A DNA stretch of 64,000 nucleotides from a virus (IMGVR_UViG_3300046477_000550), one strand, 5' to 3'; counted from the stretch's first letter, positions 1-64,000 are shown. Program-made: numbers and translations. Notes: generated from the sequence alone by a model not told the origin.

Positions 1-210
1 GACCTTCCAGGCGACGATCAGACCGGCCAGGAGTTTGTAGCTGGCCGCCAGGCCGTCCTTCGGGTTGAGGGGCTCACCCTTGTCGTTGAGCGGGACGTCC
101 TCAGGGGAGAGCATGTCGGGGGGCAGGAGCTGCGGGTTCTTGATGAGGACGCTGACGTCGTCGCCGAGTTCGGGGAATGTCAGCAGCCTGTAGGGCTCGG
201 TGTAGCTCAC
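1..210 (-). CDS. tail assembly chaperone-like protein (3' end beyond window)
   Basis: GTG at 210 with AAGGAG 7 nt upstream. Reads VSYTEPYRLLTFPELGDDVSVLIKNPQ. Lies directly downstream of the tail tube gene, the usual chaperone position. Open to the window edge. Confidence 0.45.
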   Translation of the reverse strand, partial: MSYTEPYRLLTFPELGDDVSVLIKNPQLLPPDMLSPEDVPLNDKGEPLNPKDGLAASYKLLAGLIVAWKV

Positions 211-302
211 GGTGGTTCTCCTTGCGGGTGAGGACGTTGAGGGCGTAGACCCTGGCCGTGCCGCGACGCCCTCATGCGCGGGCACGGCCAGGGAGTTACT
301 GA

Positions 303-1466
303 TCAGTAAGCAGCGGCGGTGTAGTTCTTCAGCACGGCCTGCACCGAACCCGAGTCGGTGGCGTTGTAGATGCCGTTGATCGAGAAGTCGGCCGCCACAT
401 AGGTGCCACTGATGTCCGGCTTGCCCTTCGACCAGCCGCCCTGTGTCGTCGTCAGCGTCAGCGACGACCCGTTCGCATCGACACCGGCGCCGACCGGGGC
501 GGTGAGCGCCATCGTCGTCGGGTTGCCCTGCAGGGCCTGCAGGTAGAGGTTGTAGTCGACGTCGGACTCGTAGATCGCCTTGTAGGTGATGTCCGCGTCG
601 AGGACGCCGGAGAACACCTCACGCGGCTGCTGCGTGCCGTTACTCGCATGGATGGCCTCGATGGGCCGCTTCAGCGCCAGCTCGTAGGACAGGCCGCGCG
701 TCGAGGTGGCGCCCGCATTGGTCATGGCGAACTGCCAGCCCAGCAGCGGCGCAGGCTGCGAGAACGCGGGCGTGAACGGGCCCGCCTGGATGGCAGGGAT
801 CCACCCCATGTACTTGGCGCTGCAGGTGACGATGCCCTTCGGGTCCACCTTGAGGCTGACGTCGGAGAGCATGCAGCCGGTGTAGCCCCACGCCTCCAGC
901 ACGTTCGACTCGGTGATCGAGTACGTCGGCTTCGCGACGGTCGCCGACTGCTTGAACGTGTGCGTCGTCTGCGAGACGACCGCCACGGCCGAGGTGTGGG
1001 CATACGTCAGGCCGGTGGCGGGGGTGGCGATGGGGATCGTGTACGGGCCGGACCCGGTGGGGGTGCCGGTGGTGGCGTACTCGATCTTCGTACCGGTGTC
1101 GATCATGATGGTGGAGCCGAGAGGAATCGACGCCGCCACACTGATCGATGTGGCCCCGGCGATCGTCGAGGCGGACAGGGTCGTCGAGATGCCCGCCGAC
1201 ACGGTGTCCGGCCCGATGATCCGCAGGGCGTAGCCGAGCGCGTCCGGGTAGCCGTTGAACTCAAGGTCGACCGTCGAGTCCCCGGCGCCCTGGTAGAGGC
1301 CCTGCAGGTTGGAGTCGTTGCTGCGGTACGACGTGTCCTGCAACTGGTCGTAGTTGATCTCGGGGTCGATTTTCGTGCAGGCCAGGAAGTACGAGGGCGT
1401 CACCCACGTGCCCTGCACAGTCTCCTTCGCGAGGCCCACATATCCGAGCCGTCCCAGCAGCGTCAC
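303..1466 (-). CDS. major tail (tube) protein
   Basis: 387-aa beta-rich ORF with GTG start and GAAGGTGAG RBS. Last large gene in the capsid-neck-tail order. The call is positional, with no diagnostic motif. Confidence 0.6.
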   Translation of the reverse strand: MTLLGRLGYVGLAKETVQGTWVTPSYFLACTKIDPEINYDQLQDTSYRSNDSNLQGLYQGAGDSTVDLEFNGYPDALGYALRIIGPDTVSAGISTTLSASTIAGATSISVAASIPLGSTIMIDTGTKIEYATTGTPTGSGPYTIPIATPATGLTYAHTSAVAVVSQTTHTFKQSATVAKPTYSITESNVLEAWGYTGCMLSDVSLKVDPKGIVTCSAKYMGWIPAIQAGPFTPAFSQPAPLLGWQFAMTNAGATSTRGLSYELALKRPIEAIHASNGTQQPREVFSGVLDADITYKAIYESDVDYNLYLQALQGNPTTMALTAPVGAGVDANGSSLTLTTTQGGWSKGKPDISGTYVAADFSINGIYNATDSGSVQAVLKNYTAAAY

Positions 1467-1723
1467 CGCGACTCACCTTCGTCCTTCGTGTCGGTGTCCG
1501 CGGTGGTGGTGCGCTTCCTGGTGGGCTTCGGCGTCTCGTCGGCCTTCGCCTCGGCCTTCGGCGCCTCGACTGCCGTCCAGCCGTCGAGGAGCGCCGGGAA
1601 GGTGGCCTCGTCGCCCGGCAGGACGGCGTAGGCCGGGTGGCCTTCGGTCTCGGCGACGTTGTAGATGTAGGGGGTGGTGTTGCGCTGCCGCACCGGAGGC
1701 GGCGTCTCTTCGGACTCGGGCAC
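1463..1723 (-). CDS. hypothetical protein (neck/tail module)
   Basis: 86-aa ORF with a GTGA overlap onto the tail tube start. Confidence 0.5.
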   Translation of the reverse strand: MPESEETPPPVRQRNTTPYIYNVAETEGHPAYAVLPGDEATFPALLDGWTAVEAPKAEAKADETPKPTRKRTTTADTDTKDEGESR

Positions 1724-1798
1724 GGGGGCTCCTCGCGGACATCTGCGGGCATGAAAAAGGGCCCCCGCGAGGCGAGAGCCAGAAGGAAGGGCGCCGGG

Positions 1799-2290
1799 TC
1801 AGGACGTGTAGTCCTGGTCGTCCGCCTGGTAGGTGATCGAGCACGTCAGGTCGGCGTTCGCCTGGATGGTCTGTTCCGGGTCCGCGAAGACGACGTTGAT
1901 CGTCGTCGGATCCTCGGCGACGGACAGGAATCGCGCCCCGTGGGTCTTGTCCTGGAACAGGCCCGACACGCGCTGGATGACCAACTCAACGGCGACATCC
2001 AGGTCGGCCTGAACGGACTCGGCCTGCCCGGACGACGAGGTTTGCGGCCAGACGATCTGCAGCTCGAACCCGTAATGGTTGATCTTCCGGTTGAAGCCGA
2101 AACGCTCCGCTACGATCGATCGCCGCAGCACGTACAGGGACCGGCGCCGCTTGGCCGGAGTGCGCGGGCGACGCGCCTGCACCACATCGAACGGGCCGCC
2201 GTATGCCGCCAGCAGCCCAGGCAGACCGTCGGCAGCGTCGTAGGCGGCCAGCCATGCTGCCTCGCGGTCCACGGCATCCGCTGAACTCAC
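1799..2290 (-). CDS. neck / tail terminator-like protein
   Basis: 163-aa ORF between the capsid and tail tube genes. Assignment rests on size and position only. Confidence 0.45.
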   Translation of the reverse strand: MSSADAVDREAAWLAAYDAADGLPGLLAAYGGPFDVVQARRPRTPAKRRRSLYVLRRSIVAERFGFNRKINHYGFELQIVWPQTSSSGQAESVQADLDVAVELVIQRVSGLFQDKTHGARFLSVAEDPTTINVVFADPEQTIQANADLTCSITYQADDQDYTS

Positions 2291-2303
2291 CAGGCACCCC
2301 CGC

Positions 2304-2972
2304 TCACGTGCGCTGGTAGTTGCAAAGGATCTTTTCCGCCTGCGCGGCTAGCGCCCCCTGGTCGTGAGAGAACTGCGTCCCGGCCGGGTCGATCTCACCG
2401 AGCGCGAGGACGGCGGCCTGCAACTTGCCGGCCCGCCCCAGATCCGCCGGGACGGTGGTGTAGCCGCCGTCGTAAACGGTTCGGATCAGGGAGCCGAGCG
2501 GGAGGAACGTGCCGAGCGTGAACCAGATGTGCCCGGAGTCCGGCTCGGCGCCGATCAGCGACGCGGCATTCATGATCTGCGAGCCGCCGTATGACCGCAG
2601 AATGGTGACCTGCAGGCCGGAGTAGGTCCACATGTCCGGGTAGCGGCCGGCGAACTCGTTGAGCCACACGTGCCGGACCTGGTCGCCAGCACCGAGCGCA
2701 TTGGAGTACGACCTGCCGAGAGTCCCCTGAAGGTCCATGGGGAGGTTCGCGGCATCGGTGTACTCATCCGGGTCGATGCCCGTCGCCCTGTGAGTCTCCG
2801 GCAGGCCCGTGAAAGGCGCCAGGCGGCGTCCGCACATGCCCTCACACTGCCGGGTGGACTCGATCATCAACTGATCGAGGGCGTCCGCACTGTAGTCGCG
2901 GACCAGGTCGGCGAACTGCCCGGTCTGCATGTCCGCCGAGGTCGCAAGCGGGACCGGAGAGTCCGCGGCCAT
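2304..2972 (-). CDS. head-tail connector/adaptor-like protein
   Basis: 222-aa ORF in the neck gene position. Assignment is positional. Confidence 0.45.
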   Translation of the reverse strand: MAADSPVPLATSADMQTGQFADLVRDYSADALDQLMIESTRQCEGMCGRRLAPFTGLPETHRATGIDPDEYTDAANLPMDLQGTLGRSYSNALGAGDQVRHVWLNEFAGRYPDMWTYSGLQVTILRSYGGSQIMNAASLIGAEPDSGHIWFTLGTFLPLGSLIRTVYDGGYTTVPADLGRAGKLQAAVLALGEIDPAGTQFSHDQGALAAQAEKILCNYQRT

Positions 2973-2975
2973 CGG

Positions 2976-3329
2976 CTACTCCTCGACAGAGGCAGGCTTG
3001 CGGGCGGCCGTCTTCTTCGCCGCGGTCTTCTTCGCTGCAGGCTTCGCCTCGGGCTCGGCGGGCGGCGCGTCCGGGTCGATCTCAGAGATCTCCGGGTTCA
3101 TGTCCGGCTCGACCGGCGATTCCGGGTCGTCGTCGACCGGCGGTTCCGGGTCGGTGTCGTCGGGCGCCGAATCGTCCTCAGCGTCCGGCAGTACGAGGGT
3201 GAACCCGCCGTCGGGGATGGCGAGGAGTTCCTCAGCCTCCTCGTGCGGCATGTCGACGACTGCGCCGTCTTCGTCCCAGGCGTGACCGAACGAGTCGCTG
3301 CCCGCCCGGTCCTTGCGGATGAGCGGCAT
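2976..3329 (-). CDS. acidic hypothetical protein
   Basis: 117-aa ORF just downstream of the capsid gene. Asp/Glu/Pro-rich centre with a Lys/Ala-rich tail (AAKKTAAKKTAARK). Confidence 0.5.
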   Translation of the reverse strand: MPLIRKDRAGSDSFGHAWDEDGAVVDMPHEEAEELLAIPDGGFTLVLPDAEDDSAPDDTDPEPPVDDDPESPVEPDMNPEISEIDPDAPPAEPEAKPAAKKTAAKKTAARKPASVEE

Positions 3330-3393
3330 GAGCGCGCTCCTTTCGGCGTTGGGACGGTGGCGCGCAGCCGTGTGCCGCGCGCCACCGTGGGAG

Positions 3394-4770
3394 TCAGCTC
3401 GTCAGCGACGAGGAGACGCGGCTGATCCGGCCCGTGTACTTCGGCGCCCGCACCGCGAGCGCGCAGTCCGAGACGATCGCGTAGGGCATCTGGTCCGGGG
3501 CGGACGTCGTCGGATACACATCCAAGGGCTCCAGCTCTCGGACGTAGGGCCGCAGCAGGAACTGGGGGTCGCGGGCGATGAGGTAGATGTTCTCCGACCC
3601 CGCCGCCTGCGGCTTCATGGCCGCATTGGTGCCCACGTAGGCGGCCGGGATGTTGGCGGGAACGGTGGAGCCGTTCTTCGGGGTGAGCTTCGCGCCGTCG
3701 TCGAGGATCGACGTCGTGAGGATCGGCGTGACACCGTCCGCAGCGATACCGACGGTGGCGTCGACGTAGCCGAGGAACGTCTCCGCAGTCGTCGCCGTGG
3801 ACCGGAACACCTTGTACAGGTTCGGCTGCGCGCCGTCGTAGCCGCCCGGCGTCGAGAACGACAGGGTGACCGTCGACGTGGCGCCCGTGGTGGTCTGGGA
3901 GACCTCGACGGACGGCAGGATCTCGCCCTGGCGGGCGATGACCGGCGCGATCTGGTAGTAGTACGTGGCCGCGGCCAGAGTGCCGCCGGTGGTGGCGGTC
4001 GCCGTGGTGACCGCACCCATCTGGTAGGACCGCGCCGACAGGAACGAGCTGGTCACCATCGGGATACCCCGGTAGGCCTGCACGTTGAGACCCGCGGCGA
4101 CCTCGGTGGGGCTGAGGTAGCGCTGGTTGGCGATGGCGAGCTGCGCGATGCGCGACTCGGCGGTGGAGGACATGACGAACATCCAGCCCGGACCGTTGAT
4201 CTTCATGGCGGCCTGCTGCTCCACCATGTCGATGAGCTTGTCGAGCCAGCCCAGCGACAGCGAGGCGTTCGCGGCGTCGGCCGCGTTCTGGGTGCCGCCG
4301 GAGAACGTGGACACGAGGCTGTCGAGGCCGTCGAACTGCGGGTAGCCGCCCAGCGACGTGGACCCGGAGTTGCCCCACAGGACGGCGTTCTCGATGTCCC
4401 AGTACAGGCCCTGGATGGAGCCCTCGATCTCCTGCGCCCGCAGGTCCCCGGCAAGTCCGCGGGTGACGGCCTGCGCGTAGCCGGTGACGGCGCCGACGGA
4501 CTGCAGGTTGCGGATCGTGAACTGGTTCTGCACGTAGGTCGAGTTGGTGACCGGGCGGGCCCCGCCGTCGGACACGAAGCCGCCTGCCGCGCGGGCGGTG
4601 CGCTGGTTGAAGTAGTAGACGTTGGAGTCCCACTTGCGGGTGGGGATGGCCCGCACGAGGGGGGCGTAGCGCCGCTGGTACTCCAGCAGCATCGGGTCGA
4701 CGATGGTCGGGGTGAGGGCGGCTGCGCCTGCGGCGGTCAGCGCCTCGCGGAGTTCGGCCTGGCTGGGCAT
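3394..4770 (-). CDS. major capsid protein (HK97-fold type)
   Basis: ATG at 4770 with GGAAGG RBS, so the 4842 start of the ORF track is an upstream extension. 458 aa, directly after the protease-scaffold gene. Carries an Ig/FN3-like insertion (TYYYQIAPV...NLYKVFRS). Confidence 0.75.
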   Translation of the reverse strand: MPSQAELREALTAAGAAALTPTIVDPMLLEYQRRYAPLVRAIPTRKWDSNVYYFNQRTARAAGGFVSDGGARPVTNSTYVQNQFTIRNLQSVGAVTGYAQAVTRGLAGDLRAQEIEGSIQGLYWDIENAVLWGNSGSTSLGGYPQFDGLDSLVSTFSGGTQNAADAANASLSLGWLDKLIDMVEQQAAMKINGPGWMFVMSSTAESRIAQLAIANQRYLSPTEVAAGLNVQAYRGIPMVTSSFLSARSYQMGAVTTATATTGGTLAAATYYYQIAPVIARQGEILPSVEVSQTTTGATSTVTLSFSTPGGYDGAQPNLYKVFRSTATTAETFLGYVDATVGIAADGVTPILTTSILDDGAKLTPKNGSTVPANIPAAYVGTNAAMKPQAAGSENIYLIARDPQFLLRPYVRELEPLDVYPTTSAPDQMPYAIVSDCALAVRAPKYTGRISRVSSSLTS

Positions 4771-4897
4771 GGTGTTGCCTTCCGGCAGTGGTGGGTATGG
4801 CGAAGCCCCGCGCACGGGGTGCGGGCGGGGCGGCGTGACCATCTCTGCCGAGCGGCACCAGCAGACGGCTGGCGGTCAGGTGGGGCGGGGCTGCGCG

Positions 4898-6715
4898 TCA
4901 GGCACGGTCTCCGAGAATGGCGCTCACGGTCGCCGGGGAGACGTGCGTGCGGAACTCCTCGTCGGTGTACTCGTGGAGCGGCTTCGCGGGCCAGCCCTCA
5001 GGGAGGCCCGCACCGGCGACCGGCGCAGTGTGCTCGGTGACCGGGGCGACGAGACCCTTGCGGGCCGGCCCGCCGGTCGCTTCGACGTGCTCCTGCACGG
5101 CCTTCGGCAGGGCGGCGGCGAGACCTTCGGAGACGAGGCGGCTGATGCGCTGCTCTTCGGTCTCGGCCACCTCCGCCGCAGCCGGGGCCGCGGCCTCGAC
5201 GACGGTGTCGGCCGCCGGAGCGGACTCGGTGGTGGGTGCCGGAACGGCGGCCGGGGTGACGGCGGCGAGGAGCTGCTTGAACTGGTCGTCGGTCAGGTGG
5301 ACCCCACCAGCGGCGGGGGCGGCGGCCGTGTCGGCTGCCGGGGTGGTGGACTCCGCCATGGCGGGCTCCTCTTCCTGGGTGGGGGTTTCGGCGACCGGTG
5401 AATCCGGCGCCGGAGTCTGGGTGCCGCCGTCGGCCAATCCAGCGGCAACAGCCGAACCGCTCTCGGCGAGTTGCACAGTCGGCGACTCAACGGCGGTCTC
5501 CATCGCGTCGTCGTCCTCGCCCATGCAGTGCACGCACTGGCCCTCGGCGCACTCGCACGGGCAGGCGCCAGGCGTCTCGGGGATCGCGCAGCCGCAGTCG
5601 CACGGGCACGGGGCGCCCGCGGCGGTCGCCGGTTCGTCGCCGTCCGGCGAACCCGGGGTGTCGACGTCGCCGTCCATGTCCGGGTCGATGTTCGCCAGGG
5701 TCTGGGCGGCACCGGCCATCGCAGCGCGGCCGACGGCGTCGAGGTCGTGGGGGTCGAGCGAGTACGAGGAGACGGTGACCGTGGTCGGCCCGTTCGTCAG
5801 CGACACGTACAGGTTTCCGGCATCACCGGAGTCCATGCCCCAGCACTCGGCGAGAGCCTCGGTCACCTGGATGGCGGGCTCGATCAGCCAGCCCTCTTGG
5901 GTGTCGACCGTGACGCCGAACTTCTTCAGGGCCTTGACGATGCGCTGCTTGATCCGCTTGAGCTGGGCGGAAGTGTAGTCGCGGGCGTTATCGGCCTGCC
6001 CGATGTACGCCCATGCGGCTTTCGCCTTGGCCTTACTGGAGATGTCGTAGCGCTGCTTCTTGTCGGACTGGTAGCCCGGGTCGGCGTAGGCGGTGCTGTC
6101 TCCGGATAGGCCTGAGCCGCGCTTCGACACGGCCGGAGTGTCGGCCTCGGTCGTGGTGGTCACCAGCGCCTCCTGTACTGACTCATGGATCAGCACCCGT
6201 CCGTCGGATGCCGTCTCCGCCGGGGCGCTGGCGGCCTCCGCGGGGGTGAATGTGTCGACCTGAGCGCCGGGCACGCCGGGCTTCCTCGTGAAATCAAGCC
6301 CATCGAGTTCCAAGTCGTCACTGGTCTCAACGGGCGAGCCGTCTGGTCCCGGCTCCCGCCGCACCTTTCCCACCCACGCCCCGCGGATCGACACTCCGCG
6401 CAGGAACGGCGGCCCGTCGGTGTCGTCGACGAGAGCGGCGATCGTCTGGCCCGCCACCGTATTCACCAGGTCCGCGGTGTACTTCGCCGATCCGTCCTCC
6501 GCGAGGGTGACCGACGTGAGTCGACCGGCGATCTGCGTGGAATCGTCGTCGGCTGCATGGTGGGTGAGCATCGCCAGGGGCATCGAGCCCTCGTCGATGC
6601 GCTCTCGGGCCCGCTGTACGGCCTTCGCGATGTTCTCGACGGTGTAGAGGCGCCGGTTGCGGCTGATGCCGGGTACGAGCGCGGTCCCGGAGATGGTGCC
6701 GATCCGGCGCCCCAT
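4898..6715 (-). CDS. capsid maturation protease (S78-like) fused to scaffolding domain
   Basis: The N-terminus shows the prohead-protease pattern (MLTHHAADD...IAGRL...LRGVSIRGAW). The centre has a YADPGYQSDKKQRYDI...AAWAY scaffold-type motif. The C-terminus is Ala/Pro/Glu-rich. ATG at 6715, with an alternative GTG at 6739 overlapping the upstream stop. Confidence 0.7.
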   Translation of the reverse strand: MGRRIGTISGTALVPGISRNRRLYTVENIAKAVQRARERIDEGSMPLAMLTHHAADDDSTQIAGRLTSVTLAEDGSAKYTADLVNTVAGQTIAALVDDTDGPPFLRGVSIRGAWVGKVRREPGPDGSPVETSDDLELDGLDFTRKPGVPGAQVDTFTPAEAASAPAETASDGRVLIHESVQEALVTTTTEADTPAVSKRGSGLSGDSTAYADPGYQSDKKQRYDISSKAKAKAAWAYIGQADNARDYTSAQLKRIKQRIVKALKKFGVTVDTQEGWLIEPAIQVTEALAECWGMDSGDAGNLYVSLTNGPTTVTVSSYSLDPHDLDAVGRAAMAGAAQTLANIDPDMDGDVDTPGSPDGDEPATAAGAPCPCDCGCAIPETPGACPCECAEGQCVHCMGEDDDAMETAVESPTVQLAESGSAVAAGLADGGTQTPAPDSPVAETPTQEEEPAMAESTTPAADTAAAPAAGGVHLTDDQFKQLLAAVTPAAVPAPTTESAPAADTVVEAAAPAAAEVAETEEQRISRLVSEGLAAALPKAVQEHVEATGGPARKGLVAPVTEHTAPVAGAGLPEGWPAKPLHEYTDEEFRTHVSPATVSAILGDRA

Positions 6716-6735
6716 GATGCGTGCGGCCACTGCGG

Positions 6736-7131
6736 TCACCTTCCGATCAGCGCGATGGATGCCTGCGGGTAGACCGGGTTGGTGCCGCCGAGGGTCCAGG
6801 TGACGCGGCCCAGGTTCGGGAGGACCATGGCCGCCGTGCTGGGCATGTGGAGTCCGGCGAACGCGGAGGCACGCCCGGCCGATGTGGTCATCTGTGTGAT
6901 CTTCGCGATGGCCGGATACCAGTTGCCGTCGGGGTCCTGCACGTCGAGTCCGACGTCGAGCGTGGGGGTCGTGCCGGTCGGCGTACCGACAACTGCGACG
7001 GCGAGCCACACATCGCTGATGTCGGTCAGGCTGATGACCGGGCCGTTCGTTGTGGCGGCGCCGGACAGGGTGGGCGGCGTGCCGGATGGGGTCAGGTTCC
7101 ACAAGACCCGGGCCGGGCGGTAGATGCTCAT
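6736..7131 (-). CDS. hypothetical protein (head module)
   Basis: 131-aa Thr/Gly/Pro-rich beta-type ORF between the MuF and protease genes. Confidence 0.55.
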   Translation of the reverse strand: MSIYRPARVLWNLTPSGTPPTLSGAATTNGPVISLTDISDVWLAVAVVGTPTGTTPTLDVGLDVQDPDGNWYPAIAKITQMTTSAGRASAFAGLHMPSTAAMVLPNLGRVTWTLGGTNPVYPQASIALIGR

Positions 7132-7144
7132 CGGGGTCTCCAGG

Positions 7145-8611
7145 TCATGTGAACCAGGCGGCGAAGTGGCCGAGGTCGACGGATGCGGATACGAAGCACC
7201 GGCATCGCGGGTGCGCGGGCCACTCCGGCAGGTCGCCGGGCGCCCACGGATTTCCGGCTTCGTTGGCCTCGCAAGCCGGACAGACGCGGCCGTCGCCGAC
7301 TGACAGCCAGTCGCAGGTCAGTACGCCTTCGGACTGGTACAGGGCGAGCGCTCCCCCGGCGGCTGCGCTGGTGATGGCCCAGTCGGTGATGAAGCCGACG
7401 TCGTCGTCCGGATCGTCTTCGTCGGGGGTGAGAGCGTCTTCGGCGGCGTCGGTCATGGTGTCGCGGTCGTCGCCACGGTCGGCGCTCTGCTGAAGGATCC
7501 GGGCGAGCGAGGCTTCTGCTCGCCGGATGAGGCGGGTGAGCCATGTGTCCACGGCTGCGCCTGCGTCGTCGAGGCGTTGCACGTCCTGGTAGGCGTCGGC
7601 GAAGGCGGCGTTCCAGTCGAGGCCTGCGCGTCCTGCCTGCTCGGCGGCGACGGCCACAGCGTTGACCATGCCCTCGGCGTGGCCTGCATTGAGGGCGTCC
7701 CGGAGTGCGGCGCGGAGGGTGTGCCATGCGGGGAGGTTGGGGAGCGCGGCGAGCATGGCGGTTGCGGCCAGGGCTGCGGCGGTCTTCTGATCGTCGCTGT
7801 TGGCTTCGGTGAGTCCGACGCTGCGGCGGAAACTGTCGACGGTGGCGGTGATCGCGTCGCGGTCGACGAGTTGCCGCCAGGCGTCGGCGACGATCCGGGT
7901 GTGCTCGCGCAGTTTCTCCTCGCGGCGCCGGAAGAGGAGCGCCCACATCCCTTCGAGCTTGCCGAGGTCAACGGCGACTTCGAGGATGCGCGGATCGTCG
8001 GCATACTCGATCGCGGTCTGGACGGCGGCGGTGCTCGCGGCCTTCACTCGTTCCGTGAGCGGGCCTCCCGAGGCGGCCCACCCGGCAGCGAACGCCTCCC
8101 GCGCCGGGGCCGCGATGGGATGTTCCAGTGGGCTGTCGGTGCGGTCGGCGCCGTGGACTGCGGCCAGCGCGGCGAATTCCACCGGGGTAGCTTCGAGGCG
8201 GTCGAGAGGTGACGGCTCGTCGGCGGCGATGTAGGTCACGGTCATGTGGGCGCAATAGCCGTGGTCTCGCGGGATCTGGATGCCTCGTTCGGCGAGTGCG
8301 TCCAGGGTGTCGCGCCGCAGGTCTTCGAGGTCGGACGAGTCGATGAGAGCGACGATGACGTCCTTGTCACCGCCGGTGAAGCGAGCCAGTCCGGAGATCT
8401 GCGCCTTGACCGGCTTGCGGGCCGCCAGCTCTGCGACGACCTCGCGGAACTCGTCGCCATCAATGTCGTCCGCATCACCGAGGTAGACGACCGTGACGTG
8501 CATTTCGTCGGGCGGGAGGCCGCCTTCGACTGCCAGCTTCTCGGCGACTTCGGGCGGCGGATAGAGGGCGATCATGCAGCCGTCGGAGTAGTCCGGGGAT
8601 GTCACGGCCAC
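7145..8611 (-). CDS. 2H phosphoesterase (LigT-like) / MuF-like minor head protein fusion
   Basis: The N-terminal ~165 aa has two H-x-T-x motifs (HVTV at aa 38, HMTV at aa 122). The C-terminus ends in VCPACEAN...WPAHPRCRCF, as in the SPP1 gp7/Mu F family. The gene follows the portal gene. Confidence 0.75.
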   Translation of the reverse strand: MAVTSPDYSDGCMIALYPPPEVAEKLAVEGGLPPDEMHVTVVYLGDADDIDGDEFREVVAELAARKPVKAQISGLARFTGGDKDVIVALIDSSDLEDLRRDTLDALAERGIQIPRDHGYCAHMTVTYIAADEPSPLDRLEATPVEFAALAAVHGADRTDSPLEHPIAAPAREAFAAGWAASGGPLTERVKAASTAAVQTAIEYADDPRILEVAVDLGKLEGMWALLFRRREEKLREHTRIVADAWRQLVDRDAITATVDSFRRSVGLTEANSDDQKTAAALAATAMLAALPNLPAWHTLRAALRDALNAGHAEGMVNAVAVAAEQAGRAGLDWNAAFADAYQDVQRLDDAGAAVDTWLTRLIRRAEASLARILQQSADRGDDRDTMTDAAEDALTPDEDDPDDDVGFITDWAITSAAAGGALALYQSEGVLTCDWLSVGDGRVCPACEANEAGNPWAPGDLPEWPAHPRCRCFVSASVDLGHFAAWFT

Positions 8612-8620
8612 CCCCTACCG

Positions 8621-8710
8621 TCAGCCGACTCGCTTCTTGATGAGCGGGAGGACGTCCTTTGCCCGCAGCGGGTGCGGGGGTTCCGGTGGCGGTTCAGGCG
8701 GCGTGCTCAT
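8621..8710 (-). CDS. 29-aa ORF between portal and MuF genes
   Basis: ATG at 8710 preceded by GGGAGGTGG. Reads MSTPPEPPPEPPHPLRAKDVLPLIKKRVG. Overlaps the portal 3' end by 17 nt. Confidence 0.3.
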   Translation of the reverse strand: MSTPPEPPPEPPHPLRAKDVLPLIKKRVG

Positions 8711-10238
8711 CGACACCACCTCCCGGCAGTGATTCGAGCGCCTCACACAGGCGGCGCCGGTACAGGTCGCGGGCGGACTCGCGGGGTGGGTCGGCGCCCG
8801 GCGGCGGCTGACCTGCGGCCACCGCCTGCAACTGGGGCGGAACTGGGACCGGTTCCGGCTTCTGGACCGTTACCGGTTCGCCGTGTGCCGGGTCGGCCGG
8901 TTCCAAGGCGGTGCCACGCAGCTTGTTGGCGATGTTCGCCTTGCTCGCAGCGTCCATGTCCGCCCACTTGACCAGGTTTTCCCGGTCCACGAGCACGGCC
9001 TGGTCGCCACCGTCGACGGCAGGTTCGCCAATGTCGGCGCGGTAGCGGTCGAGCGTCCAGGAGCCGTTACGGAGCCGTGTGTCGCGGATCTTCTCGACGG
9101 TCTCACTGTCGCGCATGTCGACATCACGGAACTTCAGCTTCCAGCCCTCGACGCCGAACCCGTTCTTCGCCAGGTGGAAGTTGAGGGCTTCCAGGACCAG
9201 TTCGGCGAGCGGCTGGCAGGTGTTGAGCATGAAGGTGCGGTCCTGCGCCTCACCCGTTCCGCCACCCAAGTTGCCGCTTTCGATGATGCCGACCTTCGAC
9301 GGGGGCACACCGTAGGAGGCGATGATCTCGTCGCGCTTCTGGTTGAGGAACGCCAGGTAGTCCATGGTGCGGGACTGCGACAGCTCATCGACTGTCGCGC
9401 CGCCCTTGGTGTTGATCGGGTTGCCGATGTTGCGGGGTCCGATGTTGCGCTGTTGATACTGCGCGTTCCACCGGTTGATGTCCCCCGGCGAGGCCCCGGC
9501 CGGGTGGTCCACGTGCAGGACCGGCGGGCAGCCCTTCCGGAAGATCTCCTTCGACGTAGCAGCCGAGAAAAGCCACGACACGATCGGCAGCATCGCGGCC
9601 TGCGTCGGGCTGACACCGAACACCCCGGAGCGCGGCGAATCCAGCGAGATGTGGATGACGTCGCGCGGCTCGAACGTGGCCCGCTGGCCCAGCTCGGTCA
9701 CCTGCACATAGCTGGTGATCGTGCCGTGCTCGTCGGCGATCGGCAGCATCGACGGGCAGTCCAGCGAATACAGGGCCACCGGCTGCTTACCGACCCACAC
9801 CACCTCAATGAACGCGTCACCGAAGACGAGGAGGTCGGTGATGACGCCGCGGAGGATCTGCCGGATGTTCTCCCGCGGATTGCAGTAGCCGATCATCCGC
9901 TCCAGCAGCAGCACCTGCTGCGGCTTGTCCGGCTGCTCGTCGTCGCCTTCACCGTCATCGGTATCCCAGTCGGTGACGAGACCGCCCGCGGTGATGGTGC
10001 GGGAGATGGCGTTGACGGACGCCCACGACCAGGGGCAGGCGAGATAGGCCTCGTAGAGCTGGTTGAGCGTCGAGCGGCGGTCGGACTGGGTGGCCGCGCC
10101 GATGCCCTGGTTGGATTCGGTGAGGCCGCCGGGGCTGATGCCGTACTCGTAGCCCGCACGTTCCGGAAGCTTCGCCGGGGCGGTCTCCAGTACTTCGTCG
10201 CTGGAGCGCAGGCCGTTCCACCAGGTGCGCAGACTCAT
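8694..10238 (-). CDS. portal protein
   Basis: 514 aa with an ATGA overlap onto the terminase stop. Size and position are typical of a portal. Central conserved-looking core (FGDAFIEVVW, SPRSGVFGVSP). Confidence 0.85.
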   Translation of the reverse strand: MSLRTWWNGLRSSDEVLETAPAKLPERAGYEYGISPGGLTESNQGIGAATQSDRRSTLNQLYEAYLACPWSWASVNAISRTITAGGLVTDWDTDDGEGDDEQPDKPQQVLLLERMIGYCNPRENIRQILRGVITDLLVFGDAFIEVVWVGKQPVALYSLDCPSMLPIADEHGTITSYVQVTELGQRATFEPRDVIHISLDSPRSGVFGVSPTQAAMLPIVSWLFSAATSKEIFRKGCPPVLHVDHPAGASPGDINRWNAQYQQRNIGPRNIGNPINTKGGATVDELSQSRTMDYLAFLNQKRDEIIASYGVPPSKVGIIESGNLGGGTGEAQDRTFMLNTCQPLAELVLEALNFHLAKNGFGVEGWKLKFRDVDMRDSETVEKIRDTRLRNGSWTLDRYRADIGEPAVDGGDQAVLVDRENLVKWADMDAASKANIANKLRGTALEPADPAHGEPVTVQKPEPVPVPPQLQAVAAGQPPPGADPPRESARDLYRRRLCEALESLPGGGVDEHAA

Positions 10239-11563
10239 GGGGCTTCCACCGTCCCCCCGGCGCGCGGCGCGTCATCGTCGTCGAACCACCAGGCGTCATC
10301 GTTCGGTGCGGTCTCCGCGGGGCGGACGGCCATCGTCGGGCCAAGCGGCTGCAGCACCTCGCCGATGGGCGCGGTCGGAACGTCGTCGAGGATGACGAAT
10401 TCCGGGCCGGTGCCGAGGTTGGACAAGAGATAGCGAACAGCGTCGCTCGCATGATCATCTGCTGTGGTGTCGGCGTCCTCGGGGTCGCCCTTGGTGGCGT
10501 GCGGCAGGTTCGACAGCTCCCGGTACAGCTCGGTGACCGTCGAGAACATGTGCAGCTTCGGGCAGGTCGTCCAGCCGTGAGCCCGGTGGTGCGCACAGGC
10601 GGGCGCCTCGCCGAGGTAGGAGTGGACTCGCTGCCAGCCGTTGACGCGGCTCCCGGCGCCCTTGCCGGCCGGGGAGAGGTGTACGCCGTTGTCGGCGTAC
10701 ACCGAGGAGATCGGTTTGGCGTCGCCGCGGGTGGCCCACATGGCGTCGTCGGCGTACCGCACGGCGACATGTTCGCCGTCGGCTTCCGCTGCGAGGATCT
10801 GCTTGGCCTGCTCGTTTTCGCCGATGCCCCGCTGGTATATCTCCCGGTAGACCCAGACACGGCCGTCTTCGTCAACGGCTGCCCACAGGACAGCCCAGGG
10901 GGCGCTGAAGCCCCAGTCGATGCCGTTGTACCGCCGCCACGAGGCGGGCAGTGCGATCGGCTCGATGACGTGCCGGTCGCGCTTCAGCTCGGGGAACATC
11001 ATTCCGGCGAACACGTCCCAGTCACCGTCCAGGAAGGCGGAGCGGAGTTTGCCGTCGAGGGCTTGGAGGTCTTGGGCGTACTCGGGGTTGACGTGCGGGT
11101 TGTCGGACAGCTTGGACGGGATGAAGCGCACGGTGCGGTTGCGGATGTCGGTGACGACGTTCGCCCCGTAGTTCGTGGGCTCGATATAGCGGGCCTTGAC
11201 CGCGCCGTGGCCGGGGCCTCCCGGGTTGGTTCCGGAGCGGATCCCGAGGACGGGGATGTCGCGGCGGCCGGAGCGGAGGCGGGACTCCAGGAAGGAGCAC
11301 ACGTCGGGCGGGGTCAGGGTCCGCTCGTCGAAGATGAGCAGCTGGTACTGGCCGCCCTGACGCCGGGTGGCGTCCTGGACAGTCTCGGCATACCGGAACA
11401 TGATCAGGCTGCCGTTCGGGAACCGCAGCTCGTACTCGGTACCGTTCCAGCGAGCCCCAAGATCCTTCGCGAAGTTGAGGTTGACCAACTCGGCGATGAG
11501 CGACTCTTTCAGCTCGCCGTAGGTGCGGCGGAAGGCGCCGACGCGCAGCCCCGGGTACTGCAT
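10235..11563 (-). CDS. terL: terminase large subunit, main part (frame-disrupted gene, part 2)
   Basis: Walker B-like YQLLIFDE. Nuclease-domain motifs GIDWGFSAPW and DDHASDAVRY. The same frame continues upstream as GKSRALTAHAIREC, up to the break at about 11600. Confidence 0.85.
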   Translation of the reverse strand: MQYPGLRVGAFRRTYGELKESLIAELVNLNFAKDLGARWNGTEYELRFPNGSLIMFRYAETVQDATRRQGGQYQLLIFDERTLTPPDVCSFLESRLRSGRRDIPVLGIRSGTNPGGPGHGAVKARYIEPTNYGANVVTDIRNRTVRFIPSKLSDNPHVNPEYAQDLQALDGKLRSAFLDGDWDVFAGMMFPELKRDRHVIEPIALPASWRRYNGIDWGFSAPWAVLWAAVDEDGRVWVYREIYQRGIGENEQAKQILAAEADGEHVAVRYADDAMWATRGDAKPISSVYADNGVHLSPAGKGAGSRVNGWQRVHSYLGEAPACAHHRAHGWTTCPKLHMFSTVTELYRELSNLPHATKGDPEDADTTADDHASDAVRYLLSNLGTGPEFVILDDVPTAPIGEVLQPLGPTMAVRPAETAPNDDAWWFDDDDAPRAGGTVEAP

Positions 11564-11586
11564 ACACTCCCGGATCGCGTGCGCGG

Positions 11587-11757
11587 TCAGCGCCCTACTT
11601 TTCCCCCACCAGCCGCCCCACCGAACAGCACATCGAACTCGGTCGCGGCGTGGAACTCGTGCTGCTTCGGTGTCGGTATGTAGCCGAGCTGCCCGAATAC
11701 GTCCTTCGGCTCGAAGGCCTGGGCTGCGAACTCAGCCCATTCGAGGGTGGCGGACAT
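11587..11757 (-). CDS. terL: terminase large subunit, N-terminal fragment with Walker A (part 1)
   Basis: ATG at 11757 with AAGGAGG RBS. Reads MSATLEW...PKQHEFHAATEFDVLFGGAAGGGK, then stops 3 codons after the frame break. Confidence 0.7.
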   Translation of the reverse strand: MSATLEWAEFAAQAFEPKDVFGQLGYIPTPKQHEFHAATEFDVLFGGAAGGGKVGR

Positions 11758-11773
11758 CCGCAGCCTCCTTGCT

Positions 11774-12445
11774 TCAGGCCGAGGCGAGCGCCCGCAGATG
11801 CCTGGGGACAATCTCGGGAACGCGGGCTTGCTGCTCCGTTGTCAGCTGGAGGTCGCCGAGGATCGCTCGGATGGCCTGCGCGATCAGGGCGCCCTGCGAC
11901 TCCGCCAGCCGGATCCGCCGCTCTTCGATGCCGGCCTTGATGGCTTGGGAGCACACCGTGACGAGGTGCGAGCGTTCCTGCTGGTAGAGCTTCAGCCACA
12001 CGTTGGGGACGGCTTCCGAGGTGGTTCCGTAGTCCTCCCCGCCCGACTTCTCCTTGGTGATGCCCCAGACGAGGGGATGCCCAGTGTCCGTTCCGGCAAC
12101 GACTGTGGCGGATTCGATCTCTTGCACGCGTTCGCGGAGCCATGCGACATGGCCGGCGGTCCACTGCACTTCGTCCAGCAAGGCTTCGCTGGCCGTGGTT
12201 TCGATCTTGCGGCCGTAGGTTTCCACGAGCACCCGGGCCTTCTCCTCGGTGAGCCGTTCCTCGGCCTTGGCGAGGTTCTGAGGCGCCATTCCGCCATGGT
12301 TTTTACACACGTTCTGGCCGCGCATCGCGATCTGCCCGCACTGGTCGCCAGTGTTTTTGCGTCCCCAGCAGCGGCGTTGCCCGCTGGGGCGGAGTTCTTC
12401 GAAGCCTTCCGGTAGCTGGCGGCCCCACCCTCTGTCGGTGGCCAT
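11774..12445 (-). CDS. terminase small subunit-like DNA-binding protein
   Basis: ATG at 12445 (TGATG overlap). Zinc-ribbon-like RCWGRKNTGDQCGQIAMRGQNVCKNHGG. Lies immediately upstream of terL. Confidence 0.5.
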   Translation of the reverse strand: MATDRGWGRQLPEGFEELRPSGQRRCWGRKNTGDQCGQIAMRGQNVCKNHGGMAPQNLAKAEERLTEEKARVLVETYGRKIETTASEALLDEVQWTAGHVAWLRERVQEIESATVVAGTDTGHPLVWGITKEKSGGEDYGTTSEAVPNVWLKLYQQERSHLVTVCSQAIKAGIEERRIRLAESQGALIAQAIRAILGDLQLTTEQQARVPEIVPRHLRALASA

Positions 12446-12897
12446 CACGCGCCGCCGGTCTGCCAGTGCGCGGGCAGGGAGGAGGCAGGCTCGGGCTCGG
12501 CGACGGGCTCGGGCGGCGCTTCGGCGGTGCAGTCGCAGCCGTGCATGCCGTCCCCATTGGGGGCGGTGCAGCGGGCCTCGTGGACGAGCGCGGCATCGTC
12601 CATGGTGATCGCATGCTCCGCGCAGGCGTACACAGTGCGGGTGTCGTCGGAGCCGTCGGGTAGCGGCGGGAAGACGGGCGGCGGGAGCTGCTTGTCGGCC
12701 AGCAGTAGCGCCTGCTCGCGGCGCTCCCGCTCCAGGCGGACATGCTCGGCGAGTTCGTCGTCGGTCAGACGGCGCCGCCAGTTGACGACCGCAGTGTCGC
12801 CGCATGCACCACAGACGGGCCCGGTCGGCGCGGCCGGGGCTACCGCTTCAAGGGCTGGGGCCGGTGCAGGATCGGGCTTCGGGTTGAGGGCGTCCAT
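12445..12897 (-). CDS. Cys-containing hypothetical protein
   Basis: 150-aa ORF with CGACGD and CDC motifs. Translationally coupled to the next gene. Confidence 0.5.
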   Translation of the reverse strand: MDALNPKPDPAPAPALEAVAPAAPTGPVCGACGDTAVVNWRRRLTDDELAEHVRLERERREQALLLADKQLPPPVFPPLPDGSDDTRTVYACAEHAITMDDAALVHEARCTAPNGDGMHGCDCTAEAPPEPVAEPEPASSLPAHWQTGGA

Positions 12898-12907
12898 GCC
12901 GGCCTCC

Positions 12908-13228
12908 TTACGTGACGGTGAGCTGCCCGATCGGGATGACGGGCTGCTCTGGGTTGTCGGTGATGCGGATGAAGATCGCGTACATGCCAGGGGTCAGTGT
13001 CGGGCCGGTACTGCCAGGGCCGATCAGAACTTGCGCCCGGTAGGCGGTGCTGCCCGAGATCGGGCCGGTGCCGTCCCAGCCGCCCGGATACCAGGTCACG
13101 GGGCGTCCGGACACTTCGGTGAACGCGAACTCGACGGTGTCGCCGGTCGGGTTGTACGGCTCGCCCTGCATGCTGGCCTTGACTGCGGCCTCAACGAATT
13201 CGCGGGAGGAGCGGTCGATTCGCTGCAC
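12908..13228 (-). CDS. hypothetical protein (Ig-like, beta-rich)
   Basis: 106-aa ORF reading ...TVEFAFTEVSGRPVTWYPGGWDG...MYAIFIRITD. Confidence 0.55.
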   Translation of the reverse strand: MQRIDRSSREFVEAAVKASMQGEPYNPTGDTVEFAFTEVSGRPVTWYPGGWDGTGPISGSTAYRAQVLIGPGSTGPTLTPGMYAIFIRITDNPEQPVIPIGQLTVT

Positions 13229-13247
13229 CCGGCTCCCCCTCTCCTGT

Positions 13248-14498
13248 TCAGTTGTCGGCGTCCCAGCGGGTCCCCGTCAGCTGTGGTTGCCACCGGCCGG
13301 GCCGATCCGAGGCGGCCCAGCCCGGGCCGATGAGTTCGGCCTGCCACCGGGCGGGCCCGTCCTCGGCATCCCACCGGAGGTGAGGGCCGGTGACGTGGAA
13401 CAGCGGGGCGGCCTGCCCCCCGGCCTGCCCCCCGGTCGGTACGGCGCCGGTGAATGCCCCGCCGCGGATGGGCAGCAGGCGCCGCCGATGCGACCGGACA
13501 AACGGCACGGGCCACGCCGCCGCCTGTGCCTGCTGAAGCACGGGGGCGGCTATCCGGCCCCGTCGTGCCGCCGCCACGCGGGTTGCCCGCCGCGACAGCC
13601 ACGCGGGCACCCATGCGGGTGCGGTAGGCGCTACGCCGGCGGGCGCGATCCTGGTGAACATGCCGCGGCGTGCCGGGGCCACGCGTCGTGCAGGCTGCCT
13701 GTACGGGGCCTGTACGGGCGGTACGGGACCGGTCGGAGCGGGTGTGGGGGTGAAGTAGTCGCTGCGTCGCCCGCACAGGGGGCGTGGGCGACGCGCGGAC
13801 AGGTATCCGGGCGGCGCGGGCTGCTGTGCGGGAGCGGCTGCGGGCTGGGGCGTCCAGGTGAACCGGCCGCGGCGAAGGAACGCCAGCCGGATGCGCGGGC
13901 GGACCGGCTGCGGTGCGGCAGCCGGGGCAGTGCCGGCGGGCGGCACGGGTAGAAAGATGCCGCGGCGCCCACCTGTGGAACGCAGACGGCTCCGGGAGAC
14001 CGTACCGGGCGCCCAGGCCGGGGTGGCGGGTGCTGCTACTTGGGGCGGGGTCCAGGTGAACTCGCCCCGGCGTGCGAACAGGGCCCGCAGGCGCGGGCGC
14101 GACATCTGCGGCACCGTCGACGGCTGGGTGGGCGCTGCTGTCGGGGGTGTCCAGGTGTAGTGGCCCCGCTGGGCGGGGAGTGAGCGGCGGCGCGCGGAGG
14201 GCGCCCGGACTGGCGGTGCCGGGGTGAGCCATGGCGGGTCGAAGTAGTCCCGGCGCCGGACTTGGACCAGCCGGACCGTTACGCGCCGGATGAAGCCGGG
14301 GACGGCGGCCGGCGCAGCCGGGGCGGACGGCGGGGGCGGTGCGGTGAAGGAGCGGCCTCGCCGGAGCCACAGAGCCCGGGGGCGCCGCCCCTCGACGAAA
14401 GCCGGAGCCCAGGGCGGCACCTGGGCCGTCTGCTGGGCTGGAGGAACGTATTGGAATCTGCCGCGGCGGACATAAGGGCCGCGCCACCGCCGCGACAT
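13248..14498 (-). CDS. Arg/Pro-rich tandem-repeat protein
   Basis: ATG at 14498 with GAGGAG 10 nt upstream. 416 aa containing about ten units of ~32 aa (R-rich...RRG-x-F-x-W-T-P-P...AP-rich). Other frames of this region are also open, so the frame is chosen on the RBS and operon context. Confidence 0.55.
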   Translation of the reverse strand: MSRRWRGPYVRRGRFQYVPPAQQTAQVPPWAPAFVEGRRPRALWLRRGRSFTAPPPPSAPAAPAAVPGFIRRVTVRLVQVRRRDYFDPPWLTPAPPVRAPSARRRSLPAQRGHYTWTPPTAAPTQPSTVPQMSRPRLRALFARRGEFTWTPPQVAAPATPAWAPGTVSRSRLRSTGGRRGIFLPVPPAGTAPAAAPQPVRPRIRLAFLRRGRFTWTPQPAAAPAQQPAPPGYLSARRPRPLCGRRSDYFTPTPAPTGPVPPVQAPYRQPARRVAPARRGMFTRIAPAGVAPTAPAWVPAWLSRRATRVAAARRGRIAAPVLQQAQAAAWPVPFVRSHRRRLLPIRGGAFTGAVPTGGQAGGQAAPLFHVTGPHLRWDAEDGPARWQAELIGPGWAASDRPGRWQPQLTGTRWDADN

Positions 14499-14505
14499 GG
14501 GCTAT

Positions 14506-14973
14506 CTACTCCTCGTACTCGACGGCCAGGACCAGGGAGTGGTTCGCGGGCAGCGCGGTGACCCGGTTGACGAAGACGAGCGGGTTGGCGGTGCCGACGT
14601 CGGAGAGGAACTCCTCCATCAGTTCCCACGGCAGGTCGACGCCGCTCTGGGAGTTGAACGCGACCCGGAAGGCGTCCGCGGCGGCGAGCGTGGGGGCGAC
14701 GGACCAGACCGTGTCCAGGCCGGTGATGCCGGACGCCCCGGAGCGGGGATCGAGCCGCTGCCCGGTGACGGTAGTGCTGGCGGTGCCGCGTGCGGTGCCG
14801 CGGTTGATGGCCACCACGACTTGCTGCGAGGTGATCGAGCCGGACGCGACGGCGATACCGAGGGTGACTCGCCGCAGCTTGCAGGCGACGGCCGCGGCGG
14901 GCACGAGTGCGGCGAAGGCCGTGTCGACGGCGAGCGCCGCCGCGGACGTCACCTGCGCGTTGTAGCGGGCCAT
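14506..14973 (-). CDS. hypothetical beta-rich protein
   Basis: ATG at 14973 with GAAGGGA RBS. 155 aa reading MARYNAQVTSAAAL...LVLAVEYEE. Confidence 0.55.
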   Translation of the reverse strand: MARYNAQVTSAAALAVDTAFAALVPAAAVACKLRRVTLGIAVASGSITSQQVVVAINRGTARGTASTTVTGQRLDPRSGASGITGLDTVWSVAPTLAAADAFRVAFNSQSGVDLPWELMEEFLSDVGTANPLVFVNRVTALPANHSLVLAVEYEE

Positions 14974-14984
14974 TGCGGTCCCTT

Positions 14985-15554
14985 CTAGAAGTAGCTGCCG
15001 TATTGGCTGAGCGTGCTGGGGGTTTTGGTGGCGCTGCCGGCGGACACGTCCGCGCCGGTGAAGTCGTCGAACTTCAACAGGGGCGACGATTCGGCGCGGA
15101 GGCCGGTGCTGGTTCCGGTCGTAACAGCCGTGTTGGTGACGGTGACGCGGGCGACGTTGTTGACGTAGCCGGTGATCGTCGAGCCGACGGCCTGGACCTT
15201 GGCGATGTCGCCTGCGACGGCCGCCCCGGCGAAGGAGCCGATGCTGGTGAAGCTGCCGCCGACGTTCGAGAAGAGCACCCACGAGGTGCCGTCATTTCTC
15301 CACAAGTAGCCCTGCGTGAAGCCGGTGTTGCCGCGACACCACACGCCGTGGGAGACGGCGCCGGTGGCGGCGATCGTGGTCTGTGCCGAGTTGTCGTTGG
15401 TGGCCATCGCGGTGGCGGCACGGATGACGATCGTGCCGCCTGCGCTGCCCGGGGAGAGCTGATTGGAGACGATCGTCCAGAGGCCGGTCCCGTCAACCCA
15501 GCCCGCTCCGGGTGCGCCGTTGGCCCGGTTGAAGTCGTCGGTGAAGGTGGTCAC
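14985..15554 (-). CDS. LamG/concanavalin-like domain protein
   Basis: GTG at 15554 with GAGGAGG RBS. The FTDDFNRANGAPGAGW...W start and the beta-sandwich pattern are typical of LamG-like jelly-roll proteins. Confidence 0.55.
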   Translation of the reverse strand: MTTFTDDFNRANGAPGAGWVDGTGLWTIVSNQLSPGSAGGTIVIRAATAMATNDNSAQTTIAATGAVSHGVWCRGNTGFTQGYLWRNDGTSWVLFSNVGGSFTSIGSFAGAAVAGDIAKVQAVGSTITGYVNNVARVTVTNTAVTTGTSTGLRAESSPLLKFDDFTGADVSAGSATKTPSTLSQYGSYF

Positions 15555-15588
15555 GACGGCCTCCTCGGGTGGGGCGCCGCGTGGCGGG

Positions 15589-15741
15589 TCAGTGGTGTTG
15601 CAGCGTGTGCACGGTCGTCGGCAGCAGCCAGAAGGCGAGCCCCGCGTAGGCCATGCGGTCGCGGTGCGGAACGCTCGCCGGGAGCAGCGCGGCGAGGACC
15701 AGGAGGACGAAGCCGAAGCTGTAGCAGACGATTTCGAGCAC
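15589..15741 (-). CDS. small membrane protein
   Basis: GTG at 15741 with GGAGA RBS. 50 aa with two hydrophobic segments. Confidence 0.4.
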   Translation of the reverse strand: MLEIVCYSFGFVLLVLAALLPASVPHRDRMAYAGLAFWLLPTTVHTLQHH

Positions 15742-15755
15742 GGCATCTCCAGGTG

Positions 15756-15923
15756 TCAGCGGCGCCGGATGCTGCGCCAGGCGTGCGGAACGTCGACGAC
15801 GAGCAGGCAGCCGACCGCGCACAGTCCGAGCGGCAGCACGACGACGCCGACGGGGACGACTTCGAGCAGCAGGAAGACGAACAGGCAGGCGGCGGTGAAG
15901 GCGAGGCGGGAGCGGGGGCGCAT
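15756..15923 (-). CDS. small membrane protein
   Basis: ATG at 15923. 55 aa, hydrophobic (AACLFVFLLLEVVPVGVVVLPLGLCAVGCLLVV). The longer track ORF would overlap the tRNA-like element. Confidence 0.4.
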   Translation of the reverse strand: MRPRSRLAFTAACLFVFLLLEVVPVGVVVLPLGLCAVGCLLVVDVPHAWRSIRRR

Positions 15924-15938
15924 GGTCACCGCCCGTCG

Positions 15939-16010
15939 TTGGCCCGGCAGGACTTGAACCTGCAACTCGCGGCTGGGGGCCGCTGCTCTGCCGTTTGAGC
16001 TATCGGGCCA
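15939..16010 (-). tRNA. tRNA-like sequence with aberrant anticodon arm (possible pseudo-tRNA, Gly-CCC if a 4-bp stem is allowed)
   Basis: Same acceptor stem as the Ile tRNA (UGGCCCG/CGGGCCA). Good D arm (GCUC/GAGC) and T arm (GCAGG-UUCAAGU-CCUGC). However, there is an extra A after the acceptor stem, and the GCGGC/GCCGC stem encloses only CCCCA. Confidence 0.4.
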
Positions 16011-16063
16011 AAGCGACCGCCGGTTCGCGGGGCGAAGATCCGCGACTAACCGGCGACCACCCG

Positions 16064-16094
16064 AGGACGCTCTAGGCCACTGAGCTACCAGCAG
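16064..16094 (-). pseudogene. tRNA 5' fragment (acceptor strand plus D arm only)
   Basis: CUGCUGG-UA-GCUC-AGUGGCCUA-GAGC, with no matching anticodon or T arm downstream. Confidence 0.35.
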
Positions 16095-16113
16095 GCCGCG
16101 CGCGGCCCTTTCT

Positions 16114-16150
16114 GTGGCTGGACGGGATTTGAACCCGCGCCTTCCCCTAC
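16114..16150 (-). pseudogene. tRNA 3' fragment (T arm plus acceptor 3' strand only)
   Basis: GGGGA-AGGCG-CGGG-UUCAAAU-CCCG-U-CCAGCCA. It starts 2 nt after the tRNA-Ile 3' end, so there is no room for a 5' half. Confidence 0.4.
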
Positions 16151-16151
16151 G

Positions 16152-16225
16152 TTGGCCCGCCAGGTCTCGAACCTGGCGCCTCCGCCTTATCAGGACGGCG
16201 CTCTAACCAGATGAGCTACGGGCCA
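16152..16225 (-). tRNA. tRNA-Ile (anticodon GAU)
   Basis: Full cloverleaf drawn by hand. Acceptor UGGCCCG/CGGGCCA, D arm GCUC-AUCUGGUUA-GAGC, anticodon arm CCGUC-CUGAUAA-GGCGG, T arm CCAGG-UUCGAGA-CCUGG, discriminator A. CCA is not encoded. Confidence 0.85.
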
Positions 16226-16290
16226 CCACTGTCTATCGGCTTCGTCCAGGCTAGCTGTTGCCCGACCCTGGGCTGATCGGTTTCCTGGTT

Positions 16291-16328
16291 CCGCCGTCGG
16301 CCGCGACCCTCGACGCGGCGGACGGCGG
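16291..16328 (-). terminator. stem-loop downstream of the 16333 gene
   Basis: CCGCCGTC..CCGCG-loop-CGCGG..GACGGCGG, 13 paired positions, immediately after the stop. No clear U tract. Confidence 0.45.
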
Positions 16329-16332
16329 ACGA

Positions 16333-16683
16333 CTATGCGCGGCCTTGGCCGTAGCGCCGCATCGACTTCTCGACGGAGTCCCGCAGCGTGCCCTCGTCGA
16401 TGACGCGGCCCTCAACGTGCACGGTCACGGTGGCGTCCGGGTGGGGCGGGAGGTCGCGCGCTGCCCGGTAGGCGTTGATGCTCTTCTCGCCGGAGACGAC
16501 CTGCTCGAAGGTGACGGAAGCCTCGCGCGCCTGCCGGTTGTGCTGCACCAACTCACAGACCGGGCAGTGTTCGACGCCGACGTGCAGGACGAAGGCGTGA
16601 CCGCACTCCTGGCACGCCCCTTTGAGGATCTCCCCCGGGAGCGGCTGGTACGTACAGAGTGCGGGCTGCTCAGCGTCGGCCAT
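16333..16683 (-). CDS. zinc-ribbon hypothetical protein
   Basis: ATG at 16683 with GAGGAG RBS. Contains CQECGH...HCPVCE. Confidence 0.55.
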   Translation of the reverse strand: MADAEQPALCTYQPLPGEILKGACQECGHAFVLHVGVEHCPVCELVQHNRQAREASVTFEQVVSGEKSINAYRAARDLPPHPDATVTVHVEGRVIDEGTLRDSVEKSMRRYGQGRA

Positions 16684-16700
16684 CACGGGCTCCTCGCTGC

Positions 16701-16922
16701 TCATGCGACGGCGTGTACGCGGCCAGCGCGTTCCCGGGTGGCCTTCTCGGCCTGGAGGACGTCCATGGCCCGATAGCGGGGCCAGCCGCGCCGGTTGACC
16801 GGCTTGATCTTGCCGCGCCGCTTCCACTGGTAGATGACGTCGGTGGTGACGCCCGCCGCTTCGGCGGCCTCGGCAGTGGTCCAGATGGCGTGTTCCAGGT
16901 CGCAGTCGAGGAGCATGGCCAC
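16701..16922 (-). CDS. excisionase/MerR-type HTH DNA-binding protein
   Basis: 73 aa with IWTTAEAAEAAGVTTDVIYQWKRRGKI, the HTH_17/Xis-like pattern. GTG start. Confidence 0.65.
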   Translation of the reverse strand: MAMLLDCDLEHAIWTTAEAAEAAGVTTDVIYQWKRRGKIKPVNRRGWPRYRAMDVLQAEKATRERAGRVHAVA

Positions 16923-16940
16923 CTCCTCAGGGAACGCGAA

Positions 16941-16970
16941 CAGGCCCCGAGCTGGGGGCTACGGGGCCTG
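16941..16970 (-). terminator. 9-bp perfect stem-loop between operons
   Basis: CAGGCCCCG-12 nt-CGGGGCCTG, between the stop at 17023 and the start at 16922. Confidence 0.5.
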
Positions 16971-17022
16971 CTTTAGAGCATGATCGGCGTGGCCCAAATC
17001 TGACACAGATTGGCCTATTAGG

Positions 17023-17736
17023 TCAAGCGGCTGCCACCGACTTGTACTGCTGGGCCAACTTGCCGGTGTGTTCCAGATACTCCCCAGGCGTGAGCAGTGT
17101 CTGACAGTTGATGTTCCGGCACTCGATGTAGTCGTCGCCGTCGGTGCGGAAAAGGGTGAGCAACTCGCAGCGCGGGCACGGGATTCGGTGGTGTTCCAGG
17201 CGCGCGTCCCGGCGGGTGAAGCGCTGCGCTGCGCGGTGCCAACTGCCGATCTGCGCGGCCGGATTGCCGGACAGCCGGTCGTGGACTTCGGCGGCGAGCG
17301 GGTGCTCGACGAGCGCCCACGTGAGCTGCGCGGTCAGGAACCGTGTGACACCGGTGACGTCGCCGCCCTCCGTGCCGCGCCCAGGCCGAACGCGGAAGCG
17401 TCGCAGCTCGCGGATGTCGTCCTCCAACTCCAGCAAGCCGCCCACGATGTGGTCGATGAGGATCCGTGAGGCTTGTCCGGGCCACGCCGGGATTGAGGTG
17501 CGGCCGATCATGCCGGTCGTCTTCGCGGCCGTGCCGTACACGGCTTCCAGGCTGACGGCGACGACGAGTTCGGGGAGTTCGGCGAGCTGGCTGTGGGCGC
17601 GGTTCGTGCAGCGGTCGCAGTGGACGGGCTGGCCCCAGGTGACGGGGACGTCGTGTTCGGCGCCGGTGGCGGCGAGTTGGGCTTCGGCCTTACGCCAGCC
17701 GTTGTTGCACGACCCCGGGCACGGCGCTGGGGTCAC
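17023..17736 (-). CDS. hypothetical protein with C-terminal zinc ribbon
   Basis: GTG at 17736 (GTGA overlap, GGAGAG RBS). The C-terminus reads CPRCELLTLFRTDGDDYIECRNINC. Confidence 0.55.
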   Translation of the reverse strand: MTPAPCPGSCNNGWRKAEAQLAATGAEHDVPVTWGQPVHCDRCTNRAHSQLAELPELVVAVSLEAVYGTAAKTTGMIGRTSIPAWPGQASRILIDHIVGGLLELEDDIRELRRFRVRPGRGTEGGDVTGVTRFLTAQLTWALVEHPLAAEVHDRLSGNPAAQIGSWHRAAQRFTRRDARLEHHRIPCPRCELLTLFRTDGDDYIECRNINCQTLLTPGEYLEHTGKLAQQYKSVAAA

Positions 17737-17888
17737 CGTCCACTCTCCATGCCTGCGGCAAGAACGGCTATGACGATCTGCATGGCCTGCGCCTCGCTGA
17801 ATCCGGCGCCGACGTAGGAGAGGAACACTTCGTGGAGTTGGGCGGCGCCTGCGGCGAGTTCGGTGAGCGGGTCCTGGGGATCGGGCAT
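17733..17888 (-). CDS. hypothetical protein
   Basis: ATG at 17888 with GGGAGA RBS. 51 aa. Confidence 0.45.
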   Translation of the reverse strand: MPDPQDPLTELAAGAAQLHEVFLSYVGAGFSEAQAMQIVIAVLAAGMESGR

Positions 17889-17965
17889 GACGCGTCTCCC
17901 GGTGTGCGTGAGGGTTCTGCACCCCATTGTGCACACTCAGCGTGACAACGGCGGGGTTCCGTGAC

Positions 17966-18310
17966 TCACAGCACCGGCGCGTAGCGCCCGGCCCTGAGTT
18001 CCTCGCGCAGCATGAACTCCCGCAGCCACGCCGGGTTCCGGCGGCTCTCGACCTGAAGTACCCGGGAGACCTGCGCGCGGTTGCATGGGTCGGTGAGGGC
18101 GCGGGCGATCTCCTCGTCGGCCAGTGCGGGTTCGGGCCGGCTGATCCATCCCCAGGCTGTGGGTTCGGTTTCGGTGTGGGTGTCGGCGTTGTCCAGCCAC
18201 CAGTCGAGGCAGTCATGGCAGACGTGCAGGGTGGTTGCGGCCGGGCTGGTGGTCAGCCATGCGACGGCCGGACCGCAGGCGCCGAGCTGCATGTAGCAAC
18301 GGGCGGTCAT
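17966..18310 (-). CDS. hypothetical protein
   Basis: 114-aa ORF with Cys/His motifs (HVCHDC). Confidence 0.55.
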   Translation of the reverse strand: MTARCYMQLGACGPAVAWLTTSPAATTLHVCHDCLDWWLDNADTHTETEPTAWGWISRPEPALADEEIARALTDPCNRAQVSRVLQVESRRNPAWLREFMLREELRAGRYAPVL

Positions 18311-18642
18311 CGCGTCTCCCCCTCGGTCGGGAGGTGCCGTCCGCTCGGGTCCGAGTAGAGGATCTCAACGCGCCCGTCTGGCGTGACGTGGGTGAACGAG
18401 TTCGCGGCGGCGTGTTCGTAGGTGGCACACCACATGTCGATCTCGCTGCGGCGCATGCTGTGGGGGAAGTCGACGACTCCGGCCCGCTCGCCGTTGCTTG
18501 GCCCGAAAAATCGCCGCAGGCCGATGGCGAGTTCGGCGGCCGTGCCGGGCTTCGGCTCGATGCCGAACAGCTCATACTCCAGGACGGCGATCGCGAGCCG
18601 GTCCGCGCGGCGCGGGGGCGGCTTCCGCCACGGCCACTTCAC
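18307..18642 (-). CDS. hypothetical protein
   Basis: GTG at 18642 (GTGA overlap, GGGGAG RBS). 111 aa. Confidence 0.5.
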   Translation of the reverse strand: MKWPWRKPPPRRADRLAIAVLEYELFGIEPKPGTAAELAIGLRRFFGPSNGERAGVVDFPHSMRRSEIDMWCATYEHAAANSFTHVTPDGRVEILYSDPSGRHLPTEGETR

Positions 18643-19094
18643 GTCGTCTCCCCGGCCTGGGTGTTGCTCTCGGCGGGCGCCTGTCCGCCTCCGGAGCAGG
18701 CGATGAGGAGCGGCGTGCTGTAGGGCCACATGTGCGGCGGGATCATGCCGTCCGTCAAGCGGATGGATTCGCCGCATCCCGTACAGCGGCCGAAGGCTTC
18801 AGGAGGCCTCTCAGCGGTACCAGTGGCGGCCTCCCGAGCCTCGGTGCGCACCAGCCACGGGGCCATCGGGGTCGCGGCGATCTCGGTGATGTAGACGGCT
18901 CGCGCCGGGCAGTCGGGGCAGGCGACGTCGAGCACCGGCCTGCCGGGCACGGCGAACGTCCGCAGTACCCAGCGTCGGGGCCCGGTCTTCCGCCGTTCAC
19001 GGACGCGCCGGGACGGGGACTGGCGGCGCGCGCTGGTCTGGCTCGGGTGCAGGCAGAGGGCGACGCCGTCGCCGAGCGGGGTGTACGTGGTCAT
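18639..19094 (-). CDS. hypothetical Cys-rich protein
   Basis: 151-aa ORF with CPDCP and CTGCG motifs. Confidence 0.55.
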   Translation of the reverse strand: MTTYTPLGDGVALCLHPSQTSARRQSPSRRVRERRKTGPRRWVLRTFAVPGRPVLDVACPDCPARAVYITEIAATPMAPWLVRTEAREAATGTAERPPEAFGRCTGCGESIRLTDGMIPPHMWPYSTPLLIACSGGGQAPAESNTQAGETT

Positions 19095-19309
19095 CGGGGC
19101 ACTTCCGGGTCGATGAGGTCGGCAGCGTAGTCCGCGCCGTCCGTGGCGTGTGCCGGGTAGTCGGCGTTCCGAATCTGCTCGGCAAGCTCGCGGGCCACGG
19201 CGTCGTAAACACGCTGAGCCGTACCGTCACCGCGCTGCCAATACTCTCCGGCAAGGTCTTCGATCTGATCCAGTGCGGTGGTCGTATCGCGGGGATCTCG
19301 GTAGACCAT
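19091..19309 (-). CDS. hypothetical protein
   Basis: ATG at 19309 (TGATG overlap). 72 aa. Confidence 0.5.
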   Translation of the reverse strand: MVYRDPRDTTTALDQIEDLAGEYWQRGDGTAQRVYDAVARELAEQIRNADYPAHATDGADYAADLIDPEVPR

Positions 19310-19740
19310 CAGCTCGTCGCCTCCCCGGTCCAGCCCCAGCCCTCGGCGAGGTTGCTGACGTGGCGTTCGACACGCTCGTCTCGTCCGCAGGTGCAGTCCT
19401 GGTTGCCGTCGCGGTCTCCGTTGTCGGCGGCGGCGAGACAGCTGTACCAGGAGTCTTCGCACACGTCGTGCTTCTCGGCGAGCAGGTCGCCGAGCATCTT
19501 TCGGTCGGCGGCGATCCGGCGCAGGACGGCAGCCGGGGAGTTGGCGACCACGAAGGCGCCGATCTCCGGGTGGTAGATGGTCGCAAGCGTGTTGCCGTTG
19601 TTCAGGTCGCGGATCTCGTGGACCAGCTCGTCGTACTCCCAGTGCGGCGACCAGGCGCGTTCTGCTGCCGCTTCCGCGTCGCGCTGGGCCGCGTCCATGG
19701 CCTCCCGCAGCCGCACCACCATGCGGTCTGTGTCCGTCAT
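19309..19740 (-). CDS. hypothetical protein (resembles DUF6221-type actinophage proteins)
   Basis: 143 aa with the pattern AAVLRRIAADRKMLGDLL...H..C...C. Confidence 0.55.
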   Translation of the reverse strand: MTDTDRMVVRLREAMDAAQRDAEAAAERAWSPHWEYDELVHEIRDLNNGNTLATIYHPEIGAFVVANSPAAVLRRIAADRKMLGDLLAEKHDVCEDSWYSCLAAADNGDRDGNQDCTCGRDERVERHVSNLAEGWGWTGEATS

Positions 19741-19747
19741 CGTCGCT

Positions 19748-19852
19748 TCACCGCCAAGACAAAGGACGGCGCGTCAGAAGCCAGATCGTGCTGCAGATGA
19801 GGCCACACACGCAGAACCCGGTCAGAGCCCCGAACCACCAGTCCGTCGTCAC
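19748..19852 (-). CDS. 34-aa membrane peptide
   Basis: GTG at 19852 with GGGGAGG RBS. Reads VTTDWWFGALTGFCVCGLICSTIWLL. Confidence 0.3.
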   Translation of the reverse strand: MTTDWWFGALTGFCVCGLICSTIWLLTRRPLSWR

Positions 19853-19854
19853 CG

Positions 19855-20142
19855 CTACCTCCCCAGCGTGCACAGGACGTGCAGCGCGGCGCGGAAGTCG
19901 TCGTCGGTTGGCGTGCCGCCCGCACGGTCGCCCTGCACCTCGTGCACGGCCTCGATGGCGCGCTCACGGCCGATACCGACGGCAGCCGCGCGCACAAGGT
20001 AGGAGTCCGCTGCCACTGCGAGCTTCAACGTCTCCGTGACGGCTGACGCAAGCGGGGCCAGCATCAGACCCGCGCTCGCGGCGGCAAGGCGCGGAAGGTC
20101 GTCGATCACATGCGGACGCTGGTCCGCTGGCAACTTGCTCAC
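19855..20142 (-). CDS. hypothetical protein
   Basis: GTG at 20142 with GGAGG RBS. 95 aa. Confidence 0.45.
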   Translation of the reverse strand: MSKLPADQRPHVIDDLPRLAAASAGLMLAPLASAVTETLKLAVAADSYLVRAAAVGIGRERAIEAVHEVQGDRAGGTPTDDDFRAALHVLCTLGR

Positions 20143-20315
20143 CGTTCCGCCTCCAGAATCGTGCCGTCCTCGGCGATGACGCACGCCTTGCGGAACAGCC
20201 GCGTGTGCTTGTGCCGCACGACGGCATGCGCGCACCCGGTATTCGGGCACCACGGGTCGGGAGGATTCCCGGCCCCGTACATCAGCGCGTCGTCGACAGC
20301 ATCCCAGCCGCTCAT
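20139..20315 (-). CDS. hypothetical protein
   Basis: ATG at 20315. 58 aa. Coupled to neighbouring genes. Confidence 0.45.
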   Translation of the reverse strand: MSGWDAVDDALMYGAGNPPDPWCPNTGCAHAVVRHKHTRLFRKACVIAEDGTILEAER

Positions 20316-20509
20316 CCCTGCTCCGCCCACTCGAACCGGATTCCGGCCGCGCGCATCTCCGGCGGCAGCAGCCCCGTCAACTCGTCGGCCATCGCCGGAA
20401 GCGCCTCGTCGAGCCACGCCCGGTACGCGGCCTCACGGGCGCGACCCTCCCGGCACGCCTCGTCGAGGGTGGCGAGGGAGTCGTTCAGCGAGTCGGGGTA
20501 GGCGGTCAC
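20312..20509 (-). CDS. hypothetical protein
   Basis: GTG at 20509 (GTGA overlap). 65 aa. Confidence 0.4.
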   Translation of the reverse strand: MTAYPDSLNDSLATLDEACREGRAREAAYRAWLDEALPAMADELTGLLPPEMRAAGIRFEWAEQG

Positions 20510-20850
20510 GTCTGCTCCCGAGGCGGGACATCCCCGTACTTCCGCTGCCATTCGTCGTCTTGGACGCCGAGCCCGTACTCGTGCATGGTGCGGTCGCAGA
20601 CGACATCGGTGTACGCCTTGTCGATCTGCTCAATGGTGCGCCCCATGGTGCGGGCGATCCTTTCCGGGTCGCTGGGCCACTCCGTGTGCTGCGCCAGGTA
20701 GTCGAAGTCCTTCAGGCGCCGCTCGTAGTGGTACTGAAAGTCGGCGCACTGCCTGGCGAGTGCCTGGACGAGCTGGGCGAAGTGGTGCGCAGGATCGCCC
20801 TCCCTGTAGAGGCGGCCGGATGCTGGGTGGGAGTAGCCGGAATCGCTCAT
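20506..20850 (-). CDS. hypothetical protein
   Basis: 114-aa ORF with normal amino-acid composition. Confidence 0.6.
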   Translation of the reverse strand: MSDSGYSHPASGRLYREGDPAHHFAQLVQALARQCADFQYHYERRLKDFDYLAQHTEWPSDPERIARTMGRTIEQIDKAYTDVVCDRTMHEYGLGVQDDEWQRKYGDVPPREQT

Positions 20851-20874
20851 GCCGTCAGTATGCAGCGCGGCCGG

Positions 20875-21381
20875 TCACGCCCCGTTGGGATTCCTCGGTG
20901 GGCAGCACATCGGCCACGGGCAGTCGGCTGCGATGTGGTAGTCGCCACGGCACAGGCAGTCCGTACAGCCGCCGAGCAGGCCACGCCGCCCGAGTCGCCG
21001 CGCCTTCGCCAGGAACAGGCGCTCCGGCAGCAGGCCCACCTCTACTTCGAGGGCCTCCTGCACCTTCCACCGGAGCCGCCACACAGACCCGTTCGTCGAC
21101 CCGTCGTAGCCAGGCGTCCGCCGAACCGCGTCCAAGAACACGTCATCGGCGATGTCCTTGCACTGCATGCGACGGCCGTCGACCATGCGGATCGACGGCG
21201 GCTCCGGCTGCGGCTCGGGCGCAGGAACATCCGGACGCGGAAGCCACAACGCGCCCGACCGCCAGAAGACCGACATCGGCACCGGGTCCACGACGACAGG
21301 GTCCATGACCGCCAGTATGCGACCGCCCCGCGACGCCCCGCTCAGCAAAACGGCCCCACCCGAATCGGGCAGGGCCGTCAC
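20875..21381 (-). CDS. hypothetical Cys-rich protein
   Basis: 168-aa ORF with GTG start. The C-terminus reads CTDCLCRGDYHIAADCPWPMCC. Confidence 0.5.
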   Translation of the reverse strand: MTALPDSGGAVLLSGASRGGRILAVMDPVVVDPVPMSVFWRSGALWLPRPDVPAPEPQPEPPSIRMVDGRRMQCKDIADDVFLDAVRRTPGYDGSTNGSVWRLRWKVQEALEVEVGLLPERLFLAKARRLGRRGLLGGCTDCLCRGDYHIAADCPWPMCCPPRNPNGA

Positions 21382-21391
21382 ATCGCCGTCG

Positions 21392-21982
21392 CTACTCCCA
21401 GCCGCCGGTGAAGTTGGAACTCAGCTGGGCGTCGCAGATGTTGTAGCCACCCGACGCGTGCCCCGTCTTCGTCTTCCCGCCGATCGTGATCGAGCAGTGG
21501 ATGTCGCCCGACCCTTGCAACTGGGCGTTGACGTTGAAGTACATCGCACCCTTGGCCAACGGCAGCGTCGCAGTGAACTTGCCGTCCTTGAACGCGCCCT
21601 TGCGGGTGTCCGAGTCGGAGCCGTAGCCGATGTCGAGCGGCCCGAGCGCGCCGGCCGGGGCGGTACCCCACACCTTGAAGGTGACGACATCGGCCGGCTT
21701 GCTGGTCTTCGCGCCGCCGACCTTCGCCTTGCCGCTGCCGCTGCCGCTGGCGCTGTGGGTTGCGGTGGTGGTACTCGGGCTGCTGCTGGTCTTGTTGCTG
21801 CTGCCGCCGCTGTTGACGGCTGCGGCGATGACGCCGATGGCGACGAGCAGTCCGACGATGCCGAGGCATCCGAACCCGATGATTTTCCCGGCGCTGCGGC
21901 CTTTCGGCGGCGGGGGCGGGGCGCCCCATGCGGGTTGTTGCGGTCCGCCCCATTGCGGCTGCTGCGGATGCTGCTGGCTCAT
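21392..21982 (-). CDS. MmpS-like membrane-anchored protein
   Basis: ATG at 21982. Gln/Pro-rich N-terminus, one TM helix, then VTFKVWG...IHCSITIGGKTK...GGYNICDAQL, the MmpS-type pattern with two conserved Cys. Confidence 0.6.
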   Translation of the reverse strand: MSQQHPQQPQWGGPQQPAWGAPPPPPKGRSAGKIIGFGCLGIVGLLVAIGVIAAAVNSGGSSNKTSSSPSTTTATHSASGSGSGKAKVGGAKTSKPADVVTFKVWGTAPAGALGPLDIGYGSDSDTRKGAFKDGKFTATLPLAKGAMYFNVNAQLQGSGDIHCSITIGGKTKTGHASGGYNICDAQLSSNFTGGWE

Positions 21983-22119
21983 GCCGTCCCCCGTTGATGC
22001 TGTCCGTCCGAGGTGGGCGAATGTAGTGGATGTGAGCGCGGCGTAAAGGTGATGCGAGCGACCTGTGACACGAACGGGACGAACGGATGTGGGGCGCACT
22101 GACGGCCAGCGCTAGCCGA

Positions 22120-22326
22120 CTACAGCTCCGGCGTCTCCACGTGCGCGGCTTGGATCTCGATTTCGACCCCGAGCCGCTGAAGCTTGCTGCCCCAGGAGAC
22201 GGAGACCGTGACGGGCTCGCTGCCGTTGGCGCCGGACCGCATGGCGTCCTGGACGAACGCGGCCAGCTCGTCGAGGGTCATGACCTGCCCCTTGGGGGCC
22301 TTGTGCTCGATCTTTTTGAGGGACAT
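22120..22326 (-). CDS. hypothetical protein
   Basis: ATG at 22326, 9 nt after AGGAGG. 68 aa. Confidence 0.5.
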   Translation of the reverse strand: MSLKKIEHKAPKGQVMTLDELAAFVQDAMRSGANGSEPVTVSVSWGSKLQRLGVEIEIQAAHVETPEL

Positions 22327-22331
22327 GCGGC

Positions 22332-22583
22332 TCATCCTCCTGCACGTAGGGCGCCAACTGGCGCTTCCGATGATGCGACAGCCCGCGCGCATCCCCGGCA
22401 TTCGCCGACCGCCCCGACGACGTACCCGCCGGCAAGCAGCCCGCTCTTCCCGCAGGCGGCGTGCAGCACCCGCCACCACTCCTGCTCCTCGGGCCGGCGG
22501 ACGTGGTGCCCGGTGCGGCCGTTCTCGAACCGGACGCCCGGGATCGGGAACTCGTCGGCCAGCGTCGGAGCGGGGGCAGTCAC
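22332..22583 (-). CDS. hypothetical protein
   Basis: GTG at 22583 (GTGA overlap). 83 aa. Confidence 0.4.
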   Translation of the reverse strand: MTAPAPTLADEFPIPGVRFENGRTGHHVRRPEEQEWWRVLHAACGKSGLLAGGYVVGAVGECRGCARAVASSEAPVGALRAGG

Positions 22584-22936
22584 CACTGACCTCCCATGTG
22601 GGAGAGACCGCTGGTCGCGCGGTCGAGGGCGACCCCGGCTTTCGCGAGGAGTTGGCGGGCTTCGTTCAACTCCTGCCGGGCCTTCTCCGCCTCTTCGCGC
22701 ACGTCGCTGCCGTTGTCCATGCGGATGGTGTCGGCGTCCCGCATGGCGCGGAGTTCGCCCCAGATCTGTTCGATGGCTTGCGGCATGCCCCACACGGCCT
22801 GCTTGATCTCATTGATGGTGCTGTAGATCTGGGAGGGCTCCTCGAAGGCGCCGCCGCCGATGGTGCGGTGGTTGAGGGCCCGGGTCTCCTCGGCCACGCT
22901 TCGGGCGATGGCGGCGGGTTCGCGGTTCAGGTCCAT
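22580..22936 (-). CDS. hypothetical helical protein
   Basis: 118-aa ORF with GAGGAA RBS. Confidence 0.6.
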   Translation of the reverse strand: MDLNREPAAIARSVAEETRALNHRTIGGGAFEEPSQIYSTINEIKQAVWGMPQAIEQIWGELRAMRDADTIRMDNGSDVREEAEKARQELNEARQLLAKAGVALDRATSGLSHMGGQW

Positions 22937-22943
22937 GAGTTCC

Positions 22944-23117
22944 TCAGCAGTAGTAGTGATCGGTCGGGTCGTCGGGCTCGTCGTCCCAGTCGCGGTCGGC
23001 CCAGTGCGCGTCGTCGTACCGGGCGGCTTCGGCCGGGGTTTCGTCCCAGTCCCGCGCCTCGGGTTCGGTCGGCGGCTCCGGGACGGGCGCCGGGGCGGGC
23101 TCGGGCGGGGCGGTCAC
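22944..23117 (-). CDS. acidic 57-aa protein
   Basis: GTG at 23117 (GTGA overlap). Reads VTAPPEPAPAPVPEPPTEPEARDWDE...DHYYC. Not in the ORF track because it has no ATG and is under 60 aa. Confidence 0.4.
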   Translation of the reverse strand: MTAPPEPAPAPVPEPPTEPEARDWDETPAEAARYDDAHWADRDWDDEPDDPTDHYYC

Positions 23118-23656
23118 TGAACGTCCTCTGCTTCGGCGGGGTTGGTGACGGTGACGCCGTCGCGGGTGCGGGACAGAACGCGGTCGTAGGTGCGCTTGGG
23201 GTCGTCCCGGCCGCCTCCGCCGCCGTCGAGGGTGAGCGTCTTCTTGTTGACGCGCTTCACGCGGTAGGTGTCGGCGTGAGTCTCAAAGGTGCGGACGGTG
23301 ACGATGTCGCCGACCTGGAAGTCGGCGGGTTCCCATGGGCGGGACCGGGTGGCGACGGTGTCGGCTATCGCGGCCCGCGCGTCGGCGTCCGCCTTCGCCC
23401 ACTTCGCTTTCGCCTGGGCGCGTTCGGCGGCCTTGTAGGCGTCGATGGCACGCTCGGAGGCGGCGTCGGCACGGTCCTTGTCGCGCCGGGCGCTGCGGTA
23501 GGAGTGGTGACCGCGAAGGAGGGGCTGACCACCAGCGAACCGGCCGTACATGCCGCGCGCGCGCTCACTCCGCTGTTGCGCTTCGACTGAGAGTCGGTCG
23601 GCCTGCTGCTGGAGTTGTTCTGCTTTGAGCTGCTTGGGCGTCTTCTCTTCGGCCAT
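23114..23656 (-). CDS. DUF3560-like protein
   Basis: ATG at 23656 with AGGAGA RBS. GQPLLRGHHSYRSARRD and the helical N-terminus resemble DUF3560 proteins of actinomycete mobile elements. Confidence 0.55.
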   Translation of the reverse strand: MAEEKTPKQLKAEQLQQQADRLSVEAQQRSERARGMYGRFAGGQPLLRGHHSYRSARRDKDRADAASERAIDAYKAAERAQAKAKWAKADADARAAIADTVATRSRPWEPADFQVGDIVTVRTFETHADTYRVKRVNKKTLTLDGGGGGRDDPKRTYDRVLSRTRDGVTVTNPAEAEDVQ

Positions 23657-23667
23657 CAGCGGTTCTC

Positions 23668-23943
23668 CTATCGGTTGAGGCCGGGCAGGTCGCCCCAGCC
23701 GTGTACGAGGCCGGGGTTGCAGGCGGCCAAGGTCTTGTTCGCGGTACAGAGTCGGGCGTGCAGCCGTATCGCCGCTTCGGCGCGCACCTCGGCGGTGCAG
23801 GCGGCCAGCGTCCGCCCGGTGAGCAGCCTGCCGCAGAGCCCGGCCTCGTCGACGGCTTCGAGCACGTGGGCGGGGAGTTGCCGGGCGGCGAGGTCGGCGA
23901 CCGCATCCGGGACGGGGATGGTGCGCGGCGGGCGGGCGATCAC
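23668..23943 (-). CDS. hypothetical protein
   Basis: 91-aa ORF. Confidence 0.5.
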   Translation of the reverse strand: MIARPPRTIPVPDAVADLAARQLPAHVLEAVDEAGLCGRLLTGRTLAACTAEVRAEAAIRLHARLCTANKTLAACNPGLVHGWGDLPGLNR

Positions 23944-24386
23944 GGCTTGGTCTCCGCTCGCTCCAGCCAGAAACCGTCACTGTGCTCGTCGCGGTAGCGG
24001 CGGCCAATCTCCCAGCCGTTCAGGCGGGCCAGGTCCTGCCACGTCCACCGCAGCCCAAGGGATGCCCAGCCGTCCTCGGGCCGGTTCATCAGGTACAGCC
24101 GACCGTCATGCGGGTGGACGCGGACCAGGATGCGGTTGTCGAGTGACTGCAAGTCCAGCGGTGCCGCCTGGAAGATCGGGCACGTTTCGCACTTTCCGTC
24201 GGCGATGCACGGCCCGTATCCGCCGTACCCGGCCCGTCGGGTGTCCTGCGACTCGACGAGGTGGCTGTAGTCGCGGGGACGCAGCGCGCACTGGTCGCCC
24301 GCGAGAGATCCGAGCGCGATGCGGTTCCAGCCCTGCCCGTCGGGGCCGCCGTTGCGGTGGCTGGGCGCCGGAAGGTAGATCGGCAT
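23940..24386 (-). CDS. hypothetical protein
   Basis: 148-aa ORF, coupled to the preceding gene. Confidence 0.55.
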   Translation of the reverse strand: MPIYLPAPSHRNGGPDGQGWNRIALGSLAGDQCALRPRDYSHLVESQDTRRAGYGGYGPCIADGKCETCPIFQAAPLDLQSLDNRILVRVHPHDGRLYLMNRPEDGWASLGLRWTWQDLARLNGWEIGRRYRDEHSDGFWLERAETKP

Positions 24387-24550
24387 CAGGGGGTTCCGCC
24401 CTCGTCGAGGAGTTGGTCGATAAGGGCGCGGGCGAGTTCGGCGTTTCCGTCGTAGTAGATGGTCAGAGCGTGCTCAATGACGGGGCGGACGCTCGGGGCG
24501 ACATCGGGGCGGCTCTGCTCGCGGTGCTTGTTGTCGATGGTGTCGGCCAT
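24386..24550 (-). CDS. hypothetical protein
   Basis: ATG at 24550 with GAGGAG RBS. 54 aa. Confidence 0.5.
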   Translation of the reverse strand: MADTIDNKHREQSRPDVAPSVRPVIEHALTIYYDGNAELARALIDQLLDEGGTP

Positions 24551-24588
24551 GGCGATCTCCTCGGCGTCGGCGGCAATTCGGTGGTGGG

Positions 24589-24610
24589 GCCCGGCCTCGA
24601 AAGGCCGGGC
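24589..24610 (-). terminator. 9-bp stem-loop after the 24619 gene
   Basis: GCCCGGCCT-CGAA-AGGCCGGGC. Confidence 0.45.
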
Positions 24611-24618
24611 GGGGCGGG

Positions 24619-24939
24619 TCAGAAGTTCGGGTCCCGCCGGGGGCACTTGGCGTGGTGCTCGTCGGTGACCCACTTGACCGACGTGACGGGGGCGCCACAG
24701 TCGGTGCACTCGGCGGGGAAGATGGCGATGGTGTCGAGGAACTCGGGGTCGGCGATCCGGACGATCCGCATGAGGAGTCCGCTGCGGTCGGTGGCGTGCC
24801 ACTCGTCGATGTCTTGACCGGTGATCTGGGCCTGCTCGATGCCGATCTCGGCGTCTTCGACGGTGTCGTATCCCCAGAAGCTGCCGTAGTTGTCGAAGTT
24901 GACGACGTTCGTCCAGTCGATGCGGGCCTTGGTCTTCAT
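24619..24939 (-). CDS. hypothetical protein, first gene of a leftward operon
   Basis: 106-aa ORF. ATG at 24939 with GGGGAG RBS. Confidence 0.6.
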   Translation of the reverse strand: MKTKARIDWTNVVNFDNYGSFWGYDTVEDAEIGIEQAQITGQDIDEWHATDRSGLLMRIVRIADPEFLDTIAIFPAECTDCGAPVTSVKWVTDEHHAKCPRRDPNF

Positions 24940-24981
24940 GTGAATCTCCCCTGGCTTGCCGTCCTTGGCGATGACTCCATA

Positions 24982-25080
24982 GTTGCATCCTCATGTTGCA
25001 TCGTCAAGAGGTCTCGCAAGGTGACAACTGGAAGATGCATCGCTAGGGTGCCTAGTGAAGATGCGACAGGACGTGGCATC
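24982..25080. promoter_or_regulatory. divergent promoter/operator region with repeated (G/T)TGCATC half-sites
   Basis: GTTGCATC at 24982 and 24995. Palindromic GATGCATC at 25034. GATGCGAC at 25060. GTGGCATC at 25073. A candidate rightward promoter (GTGACA at 25021, 17-nt spacer, TAGGGT at 25044) has the palindrome inside its spacer. Confidence 0.45.
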
Positions 25081-25083
25081 CTT

Positions 25084-25377
25084 ATGGGCATGACCGCGAC
25101 CGAGAAGAAGCAGCAGGCAGCGCGCGAAAGGCTCGACGAGCTCGCCTCGGCGTTCGTCAAGGCCGAGGAGCAGCTGGAGACCGCGCGTACCGCCCTGAAC
25201 GAGGGCATCGTCGACGTCCTCAAGGCCCGGACCCTGGGCCCATCGGAGGTCACGCGCCACGTCCCCTACGAGCGCCAGCACGTCGGACGCATCTCCAAGG
25301 CGGCAGGCATCCCACCCCTGCGCGAACGGACCGTCGTCAGCGCCAAAAGGGCTGCGCCAGAGCCGCCCCCCGAGTAG
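25084..25377 (+). CDS. putative regulator (helical, C-terminal HTH-like segment)
   Basis: ATG at 25084 or 25090. Reads MGMTATEKKQQAARERLDEL...ERQHVGRISKAAGIP. One of the few plus-strand genes, facing the operator array. Confidence 0.5.
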   Translation: MGMTATEKKQQAARERLDELASAFVKAEEQLETARTALNEGIVDVLKARTLGPSEVTRHVPYERQHVGRISKAAGIPPLRERTVVSAKRAAPEPPPE

Positions 25378-25430
25378 CCCGCTTCCCGATTCCCGCCCCG
25401 CTCCCCCACCGCCCGCGCCACACTGCCGAC

Positions 25431-25595
25431 ATGACGCTCAGGTTCACGGTCCAGGGCGACGACGAGGCGGAGACGGCCGAGGGCTACCAGCTGCTGCTGT
25501 CGCTGGGCCTCACGCCCCACATGCCGCCGAAATGCCTCACCGACGGGCGATGGATGGCGCGCCGTACCCGATACGACGAAAGCCCCGGCCGATGA
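25431..25595 (+). CDS. possible 54-aa ORF
   Basis: ATG at 25431 with no recognisable RBS. Confidence 0.25.
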   Translation: MTLRFTVQGDDEAETAEGYQLLLSLGLTPHMPPKCLTDGRWMARRTRYDESPGR

Positions 25596-25620
25596 TGGTC
25601 GGGGCCCTGCCGTTGTCTGA

Positions 25621-25866
25621 TCAGGCGCCCGCCGCTCCCTTCGCTGCGACCGCGTCGGCCCGCCAGTTGGCGAGGGACTCGGCGCCGTAGGTGAGGGCGA
25701 GAATCCCGGCGAGGGCGGTGAGCGCCGCCGGGACCGCGGCGACAATCTCCGGCACGCCAACCGCCATCAGGGCGACGGTCACGGCGTATCCGGCCGACAG
25801 CGACGGGGCGAACACGGCGACCGCGATGAACAGTCGGGCGATCGGGCCTAGCTCGGGATGGAACAT
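25621..25866 (-). CDS. small membrane protein
   Basis: ATG at 25866 with AGGAG RBS. 81 aa with 2-3 hydrophobic helices. Confidence 0.55.
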   Translation of the reverse strand: MFHPELGPIARLFIAVAVFAPSLSAGYAVTVALMAVGVPEIVAAVPAALTALAGILALTYGAESLANWRADAVAAKGAAGA

Positions 25867-25882
25867 GGCGGGGCTCCTAGGG

Positions 25883-26335
25883 CTAGTTGTTGACGTTGGT
25901 CTTGCCGAACCACTTCTGGTGGACGTGGACTTCCTTGCGGACGGAGGCCGGCCCGCGGGAGCCGAGGTTGGCGGCGAGGAGGACCAAGCCGAGGAGGATG
26001 GCGAATCCGCTGGTGCCCATGAGGGCGATACCGGCGAACATCTGGCCGGCGCCGAAGCCGACTCCAGCGCCGGCGGCACCGATGCCGAAGCCGGTGGCGA
26101 GGATCTTTTGGGCCTGCGGGTCGACGAGCGGAATAGGCGTGAGGTCCCGAACCGGCTGCGGCTGCATGGCGGCCGGGACCTGCGATTTCCGCATGGGCAC
26201 CATCTGGCCGTAGGCGTCCGGCACGTAGACGACGGGGTCACGGTCGTCGTACAGCTCGATTTCGGCGGACTGGTACTGCCGCTGCCCGTCGGGGGCGGCG
26301 TAGCGCTGGTACCGCTCAGGCAGCGGACTGGGCAT
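25883..26335 (-). CDS. membrane protein (Spd-like position)
   Basis: 150 aa with a Gly-rich TM pair (GFGIGAAGAGVGFGAGQMFAGIALMGTSGFAILLGLVLLAA). Lies downstream of the translocase. Confidence 0.6.
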   Translation of the reverse strand: MPSPLPERYQRYAAPDGQRQYQSAEIELYDDRDPVVYVPDAYGQMVPMRKSQVPAAMQPQPVRDLTPIPLVDPQAQKILATGFGIGAAGAGVGFGAGQMFAGIALMGTSGFAILLGLVLLAANLGSRGPASVRKEVHVHQKWFGKTNVNN

Positions 26336-26366
26336 CAGGTCGGGTCTCCTTCGGGCCGGGGTGGGT

Positions 26367-26984
26367 TCAGTTCCAGGGGGCGGCGTTGCGCTGGCCGCGA
26401 ATCCAGGCGGTGAGGCGGGTGTCGTCGACGGTGGTTATGCCGACGCGTTCGGCGAACTCGCGGGCGTCTTTGGTGAAGTGGGAGGTGGTGACGACGGCCG
26501 CCCTCTGGCAGCGGTGGATGTCGCGGTAGGTGCCGTTGACGCACTGCACGTCTCCGGATTTGACGTTGTTGCCGATGGCGTACCGCTTGGCCTGAATGAG
26601 GATCCGGTGCTGTGACCTGCTCCAGGGCTGCCACCAGATCGCGTCGGGGGTGGTGGCGAGGACGTCGGCGGCAAGGTCTCCGGCGCCGCCGACGACCTGC
26701 ACGTCGGTGCATCCGTCGCGGCGGCACAGGTCGGCGATGTAGTGCTCGAACTGGCCGGCCGACAGACGGTGGGGGTCGGTGGCGCCGGATAGGCGTGGCC
26801 GTCGTCGCAGTAGAGATCGCAGCCGCTTTCGGAATGCGACCGCGGGGACGAGCACGAGCGCGCCGACCGTGAGGGTGATGACGAGGTGGTCGGCGACCCA
26901 CTGTGCGGCGACGATCGCGAGCACGACGAAGACGACGACGGGCCACAGGCTGGTGCGGGTCGCGTGGCGGTTGGCTGCGGACAT
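26367..26984 (-). CDS. membrane-anchored Mrr-like restriction endonuclease domain protein
   Basis: Two N-terminal TM helices, then FEHYIADLCRR...VVGGAGDLAADVLA...RILIQAKRY, the Mrr_cat D...(Q/E)xK core pattern. Confidence 0.7.
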   Translation of the reverse strand: MSAANRHATRTSLWPVVVFVVLAIVAAQWVADHLVITLTVGALVLVPAVAFRKRLRSLLRRRPRLSGATDPHRLSAGQFEHYIADLCRRDGCTDVQVVGGAGDLAADVLATTPDAIWWQPWSRSQHRILIQAKRYAIGNNVKSGDVQCVNGTYRDIHRCQRAAVVTTSHFTKDAREFAERVGITTVDDTRLTAWIRGQRNAAPWN

Positions 26985-26995
26985 GGTGGGCCCCT

Positions 26996-29230
26996 TCAGT
27001 GGTTGACGAGCTGGTAGGTGCCGCGACTGCCGGCGGGTTCGACGTGTCCGGCCTGGTGGAGGTCACCCATGACGTTGTTGATGCTGCCGGGGGCGACGTC
27101 GGGCATCCGCTTGCGGACGTCCCTGAGGGCCATGGGTCCGTCGGCGAGGAGGTCGAGGATGCGGTCCTTGATGCTGCCGGCGGAGGGCTCGTCGTCGTCG
27201 TCGAGGAAGTCGCGGTAGGCCGCGTCGCCGTCCTCAGCCCCGGAGTCGAGGTCCCCGGCGAGGAGCGCTTCGGCGTGGGGTAGCCAGCGGGCGTAGGCAT
27301 CCCGGAAGACGCGGTCCTCTTCCGGGGTGAGGGTGGGCGTGGGCGCCGATTCCATGAGGGCGATGAGACCCGGGTAGGTCTTGTCCACCTTGCGGGCCTT
27401 GAAGACCCGGGAGAGGAAGAGGACGCCGCCCTGGATGATGTTGGCCATGCCTGCGGTGATCGGACCGTTCTTTGCCTCCTCGCCGCTGAAGGCGGCGTCG
27501 ATGTCGCTGCCGGTTTTGAAGTAGCGCTGGATCGGGTCGAGGGTGACGCCGGGCGGGAGTACTCCGTCGGTGGCCATGTGCTGGGTTGTGCTGCTGTTTG
27601 TCCTGCCCAGCCAGACCGTGCCGTTTTTCGCGTTGGCGCGGATCTTGTCCTTGTCGCCGAGTTCAGCCAAGTGGATGTTCTGGGCGGCGAAGCGGATGCC
27701 CTTGCCGAGCTTGCGGCCGGTTGCCTGGGCATCGCTGACGAGGCCGGACACCCAGTTGCGGAAGGCGCGGGGGACGTCTGCATCGGAGGACAGGATCCGG
27801 TTGAGCTCGTCGAAGGTGCCGTTGACCAGGGCCCACGGTTTGCCGATCTCGAAGGAGCCCCAGCCGTTGGCGGCGGAGATCTTCTCCCGGTAGGCGCCGA
27901 GTTCGTTGAAGGCGGCGAGGGTCGCGCCGGTGGCTGCGATGCCTTTGCCGAAGTGGCAGACGCGGCCGTCGGCCTCAGGCAGGGACATGCCGTTCTGGGC
28001 GTCGGCGACGATGGATACGACGCCGGAGAGCCGTTCGGCGACGAGCACGGTGAGCAGGGCTACCGACTTGCCGGCTCCCATGGCGCCGACGAAAAGGTCG
28101 GTGACCGCACCCATCTCGGGGTCGTACAGCGCCATGCGGGCGGGGCGGCCGTCGTGACGGACGCCGATCTGAATGGTGCCGTCGGTACGCATGGTGAGGT
28201 CTTCGGCGGTGGCTTCGCGGACCTCCATCAGCGGATGGTTCTTGTAGATGGAGATGATGCCGTCGCCGAGGCCATCGGTTTCGACCATGACCAGCGACTT
28301 GTCCTTGTAGCCGATGGCGCGGGTGATCTGCGTCTGGTTCAGCTGGATCATCTGACCGTCGGGAGCGGTGACGCGCAGAGCGGTGCGGTTGAGTTCGGTC
28401 TTGTAGCCGGTGAGGTGCATGCCAGCGGCGCCCCCGTTGGGGCGGGCCAGCCGCTCGTAGAAGAGGCGCTCGGCCGGGTTCTGCTGCGCCTGCTCGACGG
28501 CGTCGAGGGTGGGCCGGGCGGTGAGCAGCTTGCGTCCGGGGCCGGAGCCTTTGATGAGGCTCAATGTGACGGTGCCGGGCGGCAGGTCGAAGACGGCGGC
28601 CAGCGCGGTCGCGTTGAGGTCGGGGACGGCTTCACCGGCTGGGGCGACGACGATGCCCCAGAAGTCGGGGTGCCGGGCGTCGTACTGGGTGACGGTGGTC
28701 AGCAGCGTGCTGCTGGTGGACCGGGCGTCGGCCCACTGCCGCGTCCGGTGCGCGCCGTAGGTGGCGAGCGGTGCGGCCTCCAGGGCGGGGATTTCCGCCG
28801 AAGCGTTCGGGAGTGCATCGGGCATCAGGTTGGTGGAGTGGGTGAGCGGCACGGTGGCCGCCATGAGCGCGCCCCATCCGGCGGGCAGCACGTACTCCCA
28901 CCAGGGGGCGCCGGGGTGGAGCAGGTCGGCGAGGTAGACGAGGGCGCCGGTCAGCGGCGGCACGACACGCTGGGCGGCGCGCAGGAACCCTGAGTGGCCT
29001 TCCGGGTGCTCCCACTTGCCGTACAGCCAGGCGAACGAGCCGATGGCGACACCGGCGGCGCCGAGGTGGGCGGGCCACCAGCCGTCATGCTGGGGGGTGA
29101 CGGTGATGCCGAGGGTGGCCGCACCGTAGAGGAGGCGCTCGAAGCGGGCACGGCGCCGGATGCTGCGGGCGGGAACGAGCCGCGGGCCGTCGTGTACGGC
29201 CAGGTCGGGCGTCTTGTCGGTGACGGCCAC
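26996..29230 (-). CDS. TraB/FtsK-SpoIIIE family DNA translocase
   Basis: 744 aa with GTG start and AAGGAGGA RBS. N-terminal TM helices, Walker A GAMGAGKS, Walker B-like LVNGTFDELN, C-terminal wHTH-like tail (LRDVRKRM...INNVMGDLHQAGHV). Confidence 0.85.
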   Translation of the reverse strand: MAVTDKTPDLAVHDGPRLVPARSIRRRARFERLLYGAATLGITVTPQHDGWWPAHLGAAGVAIGSFAWLYGKWEHPEGHSGFLRAAQRVVPPLTGALVYLADLLHPGAPWWEYVLPAGWGALMAATVPLTHSTNLMPDALPNASAEIPALEAAPLATYGAHRTRQWADARSTSSTLLTTVTQYDARHPDFWGIVVAPAGEAVPDLNATALAAVFDLPPGTVTLSLIKGSGPGRKLLTARPTLDAVEQAQQNPAERLFYERLARPNGGAAGMHLTGYKTELNRTALRVTAPDGQMIQLNQTQITRAIGYKDKSLVMVETDGLGDGIISIYKNHPLMEVREATAEDLTMRTDGTIQIGVRHDGRPARMALYDPEMGAVTDLFVGAMGAGKSVALLTVLVAERLSGVVSIVADAQNGMSLPEADGRVCHFGKGIAATGATLAAFNELGAYREKISAANGWGSFEIGKPWALVNGTFDELNRILSSDADVPRAFRNWVSGLVSDAQATGRKLGKGIRFAAQNIHLAELGDKDKIRANAKNGTVWLGRTNSSTTQHMATDGVLPPGVTLDPIQRYFKTGSDIDAAFSGEEAKNGPITAGMANIIQGGVLFLSRVFKARKVDKTYPGLIALMESAPTPTLTPEEDRVFRDAYARWLPHAEALLAGDLDSGAEDGDAAYRDFLDDDDEPSAGSIKDRILDLLADGPMALRDVRKRMPDVAPGSINNVMGDLHQAGHVEPAGSRGTYQLVNH

Positions 29231-29271
29231 GGTGGTGTCCTCCTTCAGGTCAGGTCAGGTCAGGGTGCGGG

Positions 29272-29784
29272 TCAGTAGACTTCGTTGAACTGGGCTTTCG
29301 GCTGCTTTACGCCGCCGGGCAGGGCCTTGACGGTTTCGTGGATGCCGCCGTACTCGGACTGGTGGGCGTCACGGACGCCGTTGGCGTTGGCTTCCATGCC
29401 GTCGGCGGCGTTGGCAACTTCGCCGGAGGCTTCGGCAACCCGGTCGAAGGCGGCGGCGACCTCAAGAGCCTGGGCCTGGAAGCGGGCGTCGACGCCGGCC
29501 TGGGCGAGGTGTCCGGCGAGGCGTCGGGCACGCTGCGCGTCGTGGTGCATGCGCGCCTTGAGGAGGTGCAGCTGCTCCTTGAGGATGGCGGCCGCGGCGG
29601 CGAGGGCCATGATGCGCAGGGCGAGGGTGACGAAGTTGAGGATGCCGCTGATGGCGCCTCCCCAGCTCATCCGCTGGGGCTGGTTGTTTCCAGTGGCGGC
29701 CGGGAGGTTGTCGCTGTCTGCGGCGGCAGCTTCGGCGCCGGTCTGGACGGAAGTGGGTTCGATCGCGTTACTGTCGTCGCTCAT
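29272..29784 (-). CDS. membrane/coiled-coil protein
   Basis: ATG at 29784. 170 aa with one TM helix (ISGILNFVTLALRIMALAAAAAIL), then a helical region. Confidence 0.6.
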   Translation of the reverse strand: MSDDSNAIEPTSVQTGAEAAAADSDNLPAATGNNQPQRMSWGGAISGILNFVTLALRIMALAAAAAILKEQLHLLKARMHHDAQRARRLAGHLAQAGVDARFQAQALEVAAAFDRVAEASGEVANAADGMEANANGVRDAHQSEYGGIHETVKALPGGVKQPKAQFNEVY

Positions 29785-29795
29785 CGTCGTCTGCC

Positions 29796-32015
29796 TCAGG
29801 TCTGGTTGTGGATCGGCGCGGAGGGGGTGGTGAGGCCGGCGTCGGCGGTGGCCTGGGTGATGGGCCGGTAGGTGTCGTTGAGGTCGTTGTCTGCGGTCTC
29901 GGACTGTTCTGCTGCTTCGAGGGAGGAGACCTGCATTTCGTCGGACATGCGGGCGACCAGGTCCATGGACTCGGCCATGCGGGCCATCGCGCCGGAGAAC
30001 AGCGGGCCGATGAGGTTGTGGTTGACGGCGAGGTCTTCGGCGAACAGGGCGAGGATGTCGCGGAGTTTGCGGCCGCGGTCGGCGAGCTTGGCGGCCTGGT
30101 CGTGGGTTTTGAATCCGTCGTCCTTGAAGTCGCCGTATTCGTCGAGGGCGTCGTCGAGGTTGATTTCGGTGGCGTGTTGGGCGTCCATGTGGCGGGCGGC
30201 GGTGATGATGCCGTGGCCGGTGCGGGCGGCCTGGTTGCGGGCCTTCGCGATGCGGCGGTCGGGCTTGGCGGGGGGCATGGCGATGGGCTCCTTGGGGCGG
30301 GTGGTGCCGGGGCGGGGCGGGTTCACGGTCGGTGCGGTGTCGAGGGCGGCCGGACCGTTCTTGGGCAGCGCCGGAGTGCCGGTGCCGAGCGCGTCGGGTT
30401 CCCACCGTTTGGCCTGCGCGCCCGGATAGTCGTCGCGTTCGACGGTGATGGTGGCGGCTGCCTGGCCGGCGGCCTGGCCTGCGTTCTGGAAGGGGCTGCG
30501 GCGCGTCCGGCCCGCCGATCCGCCAGGGGCTCCGGCGCTGCCGGTGCCGGTGTTGGTGCCGGTCGGGCCCGTGGTGCCGCCGAAGCAGCCGCCGTTCTTC
30601 CGGGTGCGGGCGCGGGCGTTCGCCCACCACGCGCCGGCCTTCCGTCCGGCATTCCTGAACCGTTTGTTCTTCCGCCGACTGCCGCTTCCCGTCGCGCCGG
30701 GGGCCGCGCCTGGCTTCTTCGGCTTGTTCAGGTTGACCTTCGGCGTACCGCCGTTGCCCGTCTTCGACTTTCCGTTCTTCGGGGCGGACCAGATGGGCGG
30801 GGTGACCGTTTGACGGCGGCGCTTCAGCCGTTTGCGGGCGGCCCGGTGTGCAGCCTTCCGCAGCGCCTGGGCCAGCGTGGTGCGTCCGGCGGCCTGCGTG
30901 TTGCTCTTCCCTGCGGCGGCCCCCGGAGTGGCGCTGCCGGGCCGGCCCGGAGCCTTCGTCAGGTTGACCTTGGCGGGCTGCCCGGGGGCGCCCGTCGGGT
31001 TCTTCGGCGCGTTCTTCTGGCTCTTCTGGCCGCTGCCCCACAGGGCGGGGGTGGCTCCGCCCTGCTTCTGCCGCTTCTTCCAGCGGCGCGCCGCGGCCTT
31101 CTGGGTGTCCTTCTTCAGTGCGGCGCCCAGCCCGGTCCTGCCCGAGCCGCTGTCGCTGCCGCCGTCAAGCTGCTTGCGGCGCTGCTTGTCCAGGCCGGCC
31201 TTCGATCCGGCCTGCGAGTTATGGAGCGGACTCTTCTTCGGCTTCGGCCCGACGGTGGTGTCGGGCTTCTTCGGCTTCGGGCCTGCACCCGGTCCGGTGT
31301 TCTTCCTGCCGGGGCCAAGCCCGTTGGTGCGGGACGACGAACCGCCGCCACGCCCGGACGGGCCCTTACCGGGCGGCTTCTTCCCGCCGCCGCCCGCTCC
31401 CCCACCGCGGCCCGACGAACCGCCGGAACCCCCACGGCCGAGCGCCTTCCCGCCGAACTCGGGACCGGACTGCACACGCTTCGCACGCTGCTGGACGCCC
31501 TTGTCCCGCAGACCCTGCATCGCCATGACGTGCTTGCCGCGCGCCTCCTCCGTCGCCAGCCGCATCTTCATCCGTGCCTCGCGAAGCTGCGCATTCTCGG
31601 CCTCGCGGGCAAGACGGCGCTGGCGCCGGTCCTGAAGGAACGCGTGCGTGCCACGCAGCGCGGCCACAGCAACGGCCAGGCAGGCGGCCAGCGACAGGGC
31701 GCCCAGTCGGGGAACCGCCGAACCGCCGAACCCGCCGTCACTGCGGAAGGTCGCCGGAACATGTCCGGGCTGCGGCCGGGCAGCCGGGGGCGGTACGACG
31801 GGGGCCTGCGCACTCAGGTCGGGAAGCGCGGCCAGCGCGGCAAGGGGACTGCGGCGCGCCCGACGGGCCGGCCGGCCGTCATCCGGAGCCGGCGCCGAGG
31901 GCGGAAAGCTGGGAGCGGGCGGGGCGGTGGGAGTCGTGGTGGGCGGCAGGCGGAAGCCGAGCCGGGGGAAGTTGTAGACGCGCGCATCGCTCTGATCGCC
32001 GGTCGAATCGGTCAT
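29796..32015 (-). CDS. large Lys/Gly/Pro-rich membrane-anchored protein
   Basis: ATG at 32015 with GGAAGGGGG RBS. 739 aa. One TM helix, a coiled coil, about 400 aa of low-complexity basic sequence with many AAG Lys codons (which argues for the true frame), and a helical acidic C-terminal domain. Confidence 0.65.
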   Translation of the reverse strand: MTDSTGDQSDARVYNFPRLGFRLPPTTTPTAPPAPSFPPSAPAPDDGRPARRARRSPLAALAALPDLSAQAPVVPPPAARPQPGHVPATFRSDGGFGGSAVPRLGALSLAACLAVAVAALRGTHAFLQDRRQRRLAREAENAQLREARMKMRLATEEARGKHVMAMQGLRDKGVQQRAKRVQSGPEFGGKALGRGGSGGSSGRGGGAGGGGKKPPGKGPSGRGGGSSSRTNGLGPGRKNTGPGAGPKPKKPDTTVGPKPKKSPLHNSQAGSKAGLDKQRRKQLDGGSDSGSGRTGLGAALKKDTQKAAARRWKKRQKQGGATPALWGSGQKSQKNAPKNPTGAPGQPAKVNLTKAPGRPGSATPGAAAGKSNTQAAGRTTLAQALRKAAHRAARKRLKRRRQTVTPPIWSAPKNGKSKTGNGGTPKVNLNKPKKPGAAPGATGSGSRRKNKRFRNAGRKAGAWWANARARTRKNGGCFGGTTGPTGTNTGTGSAGAPGGSAGRTRRSPFQNAGQAAGQAAATITVERDDYPGAQAKRWEPDALGTGTPALPKNGPAALDTAPTVNPPRPGTTRPKEPIAMPPAKPDRRIAKARNQAARTGHGIITAARHMDAQHATEINLDDALDEYGDFKDDGFKTHDQAAKLADRGRKLRDILALFAEDLAVNHNLIGPLFSGAMARMAESMDLVARMSDEMQVSSLEAAEQSETADNDLNDTYRPITQATADAGLTTPSAPIHNQT

Positions 32016-32136
32016 GACGCCCCCTTCCGGGGTTGACAGGCTGTAGTCGGATCGGGGACCCTCGCGCGCGCGCATCGCGCGCGCGCCTCTGGCCGGTCAT
32101 CACCTCGTTTCCCGGGGGTGATGATGATGAATACGG

Positions 32137-32358
32137 TCACTGCGTGTGACGCTGGTAGAAGTCGTGGAGGTGGGAGGCGAGCTGGTTCGCGACGGCCGGG
32201 TCGCCGTTCTCCAGCGCGTCCTTGGCTAGCTTGCGGGTGACCTCGTACCAGAACCCGACCAAGTGCATCGGGCCCTTCTCGGCCGCCTTCGCCTGCCGGC
32301 CGTTGTAGTGCTCGGTCTGATTCACGAGCGTCTTCCGCGCCTGCCGCGGCGTCGTCAC
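32137..32358 (-). CDS. hypothetical protein
   Basis: GTG at 32358 (GTGA overlap, GGAGG RBS). 73 aa. Confidence 0.45.
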   Translation of the reverse strand: MTTPRQARKTLVNQTEHYNGRQAKAAEKGPMHLVGFWYEVTRKLAKDALENGDPAVANQLASHLHDFYQRHTQ

Positions 32359-32909
32359 AGCGCCTCCGGAAAGTCCACGAAGAGGTCGGCCATGTCCGGA
32401 AGGGACTGCTGCGAGCCGGCCGGCTGTGCGAACTGGTGCGGGTACGGGCTGACGTACTGCGGCTGCGGCGCTGCGTTGACCTGCGGGTTTCCGACCGGCT
32501 GGCCGCCGTTGAAGGCCCGCGCCGATGCGTCCAGAGACTTGGCGACCGTCTCGTGCGCGCCCCCGGCCAGGCCGCGCCGGCTGCGACGCGTCTCGGAGCG
32601 CTCCAGTTCCCGGCGCCGCCGCTCGGGCAGTTCGAGGACTTCCCGCACGTAGACCGCGTTGCAGGCCTCCATCTCGGCGGCGGCGCGCTCCAGGTGGCGG
32701 ATCGCCCTGTTCAGCCGCCGCACCACCTTGGCGGCCCTGCGGCGGGCGTGACCTGCGTTTTTGTCGCCGTCGACATGGGTGTTCTCCAGGCGGGCCTTGA
32801 TGACGTTGGCCATCTGGCGCAGCTCGGAGCCGTCGTTGTTGTACTTGTCGCGCTCGTCCTCGGTCCACGTCCGCATTCCCTGCTGCTTCATCAGGGCGTC
32901 CATGTCCAC
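32355..32909 (-). CDS. hypothetical protein
   Basis: 184-aa ORF with GTG start. Helical, basic centre. Confidence 0.55.
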   Translation of the reverse strand: MDMDALMKQQGMRTWTEDERDKYNNDGSELRQMANVIKARLENTHVDGDKNAGHARRRAAKVVRRLNRAIRHLERAAAEMEACNAVYVREVLELPERRRRELERSETRRSRRGLAGGAHETVAKSLDASARAFNGGQPVGNPQVNAAPQPQYVSPYPHQFAQPAGSQQSLPDMADLFVDFPEAL

Positions 32910-33211
32910 TGCCGGTTCTCCTGTACGTCACTGGTTCCTGGGCTGGTGAGGGCCTTGCGGGTCCGGCAGGTGGGGGCTTCTTCGGCCCCCGCAGCCCGGT
33001 ACTGATGTCCGGGCTGCAGGGGCTGTCGAGGCCTCCTGTCGTTCGGTGTTCGCCTGTCGGATGTGCGCCGGGCCTGCTTGCCGGGTCTGCGAACGTTCCG
33101 CTCACCGGGTCACTCACCGGGGTTGATCTGCTGTTTTGCTGTGTCGACTGCTTCCGGCAGTCTCGGCGAGGACCAGAACCGTGGGGTGCTGGGCCTCACC
33201 GGGGGCGCCGG

Positions 33212-34312
33212 CTAGCTGGTGGTGACGCCGCTCTCGCGGGCTTCGATCGCCTTCCAGGCATGGCGGACGCGCTCCTCGCGGGCCTTGAAGCCGTGCTTGC
33301 GGAACTCTTCCTGCGCCTGCCGGTAGGAGCGCGGGGGCTCCATGCCGTAGCGCAGCCACCGCAGGACCAGGGAGAGCTGTTCGCCGGAGAGCTGCACGCC
33401 CGGCTGGGGAAGGTCCACGCCCGCGATTTCCGCGAGTTCCGGCAGGGTCATGCCGTCCTCGACGGGGGTCTGCTGACCGCCCGTGACCGTGTCCGTTTCG
33501 TCCGGAGTCACGGTCGGGATGGTCACGGCCTCGATTTCCGGCTTGGCCTGTGTGACCACGGTGTGACCATCCGTGCGCACCGGGGCGTCTCCCGCGGCCG
33601 TGACCGCAGGCCGCGCAATGACCACCCCGAGGTCTCGTTGGGTGAACGCCAGGGCCGCAGCGCCGTGCTTCTTGCCGGACTTCTCCAAGCGCCCCTCGGC
33701 CTTGGCGCGGGCCTTGTCGATGCGGGACTGCGCGACGGTCAAAACCCCGGCGCGGGCGATCTGCCGCTCCATCTCCGCGAGATGCGTGGCCGTCTCGACG
33801 AACGCGTCCGTCGTCGCCCCGGACCGCAGATGCCGGGCGTCGGCAGCGGCCAGGGCGCGCTCGTTGCGGTCGGCGGCCGACTGCTCGGCGATCCGGGCCG
33901 CCGTCGGCGCATCCGCCAGCACGTTCCCGGCGAACAGACGCAGCCCCATGAACAGGGCCGCGGCCACGGGCACGAACGCGAACACCTTGGCGTGGCCCAG
34001 CATGAGCAGGATCGTCGACGACAGGCCGACCGCGGCTGCGGACAGGCCCAGCATGACGGCCATGCCGACCGTCGAGCGCTGCCGGATCGCGATCTCCGAC
34101 ATGCGCAGCGAACCGATCCACAGCGCGTCGTACACGATGGCGATCGACCAGGCGACCGCGAGGCCGACCTTGCCGTGCAGGCCGATCATGTGGCCGAGCT
34201 GACCGCCCACCGTGATCGCCACCAGAGCGAGCGAGGCGAGTGTCAACAGCTTCTCAATGACCGCGAACACGTCGATGCGGTGGAGGGCTGTGAACCTGCT
34301 GGAAAAACTCAT
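33212..34312 (-). CDS. 4-TM membrane protein with C-terminal DNA-binding-like domain (DUF2637-like)
   Basis: ATG at 34312 with GAGGAGGG RBS. Four N-terminal TM helices, a helical linker, then a C-terminal MTLPELAEIAGV...LSLVLRWLRYG segment. This architecture is typical of proteins linked to TraB in actinomycete mobile elements. Confidence 0.6.
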   Translation of the reverse strand: MSFSSRFTALHRIDVFAVIEKLLTLASLALVAITVGGQLGHMIGLHGKVGLAVAWSIAIVYDALWIGSLRMSEIAIRQRSTVGMAVMLGLSAAAVGLSSTILLMLGHAKVFAFVPVAAALFMGLRLFAGNVLADAPTAARIAEQSAADRNERALAAADARHLRSGATTDAFVETATHLAEMERQIARAGVLTVAQSRIDKARAKAEGRLEKSGKKHGAAALAFTQRDLGVVIARPAVTAAGDAPVRTDGHTVVTQAKPEIEAVTIPTVTPDETDTVTGGQQTPVEDGMTLPELAEIAGVDLPQPGVQLSGEQLSLVLRWLRYGMEPPRSYRQAQEEFRKHGFKAREERVRHAWKAIEARESGVTTS

Positions 34313-34338
34313 GATCCCTCCTCTCAAGGGATAGACGG

Positions 34339-34593
34339 TCAGAGCTGATTGGGTTCGAGGGAGTAGAAGAGGACGTTGTGGTCGGCGGGCTGTCCAGCCC
34401 TGGCGAGCTGGTCGGAGATGTAGGTGCGGATGCTGTTGAAGGCGTCCCGCCGGGTGTCTCCCGGCTGGGGCGTGAAGGCGCCCTTGAAGGTGAACAGGCC
34501 GACGACGCCGGCCATCTTCTGGGCGGGCTGGACGGTGGCGATCCAAAACAGTTCGGTGGCCGCGGCCTGGGCGGGTGCGGTGGTGGCAGTCAT
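34339..34593 (-). CDS. hypothetical protein
   Basis: ATG at 34593 with GGAGA RBS. 84 aa. Confidence 0.55.
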   Translation of the reverse strand: MTATTAPAQAAATELFWIATVQPAQKMAGVVGLFTFKGAFTPQPGDTRRDAFNSIRTYISDQLARAGQPADHNVLFYSLEPNQL

Positions 34594-34883
34594 CGGGAAA
34601 TCTCCGTTTCCAACTCGGTGACGGTGTTCGTACTGGCAGGCAGCAGAGCGGCAGGCCCGTCGCCCGCAGGAACCGGCTCCGGTGCTCCGTAGAGGCGTCC
34701 AAGCAGCGGATCGGCGGCGAGGCTGGCGCACAGGGTGATCCCGACGACGAACACCCACCGCCAGACCGCACCCATCACGGCAGGCAGCACCTGATGGGTG
34801 CCGTAGCCGACGGATCCGATGAAGGCGAGGTGAAGCAGGGTGACGCCGATCCATCGGGCAGTCGGGCGGCGGGTGCGGGCCAT
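34590..34883 (-). CDS. membrane protein
   Basis: ATG at 34883 with GAGAGGA RBS. 97 aa with two TM helices. Confidence 0.5.
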   Translation of the reverse strand: MARTRRPTARWIGVTLLHLAFIGSVGYGTHQVLPAVMGAVWRWVFVVGITLCASLAADPLLGRLYGAPEPVPAGDGPAALLPASTNTVTELETEISR

Positions 34884-34981
34884 CGTGCGAGTCCTCTCGA
34901 TTCGGTGAATGGATGTGGTGGTGCTGGTCGTGCTGGGCGCCGCATCGTGGGGGCGATGCGGTCCCCGGCAGGGCCAGGGGG

Positions 34982-35338
34982 TCAGGCCATGTCGCGGTAC
35001 TCGTCGACCATGTCCGTGACGCTGTTCAGCAGGTCGCTGGCCCGCTCGATGAGCACGGCCTGCTCGGTGCCGGAGGCGTTGGCGGCGTCGTTGAGGTAGG
35101 TGGAGGCGGTGTCGAGGTCCTCGGCGTTGTTGATGCCGGCGTCCTCCATGCGGCTGCCGGCGGTGCCGACCTGGCTGGCGAAGGCCTCCAACGTGGTGGC
35201 GGGCCTGTCGGAGGCGACGAACGCGATGTCGTCGCCGTACCAGGAGATGAGCAGCTTGGCGGTGACGGCGCAGTGGCCGTCGCAGCCTTCGCCGTCGTGG
35301 ATGGTGCAGCTGTAGCGGTGGACGAGGTCGGTGGTCAC
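34982..35338 (-). CDS. hypothetical protein
   Basis: GTG at 35338 with GAGGG RBS. 118 aa. Confidence 0.5.
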   Translation of the reverse strand: MTTDLVHRYSCTIHDGEGCDGHCAVTAKLLISWYGDDIAFVASDRPATTLEAFASQVGTAGSRMEDAGINNAEDLDTASTYLNDAANASGTEQAVLIERASDLLNSVTDMVDEYRDMA

Positions 35339-35343
35339 GGCGG

Positions 35344-35508
35344 TCAGCCCTCCTCGACCTGGGTGAAGGTCCAGTTGCCGTTCGTGGTGCCCGCATTGGT
35401 CTCCCACTCGGAGCGGGCCTTCGCGAGGAACGGGCTGTCGAACGTGCCGACGGCGTCGCCGTTCTCGTCGCGGGCCTCGGTCGGCTGGTAGTCCTTCGAG
35501 TACTTCAT
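35344..35508 (-). CDS. 54-aa hypothetical protein
   Basis: ATG at 35508 with GAGAGGA RBS. Reads MKYSKDYQPTEARDENGDAV. Below the ORF-track length cutoff. Confidence 0.45.
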   Translation of the reverse strand: MKYSKDYQPTEARDENGDAVGTFDSPFLAKARSEWETNAGTTNGNWTFTQVEEG

Positions 35509-35643
35509 GTGCAGTCCTCTCGGTTCGAAGTTCGGGGTTGGGGTGGGGCACCGCGCTGGCGGAACGGAGGGGAGCCGTTGACGCCCGCCAGCGCGGCGAG
35601 CCGAACACGGGACGGGGGAGACCTGCGCCCGGCGATCAGGGGT

Positions 35644-35811
35644 TCAGCGCTCGTCGCCCAGCACCGCCCAGCGCCCGCCGAACTGGGCGCTCAGCTCGGC
35701 TTCGGCCGAGTCGGCGACGGCCGTGAAGTCGGTGTCGGGGCCTTCGGTCACGCCCGACGCGGACCGGTTTTGTCCGCCGAGCTCCATCGCGTCCCACTCA
35801 GTGCGTGCCAT
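35644..35811 (-). CDS. 55-aa acidic hypothetical protein
   Basis: ATG at 35811 with GAGGAG RBS. Reads MARTEWDAMELGGQNRS. Confidence 0.45.
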   Translation of the reverse strand: MARTEWDAMELGGQNRSASGVTEGPDTDFTAVADSAEAELSAQFGGRWAVLGDER

Positions 35812-35926
35812 GCGGTATCTCCTCGGATTGAAGGGGTGGTGCGGTGCGCGCCCCCACCCGCGGGTGGGGTGGATGGGCGTGCAAGCCGTGGCGCGGGCCG
35901 GGGGATGGTGACCCGCACCACGGCGT

Positions 35927-36193
35927 CTAGGTGGTGGTCAGGCCGCGGCGCCGGGCGGCTTCGTCCATGACGTCCTGGCCGTTGAAGCCGTGCGCCTCCG
36001 CGATCTCGCCGAGCCGGTGGCTTTCGACGACGGCCGCCGTGTGGGTCGGGTCGCCGTAGTGGTCGCGACCTTGGGCGTGCAGGCCGTCGGCGATGCTGCG
36101 GCACAGGTTGGACTGGTCGGCTGCGGCACCAAGGGCGTCGGCGGCGCTGGCGCGGTCGGCGAGCTGGCTCGGCAGCCAGGAAGGCTTGGACAT
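35927..36193 (-). CDS. hypothetical protein
   Basis: 88-aa ORF. Confidence 0.55.
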   Translation of the reverse strand: MSKPSWLPSQLADRASAADALGAAADQSNLCRSIADGLHAQGRDHYGDPTHTAAVVESHRLGEIAEAHGFNGQDVMDEAARRRGLTTT

Positions 36194-36203
36194 GGCGGGC
36201 TCC

Positions 36204-36401
36204 CTAGTCGATGCGGGTGATGTCGGTGGGTTCCGGGTCGAGGACGGTGCCGCCCCGGTTGATGCGGTGATGCAGGCGCCGGGCCTTGACTGCGGTCTTG
36301 GCGACCGCCTCGGCGGGGCTGTCGGCGCGGGTGCTGTACGTGTACTGGCCGCCCTCGCCGGGGCCGGATGCGCCGCGGCGGGTGACTGTGAAGCGAGACA
36401 T
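36204..36401 (-). CDS. hypothetical protein
   Basis: 65-aa ORF. Confidence 0.5.
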   Translation of the reverse strand: MSRFTVTRRGASGPGEGGQYTYSTRADSPAEAVAKTAVKARRLHHRINRGGTVLDPEPTDITRID

Positions 36402-36427
36402 GGCGTCCTCTCTCGGGGCGGGGTTGG

Positions 36428-36580
36428 CTACCAGTACTTGGCGTCGGCGGGGTCGATCTCCGGCAGCTCCCGGGCCGTCTCACGCAGGGCGTCCGCTTCA
36501 CGCCGGGCGCGGGCGACCGCGGCAGGGTCGGGCGACTGCAGGGGCTTCGGCGGCGCGTCGGCGCGCTTCCGGCCGGACAT
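36428..36580 (-). CDS. 50-aa hypothetical protein
   Basis: ATG at 36580 (TGATG overlap). Reads MSGRKRADAPPKPLQ. Confidence 0.4.
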   Translation of the reverse strand: MSGRKRADAPPKPLQSPDPAAVARARREADALRETARELPEIDPADAKYW

Positions 36581-36798
36581 CAGGCCGCTGCCGGGTAGTT
36601 GAAGCCGTCGAGGTCGTCGAGGACGGGCGGCTCGTCGGGGTGCTGCCGGTCGTAGTCGCCGGCGAGCTTCTTGATGCGCCGCATCCCGATGTCGTCGTCG
36701 GCGTCGAGGGCGATCTCGTAGCGGGCCTGCAAGTCGAGACGGGCACGCTGCGCGGCCTCGTAGGCGTCCAGAGCGTCGGCAATCAGGTAGAGCGGCAT
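36580..36798 (-). CDS. hypothetical protein
   Basis: 72-aa ORF. Confidence 0.55.
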   Translation of the reverse strand: MPLYLIADALDAYEAAQRARLDLQARYEIALDADDDIGMRRIKKLAGDYDRQHPDEPPVLDDLDGFNYPAAA

Positions 36799-36853
36799 GA
36801 GGGGGACCTTTCAGGTCGCAGAGAACGAGGGGGTGAGGCGGGGGTCAGGGGGG

Positions 36854-37288
36854 TCAGCGGTCGGTGTAGGGCTGGGCGCGGCACTTCTCGGCGTGCGCCT
36901 GCGCCCACTCGCGGGCGGCCTGGATCAGTGGCAGCACGGCCTCGGCGGGAAGGTCGGCGTCTTCCTCCAGCGGCCACGAGTCGGCGTTCTTGTCGGTGAA
37001 CTCCGGGTCGGTGCAGCCGTGACCGTGGCACTTCGCCTCCGCGCCGACCTCGACGTGGATGGCGGGGGGCGGCGAGTAGCCGACGATTCCGTAGCGCTCG
37101 CGGATGACGGTCGTGGCATGGACGGCGACCAGGGCACCACCAGCGGTGGTGTAGCGGCCCGCCTCGTTGCGGTAGGTGCCGTAGACGCCTCCATGGCGGG
37201 ACGTCCTGTCCGCGATCTGCTTGCGGTGGGCGCGGATCGTCTCGGCAACCTCGATCTTCAGGTCCGGGGCGGTCGGGATGTACGACAT
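36854..37288 (-). CDS. hypothetical protein
   Basis: ATG at 37288 with GGAGGG RBS. 144 aa. Contains a CHGHGC motif. Confidence 0.55.
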   Translation of the reverse strand: MSYIPTAPDLKIEVAETIRAHRKQIADRTSRHGGVYGTYRNEAGRYTTAGGALVAVHATTVIRERYGIVGYSPPPAIHVEVGAEAKCHGHGCTDPEFTDKNADSWPLEEDADLPAEAVLPLIQAAREWAQAHAEKCRAQPYTDR

Positions 37289-37459
37289 GGAAGCCCTCCA
37301 GGGCGATGACAGGTCAGGAAGGGGGTGGCCGCGGACGGTGGACGGGCGGGGACCTGCTTGACCGCCCGCGGCCGGAATGGGGGTGCTACTTGGGCCGGGA
37401 CTCGGACTCGCGGTTGGTCTTGGCGACCTTCCGGGAGAGCTCGGCACGCTGCTCGGCGG

Positions 37460-37630
37460 TCACGACCCGTCACCGCCGTCCGGGACGACGACCAGGAACG
37501 CGTCATCGGCCAGCGACATGACGACCTCGACGGAAAGGCCCTCCAGCCGGCGTTCGGCGGCGAACTCCTCCGCCGGCCAGTTACCGCGCGGGGCACCAGC
37601 GGCGAAACGCTCCAGGACGGTGCGGGCCAT
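37460..37630 (-). CDS. 56-aa hypothetical protein
   Basis: ATG at 37630 (TGATG overlap). Confidence 0.4.
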   Translation of the reverse strand: MARTVLERFAAGAPRGNWPAEEFAAERRLEGLSVEVVMSLADDAFLVVVPDGGDGS

Positions 37631-37914
37631 CAGGCGTCACCGCCGTCCGCGAGGAACGCCTCAACCTCGTCGCCGACGGCTGCGATGTCGGCGTCCGGGA
37701 CGGCCAGCCCGTTGGTCGGATTGCCCGCCCACAGCCGGTTCGTGGCCTTCTCGATGTCCGCCTCGGAGAGCGAGACGTCGTCGACGATCTGGCCCTTCGA
37801 ATTCAGGAAGATGATCCGGCCCGCAACCTGCTCGTCGGCGGAGAGTTCCTTGAACTGCTCGGCGAGGCCGTACAGGCTCATGTCGTCATCGGTGGAACCG
37901 CGGGAAGCCATCAC
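37630..37914 (-). CDS. hypothetical protein
   Basis: 94-aa acidic ORF. Confidence 0.55.
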   Translation of the reverse strand: MMASRGSTDDDMSLYGLAEQFKELSADEQVAGRIIFLNSKGQIVDDVSLSEADIEKATNRLWAGNPTNGLAVPDADIAAVGDEVEAFLADGGDA

Positions 37915-38153
37915 TGCACCTCGCCTTCGGCAACGATGCGCTGCGCCGTCTTGAACGCCACGAACCCGACACGGCCCGTACCGTCGGCGCCACGCTCCAG
38001 CCGGTCGTAGATGGCCAGCGGACTCGGCTCGACGGGCAGAACCACCCCGCCGGACTCCAGCAGGCGCATCGCCTCGGCGATTACGGCCTTACGGTCGACC
38101 GGCTTGCGGACGTAGCTCGCGGCCTCGTGCGCGGCCATGTCGGCGGGGCTCAT
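37911..38153 (-). CDS. hypothetical protein
   Basis: 80-aa ORF, coupled to neighbouring genes. Confidence 0.55.
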   Translation of the reverse strand: MSPADMAAHEAASYVRKPVDRKAVIAEAMRLLESGGVVLPVEPSPLAIYDRLERGADGTGRVGFVAFKTAQRIVAEGEVQ

Positions 38154-38365
38154 GCGGACACCTCGACGAGGTCGAGACGGCCGGCGCTGACCAGCGTCGC
38201 CTTGGCGGCGGCCAGCATGTCCTGCGCGTGGGCCAGGTAGTCGGACTCGCCCGGCGTCAGGTCGCGGGAATCCGTGACCGCCGACAGTTCCGCGGTACGG
38301 GCCGACGCGACCTTGTACACGTTCGCGGCGAGGGTGAGGGCCGGGGTGGGGATCGGGGTACTCAC
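38150..38365 (-). CDS. hypothetical protein
   Basis: GTG at 38365 (GTGA overlap). 71 aa. Confidence 0.45.
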   Translation of the reverse strand: MSTPIPTPALTLAANVYKVASARTAELSAVTDSRDLTPGESDYLAHAQDMLAAAKATLVSAGRLDLVEVSA

Positions 38366-38937
38366 GCCGTCACCGCCTGAAGCGACAGGATCTGTTCGGC
38401 GACCAGGGCCATGCCCCGGCCGTGCGCCCGGTTGTCGGTCCGGAAGAACTTGAGGTGCCCGGTCAGGGAGTACGGGGTGGTGATCTCGGACAGGCCTGTC
38501 AGGCGGCCGATCAGGTTCGTCGTCTGCGCGTCGTCCATACCGGCGAGCACCGTGAGGGCGCGGCCGATGATCCGGCGCCGTGCCCGCTTCTCTCCCACCG
38601 ACAGTTCGGGCAGCACGGCCAGCACCGGGGAGTCGCCCAGGTTGACGGTCTGCTCCGTCACGCTGTCGTGGTCGCGGATCGTGATCTGGTCGCCGTCGCG
38701 GGCAACCACAGTCCAGGCGATACCGGCCACCTGCAGGGAGAGGATGCCCTCGCCGGACACGGAACCGTTCGAGTGCGTCCAGTGCGCGGCACCCATTCCG
38801 GGCTTCACGAACGTGTCGCCGACAACCAGCTCGGATGCCGGGGTCAGCCACAGGTCATTCCATACGAACCCGTGGTCGGACGGGGTGTTGAGCACGCCGG
38901 TTCCGGCACTGGCGTCTCGCCAAGTACGATCTATCAT
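38362..38937 (-). CDS. hypothetical protein, first gene of the transfer-type operon
   Basis: ATG at 38937 with AGGAGGA RBS. 191 aa. Faces the 14-bp repeat region. Confidence 0.6.
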   Translation of the reverse strand: MIDRTWRDASAGTGVLNTPSDHGFVWNDLWLTPASELVVGDTFVKPGMGAAHWTHSNGSVSGEGILSLQVAGIAWTVVARDGDQITIRDHDSVTEQTVNLGDSPVLAVLPELSVGEKRARRRIIGRALTVLAGMDDAQTTNLIGRLTGLSEITTPYSLTGHLKFFRTDNRAHGRGMALVAEQILSLQAVTA

Positions 38938-38981
38938 GTCTGGTCCTCCTGATAGCGCAGGTGGTTCCGGATGTCCTGACA

Positions 38982-39071
38982 GGTGTGCAACCACCTGATC
39001 GGGCCGGCCCTTCTCGGTGTGCAACCACCGGGAAGGGCTGTCATGCAGCCCCGGTCTGGTGTGCAACCACC
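38982..39071. promoter_or_regulatory. three perfect copies of GGTGTGCAACCACC in a divergent intergenic region
   Basis: Copies at 38982-38995, 39016-39029 and 39058-39071. TTGACA at 39117 sits upstream of the plus-strand HTH gene. Confidence 0.55.
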
Positions 39072-39153
39072 AGTCGGGGCCTCGTTCGTTTTCGACAGTA
39101 GAGGACTTCTTGCGTCTTGACAAGTGACCGGCATCGAAGGGAAGAATGTACCC

Positions 39154-39456
39154 ATGAACACCGATGACGAGAGAGGAGGGATGCCCGACCTTGTCACCTT
39201 CACGGAGATCGCCAAGCGGCTCACCGAGCGCGGCATCATCGAAGGGTCGATCACCCGACAGGGCGTCCGCCACATCGCAGACACCGACCCGGACTGGCCC
39301 GTCCCGCCCGAGCACTGGATCAAAGCGGGGCGCGCCTTCCTGATGCACTGGGATCCCGTGGAGAAGTTCTTCCGTGAACGCGAAATGCCTCGCAGAAGAG
39401 GGCCCGGCAAGAAGGCCGAGTCGGCCGGCGCTGAATCCGAAAAGCCCGAGCAGTAA
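39154..39456 (+). CDS. Xis/MerR-like HTH DNA-binding protein
   Basis: LVTFTEIAKRLTERGIIEGSITRQGVRHI...DWPVPPEHW matches the HTH_17 pattern. ATG at 39154 is preferred (GGGAAGAA upstream). The ORF is open from GTG at 39124. Confidence 0.6.
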   Translation: MNTDDERGGMPDLVTFTEIAKRLTERGIIEGSITRQGVRHIADTDPDWPVPPEHWIKAGRAFLMHWDPVEKFFREREMPRRRGPGKKAESAGAESEKPEQ

Positions 39457-39588
39457 TTCCTCATGTATCCAGAGCACACCCGCACCGGATACCGCCTCTA
39501 GGGATTGCCTGTCGCCAACGCGGCGTCGAGCCAAGTGGCGACAGGCGGGCCCCTATTCCGACCCATCGATAGTCGGGAGACTCAAGGC

Positions 39589-40794
39589 ATGACCTTCGCC
39601 GCCGCCCTCCGAGAGCACCGATACGCCCGAGGCATGTCCCTCGCCGATCTCGCTGAACAAGTCCACTACCACCGCGGGTTCATCCACCGCGTTGAGACCG
39701 GCGAGCGGGCCCCGAACCGGCAGCTCGCCGAAGCGGCCGACATCGCGCTCGGGGCCGGCGGCAAGCTGGTCCAGGCGTTCGAGCAGGACGAGAGCGTGCG
39801 CCACGAAGAGGCCGCCACCCGCAAGGCGCTCGCCTCATCGCTCGCCACCACCCGCTCCCTGTGCGAGCTGGCGGACCTGGAGCTGGACGAGATCGGCAGC
39901 GGCGTGGAGGAAGCGGCGGTCGACTACCTCGGATGGCCGCCGGCCCCAATGCTCCAACGCGCGGACGTCCTGCGCACCGACGTGTTGCAGCGGCTGCGCG
40001 ACTACCGGCACGGCCCCCACGAGCGCGCGGACCTGTACGTCGCGGCCGGCCGCCTGTCCGGTGTCCTGGCCTACGCCGCGCTCGACCTCGGTGACGCGAA
40101 CGCAGCCTTAGAGCATGCTCGCGCGGCGGCCCGCTGCGCCCGGTACGCCGGAGACATGGAACTCCTGGTGTGGGTGCGCGGCACACAGTCCCTGATCGCC
40201 CGCTTCAACGGCGACTACGGCGTGGCCCTCGACTACGTCCGCGACGGCATGCAGCACGTCGCCGAAGGTGCCGGCACCGGCGAGGCCCGGCTGCTGTGCG
40301 GCGAAGCCCAATGCCTGGCCAACCTCGGCGACTCCCGAGCCGCGAACCAGATCCTCAACGCAGCCGAGCAGGCACGCGAGCGCGTCCACCAACCCGACTC
40401 GATCGCCGGCCTGTTCGAGTTCAGCGAGACGAAGCAGCGCTACTACGCAGGCTCGTCACTGATCTGGCTCGACGGCGGCGACGACGCCCGCCGCGCCGCG
40501 ACCGAAGCGCAGGCTGCGATCGACTCGTGGCAGCAGATGCCCGCCGAGCAGCGCTCGCTCGATGACGAACGCCTCGCCCACATCTACAAGGCCACCGCAC
40601 TCGTGCAGCTCGATGACATTGAGGGCGCCACGGATGCGATGGCGCCGATCCTCACGCTTCCGCGTGAGGCCCAAATCTCCTGGATCTCGAAGCGCGCCGG
40701 CCGCATCGGCTCGATGCTCAGCGCGCCGAGGTTCCAGGGCTCCCCCGCCGCTATCGACCTGAGGGAGGCAATCGCCGCACTGAAGACGGCGTGA
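39589..40794 (+). CDS. XRE-family HTH regulator with large helical-repeat C-terminal domain (WhiJ-like)
   Basis: ATG at 39589 with GGGAGA RBS. N-terminus reads RGMSLADLAEQVHYHRGFIHRVETGERAP. The ~320-aa C-terminal helical domain is TPR-like. Confidence 0.75.
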   Translation: MTFAAALREHRYARGMSLADLAEQVHYHRGFIHRVETGERAPNRQLAEAADIALGAGGKLVQAFEQDESVRHEEAATRKALASSLATTRSLCELADLELDEIGSGVEEAAVDYLGWPPAPMLQRADVLRTDVLQRLRDYRHGPHERADLYVAAGRLSGVLAYAALDLGDANAALEHARAAARCARYAGDMELLVWVRGTQSLIARFNGDYGVALDYVRDGMQHVAEGAGTGEARLLCGEAQCLANLGDSRAANQILNAAEQARERVHQPDSIAGLFEFSETKQRYYAGSSLIWLDGGDDARRAATEAQAAIDSWQQMPAEQRSLDDERLAHIYKATALVQLDDIEGATDAMAPILTLPREAQISWISKRAGRIGSMLSAPRFQGSPAAIDLREAIAALKTA

Positions 40795-40802
40795 CACGCA
40801 GA

Positions 40803-40854
40803 CGGCCGGGGTGTCGAGACCCCGGCCGTCGAAACCAGCGGTGTCTAGACCGCT
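40803..40854 (+). terminator. two tandem stem-loops after the XRE gene
   Basis: CGGCCGGGGT-GTCGAG-ACCCCGGCCG, then AGCGGT-GTCTAG-ACCGCT. Confidence 0.5.
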
Positions 40855-40889
40855 GATCAAACCGCTCCTAGCAGAGAAGAGGTTCACCC

Positions 40890-41297
40890 ATGACTGTAAT
40901 CGATAGCCGCCCCGCCGAGGCTGCGGCGTCGGTCACCACCCGCCTCGTTCCGGCCCTCGTGGACGGCAATGAGATCGCGATCCCTTGTCCGTCGTGGTGC
41001 TCGCTGGATCACACCGCCGAGGACCCGCGCAACATCGTCGACGTCTACCACTTCGGCGACTTCGCGGACCTGGAGATGCCGCGCATTGGCACGTCGCCGG
41101 TGCTGCTCGCGTTCGCCCGGCTGGGACTGGACCCGTTCTCGTCGAACCCGCGACACCGCGAGCCGTACCTGTACGTCGAGGACGGCGGCGGCGGAGCAGA
41201 CGGCTACCAGCGCCGCGGTGAGGCGCAGCAGTTCGCCCGGAACCTGATGACGTTCGCGGAGAAGGTGTTGACGCTGAGCGAGCAGCTGCCTGAGTAG
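40890..41297 (+). CDS. hypothetical protein (CPSWC...H motif, resembles DUF6907-type proteins)
   Basis: 135 aa with GAAGAGG RBS. Contains IPCPSWCSLDHT. Confidence 0.55.
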   Translation: MTVIDSRPAEAAASVTTRLVPALVDGNEIAIPCPSWCSLDHTAEDPRNIVDVYHFGDFADLEMPRIGTSPVLLAFARLGLDPFSSNPRHREPYLYVEDGGGGADGYQRRGEAQQFARNLMTFAEKVLTLSEQLPE

Positions 41298-41377
41298 CCG
41301 AACGCCGTCGAATAGGCGCTCGGAATAGGCCACTTGAGACACAGGCGCCACGTAGAATTAGCGCGGTAAAACGGCGA

Positions 41378-41417
41378 CGGCCGGAGGGGGCTGAATCCCT
41401 CCGGCCGTTTCGTTTTG
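41378..41417 (+). terminator. rho-independent terminator
   Basis: 11-bp stem CGGCCGGAGGG/CCCTCCGGCCG with an 8-nt loop, followed by TTTCGTTTTG. Confidence 0.75.
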
Positions 41418-41508
41418 AGCGGGTCATCACCCCGCTGCACCTACCGCCTGCCGTCCGACCATCTCCAGAAAGTCGAGCAACACCCATGACGATACCGATG
41501 ACGCCGCT

Positions 41509-41877
41509 ATGTCGCCACCAGGCGGTGACAGGGTGATCGAGGTAGTCCGCTTCAAGTTGAAGAAGGGGTTCTCTCAGCCGCCGAACGAGATGGTGTTCGA
41601 CGAGCGCCTCGGCATGATCTCGCGGATGGCCCTGGTCGAGATCCTGGCCCGGCCGCCGGGGTGGCAGACGAACGCTTCGCTGATGTGGGAGAACGCCTAC
41701 CGGAACCGCGGGAAGCGCGCGGAGAGCAAGCGCGCGTTCCGAATCGCCTTCGCCGAGCTGGAGGAGTACGGCTACCTCGAACGCGTGAAGGAGAAGATCC
41801 CTGCTGGGCGGCCAGGAGGTGGAGCGTTCAGGACAACTCTGCGCTTCTTCAACATCTCGCAGAAAAAGGACATTTAG
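41509..41877 (+). CDS. winged-helix DNA-binding protein (replication/regulatory type)
   Basis: 122 aa reading MISRMALVEILARPPGW...AFAELEEYGYLERVK. G+C drops towards the 3' end. Confidence 0.5.
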   Translation: MSPPGGDRVIEVVRFKLKKGFSQPPNEMVFDERLGMISRMALVEILARPPGWQTNASLMWENAYRNRGKRAESKRAFRIAFAELEEYGYLERVKEKIPAGRPGGGAFRTTLRFFNISQKKDI

Positions 41878-42087
41878 AGGTCGTCACTGGCGAGGCCTTC
41901 GCTGATGACGACCCCACCGAAGGCCTCATTCCCGAAGGCTTCGCCGATGTGGACCTAAAAGACCAACACGGGTCTACCTAAGACTGCTAGCCAGCCAATA
42001 CTTCGGCTCCCGCCTCCATCGTTAATACGCGGGGCCGCAGGCCCGGCCTTAGTGCGTGCGCGCGCGAGGCGAAAGCGGCAGGCGGGC

Positions 42088-42116
42088 AGGCCCCAACCCG
42101 CAATGGGTCGGGGCCT
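42088..42116 (-). terminator. stem-loop after the 42124 gene
   Basis: A 12-bp stem (one mismatch) around GCAAT, 8 nt after the stop. Confidence 0.5.
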
Positions 42117-42123
42117 GTCGCGT

Positions 42124-42840
42124 TCAGTCGTTCGGCTCCTCGTCCACCGTCTTGGCCCGGTCGTCGATGACGATGGCGACTTCGTTGGCTCCGTCGCCGC
42201 GGTGCGGATTGCTGATGATGGCCTGCACGGTTTCGGTGAGCCGGTCGTGGAGGTGGCCGGCGATGGCGCGGGTGACGGGGCTGTCGCTGGTGCGGCTGAC
42301 GTCGTGAAGGCTGGTGACGGCGGCCACGAGGCTGGGTCCGGAGACGTAGGCGGTTACAGCACCGTCGGTGTCCTGGACTTCGCCGGGGATGCGGAAGTGC
42401 CGGTCGTGGATGGCGTGTTCGACGAGGAACGCCCATGTGTCGCGGTGTGCTTGGAGTTTGGCGCGCGAGATGCCGGCTGCGGCGCGCAGGAGTGCGTCGC
42501 TGATGTCGGCCGGCGCCTGGTCGGCGGTCTCACGGTCCGGTTCGGCTGCGGTCTGGACGGTCGCCGGCCGTTCGCGGCCGAGGTCGTTGACGCCGTTGCG
42601 GATGGCTACCAGTTCGCCGCCGATCCGGTTGAGCGGGTCGCCGATCGTCTCCTGGTGGCGCTGGAGTCCGTCGCGGACGACGGCCCGGGTCTCGGCGAGG
42701 CCAGTGTTCAGTGCTGCGGTGGTGTCGCCGCGCATCTGCTCGATGGCCTGCTGCTGGCTGGTCACGCGCTCGCGGAGTTCGCCGAGTTCTCGCAGAATCT
42801 GGTGCAGGAGATCAGAGTTGTCCTTGCCGAAGATCGCCAT
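42124..42840 (-). CDS. hypothetical protein (N-terminal coiled coil)
   Basis: 238-aa ORF, last gene of the early leftward operon. Confidence 0.6.
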   Translation of the reverse strand: MAIFGKDNSDLLHQILRELGELRERVTSQQQAIEQMRGDTTAALNTGLAETRAVVRDGLQRHQETIGDPLNRIGGELVAIRNGVNDLGRERPATVQTAAEPDRETADQAPADISDALLRAAAGISRAKLQAHRDTWAFLVEHAIHDRHFRIPGEVQDTDGAVTAYVSGPSLVAAVTSLHDVSRTSDSPVTRAIAGHLHDRLTETVQAIISNPHRGDGANEVAIVIDDRAKTVDEEPND

Positions 42841-42918
42841 GAGCCCCCCAGTGGTCGTCAGCTGACCTGGTCAGGGTCGAGGCGGGACATGGTGGCGACA
42901 AGGGCGCGAACTGGACAG

Positions 42919-43437
42919 CTACGACGCGAGGTCGAGGACGGCCCATACTTGCCGGCCGTCGGGTGTGATTTCGGTGCCGCAGCTGACGGCCCCGAGTTCG
43001 TGGAGCCGCGGGAGGACTGCGTCGCCGAGGTTAGCGGGCTCGGGCTGGTGGCTGAGGGCGAGGATCAGCGCCTGGTGGTCTTGTTCGGCGAGGTGGACGC
43101 TGATGTGCCGGCCACCGTCGTCGACGACGGTGGCGACGAGGAGCAGCACGATGTCGTCGAGGGTTTTCGGGCCGCGGAGTCCCCATTTGGCGAGGCGTTC
43201 GGTGACGTTGCCGACTGCTTTGCGTCCCGCCCAGGGCTGCGCTTCGAGGGACCAGGTGGCGCCCTGACGGTTCGCCATCACCCGGCGTCCGCGGAAGGCG
43301 TCGAGGCGGACGGGTGCGGTGTCGTGCCGGGTTTGTGGCGGGGGCGGGGATGGCGGCTTCTTGGGTGGCGGCGGCGTTTTGGGCGGGTAGTCGGGGCGTG
43401 GCCTGATGGCTTCGGCTCCGTCGTCTGCTGATCCCAC
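42919..43437 (-). CDS. degenerate anti-sigma-factor-like (HATPase_c_2-type) ATP-binding protein
   Basis: The core AGRKAVGNVTERLAKWGL...DDIVLLLVATVVDDGGRHISVHL...GRQVWAVLDL follows the Streptomyces ATP-binding-protein pattern but lacks the N-box Asn and the GRGL motif. GTG at 43437 with GGGGAGGA RBS, or an upstream ATG at 43476. Confidence 0.5.
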   Translation of the reverse strand: MGSADDGAEAIRPRPDYPPKTPPPPKKPPSPPPPQTRHDTAPVRLDAFRGRRVMANRQGATWSLEAQPWAGRKAVGNVTERLAKWGLRGPKTLDDIVLLLVATVVDDGGRHISVHLAEQDHQALILALSHQPEPANLGDAVLPRLHELGAVSCGTEITPDGRQVWAVLDLAS

Positions 43438-43542
43438 AGATCCTCCCCGACGCTGCGCAACGATGCGGTCACCCATCGTAGGAGCGCGGGGCGGGGTCTG
43501 TCTCCGGTGCGGGGAAGCCGTTACGTGCGGGCTTCCTGTCGG

Positions 43543-43683
43543 TCAGAGGGTGTGCTGGAGGATCCAGAGCAGGACGGTGAGCGTCCAGTCGAGGAGCATC
43601 AGCCCCGCGAGCGCGATGCAGACCAGGGCGGCGCCTCGCGGGACGCGGATTTCCTCGGCCAGCCAGTGCGGGCGGTCACTCAC
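43543..43683 (-). CDS. 46-aa membrane peptide
   Basis: GTG at 43683 (GTGA overlap). Reads ...AALVCIALAGLMLLDWTLTVLLWIL. Confidence 0.3.
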   Translation of the reverse strand: MSDRPHWLAEEIRVPRGAALVCIALAGLMLLDWTLTVLLWILQHTL

Positions 43684-44522
43684 TGCTGCTCCTTGGGCGG
43701 GTCGACGGGCTCAACGATCGCGTGCCGCAGTTCGACGAGCCGCCGATCCCACCACCGGCTGACGGATGTGCCGAGGGGCGGCGGCCCGGCCTTGCACCAC
43801 TGCTCGTACAGGTCGATAACGCGGGACAGGTCGGCTTCGGCGTCACGGTGCATGTCGCCGAGGAACTTGCCGAGGGGGCGAATGACGGCGAGTACGGCGT
43901 CGGCGATGCGCGGCACTTCAGCGAACGGGCCCTTGCCGGAGTGCGTCTCGCTGCGAATGGCCGTGATCAACTGCTCCCGCAGCGCCGAGTTGTCCGCCGC
44001 ATCGCTCCTGGCGACGGAGTTGTCCGGGGTTGTTCGCGGACATTCTTCGCCGTTGTTCGCGGCCCCAGTCCAGGTGACGAGGTGCACTGGCGGTGCGGCT
44101 GGGTCGATGCCCACCCCGCCGGCCGCCATCTGCCGCCCGCACTGCGCGCCCTTCAGCCACGTCCGGACGTCAGCCACAGTGATCGTCCGGCCTGTCCGTT
44201 CGGCGATGACGCAGCACTCCTCCACGAAGTCGAGGGCGTCCTGGGCGCGGTAGAGCTGGTTGCTGAGGTCGTCGGCGAGATCTCGGGCCTCCTCGGCGGT
44301 CAGCTCGGGAGTGTCGGACTCGGTGTCGCGGTGGTGGAGTTCGTTCCACAGCGCGGTGTTCTCTCCGGCGAGGTCCGTCTCCCAGGCTGCAACGCCTTCC
44401 TCGTTCGGGTGGTCGATCTGCCGGACGAACTCGGTGCCGATGTCACTGCGTTCGGTGTCCGGCGGGTAGACGGCGAGCATGTCGCGTTCGGCTGCTTCCC
44501 GCCGCTCGTCGGGTGTGGGCAT
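43680..44522 (-). CDS. hypothetical protein
   Basis: ATG at 44522 with AAGGAGA RBS. 280 aa. Confidence 0.6.
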   Translation of the reverse strand: MPTPDERREAAERDMLAVYPPDTERSDIGTEFVRQIDHPNEEGVAAWETDLAGENTALWNELHHRDTESDTPELTAEEARDLADDLSNQLYRAQDALDFVEECCVIAERTGRTITVADVRTWLKGAQCGRQMAAGGVGIDPAAPPVHLVTWTGAANNGEECPRTTPDNSVARSDAADNSALREQLITAIRSETHSGKGPFAEVPRIADAVLAVIRPLGKFLGDMHRDAEADLSRVIDLYEQWCKAGPPPLGTSVSRWWDRRLVELRHAIVEPVDPPKEQQ

Positions 44523-44524
44523 TG

Positions 44525-44716
44525 TCAGCTCTCCTTGCGCTGGTCGAGGGCGGCGAGGATTTCGGACGGCCAGAGCGTGTCCGCGTCGCACGGTTCGCCG
44601 TTCGTGCCCTCTGCTTGCTTCTCGGCGGCCAGCTGGCGCACGCGAGCGATGGCGGCCTCGGCGCGCTGCCCGTCGGCGAGGTGCTTGTTGATGGCGTCGT
44701 CGAGTTGGTCGGTCAT
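44525..44716 (-). CDS. hypothetical protein
   Basis: 63-aa ORF. Confidence 0.5.
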   Translation of the reverse strand: MTDQLDDAINKHLADGQRAEAAIARVRQLAAEKQAEGTNGEPCDADTLWPSEILAALDQRKES

Positions 44717-44991
44717 CGGGCGTACTCCTCGTCGGGTGCGGCGGATGCGATGGCGTCGGCGAAGGGCCGGTCAAGGTCTTGTACGGCCGGGGTGAGCTGC
44801 TCGAAGGGAACGATCCACGGGTGGTCGGGCCGGGTCCGCGACCGCCACACAGCCCACGCGTCGTGAACATCCCGGAGTGTCACCTCCCCGCCTTTGACGA
44901 GGGCGAGGAGCAGGTACAGGTCGAGGATGGCGGGGTCCTGGCCGGGGCATCGGGCTTCGAGGGCGGTGCGGGCGGTGTCGATGTAGGTCAC
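44713..44991 (-). CDS. hypothetical protein
   Basis: GTG at 44991 (GTGA overlap, AGGAGA RBS). 92 aa. Confidence 0.45.
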   Translation of the reverse strand: MTYIDTARTALEARCPGQDPAILDLYLLLALVKGGEVTLRDVHDAWAVWRSRTRPDHPWIVPFEQLTPAVQDLDRPFADAIASAAPDEEYAR

Positions 44992-45356
44992 GGGGTCTCC
45001 TGAGATGCGGCGAGGGCGCCTTCGATCACGGCATACAGCTCTGCGGTGCTGAACGGCCGCTGCCGGTGGAGGGCTGCCGCGTCCTGCACCCGGCCGATGA
45101 CGGCCTCGGCGCGCTCCGCCCGCGCCCACGGCCCGTCGGGCCCGTACTCGCGGTCGGCGATCCGCGGCGTGCAGACGGCGACAGCGTCGTCCGACCAGTG
45201 AATGAACGTCCACCCGGGCTGGGGGTGGGCATCACCGTCGAGGGTGTGGATGACAAGCCGGTCGCCGTCCCAGTGGTGGTGCCGGTCGAGCCAGGCGGGG
45301 AGGGTTCGGGTGCCGTCCCACTGGTGGGTGTGGACGGGGACGGGCGGGAGGGTCAT
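44988..45356 (-). CDS. hypothetical protein
   Basis: ATG at 45356. 122 aa. Confidence 0.5.
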   Translation of the reverse strand: MTLPPVPVHTHQWDGTRTLPAWLDRHHHWDGDRLVIHTLDGDAHPQPGWTFIHWSDDAVAVCTPRIADREYGPDGPWARAERAEAVIGRVQDAAALHRQRPFSTAELYAVIEGALAASQETP

Positions 45357-45592
45357 GGCTGCTCCGTGCTGGCGCAGGCGGGGTGCTGTTCGGCGGGTGC
45401 AAGTCCGGCCTGGTCGGCGCGCGAGCAGGCCGGGCATGGGGTGGCTGCTTCGGTCGGGCCGTCGAGGAGTTCAATCACCCAGGTCGCGGACAGGCTGTCG
45501 AAGCCGCGGGCGATGAGACTGATGCAGGCGGCCCGGAGTGTGGCCAGCCGCTGCTCGACGGGCGGTGCTGTGGATGCGGGCTGGTCGGTCAC
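45353..45592 (-). CDS. hypothetical protein
   Basis: 79-aa ORF. Confidence 0.5.
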   Translation of the reverse strand: MTDQPASTAPPVEQRLATLRAACISLIARGFDSLSATWVIELLDGPTEAATPCPACSRADQAGLAPAEQHPACASTEQP

Positions 45593-45759
45593 TTCGTCCT
45601 CCGTGCTGCGCGTCGTGTCTCCCGGTTGGCGAGGGGTGGCGGGGCGAGTTCCTCGTCGTCGTCTTCGACCAGGGTTTCGCTGGGGCGGACGATGACGGTC
45701 TCCCAGTGGCGGCCTCGGGCGCCGGCGCGTTCACGGCGGGGGTTGGACGGGCCGGTCAT
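45589..45759 (-). CDS. 56-aa basic protein
   Basis: ATG at 45759 (ATGA overlap). Confidence 0.4.
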   Translation of the reverse strand: MTGPSNPRRERAGARGRHWETVIVRPSETLVEDDDEELAPPPLANRETRRAARRTK

Positions 45760-46118
45760 CGCTGCGCTTCCGAGTTCGTGTCCGCCATGAGCTTCAGCAG
45801 GTAGCGCCCCATGTCGGCCATGACGGTGTCCTGCGGGGTGTTGCCCCAGTCGTCGGTGGGTGCGAGCTTCGTCCACTCGGTGGCCTTGACGGCGACTGCC
45901 GCAATAGCTGCTTCGGCTCGGAGTGCCCGTGCCCGGATGTCGGCCACATCTTCGACGACGCCTCGGATCGGCCCGGTGACTTCGCCGACGGCCGCGGCGT
46001 GCATTTCGGCGACGGTCCCGCAGGCGGATTGTTGGGCGGCGTGCAGGTTGTCGATGTCGAAGTACAGCTCGTCGAGGTTCTGTTGGGTGAGCTTGTGGAG
46101 GGGCAGGCGGTCGGTCAT
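45756..46118 (-). CDS. hypothetical protein
   Basis: 120-aa ORF. Confidence 0.55.
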   Translation of the reverse strand: MTDRLPLHKLTQQNLDELYFDIDNLHAAQQSACGTVAEMHAAAVGEVTGPIRGVVEDVADIRARALRAEAAIAAVAVKATEWTKLAPTDDWGNTPQDTVMADMGRYLLKLMADTNSEAQR

Positions 46119-46167
46119 GTGCGTCTCCTGTGGTGTGTGGTCGTGCAGGCGGGCGGGAGGACGGCGG

Positions 46168-46500
46168 TCACGCTTCGGCCCCGCAGGTTCGGCATGCGAA
46201 CCCGGGTGGCGGCTTGTCCATGCAGATGAAGCAGGCGGGCGCGGTGAGGAGTTGCTCGGGACGGAGTCCGAACACGGTGGCGAGTGCGACGAGGTCGTCG
46301 ACGATGGCGGCGACGGCTGGCTGGCCTGGGTCGCGGCCGTTCTCGATGCGGCCGATGGTGGTGTAGCCGATCGGCTTGCCCGCGACTTGGGTTTGTCGCG
46401 CGACTTCGCGGAGGGACCAGCCGCGTGCGGTGCGGAGGGCGTGGATGTGGGCGCCGACGATGCGGGAGACGGGGAGGTCTTGGGCTAGGCGTGGCGGCAT
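46168..46500 (-). CDS. XRE-type HTH protein with C-terminal zinc ribbon
   Basis: ATG at 46500. Reads RTARGWSLREVARQTQVAGKPIGYTTIGRIENG, then CFICMD...CRTCG. Confidence 0.65.
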   Translation of the reverse strand: MPPRLAQDLPVSRIVGAHIHALRTARGWSLREVARQTQVAGKPIGYTTIGRIENGRDPGQPAVAAIVDDLVALATVFGLRPEQLLTAPACFICMDKPPPGFACRTCGAEA

Positions 46501-46982
46501 CAGGTAGTGATCCTCCGGACGGTGATGCCTGCCTGTTCGGCGAGGCGGATGCAGTTGTTGGTGCCGTAGTTGGGCTGGCCGGGTTCGGGGAAGGCGACCA
46601 TCCACTCGGCGCGCGGCTCCTTGCCGACCATGGCGGTGTTGCGGCGGGGTCCGGCGCCGGGGCAGTAGGTTTCGAGTAGGCCGGGATGTGCGGTGTCACC
46701 AGGCCTTTTCCGCCGTCGATGCGTGGGATCGGGCGGGCAGTTGGGGGCGCACAGGTCCCAGTCGGCGGGCATGGGGTCTTCGGTGACGCCGTGCCGGTGG
46801 CCGACCTCGTTGATCCAGTCGGATGCGGCTTGGTCGGCGGAGTGTTCGCCGGGGCAGGCGCCGTGCCGGACGATGATCGGCCCGTCGGCGATGTTGAAGG
46901 CGATGTCGGCGAGGGTGCCGGGCACGATGCCGGGTTCGGTGAGGTCGCGGCCTCCGGCGAGGAGGATGACGGTGGCGGTCAT
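46500..46982 (-). CDS. SLOG-fold / DUF2493-like protein
   Basis: ATG at 46982. VILLAGGRD...VRHGACPGEHSADQAASDW...PADW follows the DUF2493 pattern. Confidence 0.55.
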   Translation of the reverse strand: MTATVILLAGGRDLTEPGIVPGTLADIAFNIADGPIIVRHGACPGEHSADQAASDWINEVGHRHGVTEDPMPADWDLCAPNCPPDPTHRRRKRPGDTAHPGLLETYCPGAGPRRNTAMVGKEPRAEWMVAFPEPGQPNYGTNNCIRLAEQAGITVRRITT

Positions 46983-47467
46983 GCGCCACGCCCGAGCCGC
47001 GTGAAGGTGCTCTCGCGGGGAGGCGCCGGGCGGTGGTTCTCCGGGCCGTTGAGCTGCCGCCGTACCCATTCGGCATCCGATTCGGCGACGTGCGCACCAG
47101 CCGAGCGGGCGACGATGATCTGCATGGGCTGCCCGTCACCGTCGCGGACTTCGGCAACCCAGGCCGACCACGGCTGTGATCCGCCGGTGGGCAGCGTGTG
47201 GCCGTCGGGGCAGTGCGGGCAGGTCATGTCGACGGCGGGCGGCTCGGGGTCGTCCCAGACGATGCGGGTGTGGCCGCCGTGTCCGTGGACGTGTACGGCG
47301 TGGGCGAGTTCGTCCCAGAAGGCGGTGGACGGGCGTTCGCCGAGCCAGCGGACGGAGACGGTGCCGTCGGACCAGACGATGCCGTCGGCGACCCGGCCAG
47401 TACCGGATACGCCGGTGACGTCGTGGTCGCGCTGGAGGTGGAAGCGGCGGGGCTGAATGTCGGTCAT
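46979..47467 (-). CDS. hypothetical protein
   Basis: 162-aa ORF containing a CPHCPDGH motif. Confidence 0.55.
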   Translation of the reverse strand: MTDIQPRRFHLQRDHDVTGVSGTGRVADGIVWSDGTVSVRWLGERPSTAFWDELAHAVHVHGHGGHTRIVWDDPEPPAVDMTCPHCPDGHTLPTGGSQPWSAWVAEVRDGDGQPMQIIVARSAGAHVAESDAEWVRRQLNGPENHRPAPPRESTFTRLGRGA

Positions 47468-47697
47468 GTCGCGTCCTTGGGTTTGATCACGTAGTTGAGT
47501 CCGTCGTCGAGGTCGAGCCAGACGAGGAGGGTCACCAGCGCGTCGGCGTCAGGTCGTTTGTCGTCGGCGAGGCGGGAGAACGTGGACGGGGATACGTCGA
47601 CCTGGTCGGCGAGTTGCCGCCACGTCAGGCCTTGCTGCTGGCGTTGGTGGTCGAGGCGGCGACGAAGCTCGGGGACGTCGAGTCGGTAGGTGCTCAT
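47464..47697 (-). CDS. Cro/XRE-like HTH protein
   Basis: 77 aa reading QGLTWRQLADQVDVSPSTFSRLADDKRP. Confidence 0.65.
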   Translation of the reverse strand: MSTYRLDVPELRRRLDHQRQQQGLTWRQLADQVDVSPSTFSRLADDKRPDADALVTLLVWLDLDDGLNYVIKPKDAT

Positions 47698-47993
47698 GCC
47701 GCCTCGTCAAGGTCATCGGTGTCGCCGCGCGCCCAGCTCGGCGCACGCGGCCCTGTGGGCGTCTCTGCGGGCTCAGGAGCCGCCCGGAGGCCGCCCGGGA
47801 GCCCTGAACCCCCCTCAGGCCGCCCAGCGGGCGCCCAGGCGCCGCGAACGGCCCGCCACGTCCCCTTCGCGCCCTGAGCGATGACCGCGATCCCCGGGAA
47901 CAGGCAGACCGTGAGCACGAACGCGCCGGCGGCGATCCAGGCGAGGATGGCGCGGCAGACGATGAACAGGGTGTCGATGGCCTCGGCGATCAC
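47694..47993 (-). CDS. membrane protein
   Basis: GTG at 47993 (GTGA overlap). Two TM helices. Confidence 0.45.
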   Translation of the reverse strand: MIAEAIDTLFIVCRAILAWIAAGAFVLTVCLFPGIAVIAQGAKGTWRAVRGAWAPAGRPEGGSGLPGGLRAAPEPAETPTGPRAPSWARGDTDDLDEAA

Positions 47994-49471
47994 GGCGTGC
48001 TCTTCTCGTCGTAGCAGCCGCAGCGGAGGCCGCCGCCGTGTGTGCTGCCCACGGTGGGTACGACGGCGATGAGGGTCGGGCAGCCGTCGGGGAAGCCAGG
48101 GCACGGCACCTCGCCTGTCCCGGCCGGGACAGCGGCGGCCTGCAACTCCCGCAGCACCTCGGCCACGTCGTGCGGGCCAACCTCTCGCGAGGCGGGCCAG
48201 CTGTCCGGGCCCTGAAAGGCGATCCGCATCCGAGAGAACGGATTACCGAGCTCGGTGAACCTCTCCGTGAGAACGGCCTCAAGGCGGTAGGACAGGCCGT
48301 TGGCGGCATCGGGATTCGGGCAGTCCATCAGCGTGCACGTGAGGAGCCCGTCCTCGCCTACACGCAGCGTCGGGTGTCCACACGCGGGGCAGAAGCCTTC
48401 GACGTCGTTCGCGTGGATCGACGGGGGCGTCTCGGTTTGCTGCTGCGCCTCGACGGCCATGCGACGCTTGACGATCGCGGTCACCTCGGCGAGCGCGGCC
48501 CGAGACTCGTCGCTCATCTCCGCCGCACCATGCACGCGCACGATCTCCCCGCCAATGACGACAGGACGGCAGACATCCTCGACGAGCTGGTCGAGGTGGA
48601 CTTGAGCTTCCCGCTCGTCGCGTTCCTCGTTGGCGAGGCGGCGCAGCTCCCGGATACCGGCGTCAAGGCCTGCGCGCCAACGGCCTTCAGGCATGGTCAT
48701 GTCCGCTGCTGCGGTCTCCTGCGTGAGTCCGTCGAGAGCGTCGGCCGCCTCGTTGAGCACGGTGGCCCGGTGCTCGGCCACCAGTCCCAGCCGTCGGGCA
48801 ACGGGGTCCTGTCCGAGCGGCGGGAGTGCCAGCTCCGTGACCCGGTCGCGGATCGCATCCCACGGCGCGCCCGTGCCCAGCCCCAACGCGTCGGACAGGG
48901 CCAGCCGGTGCTCCTCGACGGTGGCCCGGTCGACGGGCGCGGCGGCCTCCAACTGCCGGACGCGGGCTTCGGTCAGTTCCGCGACCTCGGCCGTCAGGTC
49001 TTCGGCCCGGTCGCGGATCGCCTCCCAGGTCGCCCCCGTGCCGAGGCGGAGCGCAGCCGAGACGGCGAGACGGTACGCCTCCTCGGCGGGCCGGTCGGCT
49101 GGCGGCGGCAGCACGGCGGCAAGCAGCACGTCCGCGATCTCGTAGCCGCGCGCCTTCGCGATGACCTTCGGGAGCGTGTCCAGCAGTAGCGGGATCACAG
49201 CCTCGGCGATCCGGTCGCGTAGTGCGGTCTCTGTGGGTGCGGACGGCTCGACAGCGGACGAGGCGGCCATGAAGGCGTGCGCCCACTCCTGCGTGTACTC
49301 GCACCTCGGGTCCGGGCACACCCATCCGGCGGACGTCGCCGCGAGGACGGGACTTTGCCCGCTTTCGTGCAAGGCCCCGCAAGTGAACGGGTGCATGGCG
49401 CCTGCCCGCTGGAAGGCGTTGAGCGCGGCAACCTGCTCGTCGGTCCACGGGGTGTGGATGGTCTCGGTCAT
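47990..49471 (-). CDS. multidomain hypothetical protein with Cys-rich termini
   Basis: 493 aa. Internal duplication (YRLAVSAALRLGTGATWEAIRDR and HRLALSDALGLGTGAPWDAIRDR). The C-terminus reads GFCPACGHPTL...CTLMDCP. Confidence 0.65.
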   Translation of the reverse strand: MTETIHTPWTDEQVAALNAFQRAGAMHPFTCGALHESGQSPVLAATSAGWVCPDPRCEYTQEWAHAFMAASSAVEPSAPTETALRDRIAEAVIPLLLDTLPKVIAKARGYEIADVLLAAVLPPPADRPAEEAYRLAVSAALRLGTGATWEAIRDRAEDLTAEVAELTEARVRQLEAAAPVDRATVEEHRLALSDALGLGTGAPWDAIRDRVTELALPPLGQDPVARRLGLVAEHRATVLNEAADALDGLTQETAAADMTMPEGRWRAGLDAGIRELRRLANEERDEREAQVHLDQLVEDVCRPVVIGGEIVRVHGAAEMSDESRAALAEVTAIVKRRMAVEAQQQTETPPSIHANDVEGFCPACGHPTLRVGEDGLLTCTLMDCPNPDAANGLSYRLEAVLTERFTELGNPFSRMRIAFQGPDSWPASREVGPHDVAEVLRELQAAAVPAGTGEVPCPGFPDGCPTLIAVVPTVGSTHGGGLRCGCYDEKSTP

Positions 49472-49528
49472 GCGGTGCTCCTTCGGGTGGGGCCGGCCGC
49501 CGCCGGGAAGACGACGGTTGGGGTGGGG

Positions 49529-49966
49529 TTACGGGGTGGCGGCAGCGGCGGTCGTGCGGCTTCCCGCTGCGGCCTCCAGCTCCTCGGCCAGCGGCCTGTG
49601 CGGGCGGGCGGCACGCTCGGCCTTCTCTGCAGCAGCGAGGGCGTCCTGCTGCTTGACCTCCCGCTCGGTCGACGGGCGGTACACGGAGGTTGTCGAGACC
49701 TGGACGAGGGTTCCCTTGCCGTGGTCGAGGAGATGCCACGAGCCGTGCTCGAACATCCAGGTGAACTCGGGGCGACTGCGGGGCTCGTCGTCCTCAGCCT
49801 CGGCCTCGTCGTCCCAGTGGCCGTACTCCTCGCCCTCGTAGTCGAAGGCGGCGTGGACCTTGGCGGTGTCGAGGTCGAGGTAGAGGGCGTTGCCGTCCCA
49901 CATGTCGTGGTCTTCCCACCAGGCATGGAAGACGGTGAGGGCTTGAGTGAGTCGCGGATAGCTCAT
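49529..49966 (-). CDS. hypothetical acidic protein
   Basis: 145-aa ORF. Confidence 0.55.
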   Translation of the reverse strand: MSYPRLTQALTVFHAWWEDHDMWDGNALYLDLDTAKVHAAFDYEGEEYGHWDDEAEAEDDEPRSRPEFTWMFEHGSWHLLDHGKGTLVQVSTTSVYRPSTEREVKQQDALAAAEKAERAARPHRPLAEELEAAAGSRTTAAAATP

Positions 49967-50023
49967 GGCGGGTGCTCCTTGGTGGTGTGGGTGTGGGGTG
50001 GGCGCGGCGGCAGATCAGGCGGG

Positions 50024-50167
50024 CTACGGCTTGCTGACGTGCAGCCGTCGCCGCCGGCCGTCCTGGACGACGCGGTAGCCGGGGTCCCAATCGCCGTCGA
50101 CGAACTCGGACGGCGGGTAGTGGGCCGGCAGCGCGTCGACGTCGGTGGCGCGGATGTGGCGCGGCAT
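50024..50167 (-). CDS. 47-aa hypothetical protein
   Basis: ATG at 50167 (TGATG overlap). Confidence 0.35.
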   Translation of the reverse strand: MPRHIRATDVDALPAHYPPSEFVDGDWDPGYRVVQDGRRRRLHVSKP

Positions 50168-50463
50168 CAGGCGGCCTCGGCCTTCGCTGCGGTACGGCGG
50201 TCGATGATCTCGACGTGGTTGACCGCGACGGCGGCCACCTGAATCAGCTCTTCGCGCAGGTGGCTGTAGTCGCCGGGGGTCTTGCCCGACTTGAAGTTGG
50301 CCTCGTTCGCGGCCTTGGCGGCTTCGCCGACTTCTTCGGTGAGGACCGAGATGCCTTCGAAGTCGTGCCAGTTCCGCTCACCCCAGAGGCCGTCCTGCCG
50401 GATGCGCTCGGCGAGGACTTCCTGGAGGACTCGGTCGGTGGTGATGCTCGGGTTGGCGGTCAT
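50167..50463 (-). CDS. MazG-like nucleotide pyrophosphohydrolase
   Basis: ATG at 50463 with AGGAGA RBS. LAERIRQDGLWGE...LTEEVGEAAKA...LREELIQVAAVAV shows the all-alpha NTP-PPase pattern. Confidence 0.55.
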   Translation of the reverse strand: MTANPSITTDRVLQEVLAERIRQDGLWGERNWHDFEGISVLTEEVGEAAKAANEANFKSGKTPGDYSHLREELIQVAAVAVNHVEIIDRRTAAKAEAA

Positions 50464-50525
50464 TGGGCTCTCCTGTCGGTGAGTTGATCGCGGTTTCAGA
50501 TCGAGCCGGAAGCTCACAGACGGCC

Positions 50526-50819
50526 CTAGGAGCCGTCAGGAGCGTTCGGGAGGACGCGGGGGGCCTCGACGGGCCCTGAGGCCGCCAGAGGCGAACTGTG
50601 AGCGTCGGACGGGACCTTCGTAGCCGCCCGACGCCGGCCCGTCTTCGCCGTCAGCAGCCCGTCCCGCACCGCCATCAGGCGCACCGCCCGCTCGATGACG
50701 GCCGCCAGCACCTGGCCGGGGTAGCAGTCGGCGATGATCCGCTCGGCGTCGGCGGTGAGGTACTTGCGGGTCGACGGGCGGCGGCGGGGAGGCGGGGTAC
50801 GAGTGGTGCGGTCAGGCAT
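50526..50819 (-). CDS. hypothetical protein
   Basis: 97-aa ORF with a basic N-terminus. Confidence 0.45.
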   Translation of the reverse strand: MPDRTTRTPPPRRRPSTRKYLTADAERIIADCYPGQVLAAVIERAVRLMAVRDGLLTAKTGRRRAATKVPSDAHSSPLAASGPVEAPRVLPNAPDGS

Positions 50820-50892
50820 CAGGTGCTCCCTTTGCGGCTGGATAGGGTTCCAGGCAGACCCAGGCGGCTATCACCCGCCTGGGTCGCTGCGT

Positions 50893-51303
50893 TCACGGGG
50901 TCGGGGCGGAGGCGTCCTCGGCCGCCCACTGCTCCTCGCGCTCACGCAGCCGGCACTCGACGTCGAACTTGCCCTCGGGATCGCGGTCCTGCTCGGCCTG
51001 CGCAATCAGCGCTGTGTAGCTGCTGCGGACCTCGTTGCGCTTCGCCTCGACCATCGGGCGCTCCAACCACCAGATGCGGGCCCTCAGCCGGCGGATCTCC
51101 ATGTCGGAGCTGGCAACGGACTGGGCCCAGTTGTCGGCGAGCGCCTTCAACTCGGCGTCCGCAACGGCCATGTAGGCGCGCAGGGCGTTGCGGTCGACCT
51201 CGCGGCCAGCAGCGAGCGCGGCGGCCTCCCAGCGGGCGATGCGAACCTCGGGCGGCTCGAACTGGTCGAAGGTGTCGGGCTGTTGGGTGGCGGGGCTGGT
51301 CAT
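50893..51303 (-). CDS. hypothetical protein
   Basis: ATG at 51303 with GGAGGGA RBS. 136 aa. Confidence 0.55.
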   Translation of the reverse strand: MTSPATQQPDTFDQFEPPEVRIARWEAAALAAGREVDRNALRAYMAVADAELKALADNWAQSVASSDMEIRRLRARIWWLERPMVEAKRNEVRSSYTALIAQAEQDRDPEGKFDVECRLREREEQWAAEDASAPTP

Positions 51304-51509
51304 CGGTTCCCTCCGGAATCCAGGCAGTTGCTGAAGAACGCGGCCATGTCGTCGGCGCCGATCTGCGCGGCGTAGTCCCGCAGCCGTTCCATGGCGGTCC
51401 GGTCGAGGCGGACGTCGGGGCGGCCGAACGTGTCGGTGGCGACCTCGATGTCGGCACCGGCCGCCGCACACACGGCCTTCCACTCGGCGACGGAGAACTC
51501 GGCGGTCAT
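51300..51509 (-). CDS. hypothetical protein
   Basis: ATG at 51509 (ATGA overlap). 69 aa. Confidence 0.5.
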   Translation of the reverse strand: MTAEFSVAEWKAVCAAAGADIEVATDTFGRPDVRLDRTAMERLRDYAAQIGADDMAAFFSNCLDSGGNR

Positions 51510-52246
51510 CCCTGCACCCCCGACTCCTCGGCCGCGACCCGGGCCCGGTTGCTGTACGGCGGCACCGACGACTGGTCCCACCAGGCGCCGTTGAACTCGT
51601 CGCGGTGCTTGCCGTCCAAGTGGCGGCCGTCCCGCAGCGAACAGGCCCAGTCGACGAGTTGGTCGCCGCAGACTCGCGGCTCCGACTGCGGGTTGATCAG
51701 CTCGACGATCGCGTCGACCGTCGGGACGTGGCAGCCGACCGTCTGGCCCGACCACTCGACGACCGCGTCGGCCAGTGCGGCGCGGGCCTCGACGGCCGGG
51801 CCCTCCAACTCGGCGATGCGGGCCTGTGCCTTCTCCGAGCGGTCGTACCACTGGCTCACCAGGGCGGCCAGGTCGTTCAGTCCGACCTCCAGCTCGGCGA
51901 CACGGGCGCGGAGGCGCCGGACTTCGACGAGCAGCGCGGGCAGTGCGGCCCGCGAATCCACAAGGTCGTTGACGTCCTGCCGCTGCTGGTCGTCGGTCTC
52001 GTCCTCGCCCGGATCCCACGTACTCAAGTCGAGTTCGATGATCTGGTCCGTGACCTTGTACGTCGACGGGAGCGAGTACATCTCGATCTCGCCCGCAGCA
52101 TCACGTCGGACGTGGGTGAGCGCCTTCTCGCGCCACACCTGCAAGCTGCCCTCGCAGTCGGAGACGTAGAACGGATCATCGGCGACGCGGGCCGCGATGC
52201 TCTCGATCTCGTCGAGCTGCTGATCGGTGAGCGGTTGGTCGGTCAT
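51506..52246 (-). CDS. hypothetical protein
   Basis: 246-aa ORF with a central coiled coil. Confidence 0.6.
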   Translation of the reverse strand: MTDQPLTDQQLDEIESIAARVADDPFYVSDCEGSLQVWREKALTHVRRDAAGEIEMYSLPSTYKVTDQIIELDLSTWDPGEDETDDQQRQDVNDLVDSRAALPALLVEVRRLRARVAELEVGLNDLAALVSQWYDRSEKAQARIAELEGPAVEARAALADAVVEWSGQTVGCHVPTVDAIVELINPQSEPRVCGDQLVDWACSLRDGRHLDGKHRDEFNGAWWDQSSVPPYSNRARVAAEESGVQG

Positions 52247-52270
52247 GCGGATCTCTCCTTCGGTGGGTGG

Positions 52271-52762
52271 TTAGGCGGCGGTGCTGTCGCGGTGCGAGGC
52301 GGGGGTGGCGGGCTGAACCCGCTGGATACGCACCGCCCGACGGTGCAGGCCCTCCGCGGTCACGGTGAGGGCGACGCCGACCGCCACAGCCGCCAGCAGC
52401 GCGGGGCGGCTCGGCTCCCCCAAGCCGGAGGCCGAACGGTCGGCGAGCACGGACGCGAGCGTCGCCAGAACGAGCACAGTCCAGATCACGTCCATGGCGA
52501 CCGCAGCGCGCACCCACGCCGGACGGGTCGTGATCGTGACTGTCTGGTTCAGCTCCTCCTTGACGCTGGCGACCATGGTCTGGCGGTGCACGAGCTGGTA
52601 GATGCCGACCGAGAAGAGGGCGCCGACCGCGAGCAGGCCGAGGATCCACGGGCTGTACGGGGCGACGGCGGCGACGGTGAGGAGCGCCCCTGCGGCGGCG
52701 ATCAGGTGGAGCGGGCGACACAAGGGGTGGGGGCAGCTTCGGGTCGGGCGATAGGTGGTCAT
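52271..52762 (-). CDS. membrane protein
   Basis: 163 aa with four hydrophobic helices. Confidence 0.55.
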   Translation of the reverse strand: MTTYRPTRSCPHPLCRPLHLIAAAGALLTVAAVAPYSPWILGLLAVGALFSVGIYQLVHRQTMVASVKEELNQTVTITTRPAWVRAAVAMDVIWTVLVLATLASVLADRSASGLGEPSRPALLAAVAVGVALTVTAEGLHRRAVRIQRVQPATPASHRDSTAA

Positions 52763-53055
52763 GCGGCGGTTCCTTCCTGGGGTCGGTGCTCAACGCGGCT
52801 GGCGGGGTTGCCGCCGCACTTGGCGCAGGTGCACCGATCGGCTGACGGGGCGAGCGGGCCGGAGGCGGCGGTGCCGAGGGGCCAGCCGCCGGTGTGGGTG
52901 ATCCGGTAGGCGGGGGCCGGGACCGCGGTGAGCCGGGCCGGCTCGGGTGCGACGACTGCGCGTCCGGAGATGTGGCGCAGGTAGTCGCGGAAGCTGGCCG
53001 GGTCTTTCCGGAGTTCGGCGATTTCCTCGACGCTGAGTTCGGTCATGTCGCCCAC
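52759..53055 (-). CDS. hypothetical protein
   Basis: 98-aa ORF containing CTCAKCGG. Confidence 0.5.
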   Translation of the reverse strand: MGDMTELSVEEIAELRKDPASFRDYLRHISGRAVVAPEPARLTAVPAPAYRITHTGGWPLGTAASGPLAPSADRCTCAKCGGNPASRVEHRPQEGTAA

Positions 53056-53315
53056 ATCCCTTCACCGGCCGGGAGGAGGCCGATGAGGTAGCTGATGACG
53101 GCGTGCCAGGCCTGCTCGGTCTCCAGGTGGGGGTGTGCGCCGGTGTCGCGTTCCCAGCCGACGAGCGGCCGGATGGCGGGGCGCAGGGTGTACGACCAGT
53201 AGATCGAGAACGACCACATCGGGTCGGCCTCCGCTTTCTCCGCTTCGGCGCGGACGGCCTGTTCGAGGTCGAGCAATCGGGGCTCGACGGCGGTGAGTTC
53301 GGGCCAGGTGATCAA
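53043..53315 (-). CDS. hypothetical protein
   Basis: TTG at 53315 (TTGA overlap, AGGGGGA RBS). 90 aa. Confidence 0.4.
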   Translation of the reverse strand: MITWPELTAVEPRLLDLEQAVRAEAEKAEADPMWSFSIYWSYTLRPAIRPLVGWERDTGAHPHLETEQAWHAVISYLIGLLPAGEGMWAT

Positions 53316-53761
53316 GATCCGATCCCCCTGAACTTGAGGTCCTGCGGGCGGATCGGGCGCAGCCCGGACACGGTGGCGTGGTGGGGGTTGACGGTGCGGT
53401 GGATGAACTCGGCCCAGTCGGTGGCGTCGAGCCAGCCCTTGTCCATGAGGTGGGCGGTCCAGTGCAGGAACGCCGGCCAGGTGTTGATGCGGTGGGCCGG
53501 GATGGCGTAGGCCCAGCTGGGCATCTTGGGCGCGCACTCGTTGTGGGTGGTGTGCCAGGCGACACCCGCTTCACCGACGGCGAGTGCGTCGACGGCGTTG
53601 GCGAGCGGGTCGTCGTCCATCCAGCTGACGTCTTCGCCGCGGCCCTTGCGGGCGGTCTTTTCGGCGATGTGACGGTCGGTCCAGACGTGGCCTTCGCCGT
53701 CGGCGATGACGGTGAGGCATCCGTCGCAGATGGCTTGCAGGTCGGACGCGGTGTCGGTCAT
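53312..53761 (-). CDS. hypothetical protein
   Basis: 149-aa ORF. Confidence 0.55.
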   Translation of the reverse strand: MTDTASDLQAICDGCLTVIADGEGHVWTDRHIAEKTARKGRGEDVSWMDDDPLANAVDALAVGEAGVAWHTTHNECAPKMPSWAYAIPAHRINTWPAFLHWTAHLMDKGWLDATDWAEFIHRTVNPHHATVSGLRPIRPQDLKFRGIGS

Positions 53762-53774
53762 GAGTTCTCCCTGG

Positions 53775-55124
53775 TCAGCCGTTGTGGTAGTTGGCGAGGC
53801 GGGCGTAGTGGCCCTGAAAAATGAGCGGGATGATGCGGCCGTTGGCGCCGTTGCGGTTCTTGGCGACGATCACGTCGATCTCGCCGGCGCGGGCCCCGGT
53901 GTCGGTGCCGTCTTCGGCGAGGGGCCGGTGCATGAGGAGGATCACGTTCGAGTCCTGCTCGATCGCCGACGAGTCCTTGAAGTCGGTGACGATGGGCTGC
54001 CGCCCAACTGCGCCGCGGTTGAACTGGGCGAGCGCGATGACGGGGATCTCGAACTCCATCGCCATGAGCTTCAGTCCGCGGGAGAGCAGGGCGACTTCCT
54101 GCGCCCGGTTCGCGTTGCTGCTGGAGCCCTCGGGCGTGAGGAGCTGGAGGTAGTCGGCGACGACCATCGCGGCAGGCTGGCCGTGGCCGGACATCCAGCG
54201 AAGGCGCGCCCGGATCTTCGACAGGGTGAGGTTCGGGGAGTCGTCGAGGATGAACTTCCCGGCGTTCTGCAGCCGGTCGGAGACCTTGATGACCTTCGCC
54301 CAGTCGTAGTCGGTGAGCTGACGGCGGATCAGCCGGTCCAGGTCGACGCTGGCTTCGGCTGCGGTGAGCCGGGCCATCAGCTCGGATCCGCCCATCTCCA
54401 TGGAGGCGACGAGGACAGGCCTTGCGCGGGTGAGGGCCACATGCGAGGCGAGGTTCATGCCGAACAGGGACTTGCCTTGGCCGGTGCCTGCGCCGACGGT
54501 GACGAGCTGGCCGGGCTTGAGTTCGATGACGGCATTGAGGTCGTGCCACGGGGTGTCGAGGGCGCGGGGGTCCTTGCCCGCTTCGAGTTCGTCGAGGAAC
54601 GCCGCCCACCGGTCGCCGACGGAAAGCTTGACTTCGAGCGGTGAGGCACCGGTGGCGGCGCCTTGGAACTCGGCCATGGCGTCGTCGAGGATTTCGACGG
54701 CCGTGTCCTGCTGGGCGTAGGCGCGGGCGGCGGCCCTGCCGGAGGTTTCGATGACGGCGCGCAGCATGGCCTTGTCGCGGACGATTTCGGCGTACCGGTC
54801 GGCGTTGGCGACGGAGGGAACGGCAGCAACGAGGCGGTGAAGGTAGGACTGGCCGCCGATCTTGGCGAGTTCGCCGAGGCGTTCGAGTTCGGTGCCGACC
54901 GTGATGGGGTCGATCTTCGGGTTACGGCTGCGGCCGTACAGATCGGTGATGGTCGTGAAGACCGTCTGGTGTGCGGGCCGGTAGAACGCGGCCGGCTCGA
55001 CGATGGCGATCATGCGGTCGATGACGTGCTGCGACAGCAGCATGCTGCCGAGCACGGCCATCTCGGCGTCGATGTCGCAGGGCGGCTGACGCTCGAAGTC
55101 GTCGGGCTGGTCAAAGTCGTTCAC
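53775..55124 (-). CDS. dnaB: replicative DNA helicase DnaB
   Basis: 449 aa. N-terminus DIDAEMAVLGSMLL, Walker A GAGTGQGKS, SMEMGGSELMARL, IALAQFNR. GTGA overlap with the initiator gene. Confidence 0.9.
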   Translation of the reverse strand: MNDFDQPDDFERQPPCDIDAEMAVLGSMLLSQHVIDRMIAIVEPAAFYRPAHQTVFTTITDLYGRSRNPKIDPITVGTELERLGELAKIGGQSYLHRLVAAVPSVANADRYAEIVRDKAMLRAVIETSGRAAARAYAQQDTAVEILDDAMAEFQGAATGASPLEVKLSVGDRWAAFLDELEAGKDPRALDTPWHDLNAVIELKPGQLVTVGAGTGQGKSLFGMNLASHVALTRARPVLVASMEMGGSELMARLTAAEASVDLDRLIRRQLTDYDWAKVIKVSDRLQNAGKFILDDSPNLTLSKIRARLRWMSGHGQPAAMVVADYLQLLTPEGSSSNANRAQEVALLSRGLKLMAMEFEIPVIALAQFNRGAVGRQPIVTDFKDSSAIEQDSNVILLMHRPLAEDGTDTGARAGEIDVIVAKNRNGANGRIIPLIFQGHYARLANYHNG

Positions 55125-56128
55125 GCTGCGGGTTCCTTACGGCTGGGGTGGCAATACGGGCACGGGTAGACGGAGCGGAGTCCGTTGTTGTCCTCGCGCT
55201 GGCGGAAGCGGCTGATCTCGTCGCAGTCCGGGTCGCCGCAGTACGGCGGCTTGGAGGCCGACGGATCCGAGGAGGTCTGCGGCTTGGTGCTCTTGGGTGG
55301 CAGGCCCTTCCAGCCGCCACGGAGGAAGAACGTGGCGTACCGGATTCGCTTCTTGCTGCTGGCCTTGGTGTCGAGCGCGAAGTCGACCATCGCCTTGACG
55401 CCGGCCCGCCGGAGGATCTGGGCGACGCTCTGGTACTCCTCGGCCTGCATCGCCCAGGAGACCGTGAGGCCCGCGTCGGTCATGGCCGTGACGAGCGGCT
55501 GGATGTAGGCGAAGGCGTCCGGGATGCGCTCGTTGCTGCTGCTGCCGCTTTCCTGTTCTCCGTCCGTGCGAGGGAGGACAGGAAGAAGAGGAGTAGTAGA
55601 AGAAAGAACTCTTGTGGTCGGGAGACGACCTAGCTTTTCTGGTGCGTTTCCGACTTCGTCCGGTTTGGGCTGGGTCGCCTCCCGACCTAGCCCTAGGTCG
55701 CCAGGCGACCTAGCCTCATCCGGACTTGTCCCGTTTTGGTTGGATCGGGCTAGGTCGTCTCCCGACCTAGCCCAAACCGAGTCATGTCCGACTTCACCTA
55801 GAAAAGCTAGGTCGTCTCCCGACCCAGCTTTTCCGTCAGGAATGTGGATCGAGTAGACATTCTGGGCGTGCTCCTTCTGGGCTTTGATCTTGTCCGGGGA
55901 CACGCACTTGACCCAGCCGTCATCGAGCAGCGTCTTGCGGTGGGTCAGGAACGACGACTTCGACATTCCGGTGGCCTCCAACAGGACGGACTGGGCGGGC
56001 TGGTTCTTGCGGGAGATGGAGCCGGTCTCGGCGTCGGCCCAGGTCGCGATCGTCAGCGCGATGAACCGCGCCAAGGGCGGCAGACCGCTGCGCCTGATCG
56101 CGCGCTCGAACTCGAACCGGCTTGGCAT
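55121..56128 (-). CDS. replication initiator / helicase-loading protein (N-terminal wHTH)
   Basis: 335 aa immediately upstream of dnaB. N-terminal wHTH-like segment (LARFIALTIATWAD...SVLLEATGMSKSSFLTHRKTLLDDGWV). The low-complexity linker is encoded by the iteron array. C-terminal Cys cluster CGDPDCD...CPYCH. Confidence 0.65.
   Translation of the reverse strand: MPSRFEFERAIRRSGLPPLARFIALTIATWADAETGSISRKNQPAQSVLLEATGMSKSSFLTHRKTLLDDGWVKCVSPDKIKAQKEHAQNVYSIHIPDGKAGSGDDLAFLGEVGHDSVWARSGDDLARSNQNGTSPDEARSPGDLGLGREATQPKPDEVGNAPEKLGRLPTTRVLSSTTPLLPVLPRTDGEQESGSSSNERIPDAFAYIQPLVTAMTDAGLTVSWAMQAEEYQSVAQILRRAGVKAMVDFALDTKASSKKRIRYATFFLRGGWKGLPPKSTKPQTSSDPSASKPPYCGDPDCDEISRFRQREDNNGLRSVYPCPYCHPSRKEPAA
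55612..55828. repeat. iteron array (candidate origin) inside the initiator gene
   Basis: Eight copies of CGACCTAGC or its complement, forming about five palindromic units GCTAGGTCG-N5-CGACCTAGC (55669, 55692, 55749, 55806, and a half unit at 55618). 55618-55639 is the exact reverse complement of 55802-55823. A purine-rich lower-GC tract lies at 55575-55612. Confidence 0.6.
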
Positions 56129-56366
56129 GGAGTGGATCTCTTCTCAGGAGGGGCGTCTCGGGGTCTGGTCAGTTGTTTCGAGGCAGCCCTCACGGAGGCT
56201 TCGGCGGGGCGGAGTTAATGCCCCGGATGCCCTTCGATCCTATCGCAGGGTGTGTAGGCACACGCAATACATCAGCAACACATGCAGTGGGTGTGACGTA
56301 GTCGCAACCGCGCCTGTCGCAGGTGGCGGGGTGCCTAGCCACTGCACGGTCAGCTACTCTGTCGAC

Positions 56367-56576
56367 ATGACCACGAGAGGAACGCCCGGCCGTATGGTCC
56401 GCATCGACGAGGAGATGTGGGCGGCATACGGCGAGCTGTGCGACGAGGAAGGCACGTCGCGTGCCGACGACATCCGCCGGCACGTCCACTCGCGCGTCAA
56501 CGCCTGGCGCAGGAAGCAGGCCATGCAGCGCCGGCTCAAGCACCTCGACGGCGATCAGGCCGACGACATCCTCTGA
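56367..56576 (+). CDS. ribbon-helix-helix (CopG/Arc-like) protein
   Basis: 69 aa. GRMVRIDEEMWAAYGELCDEEGTSRADDIRRHVHSRV fits a beta-strand plus two-helix RHH pattern. Lone plus-strand gene. Confidence 0.6.
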   Translation: MTTRGTPGRMVRIDEEMWAAYGELCDEEGTSRADDIRRHVHSRVNAWRRKQAMQRRLKHLDGDQADDIL

Positions 56577-56595
56577 CGTCACCTCGTCTCCTCCC

Positions 56596-56615
56596 AGCCC
56601 CGCTACGGCGGGGCT
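56596..56615. terminator. bidirectional stem-loop between convergent genes
   Basis: AGCCCCGC-TACG-GCGGGGCT, an 8-bp perfect stem. Confidence 0.6.
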
Positions 56616-56697
56616 TCGCTATGTCTGCCTTGGGGTGCATGTCCGGCTGGTGTGCGGGATGGGTGTCAGGGCCCGGCGCGCGGGCGGGGGTGGGCGG

Positions 56698-58122
56698 TCA
56701 TGCGGCGGCCCGCTGGTCGTTGCTGCCGGCCCGCTCGTGCAGGAGCCGGATGGCGGCGACGGCTTGCCTACGGACGACGCCGTTGCCGAGGGCGCGGAGC
56801 ATGGCGGAGCGGGTGAGTCCGGGGGTGTCGGTGACCCAGCCGTCGGGGAGGCCCATGAGCCATTCGGTGAAGACGGGGCTCAGGCGTCCCAGAGCGTCGG
56901 TTGGCCAGGGGGCTCGTCGTCCGAGGACTGTTTCCCACCGCTGGATGGCGGGTCCGTAATCGCCCCAGTCAAGGTCGGGTTGCCCCGGCCGTAGGTTGAG
57001 GACGTCCTCTCGCTGTCCGCCGCTGTCGGAGTCGGTAGCAGCACTTCGCCCTGCGGCCGGCTGCCGTCCGTTCGTTCCGCGCCCAGTTCGTACATCGTCT
57101 CCGTCGACGATCCGCCCCGGGACGCCCGCGGTGTGGGCAGGAGCTGCGCCACCGCGCTCGGCAGCATCAGGTCCCCCTGGCTGCCGCGCTGGTTCGGGCC
57201 GCCCTTCTCCCTGTCGGACGCCCGGGGCGTCGGAAGCAGCTGCCCGCTGAACACCACATCCGACAGAGTCCAGCCCATGTTCACGTTCGGGTTGTCCGTC
57301 GTGCGGGACGCCGTCGCGTTCCTCGTCCCGTTCGCGTCCCCAGCCATTGGGGTCGGCAGTAGCTTGATCGCATCGACGAGTCCGTCCCCACTGAGCGCCC
57401 GCCCCTTCCCGTCGCGCGCCCGGGGCGTCGGCAGCATCGCTACCGCCGTCCGCAGATCCATGCCGCCGTCCCCGTGCGTCCCCGCCCCGTTGGTGTCCGA
57501 GGTCCGCGGGGTCGGCATCAGCCGGCCAGGCGTAGACGAAGACGCGTTTGCGCTGGTGGGGAGCGCCGACCTCCGACGCTGCGACGCGCGCCCATTCCGC
57601 ATGGAACCCGAGGCCGGCCAGGTCGCCAAGTACGGCTCCGCATGCCCGCAGTAGAGGCCCAGGGTGTCGGTCTCCCACACAGTTCGGGCAGGGTTCCATG
57701 TCGCTGGCAGCCGGTGCTGAGAGGAGCCCTTCGACATTTTCGATGATCACCAATCGTGGTTGGAGGACTGCGATGGCGCGGGCCATGTGGTTCCACAGTC
57801 CGGAGCGGGAATCAGGTACGAGGCCGACTCGCTTACCTGCGGACGAAATGTCCTGACAAGGAAAACCACCGGTGAGAATGTCGACGGGCCCGTGCTCGTC
57901 GAGGACGGCCGGCCAGTCGACTTTGGTGATGTCGCCGAGGTTCGGGACGTTCGGCCAGTGGCGGGCGAGGATGCGAGCGGCGTACTGGTTGGTGTCTTCC
58001 TTGCCCTTCTTGTCGGGCGGCTCGTACTGGGAGTGCCAGAGGACATCGGCGTCGTAGGCGTCCATGACGGCCAGGTCGAGGGCGCCGGTGCCGGTGAACA
58101 GGGAGCCGATTCGGAGCGTCAC
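56698..58122 (-). CDS. DNA cytosine-5 methyltransferase (central part appears to be encoded in another frame)
   Basis: Motif I LFTGTGALD, IV GGFPCQDIS, VI IIENV, VIII QRKRVF, then C-terminal DWGDYGPAIQRWE...EWLMGLPDGWVT...LGNGVV. The target-recognition region reads properly only in the +1 frame (ORF 56880-57737, six LLPTPRASD-type repeats). Confidence 0.8.
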   Translation of the reverse strand: MTLRIGSLFTGTGALDLAVMDAYDADVLWHSQYEPPDKKGKEDTNQYAARILARHWPNVPNLGDITKVDWPAVLDEHGPVDILTGGFPCQDISSAGKRVGLVPDSRSGLWNHMARAIAVLQPRLVIIENVEGLLSAPAASDMEPCPNCVGDRHPGPLLRACGAVLGDLAGLGFHAEWARVAASEVGAPHQRKRVFVYAWPADADPADLGHQRGGDARGRRHGSADGGSDAADAPGARREGAGAQWGRTRRCDQATADPNGWGRERDEERDGVPHDGQPEREHGLDSVGCGVQRAAASDAPGVRQGEGRPEPARQPGGPDAAERGGAAPAHTAGVPGRIVDGDDVRTGRGTNGRQPAAGRSAATDSDSGGQREDVLNLRPGQPDLDWGDYGPAIQRWETVLGRRAPWPTDALGRLSPVFTEWLMGLPDGWVTDTPGLTRSAMLRALGNGVVRRQAVAAIRLLHERAGSNDQRAAA

Positions 58123-58961
58123 GCCGCAGCCCCCAGCCCGGCCTTGGCCGTCTTCTCCTTCTCGGCGCGCTTTGCCCGCCTGGCGATGACGACGTTGAGC
58201 TGGTCGCGGATGTACTTCTCGTTGCCGCCGAGCTGCTTGGCGATCTGCTGCGGGGATTCGTTGAGCAGGTAGAGGTGCTCGATTTCCCGGGTGCGGTCGG
58301 GGTCGCGCCCGTACTTGTCGGCCGGCTTGTACGGCTTTCCGGTCTCAGGCTTTGCGTTGGGGTCGTCGATGGCGGCCCCGTCCCAGGCGGCGGGCCCGTG
58401 CCAGCCTTTTTTGCGGGCGAGGATGCGGCCCCTGTTACTGGGGCCGGGTCGGCGGATGAGGTGCTGGTAGTGGAGGGCGACGGTGTCGGCGGTGGCGATG
58501 CGGACGTGGGCGAGTTCCCCGCGGGCGATGTTGCCGAGTGCGGTCGGGTAGATGCCGAGCTGTGGGGCGAGTTGGTCGATGGGCCAGCCGATGGCGACGA
58601 GGGCGCGGAGCCGTCGCATGGTGCCGGTGGCGTCGACGTCGCGGACGGGGGGCGGTCCGATGGGGACGTTGAGGATGGCGTGGGCGGTGGAGTTGGCGAC
58701 GATCTGCTGCCCTCGGCGGATGTCTCCGATGAGGTGGTGGGCGAGCCCTGCGGCGCGTGCGATCTGGGCTTGGGTCCAGTCGGCGGCGATGAGTCGTTCG
58801 ATGTGGTTGCGGGTCTGGGTGGCATCCATGCGGCGCCGGTGGCCGCGGTGGTGTTCGAGGCGGAGGCGGCTCATGTACCGGTAGTTGGCCCGGCTGCATT
58901 CCGGGAGCGAGCAGCCGCGCTGGTAGCAGCCTCGGCTCGGGATGTGGTCGGCGGCGGTCAC
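58119..58961 (-). CDS. HTH DNA-binding protein
   Basis: 280 aa. N-terminal GCYQRGCSLPECSRANYRY motif, two HTH-like segments (WTQAQIARAAGLAHHLI and IDQLAPQLGIYPTALGNI), and a C-terminal sigma-region-4-like SPQQIAKQLGGNEKYIRDQL. Confidence 0.6.
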   Translation of the reverse strand: MTAADHIPSRGCYQRGCSLPECSRANYRYMSRLRLEHHRGHRRRMDATQTRNHIERLIAADWTQAQIARAAGLAHHLIGDIRRGQQIVANSTAHAILNVPIGPPPVRDVDATGTMRRLRALVAIGWPIDQLAPQLGIYPTALGNIARGELAHVRIATADTVALHYQHLIRRPGPSNRGRILARKKGWHGPAAWDGAAIDDPNAKPETGKPYKPADKYGRDPDRTREIEHLYLLNESPQQIAKQLGGNEKYIRDQLNVVIARRAKRAEKEKTAKAGLGAAA

Positions 58962-59260
58962 GGCATGTCCTTCCGGTGCTGGTCGATGGCGTCGCGGAGT
59001 CGGTCGAGGTCTTCGCAGTCGCCGTAGATGGCGACGCAGTCGAGGTACAGCCCCGCGTCGGTGCCGGGCTGCCGCTGGTTGGCGAGGATGACGGTGACGC
59101 GTTCACTGGCGCCCCGGAGTTCCCGTCGCAGCGCCCACCAGGCGAATCCGGCGGCCACCACTGCGGCGCCGAGCCCGATCCAGTTCCTGCCGAGCCAAGC
59201 CCCGACGGGCTGGAGGTTGTTGCTGGCGGTGAGCCACGCCCCGTACAGGTCCGGGTTCAT
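58958..59260 (-). CDS. membrane protein
   Basis: ATG at 59260. 100 aa with one TM helix. Confidence 0.5.
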   Translation of the reverse strand: MNPDLYGAWLTASNNLQPVGAWLGRNWIGLGAAVVAAGFAWWALRRELRGASERVTVILANQRQPGTDAGLYLDCVAIYGDCEDLDRLRDAIDQHRKDMP

Positions 59261-59412
59261 CGCGGCCCCCCGTTGATGAGGACGCCGAGGCCGCACCAGG
59301 CGGCGATGAGCACGATGGCGGTGATGGCGAGGACGGGCCAGCCGTAGGTGGCGAGCTGGTTGATGTACCAGTCGGCGGGCGCGTTGAGGCCGGTGGCGCG
59401 TTCGGGGTTCAC
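59257..59412 (-). CDS. small membrane protein
   Basis: GTG at 59412 with GGGAGG RBS. 51 aa. Confidence 0.4.
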   Translation of the reverse strand: MNPERATGLNAPADWYINQLATYGWPVLAITAIVLIAAWCGLGVLINGGPR

Positions 59413-59540
59413 GTCCGCCTCCCGCGGTTGTGGCGGGTGGTGGCGCGCCGGTTGAGCACAGCGCCGACGATGACGCCGAGCGCACCGGCGAAGATCAGGG
59501 CGGGCCACACCCACCACAGGTTCGAGAAGACCGTGTGCAT
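59409..59540 (-). CDS. 43-aa membrane peptide
   Basis: ATG at 59540 (TGATG overlap). Reads MHTVFSNLWWVWPALIFAGALGVIVGAVL. Confidence 0.4.
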   Translation of the reverse strand: MHTVFSNLWWVWPALIFAGALGVIVGAVLNRRATTRHNRGRRT

Positions 59541-62089
59541 CACGCCGCACCTCCGAAGAGGTCGGTCATGTACGGCTTGCCGAGGCGGATCTTGCACAGT
59601 TCGGCGTGCGCCGGGTCCTTCTCGATGCCGATGGATTGGAAGCTCTCCAGTCGGCAGGCCTCCAACGTGGTGCCGGAGCCCGCGAACGGGTCGAGGACCG
59701 TGCCCCCCGGCGGGGTGATCAGGCGGACCAGCCACCGCATGAGGGTGAGCGGCTTGACCGTGGTGTGCGCGGTGCCGTCGGCGAGGCGGGGGCGTTCAAC
59801 CTTCGGGGCTTTCGCCTCATACCGGAAGATCGGGAAATACCGGGATGCGCCTCCAGTGTCGCCGTGACCACTGTTGCTGATCTTGCTTCCGGCCGCCTGC
59901 CCCATGATTCCGCCACTGCGCCGCTGCCCCTTCACGGAGCCGGTCGGGCTCGTGCTGACACCGCTCTGCGCGTCCATCTCGGCGACCGGGCACTCGGGCT
60001 GACAGTCCCCGCCGTCGATGCAGTCCGGCCCGTGGCAGAGGAGGATGTTTGTGGGCCAGCGTCCGGCCGCGTGTGCGGAGTCCTCGCGGGTCCCGGTCCA
60101 CTCGCCGAGCGTGTCGCCGTTGCGGGGCGAGGCGATGCCGACGACGGACGCGCACTTCTCGCGGTAGTCCTGGCCAGCCGCGGTCCGGCAGGCGTCCACG
60201 TGGAGTGCTCCGGTGCCGTGTTCGAGCACGTTGGCGACGGTGGTGTTGAAGCCGGTGGACTTGCGGGCGAGGACGATCGGCTCGTGTGCGGGACGGAGCT
60301 GGGTGTTCCAGCCGTGCCACTGCTTGGCGGCATCCGTCGCGGGGAGGGTGACCCGGTCGTCGCCGCTGTAGTCGCCGTAGAGGTGATCGCTCTTGCGGGT
60401 CGGGGCGTTGCGCGTGCCGATGACTTCCCGGAGTGCCCACGCTTCGCCAAGTTCGCCCTTGCGGCCGTTCAACTCTGCGACCAAGGGCCGGATGTCGGTG
60501 TCGTCGAAGCCGAGTTCGTCGCGGAGCCGGTCCCACTGTTCAGGCTGCGGAACAATCGCCGCTTTACCCGGGGTGGTCCACAGCCCGGCCATGCCGTTGA
60601 AACCCCACAGGGCATCGACCTGGGCATTCGTCCACCCGGCGGCGTCCCGGGCAGTAGCCAGCCATGCGGTCACCTGCAAGACCTGCGCCCGGTCGTCGCG
60701 GCGCTTGTCGATGGCCTTGCCGATGTTCTGGCCCTTGGGGAAACCCGAATTGCCAGTGACGAAGACCTTGCCGTTACGACGCGCTACAAAGGCGCCGGTC
60801 GGGACGGTTACGCACCATGCGATTCCGTCGTAGAACTCAGGCTCGATCCGGACCAGATCGGCAGAGGTGAACCGTGAGCCTCGTACAGTTTGTGCTCCCG
60901 GTTGGTCCTGAAGAGCGACAGGTTCGCGAGCGCATTGTTGGTCGGGTTGTGATCCTCGTGGTGCACGACTTCCTGCCGGGTCAGCAGCCTGCCCATCGCC
61001 TGGGCTACGAACAGGCGATGCTCCATCACATAGCCGTCCTTGCGGCTCATGCCCAGGTATGCCGCCGGGCACCGCACGTACTTGATCGCCTTGTAGTTCC
61101 CGCGTCTGCGGGAATAGGTGACCCCGCCGTTCCAACCCGGATTGCTCGGACCGCTCATCCTGGCGGCGTGAGCGGCAGTCGAGGCCTCCGTCCAGTTCGC
61201 CCTTCCGGACCCCGCGATCTCCCGGAGCCGGTCGGCGTCCCGGACGCCCCGGCACTGCCGCGAGCAGGCCGGATTCCGATCGCCTCGTCGCTTGGTCGGC
61301 GACCGCCGGAACGGCTTCTCGCACACCGGGCACGTCAGCAGCGGGCTGGCCTGCCTGTTCGGCTTTCCTCTGTTGGCCGCACTGACCAGCAGGTTCGCGC
61401 ACGCCTTCGAGCAGGTGGTGTTTCGAGTCGTCTGCTCCCTGGTCTGGCAGGGGTAGGGCGTTGAGCAGACTTTGCAGATCTTCCAGTACGGGTACACGCG
61501 CTTGGCGTTCCCGTGCGGCTTCTTGAGCTTCCTGGAAGACGTACTTTCCGCCTCGTTCAACGAGGCAGCGATGCTCTCGGGTGACGAGCTGGTCTGTGTG
61601 ATCGCCAACCAGTCGGTAAGCGGTATCGCTGTACGGGAAGACGACCACGCGCTGGATGGGCTGCCATGAGAACTCGTCATGTTCAGCATCATAGCCAAGT
61701 ACGTGACCTGATTCCTTGGCTTTATGGAATGGCTCCCACTGTCCGTCGATCAGGATTTCCGTCTGCTCGTCGAGGCATCCGTAGATCCAGTGCAGGCTGT
61801 CGCGGATCTCGAATCCAGCGTCCTCGATGGCGCACGTCATACGGTGATAGGTGCGGGTCCCGCCGAATGCGACCAGGTGCCCACCGGGCTTCAGGACGCG
61901 CCAGCAATGCCGCCAGACGTCGACGTTGTAGGCGATGCCGGAGGCGTCCCAGGCCTTGCCCATGAAGCCGAGCTCGTAGGGCGCGTCGGTCACCACGGCG
62001 TCGACGGACGCGTCGGCGAGGGTCGGCAGGATGTCGAGGCAGTCGCCGAGGTGCAGCTGGACGGTGTCGTCCTCGTAGAAGGCCTTCAT
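59540..62089 (-). CDS. N6/N4 DNA methyltransferase interrupted by an intein
   Basis: ATG at 62089 with GGAGGG RBS, so the track ORF up to 62806 is an upstream extension. Motif IV-like VVTDAPY. Motif I VLDPFAGSGTT near the C-terminus. The conserved HWIYG/SGFPKG junction is split by 343 codons. Confidence 0.8.
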   Translation of the reverse strand: MKAFYEDDTVQLHLGDCLDILPTLADASVDAVVTDAPYELGFMGKAWDASGIAYNVDVWRHCWRVLKPGGHLVAFGGTRTYHRMTCAIEDAGFEIRDSLHWIYGCLDEQTEILIDGQWEPFHKAKESGHVLGYDAEHDEFSWQPIQRVVVFPYSDTAYRLVGDHTDQLVTREHRCLVERGGKYVFQEAQEAARERQARVPVLEDLQSLLNALPLPDQGADDSKHHLLEGVREPAGQCGQQRKAEQAGQPAADVPGVREAVPAVADQATRRSESGLLAAVPGRPGRRPAPGDRGVRKGELDGGLDCRSRRQDERSEQSGLERRGHLFPQTRELQGDQVRAVPGGIPGHEPQGRLCDGASPVRSPGDGQAADPAGSRAPRGSQPDQQCAREPVALQDQPGAQTVRGSRFTSADLVRIEPEFYDGIAWCVTVPTGAFVARRNGKVFVTGNSGFPKGQNIGKAIDKRRDDRAQVLQVTAWLATARDAAGWTNAQVDALWGFNGMAGLWTTPGKAAIVPQPEQWDRLRDELGFDDTDIRPLVAELNGRKGELGEAWALREVIGTRNAPTRKSDHLYGDYSGDDRVTLPATDAAKQWHGWNTQLRPAHEPIVLARKSTGFNTTVANVLEHGTGALHVDACRTAAGQDYREKCASVVGIASPRNGDTLGEWTGTREDSAHAAGRWPTNILLCHGPDCIDGGDCQPECPVAEMDAQSGVSTSPTGSVKGQRRSGGIMGQAAGSKISNSGHGDTGGASRYFPIFRYEAKAPKVERPRLADGTAHTTVKPLTLMRWLVRLITPPGGTVLDPFAGSGTTLEACRLESFQSIGIEKDPAHAELCKIRLGKPYMTDLFGGAA
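60749..61777 (-). mobile_element. intein (Hint splicing blocks flanking an HNH module)
   Basis: Starts with CLDEQTEILIDG (block A). LVTREHRCLV is block B (TxxH). Ends with WCVTVPTGAFVARRNGKVFVTGN followed by Ser (+1). Length 1029 nt, or 343 codons. Confidence 0.7.
60808..61698 (-). CDS. HNH endonuclease ORF nested in the intein, +1 frame relative to it
   Basis: Cys4-type CKVCSTPYPC...CPVCEKPF, then the HNH core GYVMEHRLFVAQAMGRLLTRQEVVHHEDHNPTNNALANLSLFRTNREH. Only the part below about 61510 looks like real protein. The N-terminal 60-70 aa of the track ORF is out-of-frame intein sequence. Confidence 0.55.
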   Translation of the reverse strand: MAMMLNMTSSHGSPSSAWSSSRTAIPLTDWLAITQTSSSPESIAASLNEAESTSSRKLKKPHGNAKRVYPYWKICKVCSTPYPCQTREQTTRNTTCSKACANLLVSAANRGKPNRQASPLLTCPVCEKPFRRSPTKRRGDRNPACSRQCRGVRDADRLREIAGSGRANWTEASTAAHAARMSGPSNPGWNGGVTYSRRRGNYKAIKYVRCPAAYLGMSRKDGYVMEHRLFVAQAMGRLLTRQEVVHHEDHNPTNNALANLSLFRTNREHKLYEAHGSPLPIWSGSSLSSTTESHGA

Positions 62090-62445
62090 GCCGCCCTCCG
62101 CTGCTCGGCGCGGGCGTTGATGGCGTCGAGGCGTTCGGGCGACAGCTGGTACACCTTGATTTCCTTGCCGTGGGTGGACTCGGCCGTGGACGGTTCCTCG
62201 CCGACGACGACCACCTGCCGGGGGCTGCGACGCCGCACCAGCGAGTGGAAGAACAGGCCGGCCGTACCGTGGGCGAGTTCGGGCAGCACGGCCCGCAGGT
62301 CGTTGGCACTGAACGGCCTGCCGTCGCCGCCGATTGCGTCGATGGCCTGGTTGAGGAGTGCCTCGTCCCAGTCGGCGACGTTGGCGTAGAGGGCGGCGAG
62401 GGTGGCGTTCGCCTGCTCGCGGGCCTCGGCGGGGGTGATGGTCAT
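62086..62445 (-). CDS. hypothetical protein
   Basis: 119-aa ORF with an ATGA overlap onto the methyltransferase start. Confidence 0.55.
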   Translation of the reverse strand: MTITPAEAREQANATLAALYANVADWDEALLNQAIDAIGGDGRPFSANDLRAVLPELAHGTAGLFFHSLVRRRSPRQVVVVGEEPSTAESTHGKEIKVYQLSPERLDAINARAEQRRAA

Positions 62446-62936
62446 GAGTACGCTCCGATCCGCTCAAGGAGGGGCCCGGAGTCGAGCCGCCCGTCTTCGT
62501 CTTCGAGGGCGGAGAGGCTGTGGCAGCGGGCGCACAGCTGGATCTCCTTGAACTCCATCCACCCGTCCGGCATCCAGGAGAAGGACCACAGGGGGCGGGT
62601 CTGGGAGCAGCGCCCGCAGCGCCCTTCGGGCGGGGTGATGGGCGGCTTCGGCCCGCGCTCGTGCAGTGCGGCCACCGCGGCGGCCGTGTCGGCGAGAACC
62701 CCGACGAGGTGCGCGGCGTGGCCGATGCATGAGTTGCACCAGGACAGGCCCTCGGGCGGTTCGGCGGGGATCGGTTCGAGGATGACGGCCGGGGACTGGG
62801 TGACACCCCAGCCCGGGGTGCCGCACAAGCCCTGCTTGCCTGCGAACTTGCCGTCCTCGCGCATCACGTGCAGGCGGCGGACCTGCTTGGCGCGGCGGCC
62901 CGTGGCGGCGTTGTAGCCGCGGTAGAAGGCCCTCAC
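62442..62936 (-). CDS. Cys-rich hypothetical protein
   Basis: 164 aa with CNSCIGH, CGRC and CARCH motifs. Confidence 0.55.
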   Translation of the reverse strand: MRAFYRGYNAATGRRAKQVRRLHVMREDGKFAGKQGLCGTPGWGVTQSPAVILEPIPAEPPEGLSWCNSCIGHAAHLVGVLADTAAAVAALHERGPKPPITPPEGRCGRCSQTRPLWSFSWMPDGWMEFKEIQLCARCHSLSALEDEDGRLDSGPLLERIGAYS

Positions 62937-63208
62937 GTCGCCCTCTGATCTGCCTGTTCGAAGCAGTCGCAGTCGCCGATGACCTGGCCGGAGCAGACGT
63001 GCTCACCCAGCGGGGTCCCGGTGTCGGCGTGCAGCCGGTACGTGTCGAGGAGGCCGTCGATGATGTGCGCGGCGATCGGGTCGGCCTGCTCGCGCTGGTC
63101 GCACAGCCAGTGGTCGAATGCGTCGCCGCGGCGGGGTGGCGGGGTGAGGTCGTAGCCGGGGCCGGTGCGGGTGAGGCCCGCGAGGACGCGGCGCCAGAGG
63201 CTGGTCAT
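62933..63208 (-). CDS. hypothetical protein
   Basis: ATG at 63208 (ATGA overlap). 91 aa. Confidence 0.5.
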   Translation of the reverse strand: MTSLWRRVLAGLTRTGPGYDLTPPPRRGDAFDHWLCDQREQADPIAAHIIDGLLDTYRLHADTGTPLGEHVCSGQVIGDCDCFEQADQRAT

Positions 63209-63534
63209 CGGGCACCGCCGGCGAGTTCGATGGTGCGACCGGTGTGGCCGATGTCGGTGGCCCAGTGGTTGCGGTCGCCGCTGCATGCCGGGACGGGGCC
63301 GAGTGTCGGGCCGAGGGTGACGAAGCCGCGGTTGATTGCCTCGTCGAGGGTGGTTCGCTGGAACGTCCGCAGGTGGGCGTAGGGCCCTTCGGTGCCGTTG
63401 TGGAGCTCGGAGACGATCAGTGCGGCGTACTGGCTGTCGCGCTTGATGTAGCAGGGGCGCCCGAATGTAGAGCGGAAGCGGAGCAGGTCGATCAGCTCCT
63501 GGATGGCTGGGCGGATGTCGAACTTCCTTGCCAT
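63205..63534 (-). CDS. hypothetical protein
   Basis: ATG at 63534 with AAGGAGA RBS. 109 aa. Confidence 0.5.
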   Translation of the reverse strand: MARKFDIRPAIQELIDLLRFRSTFGRPCYIKRDSQYAALIVSELHNGTEGPYAHLRTFQRTTLDEAINRGFVTLGPTLGPVPACSGDRNHWATDIGHTGRTIELAGGAR

Positions 63535-63600
63535 GGCGTGGTCTCCTTGGTGACGCCGGGGCGCGCGCATTACGGGTGCGCACGCCCCGGACTGGGTGGG

Positions 63601-64000
63601 CTAGAAAGGCGGGTCGGACGGGTCGCGGCCGAGGGTGATGTCGCTGATCTGCTTCTCGATGTCGCCGGTGAGGTCGGCGCCCGCGTGCTTCAGGGCGAAG
63701 GTGATCGTCTGGCCCACGCCCTGGGCGTCCCCTTTGCTGAGGAGCGCGGCGGCCAGGTATTCGACGAGGACCCGGCGGACGGGCTCGGGGATCTGGCTGG
63801 TGACGTCGGGGGTGGCCGCCCACGGGTCACGCTCGGGGGCTGCACCGGCGCGGTCGTTGGCGTAGCCGATCCATCCACCGCTGCCCGCCGGGGCCTTGTA
63901 GGCGGAGCGGGGGTCCCAGCCGTTGTCTCCGAGCCAGCCGTCGACGAGGTCGTCCATGTTGCAGTGGGCTTCGTCGAGCGCCTTGGTGAGGTCGATGGCC
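63601..64000 (-). CDS. hypothetical protein (5' end probably beyond window)
   Basis: The track ORF starts at ATG 63957, but there is no RBS there. The same frame stays open to 64000 with G/C at 13 of 14 third positions, so the gene probably starts upstream of the window. Confidence 0.5.
   Translation of the reverse strand, partial: AIDLTKALDEAHCNMDDLVDGWLGDNGWDPRSAYKAPAGSGGWIGYANDRAGAAPERDPWAATPDVTSQIPEPVRRVLVEYLAAALLSKGDAQGVGQTITFALKHAGADLTGDIEKQISDITLGRDPSDPPF

Follow-up and report, generated by a model that had tools for sequence, protein, structure and literature searches.

INTRODUCTION

Inteins whose homing endonuclease is encoded in a separate frame have been described in actinobacteriophages, and they were proposed to have originated when a free-standing endonuclease gene invaded an intein (Gosselin, Arsenault and Gogarten, bioRxiv 10.1101/2025.01.02.630785). 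An endonuclease outside the extein frame has also been reported for a cyanobacterial dnaX intein in a 2026 preprint. N6/N4 methylases of mycobacteriophages can harbor a hidden HNH endonuclease in another frame, the ShiLan domain (Arsenault, Gosselin and Gogarten, Genes 2025, PMC11855218), and mycobacteriophage DNMT inteins with LAGLIDADG endonucleases have been described as well (Kelley et al. 2016, PMC5050341); intein insertion in an N6/N4 methylase is already known from these phages. In-frame HNH inteins have been reported (Dalgaard et al. 1997), as have fractured genes, in which split inteins have a free-standing endonuclease gene between their halves (Dassa et al. 2009, PMC2677866).

Here, we analyzed a viral DNA of 64,000 nucleotides (IMGVR_UViG_3300046477_000550; the window). 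In the reading that we favor and consider likely, a phage methyltransferase is interrupted at YG/SGFPK by an intein with Cys at position 1, within which a complete, separately made HNH gene is nested in the +1 frame. An initial annotation had suggested that such an arrangement would be new, a suggestion superseded by the out-of-frame intein endonucleases and the hidden HNH in the same methylase family published in 2025. The HNH/methylase-intein family itself, its breadth, and the overlap with block B appear to be unreported in the literature.

RESULTS

The interrupted methyltransferase gene

The precursor is an 849-amino-acid ORF (59540 to 62089, minus strand, like all features below) whose translation comprises an N6/N4 DNA methyltransferase and an intein. 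It starts at an ATG (62089-62087) with GGAGGG just 5′, stops at a TGA (59542-59540), and matches Pfam N6_N4_Mtase strongly (PF01555; E = 7.5e-28). Recomputed coordinates agree with the initial annotation that the methyltransferase is split by a 343-codon insert, running from 61777 down to 60749 and a multiple of three in length. The N-extein (61778 to 62089; 104 codons) ends in ...DSLHWIYG and shares 35-82% identity with N-exteins at related loci, and the C-extein (59540 to 60748; 402 codons plus the stop) begins with SGFPKGQN. Their ligation is predicted to yield a methyltransferase of 506 amino acids. Motif IV (61976 to 61987) reads DAPY in place of DPPY, as noted earlier and verified here; the canonical form is (D/N/S)PP(Y/F/W), and among the relatives 92 have DPPY and 1 has DVPY. 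By its Pfam profile the protein is a predicted methyltransferase, although with this DAPY motif it may be inactive.

A predicted Hint domain in the methyltransferase frame

The insert (60749 to 61777; 1,029 nt) extends from Cys1 to Asn343 and is followed by Ser+1. Its first codon is TGC (61777-61775; CLDEQTEILIDG) and its last is AAT (60751-60749; ...KVFVTGN). It interrupts YG/SGFPK, which relatives carry uninterrupted as YGSGFPKS. Intein blocks A, B, F, and G and a penultimate Gly had been proposed from the sequence, and all of these motifs were verified in the translation: blocks A and B lie in an N-terminal lobe (residues 1-110; 61448 to 61777), where block B reads VTREHRC and contains the TxxH motif (T66-R-E-H69), and blocks F and G lie in a C-terminal lobe (residues 295-343; 60749 to 60895; ...WCVTVPTGAFVARRNGKVFVTGN). 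C1, S/T66, H69, C322, T341, G342, and N343 were invariant in 54 unique relatives, and Ser+1 is likewise invariant in the family. The usual penultimate His is missing, its place taken throughout the family by Gly342; a mycobacteriophage intein with a penultimate Gly has been reported to splice efficiently (PMC5050341).

AlphaFold2 predicted an all-beta N-terminal lobe (pLDDT 86-98) and a C-terminal lobe with pLDDT 74-96, separated by a host-frame linker (residues 111-294; 60896 to 61447) without secondary structure (pLDDT 40-58). The Hint-fold match that had been set as a test was found: in a Foldseek search of the PDB, the model scored best against inteins, Hedgehog Hint, and BIL domains, and mini-intein and Hint chains gave target TM-scores of ~0.45-0.59. 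Neither Pfam intein models nor a PDB sequence search picked up the Hint domain, which is therefore identified from motifs and predicted structure; given the confident AlphaFold2 fold, residues 1-110 plus 295-343 are predicted to be a Hint domain. The linker is rich in G, R, A, P, and Q (27, 23, 21, 20, and 19 of 184 residues, respectively), in keeping with the Arg/Gly/Pro/Gln-rich middle described earlier, and is a predicted disordered segment, the product of reading through the HNH gene out of frame.

Position-1 Cys, TxxH, Asn followed by Ser, and the modeled Hint fold suggest that the insert is a class 1-type intein. Class 3 inteins are defined by the lack of a position-1 nucleophile and by B:12 Trp, F:4 Cys, and G:5 Thr (the WCT triplet). 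This class was rejected for the insert, which has Cys1 and in which B:12 is occupied by Cys or Val instead of Trp (block numbering aligned by eye from PMC5050341). As a side observation, the insert does resemble the WCT triplet at two of its three positions, with an invariant Cys322 in block F and Thr341 at G:5.

Homologous Hint lobes occur at the same site in phages StAnnes, Atcoo, and ShiLan, where they carry an in-frame LAGLIDADG endonuclease. Many mycobacteriophage methylases cover ~57% of the query, suggesting that these are insert-less alleles.

An HNH gene between the Hint lobes

The +1 frame of the insert contains an HNH homing-endonuclease ORF (60808 to 61692) of 294 amino acids, counted from the ATG at 61692 to the TAA at 60810-60808; candidate alternative starts are TTG 61698, ATG 61689, and ATG 61680. 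Taken from 61698 (60808-61698, 296 amino acids), the ORF matched Pfam HNH_3 over residues 227-269 (PF13392; E = 1.1e-5; 25.4 bits, cutoff 24.8). The HNH identity proposed earlier for this ORF thus held, while the single Cys4 cluster described with it turned out to be two: zinc ribbon 1 (C73, C76, C94, C98; 61399 to 61476) and zinc ribbon 2 (C121, C124, C143, C147; 61252 to 61332). Across 48 homologues, the first three cysteines of each ribbon were invariant and the fourth, C98 or C147, was conserved in at least 90%. The catalytic core (60880 to 61152; NPGWNGG...VVHHEDHNPTNNALANLSLFRTNREH) contains H244, H245, N257, and H267, invariant in 48 HNH sequences. We found 201 HNH homologues, most of them precomputed as PF13392 and one of them an identical 294-amino-acid gene call in a Logan contig.

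The AlphaFold2 model of the HNH protein (mean pLDDT 85.7) comprises an N-terminal helical region, the two Cys4 zinc ribbons, and the HNH_3 core. Residues 21-55 are modeled as helical at pLDDT 94-96, a high value that could be inflated by the conservation that Hint block B imposes. Searched against BFVD, the model matched phage HNH and homing endonucleases (E down to 7e-11, probability 1.0); against the PDB it gave no significant global match, with I-HmuI at a probability of 0.47.

Selection acts on two overlapping frames

The first zinc finger lies ~50-70 codons into the HNH ORF, which shares ~55-80 codons with the Hint N-terminal lobe, block B included, and ~25 codons with the C-terminal lobe. 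In the 5′ dual-coding zone (intein codons 46-100; 61478 to 61642), block B in frame 0 lies over the HNH N-terminal helices in frame +1; in the 3′ overlap (60808 to 60895), the unconserved HNH tail and its stop lie over the start of C-lobe coding. The +1 frame stays open from intein codon ~46, with 3 stops observed in codons 51-100 versus ~86 expected. Host wobble entropy in the dual-coding zone was 0.57-0.81 of the stop-free shuffle expectation; the values elsewhere were 0.97 (codons 1-15 and 31-45) and 0.77 (codons 16-30).

The wobble frame changes twice along the intein: the wobble position is host position 3 in codons 1-70 and again from about codon 311, and HNH position 3 between them. In the window, host-frame wobble GC is 0.92 and 0.87 in the exteins, and within intein codons 101-305 GC is highest at host position 1 (0.85), the third position of the HNH codons. 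Host position 1 varies the most within the linker, where the consensus residues of the host frame reach frequencies of just 0.23-0.5. The initial annotation had placed frame changes at about 61500-61545 and 60858-60885; dominant selection does switch there, but the HNH ORF begins further upstream.

Synonymous-codon shuffles of the window HNH predicted 5.0 stops in the methylase frame and were stop-free in just 0.3% of cases, versus 0 stops observed in the host frame across the HNH. Across 80 loci, shuffles predicted 2.7-17 host-frame stops per locus and none was seen. T-ending codons, which ahead of AA/AG/GA codons would produce a methylase-frame stop, were found there in 0 of 4,567 cases, and elsewhere in 2,802 of 11,509 (24%). 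We conclude that the frame-0 Hint lobes and the +1-frame HNH gene are each under purifying selection, and that selection holds frame 0 stop-free across the HNH gene and the +1 frame open from codon ~46.

Candidate starts of the HNH protein

Of the 54 inteins, 26 have a +1-frame ATG at codon 47 and a further one has it at codon 45; codons 29-33 are the other recurrent position. A Shine-Dalgarno 5-mer preceded 12 of the 27 ATGs at codons 45/47 (6.2 expected), a count reached by none of 500 shuffles, and several loci have a +1 stop shortly 5′, at codons 41-45. Intein-less relatives mostly have an ATG 9-13 codons ahead of the first CxxC, often with a GGAG-type Shine-Dalgarno sequence. The candidate starts in the window are preceded, 13-20 nt upstream, by a weak Shine-Dalgarno-like AGGT or AAGGAA.

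The layout is widespread and the intein is probably mobile

Relatives were searched for frame switching, as had been proposed, and showed the same +1 layout: the methylase frame was open across the HNH in 78 of 80 IMG/VR relatives of the HNH, in 18 of 22 genome or MAG loci from many phyla, and likewise in a deposited 484-kb phage. These 78 IMG/VR loci span a GC content of 0.28-0.71 and have open methyltransferase frames of 415-1,191 codons; their third frame is broken, with open stretches of mostly 3-94 codons. In phage LR756508.1 (41% GC), the site and the Hint blocks are the same, and the HNH is in the same +1 frame. Overall, the layout recurs in ~100 independent contigs with ~40-60% HNH amino-acid identity. 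The intein family is almost only metagenomic, with a GC content of 28-71% and a spread over many phyla. Because more than 100 unrelated phage and metagenome sequences keep the layout, we conclude that it is maintained by selection and reject sequencing error.

The HNH lineage occurs in several states at one methylase hot spot: inside the intein, inserted directly and read through, as an interruption that splits the gene, antisense, and as a neighboring free-standing gene. About 20 relatives (class B) lack a Hint domain and have a member of the same HNH family placed directly within the methyltransferase frame. Neither the intein-less nor the free-standing relatives have the HNH N-terminal helical region, which may therefore have originated by overprinting on the intein. 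In four pairs of loci, nucleotide identity was higher in the intein (97.5, 89.5, 87.6, and 87.2%) than in the flanking exteins (60-84%), suggesting ongoing transfer; dual coding may contribute to this difference. In the window, GC3 is 0.64-0.71 in the Hint domain versus 0.87-0.92 in the exteins.

Alternative explanations

Two apparent frame changes in a single window, in an insert with a length divisible by three, are what a pair of compensating indels would produce, and the initial annotation had entertained such a pair, as an assembly error or as decay. That an artifact displaced an ordinary in-frame HNH intein has next to no probability: the same +1 offset recurs in the ~100 diverged, independent contigs, an in-frame HNH version was found in none of 104 loci, and host-frame stops are avoided by codon choice in all 80 loci. 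The Logan assembly of run SRR26076578, moreover, matches the window at 100% over 7,193 nt, although it may derive from the same source. Decay of a once in-frame HNH intein, frameshifted and eroding with a nonfunctional HNH and linker, would account for the motif-less middle of the host frame, and endonuclease loss is known for inteins. It is nevertheless very improbable, given that the HNH frame is under purifying selection (wobble at HNH position 3; catalytic and Cys residues invariant or at least 90% conserved), that nearly all loci have an intact HNH ORF, and that the inteins are more alike than their exteins, as expected of continuing transfer. A free-standing HNH gene nested in an intein, the other option raised at the outset, fits the layout, the predicted Hint fold, and the selection on both frames, except that the HNH ORF extends beyond the linker into block B.

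Other readings accept the layout and differ in how it is expressed. Programmed +1 frameshifting could fuse the N-extein and N-terminal Hint lobe to the HNH or, with a shift back, give a conventional HNH intein; the +1 frame is open from codon ~46, far 5′ of the conserved zinc finger, and many high-GC members, the window among them, lack a strong Shine-Dalgarno sequence at their +1 ATGs. However, ribosomes leaving frame 0 would have no need of a host frame that is stop-free across the entire HNH gene, the recurrent +1 ATGs with Shine-Dalgarno enrichment and a nearby +1 stop in several members point instead to initiation, and an RF2- or antizyme-type +1 site is impossible because frame 0 has no stop codon; we regard frameshifting as quite improbable. 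The Hint domain might also be inactive and the 343 residues retained as a tolerated loop, as has been proposed for the ShiLan domain. The class B relatives show that read-through inserts are tolerated near the site, and the penultimate His is lacking here. Yet a nonsplicing insertion is unlikely: none of the splicing residues (C1, S/T66, H69, N343, and Ser+1) varies among the 54 diverged inteins, purifying selection maintains the Hint lobes, the insert breaks up YGSGFPK, a conserved motif, and the mycobacteriophage intein mentioned above splices efficiently with its penultimate Gly. Finally, HNH genes are frequent in phage group I introns, but a group I or II self-splicing intron in place of an intein is scarcely conceivable where Rfam gave no family match (E up to 1), a confidently predicted Hint fold is encoded in the host frame at both ends of the insert, and selection holds that frame open.

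DISCUSSION

Our preferred model is thus that of an intein with a nested, separately made HNH protein. The two Hint halves would be translated in the methyltransferase frame, with the HNH gene between the lobes, where canonical inteins have their in-frame endonuclease. Ribosomes in the methyltransferase frame would traverse the HNH gene and produce a stop-free, disordered linker of ~185 residues, and the Hint domain would then excise itself and ligate the exteins into the 506-amino-acid methyltransferase. The HNH protein (~294 amino acids) would arise by internal initiation at a +1-frame ATG within the sequence encoding the Hint N-terminal lobe and would cleave intein-less methyltransferase alleles near the YGSGFPKS coding sequence, with repair copying the intein and HNH gene jointly. 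In this model, we infer the splicing activity, the HNH start site, the HNH expression level, and the cleavage target.

The arrangement may plausibly, if not quite probably, represent an old and stable two-gene partnership rather than a short-lived intermediate; three features speak for partnership, namely the dual-coding segment, which would have co-evolved and in which block B and the HNH helices are both selected, the lack of these helices in intein-less and free-standing relatives, and the several states of the HNH lineage at one methylase hot spot. Together, these states offer a natural series for testing the invasion of inteins by endonucleases and the origin of bifunctional inteins.

Like canonical bifunctional inteins, the window insert has a predicted Hint fold with blocks A, B, F, and G and is inserted in a conserved motif of a DNA-modifying enzyme, and, as is common among phage inteins, its penultimate residue is not His. 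Whereas the canonical endonuclease is a domain of the intein polypeptide, that of the window is predicted to be a separate polypeptide from an overlapping ORF, leaving the intein with a disordered linker. Fractured genes (Dassa et al. 2009) similarly place an endonuclease gene outside the intein polypeptide, between its N- and C-terminal parts, but there the host is in two ORFs joined by trans-splicing, while the window has a continuous host ORF with overlapping frames.

ShiLan gp65 is a methyltransferase of the same family that can be aligned with the window protein, and its own intein occupies the identical YG/...TGN/SGFPKS site, although that intein has an in-frame LAGLIDADG domain in place of the out-of-frame HNH. 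The ShiLan domain, as in the window, is of the HNH_3 type with zinc fingers in another frame, across which the host frame is stop-free. It differs in site (after ...VAVKP/Y versus YG/S) and frame (−1, the third frame, versus +1), and it has no Hint domain, whereas the window insert has a predicted one; its authors expect no splicing of the ShiLan domain. When deposited phages were searched by tblastn with the window HNH (E up to 1e-5), ShiLan was not among the matches. The class B metagenomic relatives (~20) are the closer analogue of the ShiLan state and fit its definition, unlike the window insert.

The inteins of the 2025 preprint share with the window a Hint domain in the extein frame, a same-strand endonuclease gene in another frame at the usual endonuclease position, and an extein frame without stops. 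The out-of-frame case of the preprint is endonuclease VII-like and in frame 3, versus HNH_3 with two zinc ribbons in frame 2 (+1) here. Its hosts are DNA polymerase, minor capsid, large terminase, and thymidylate synthase of PhagesDB actinophages, in contrast to the N6/N4 methylase of the window, and the methylase inteins that it includes have canonical endonucleases only. With its predicted Hint domain in the extein frame, its endonuclease ORF between the lobes, and its stop-free extein frame, the window falls within the definition of an intein with an out-of-frame endonuclease.

The methylase precursor and its insert

The methylase precursor is encoded on the minus strand of the window, from an ATG at 62089 to a TGA at 59540 (849 aa; Pfam N6_N4_Mtase, E 7.5e-28), and is interrupted between …DSLHWIYG and SGFPKGQN… by an insert of exactly 343 codons (61777 to 60749, minus). 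The insert begins with CLDEQTEILIDG, contains the block B motif VTREHRC, and ends with …WCVTVPTGAFVARRNGKVFVTGN followed by Ser; an intein-less methylase junction for this locus would read …CACTGGATCTACGGA|TCGGGTTTCCCCAAG…. An HNH ORF lies within the insert at 60808-61698 (minus), in the +1 frame relative to the methyltransferase, with a Pfam HNH_3 match just over the curated cutoff. When we rederived the ORFs, insert, and motifs, the split methylase with an out-of-frame HNH described in the initial annotation proved correct in every element, as did the G/R/A/P/Q-rich middle of the insert in the host frame. Also borne out was DAPY in methylase motif IV (61976 to 61987, minus), where the sequence is DPPY in 92 relatives and DVPY in one; judged from this substitution, the window methyltransferase may have altered or reduced activity.

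The locus sits in a phage-like region (69% GC) with genes for the large terminase, portal, major head protein, and DnaB. A near-identity DNA search with the locus and 20 kb of the window found no match among 50,697 deposited phages, so the window appears to belong to a high-GC phage lineage that has been poorly sampled. The locus gave no matches in promoter, terminator, and Rfam scans. Elsewhere in the window, in an ORF adjoining the portal gene (7145-8614, minus), the N-terminal 150 to 175 residues match RNA-ligase PHROGs and the C-terminal part matches a portal-protein PHROG, an unusual combination for a head-gene region. Three large ORFs at 26996-34774 (minus; 752, 766, and 520 aa) had no PHROG match at E values up to 1e-5.

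The insert flanks form an intein splicing domain

Pfam detected no intein domain in the precursor or in 61 homologues, and phmmer found no match to the intein in the PDB. In the AlphaFold2 model (built with 48 homologues), intein residues 1 to 110 and 295 to 343 form an all-beta domain (10-residue block pLDDT means of 74 to 98, mostly >93), and residues 111 to 294 are without secondary structure (pLDDT 40 to 58). Searched against the PDB with Foldseek, this model scored best with inteins, Hint domains of Hedgehog proteins, or bacterial intein-like domains; among these matches were the AceL NrdHF split intein (E 4.7e-5), the Hedgehog structure 6tyy, and the Ssp DnaE intein. A Hint-fold match, on which the initial annotation had made its reading depend, was found by AlphaFold2 together with Foldseek. 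Across 54 unique inteins, Cys1, Ser/Thr66, His69, Asn343, and Ser+1 are invariant, and so is the penultimate Gly. A mycobacteriophage intein with a penultimate Gly splices efficiently, and changing this Gly to His slows splicing (PMC5050341). The modeled fold and the invariant residues indicate that the insert flanks are a real intein, which is predicted to splice.

Two further residues are invariant across the 54 sequences: block F Cys322 (about 60812 to 60814) and Thr341 (about 60755 to 60757), which precedes the terminal Asn by two residues. The pair is reminiscent of the C and T in the WCT triplet of class 3 inteins, yet Cys1 is present and position B:12 is not Trp. The best Foldseek match of the window intein is a class 3 split intein, and the window intein may not splice by a purely class 1 route. 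Mycobacteriophages StAnnes, Atcoo, and ShiLan carry homologous Hint lobes at the identical site, with an ordinary in-frame LAGLIDADG domain; the endonuclease module has thus been exchanged within one intein lineage.

The out-of-frame layout recurs in independent sequences

The initial annotation had left room for an assembly error as the source of the frame changes. A Logan assembly of run SRR26076578 is 100% identical to window positions 56808 to 64000 over 7,193 nt, although it may share its source with the window; gene calls on this contig gave the same 294-aa HNH ORF and a truncated methylase. Comparative evidence against an artifact is stronger. The 484-kb uncultured phage LR756508.1 has the methylase, insertion site, and Hint blocks as in the window at a GC content of 41% (5.2-kb locus examined), and its HNH, with only 41% amino acid identity to that of the window, is nevertheless also in the +1 frame. 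An IMG/VR scan with the HNH protein gave 112 relatives, and 80 loci were retained for frame analysis. In 78 of these (GC 0.28 to 0.71), the frame relative to which the HNH is +1 runs open through the entire HNH gene, for 415 to 1,191 codons; the third frame is broken, with open stretches mostly of 3 to 94 codons. Among genome and MAG loci of many phyla, 18 of 22 have the window's layout. A search of 104 loci for relatives whose HNH shares the intein frame found none; the only long HNH-frame ORF, on Curtobacterium pusillum plasmid pCPAA3, was rejected, being a free-standing HNH downstream of an uninterrupted methylase. Frame switching in relatives, which the initial annotation had proposed to look for with profile and sequence searches, is present across IMG/VR, genome, and MAG loci, and its recurrence in these sets and in LR756508.1 shows that the layout is no assembly artifact.

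Selection acts on both reading frames

The number of stop codons expected in the methylase frame was estimated by shuffling synonymous codons within each HNH gene, preserving protein and codon usage. These shuffles predicted 2.7 to 17 stops per locus, and zero were observed in all 80 loci; for the window HNH gene, 5.0 were expected and 0.3% of shuffles were stop-free. A host-frame stop requires a T-ending HNH codon followed by a codon starting AA, AG, or GA. T-ending HNH codons occurred at 0 of 4,567 positions in such stop-creating contexts, compared to 2,802 of 11,509 in other contexts.

Variability was then compared frame by frame in codon alignments of the 54 unique inteins. Host position 3 is the most variable in intein codons 1 to 70 and 311 to 343, and host position 1 (HNH position 3) is the most variable in codons from about 101 to 305. 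In the intein middle, the consensus residue frequency is 0.4 to 0.88 in the HNH frame versus 0.23 to 0.5 in the host frame. The window by itself also shows this wobble switch: GC at host position 3 is 0.92 and 0.87 in the exteins, and in codons 101 to 305 it is 0.85 at the first host position and 0.56 at the third. Codon choice thus indicates that selection is acting on both the host and HNH frames.

The HNH gene probably begins within the Hint coding sequence

The protein collection contains 201 homologues of the 294-aa +1 product, most of them called as separate genes of 220 to 320 aa. In an alignment of 48 sequences, His244/His245, Asn257, and His267 are invariant, and of the eight Cys in two Cys4 clusters, six are invariant and two are conserved at ≥90%. 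The AlphaFold2 model (mean pLDDT 85.7) matched phage HNH and homing endonucleases in BFVD (E down to 7e-11). Against the PDB, Foldseek with the whole model gave no significant global match, and all that phmmer found were weak matches to ribosomal protein L4, attributable to chance. Residue conservation, the fold model, and the BFVD matches indicate that the +1 product is a real endonuclease, with cleavage predicted.

The +1 frame stays open far upstream of the first zinc finger. Intein codons 51 to 100 contain 3 +1-frame stops versus about 86 expected, and codons 1 to 50 contain 116 versus 98 expected. Host wobble entropy in codons 46 to 100 is 0.57 to 0.81 of expectation, a constraint beyond stop avoidance alone; elsewhere this ratio is 0.97 (codons 1 to 15 and 31 to 45) and 0.77 (codons 16 to 30). 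HNH residues 21 to 55, matching the codon 46 to 100 zone, are predicted to be helical (pLDDT 94 to 96; AlphaFold2). Of the 54 inteins, 26 have a +1-frame ATG at codon 47 and another has one at codon 45; a Shine-Dalgarno 5-mer (AAGGAG, for example) lies ahead of 12 of these 27 ATGs, where 6.2 were expected and 0 of 500 shuffles reached 12. Several loci have a +1 stop just upstream of the recurrent ATG. In the remaining inteins, +1-frame ATGs recur at codons 29 to 33; those of the window are at codons 29, 30, and 33 (61692, 61689, and 61680), with only a weak Shine-Dalgarno-like sequence. Two other general starts were considered and rejected, a GTG seven codons before the first CxxC and a TTG at intein codons 72 to 73: the GTG is not conserved, and the open +1 frame is maintained for about another 25 codons upstream. 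We conclude from these sequence patterns that translation of the HNH protein probably initiates internally and independently. A stretch of about 55 codons (61478-61642) appears to be dual coding, encoding parts of two folded domains at once.

Other states of the HNH family and transfer of the cassette

In about 20 related loci, here called class B (L048, L054, L055, L058 to L060, L062 to L068, L070, L076, L077, L079, L080, L082, L096 to L099, and L104), the methylase reads YGSGFPKS uninterrupted, with no intein. Their HNH is shorter, without the helical region and first zinc ribbon, and is nested, in the +1 frame, straight in the variable loop of the methylase, about 10 to 15 codons downstream of YGSGFPKS, just after YGSGFPKSxN. 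Most of these HNH genes have an ATG of their own, in many cases preceded by a GGAG-type Shine-Dalgarno motif, and the host frame stays open. At a further locus (L061, 2155-3664), two ORFs make up the methylase, one on either side of a free-standing HNH that has an ATG of its own; at another (L045, 1868-4006), an antisense HNH lies between N- and C-terminal methylase fragments, near the YG/SGFPKS region. On plasmid pCPAA3 (L102, 1706-3756), a shorter, uninterrupted methylase of the window's family is followed directly by a related HNH gene, which may represent a free-standing ancestral or escaped state. These states tie the HNH family to one methylase-gene region, where it is accommodated in several ways, and a neighbor-joining tree of the 95-residue HNH core, built without support values, hints that they have switched more than once.

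In four locus pairs, nucleotide identity is 87 to 97.5% in the intein versus 60 to 84% in the flanking exteins. GC3 in the window is 0.64 to 0.71 in the Hint lobes versus 0.87 to 0.92 in the exteins (60749-61777 versus 59543-60748 and 61778-62089), and intein GC is 63% versus 69% for the window. The identity gap and low Hint GC3 fit a recent horizontal transfer of intein and HNH together; dual coding may account for part of the identity gap as well. The GC values suggest that the window cassette is a fairly recent acquisition from a source of lower GC.

Implications for annotation and intein evolution

The nested intein/HNH arrangement is real. That it works as a methylase intein with a nested, separately made HNH is, in our judgment, quite probable; we infer splicing, HNH expression, and the cleavage target. 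The arrangement supports a view of inteins and homing endonucleases as separable partners, in which free-standing endonuclease genes colonize existing inteins. The out-of-frame state can last across very large divergence and is not quickly resolved by an indel. It also provides a clean natural example of overlapping genes, in which selection on each frame is readable directly from codon choice. Gene callers split or truncate related loci, giving an HNH gene and a truncated methylase (as in the Logan contig, L084) or a methylase without an intein domain (among homologous proteins P0001 to P0061), and precomputed Pfam annotation of the homologues contains no intein family for any; such elements are thus systematically overlooked or misannotated in phage and metagenome annotation. 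For engineering, the modeled Hint domain is compact and apparently tolerant of a 185-residue disordered insert.

Comparison with published systems

The principle of an out-of-frame endonuclease is already known, from the ShiLan domain and from actinophage inteins described in 2025. The ShiLan domain is an HNH concealed in the third frame of mycobacteriophage methylases of the window's family (PMC11855218); unlike the window insert, it is without a Hint domain and is located at another site. Mycobacterium phage ShiLan gp65 combines two elements in one gene, a LAGLIDADG intein at the window's YG|SGFPKS site and, downstream of it after …VAVKP, the ShiLan-domain HNH in the -1 frame. Class B loci are ShiLan-like in state but differ in site and frame. 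Among actinophage inteins, endonucleases have been described in another frame or on the opposite strand, the same-strand case being an endonuclease VII-like gene in frame 3; the hosts are DNA polymerase, minor capsid, large terminase, and thymidylate synthase, and the secondary ORFs are described as typically lying outside the splicing domain (10.1101/2025.01.02.630785). The title of a 2026 preprint refers to a cyanobacterial dnaX intein with an out-of-frame endonuclease. Relative to the ShiLan and actinophage-intein papers, four features appear to be unreported: an HNH_3 gene in the +1 frame of a methylase intein, the wide metagenome distribution of this HNH/methylase intein, the overlap of the HNH with splicing block B, and its co-occurrence with intein-less states of one HNH lineage.
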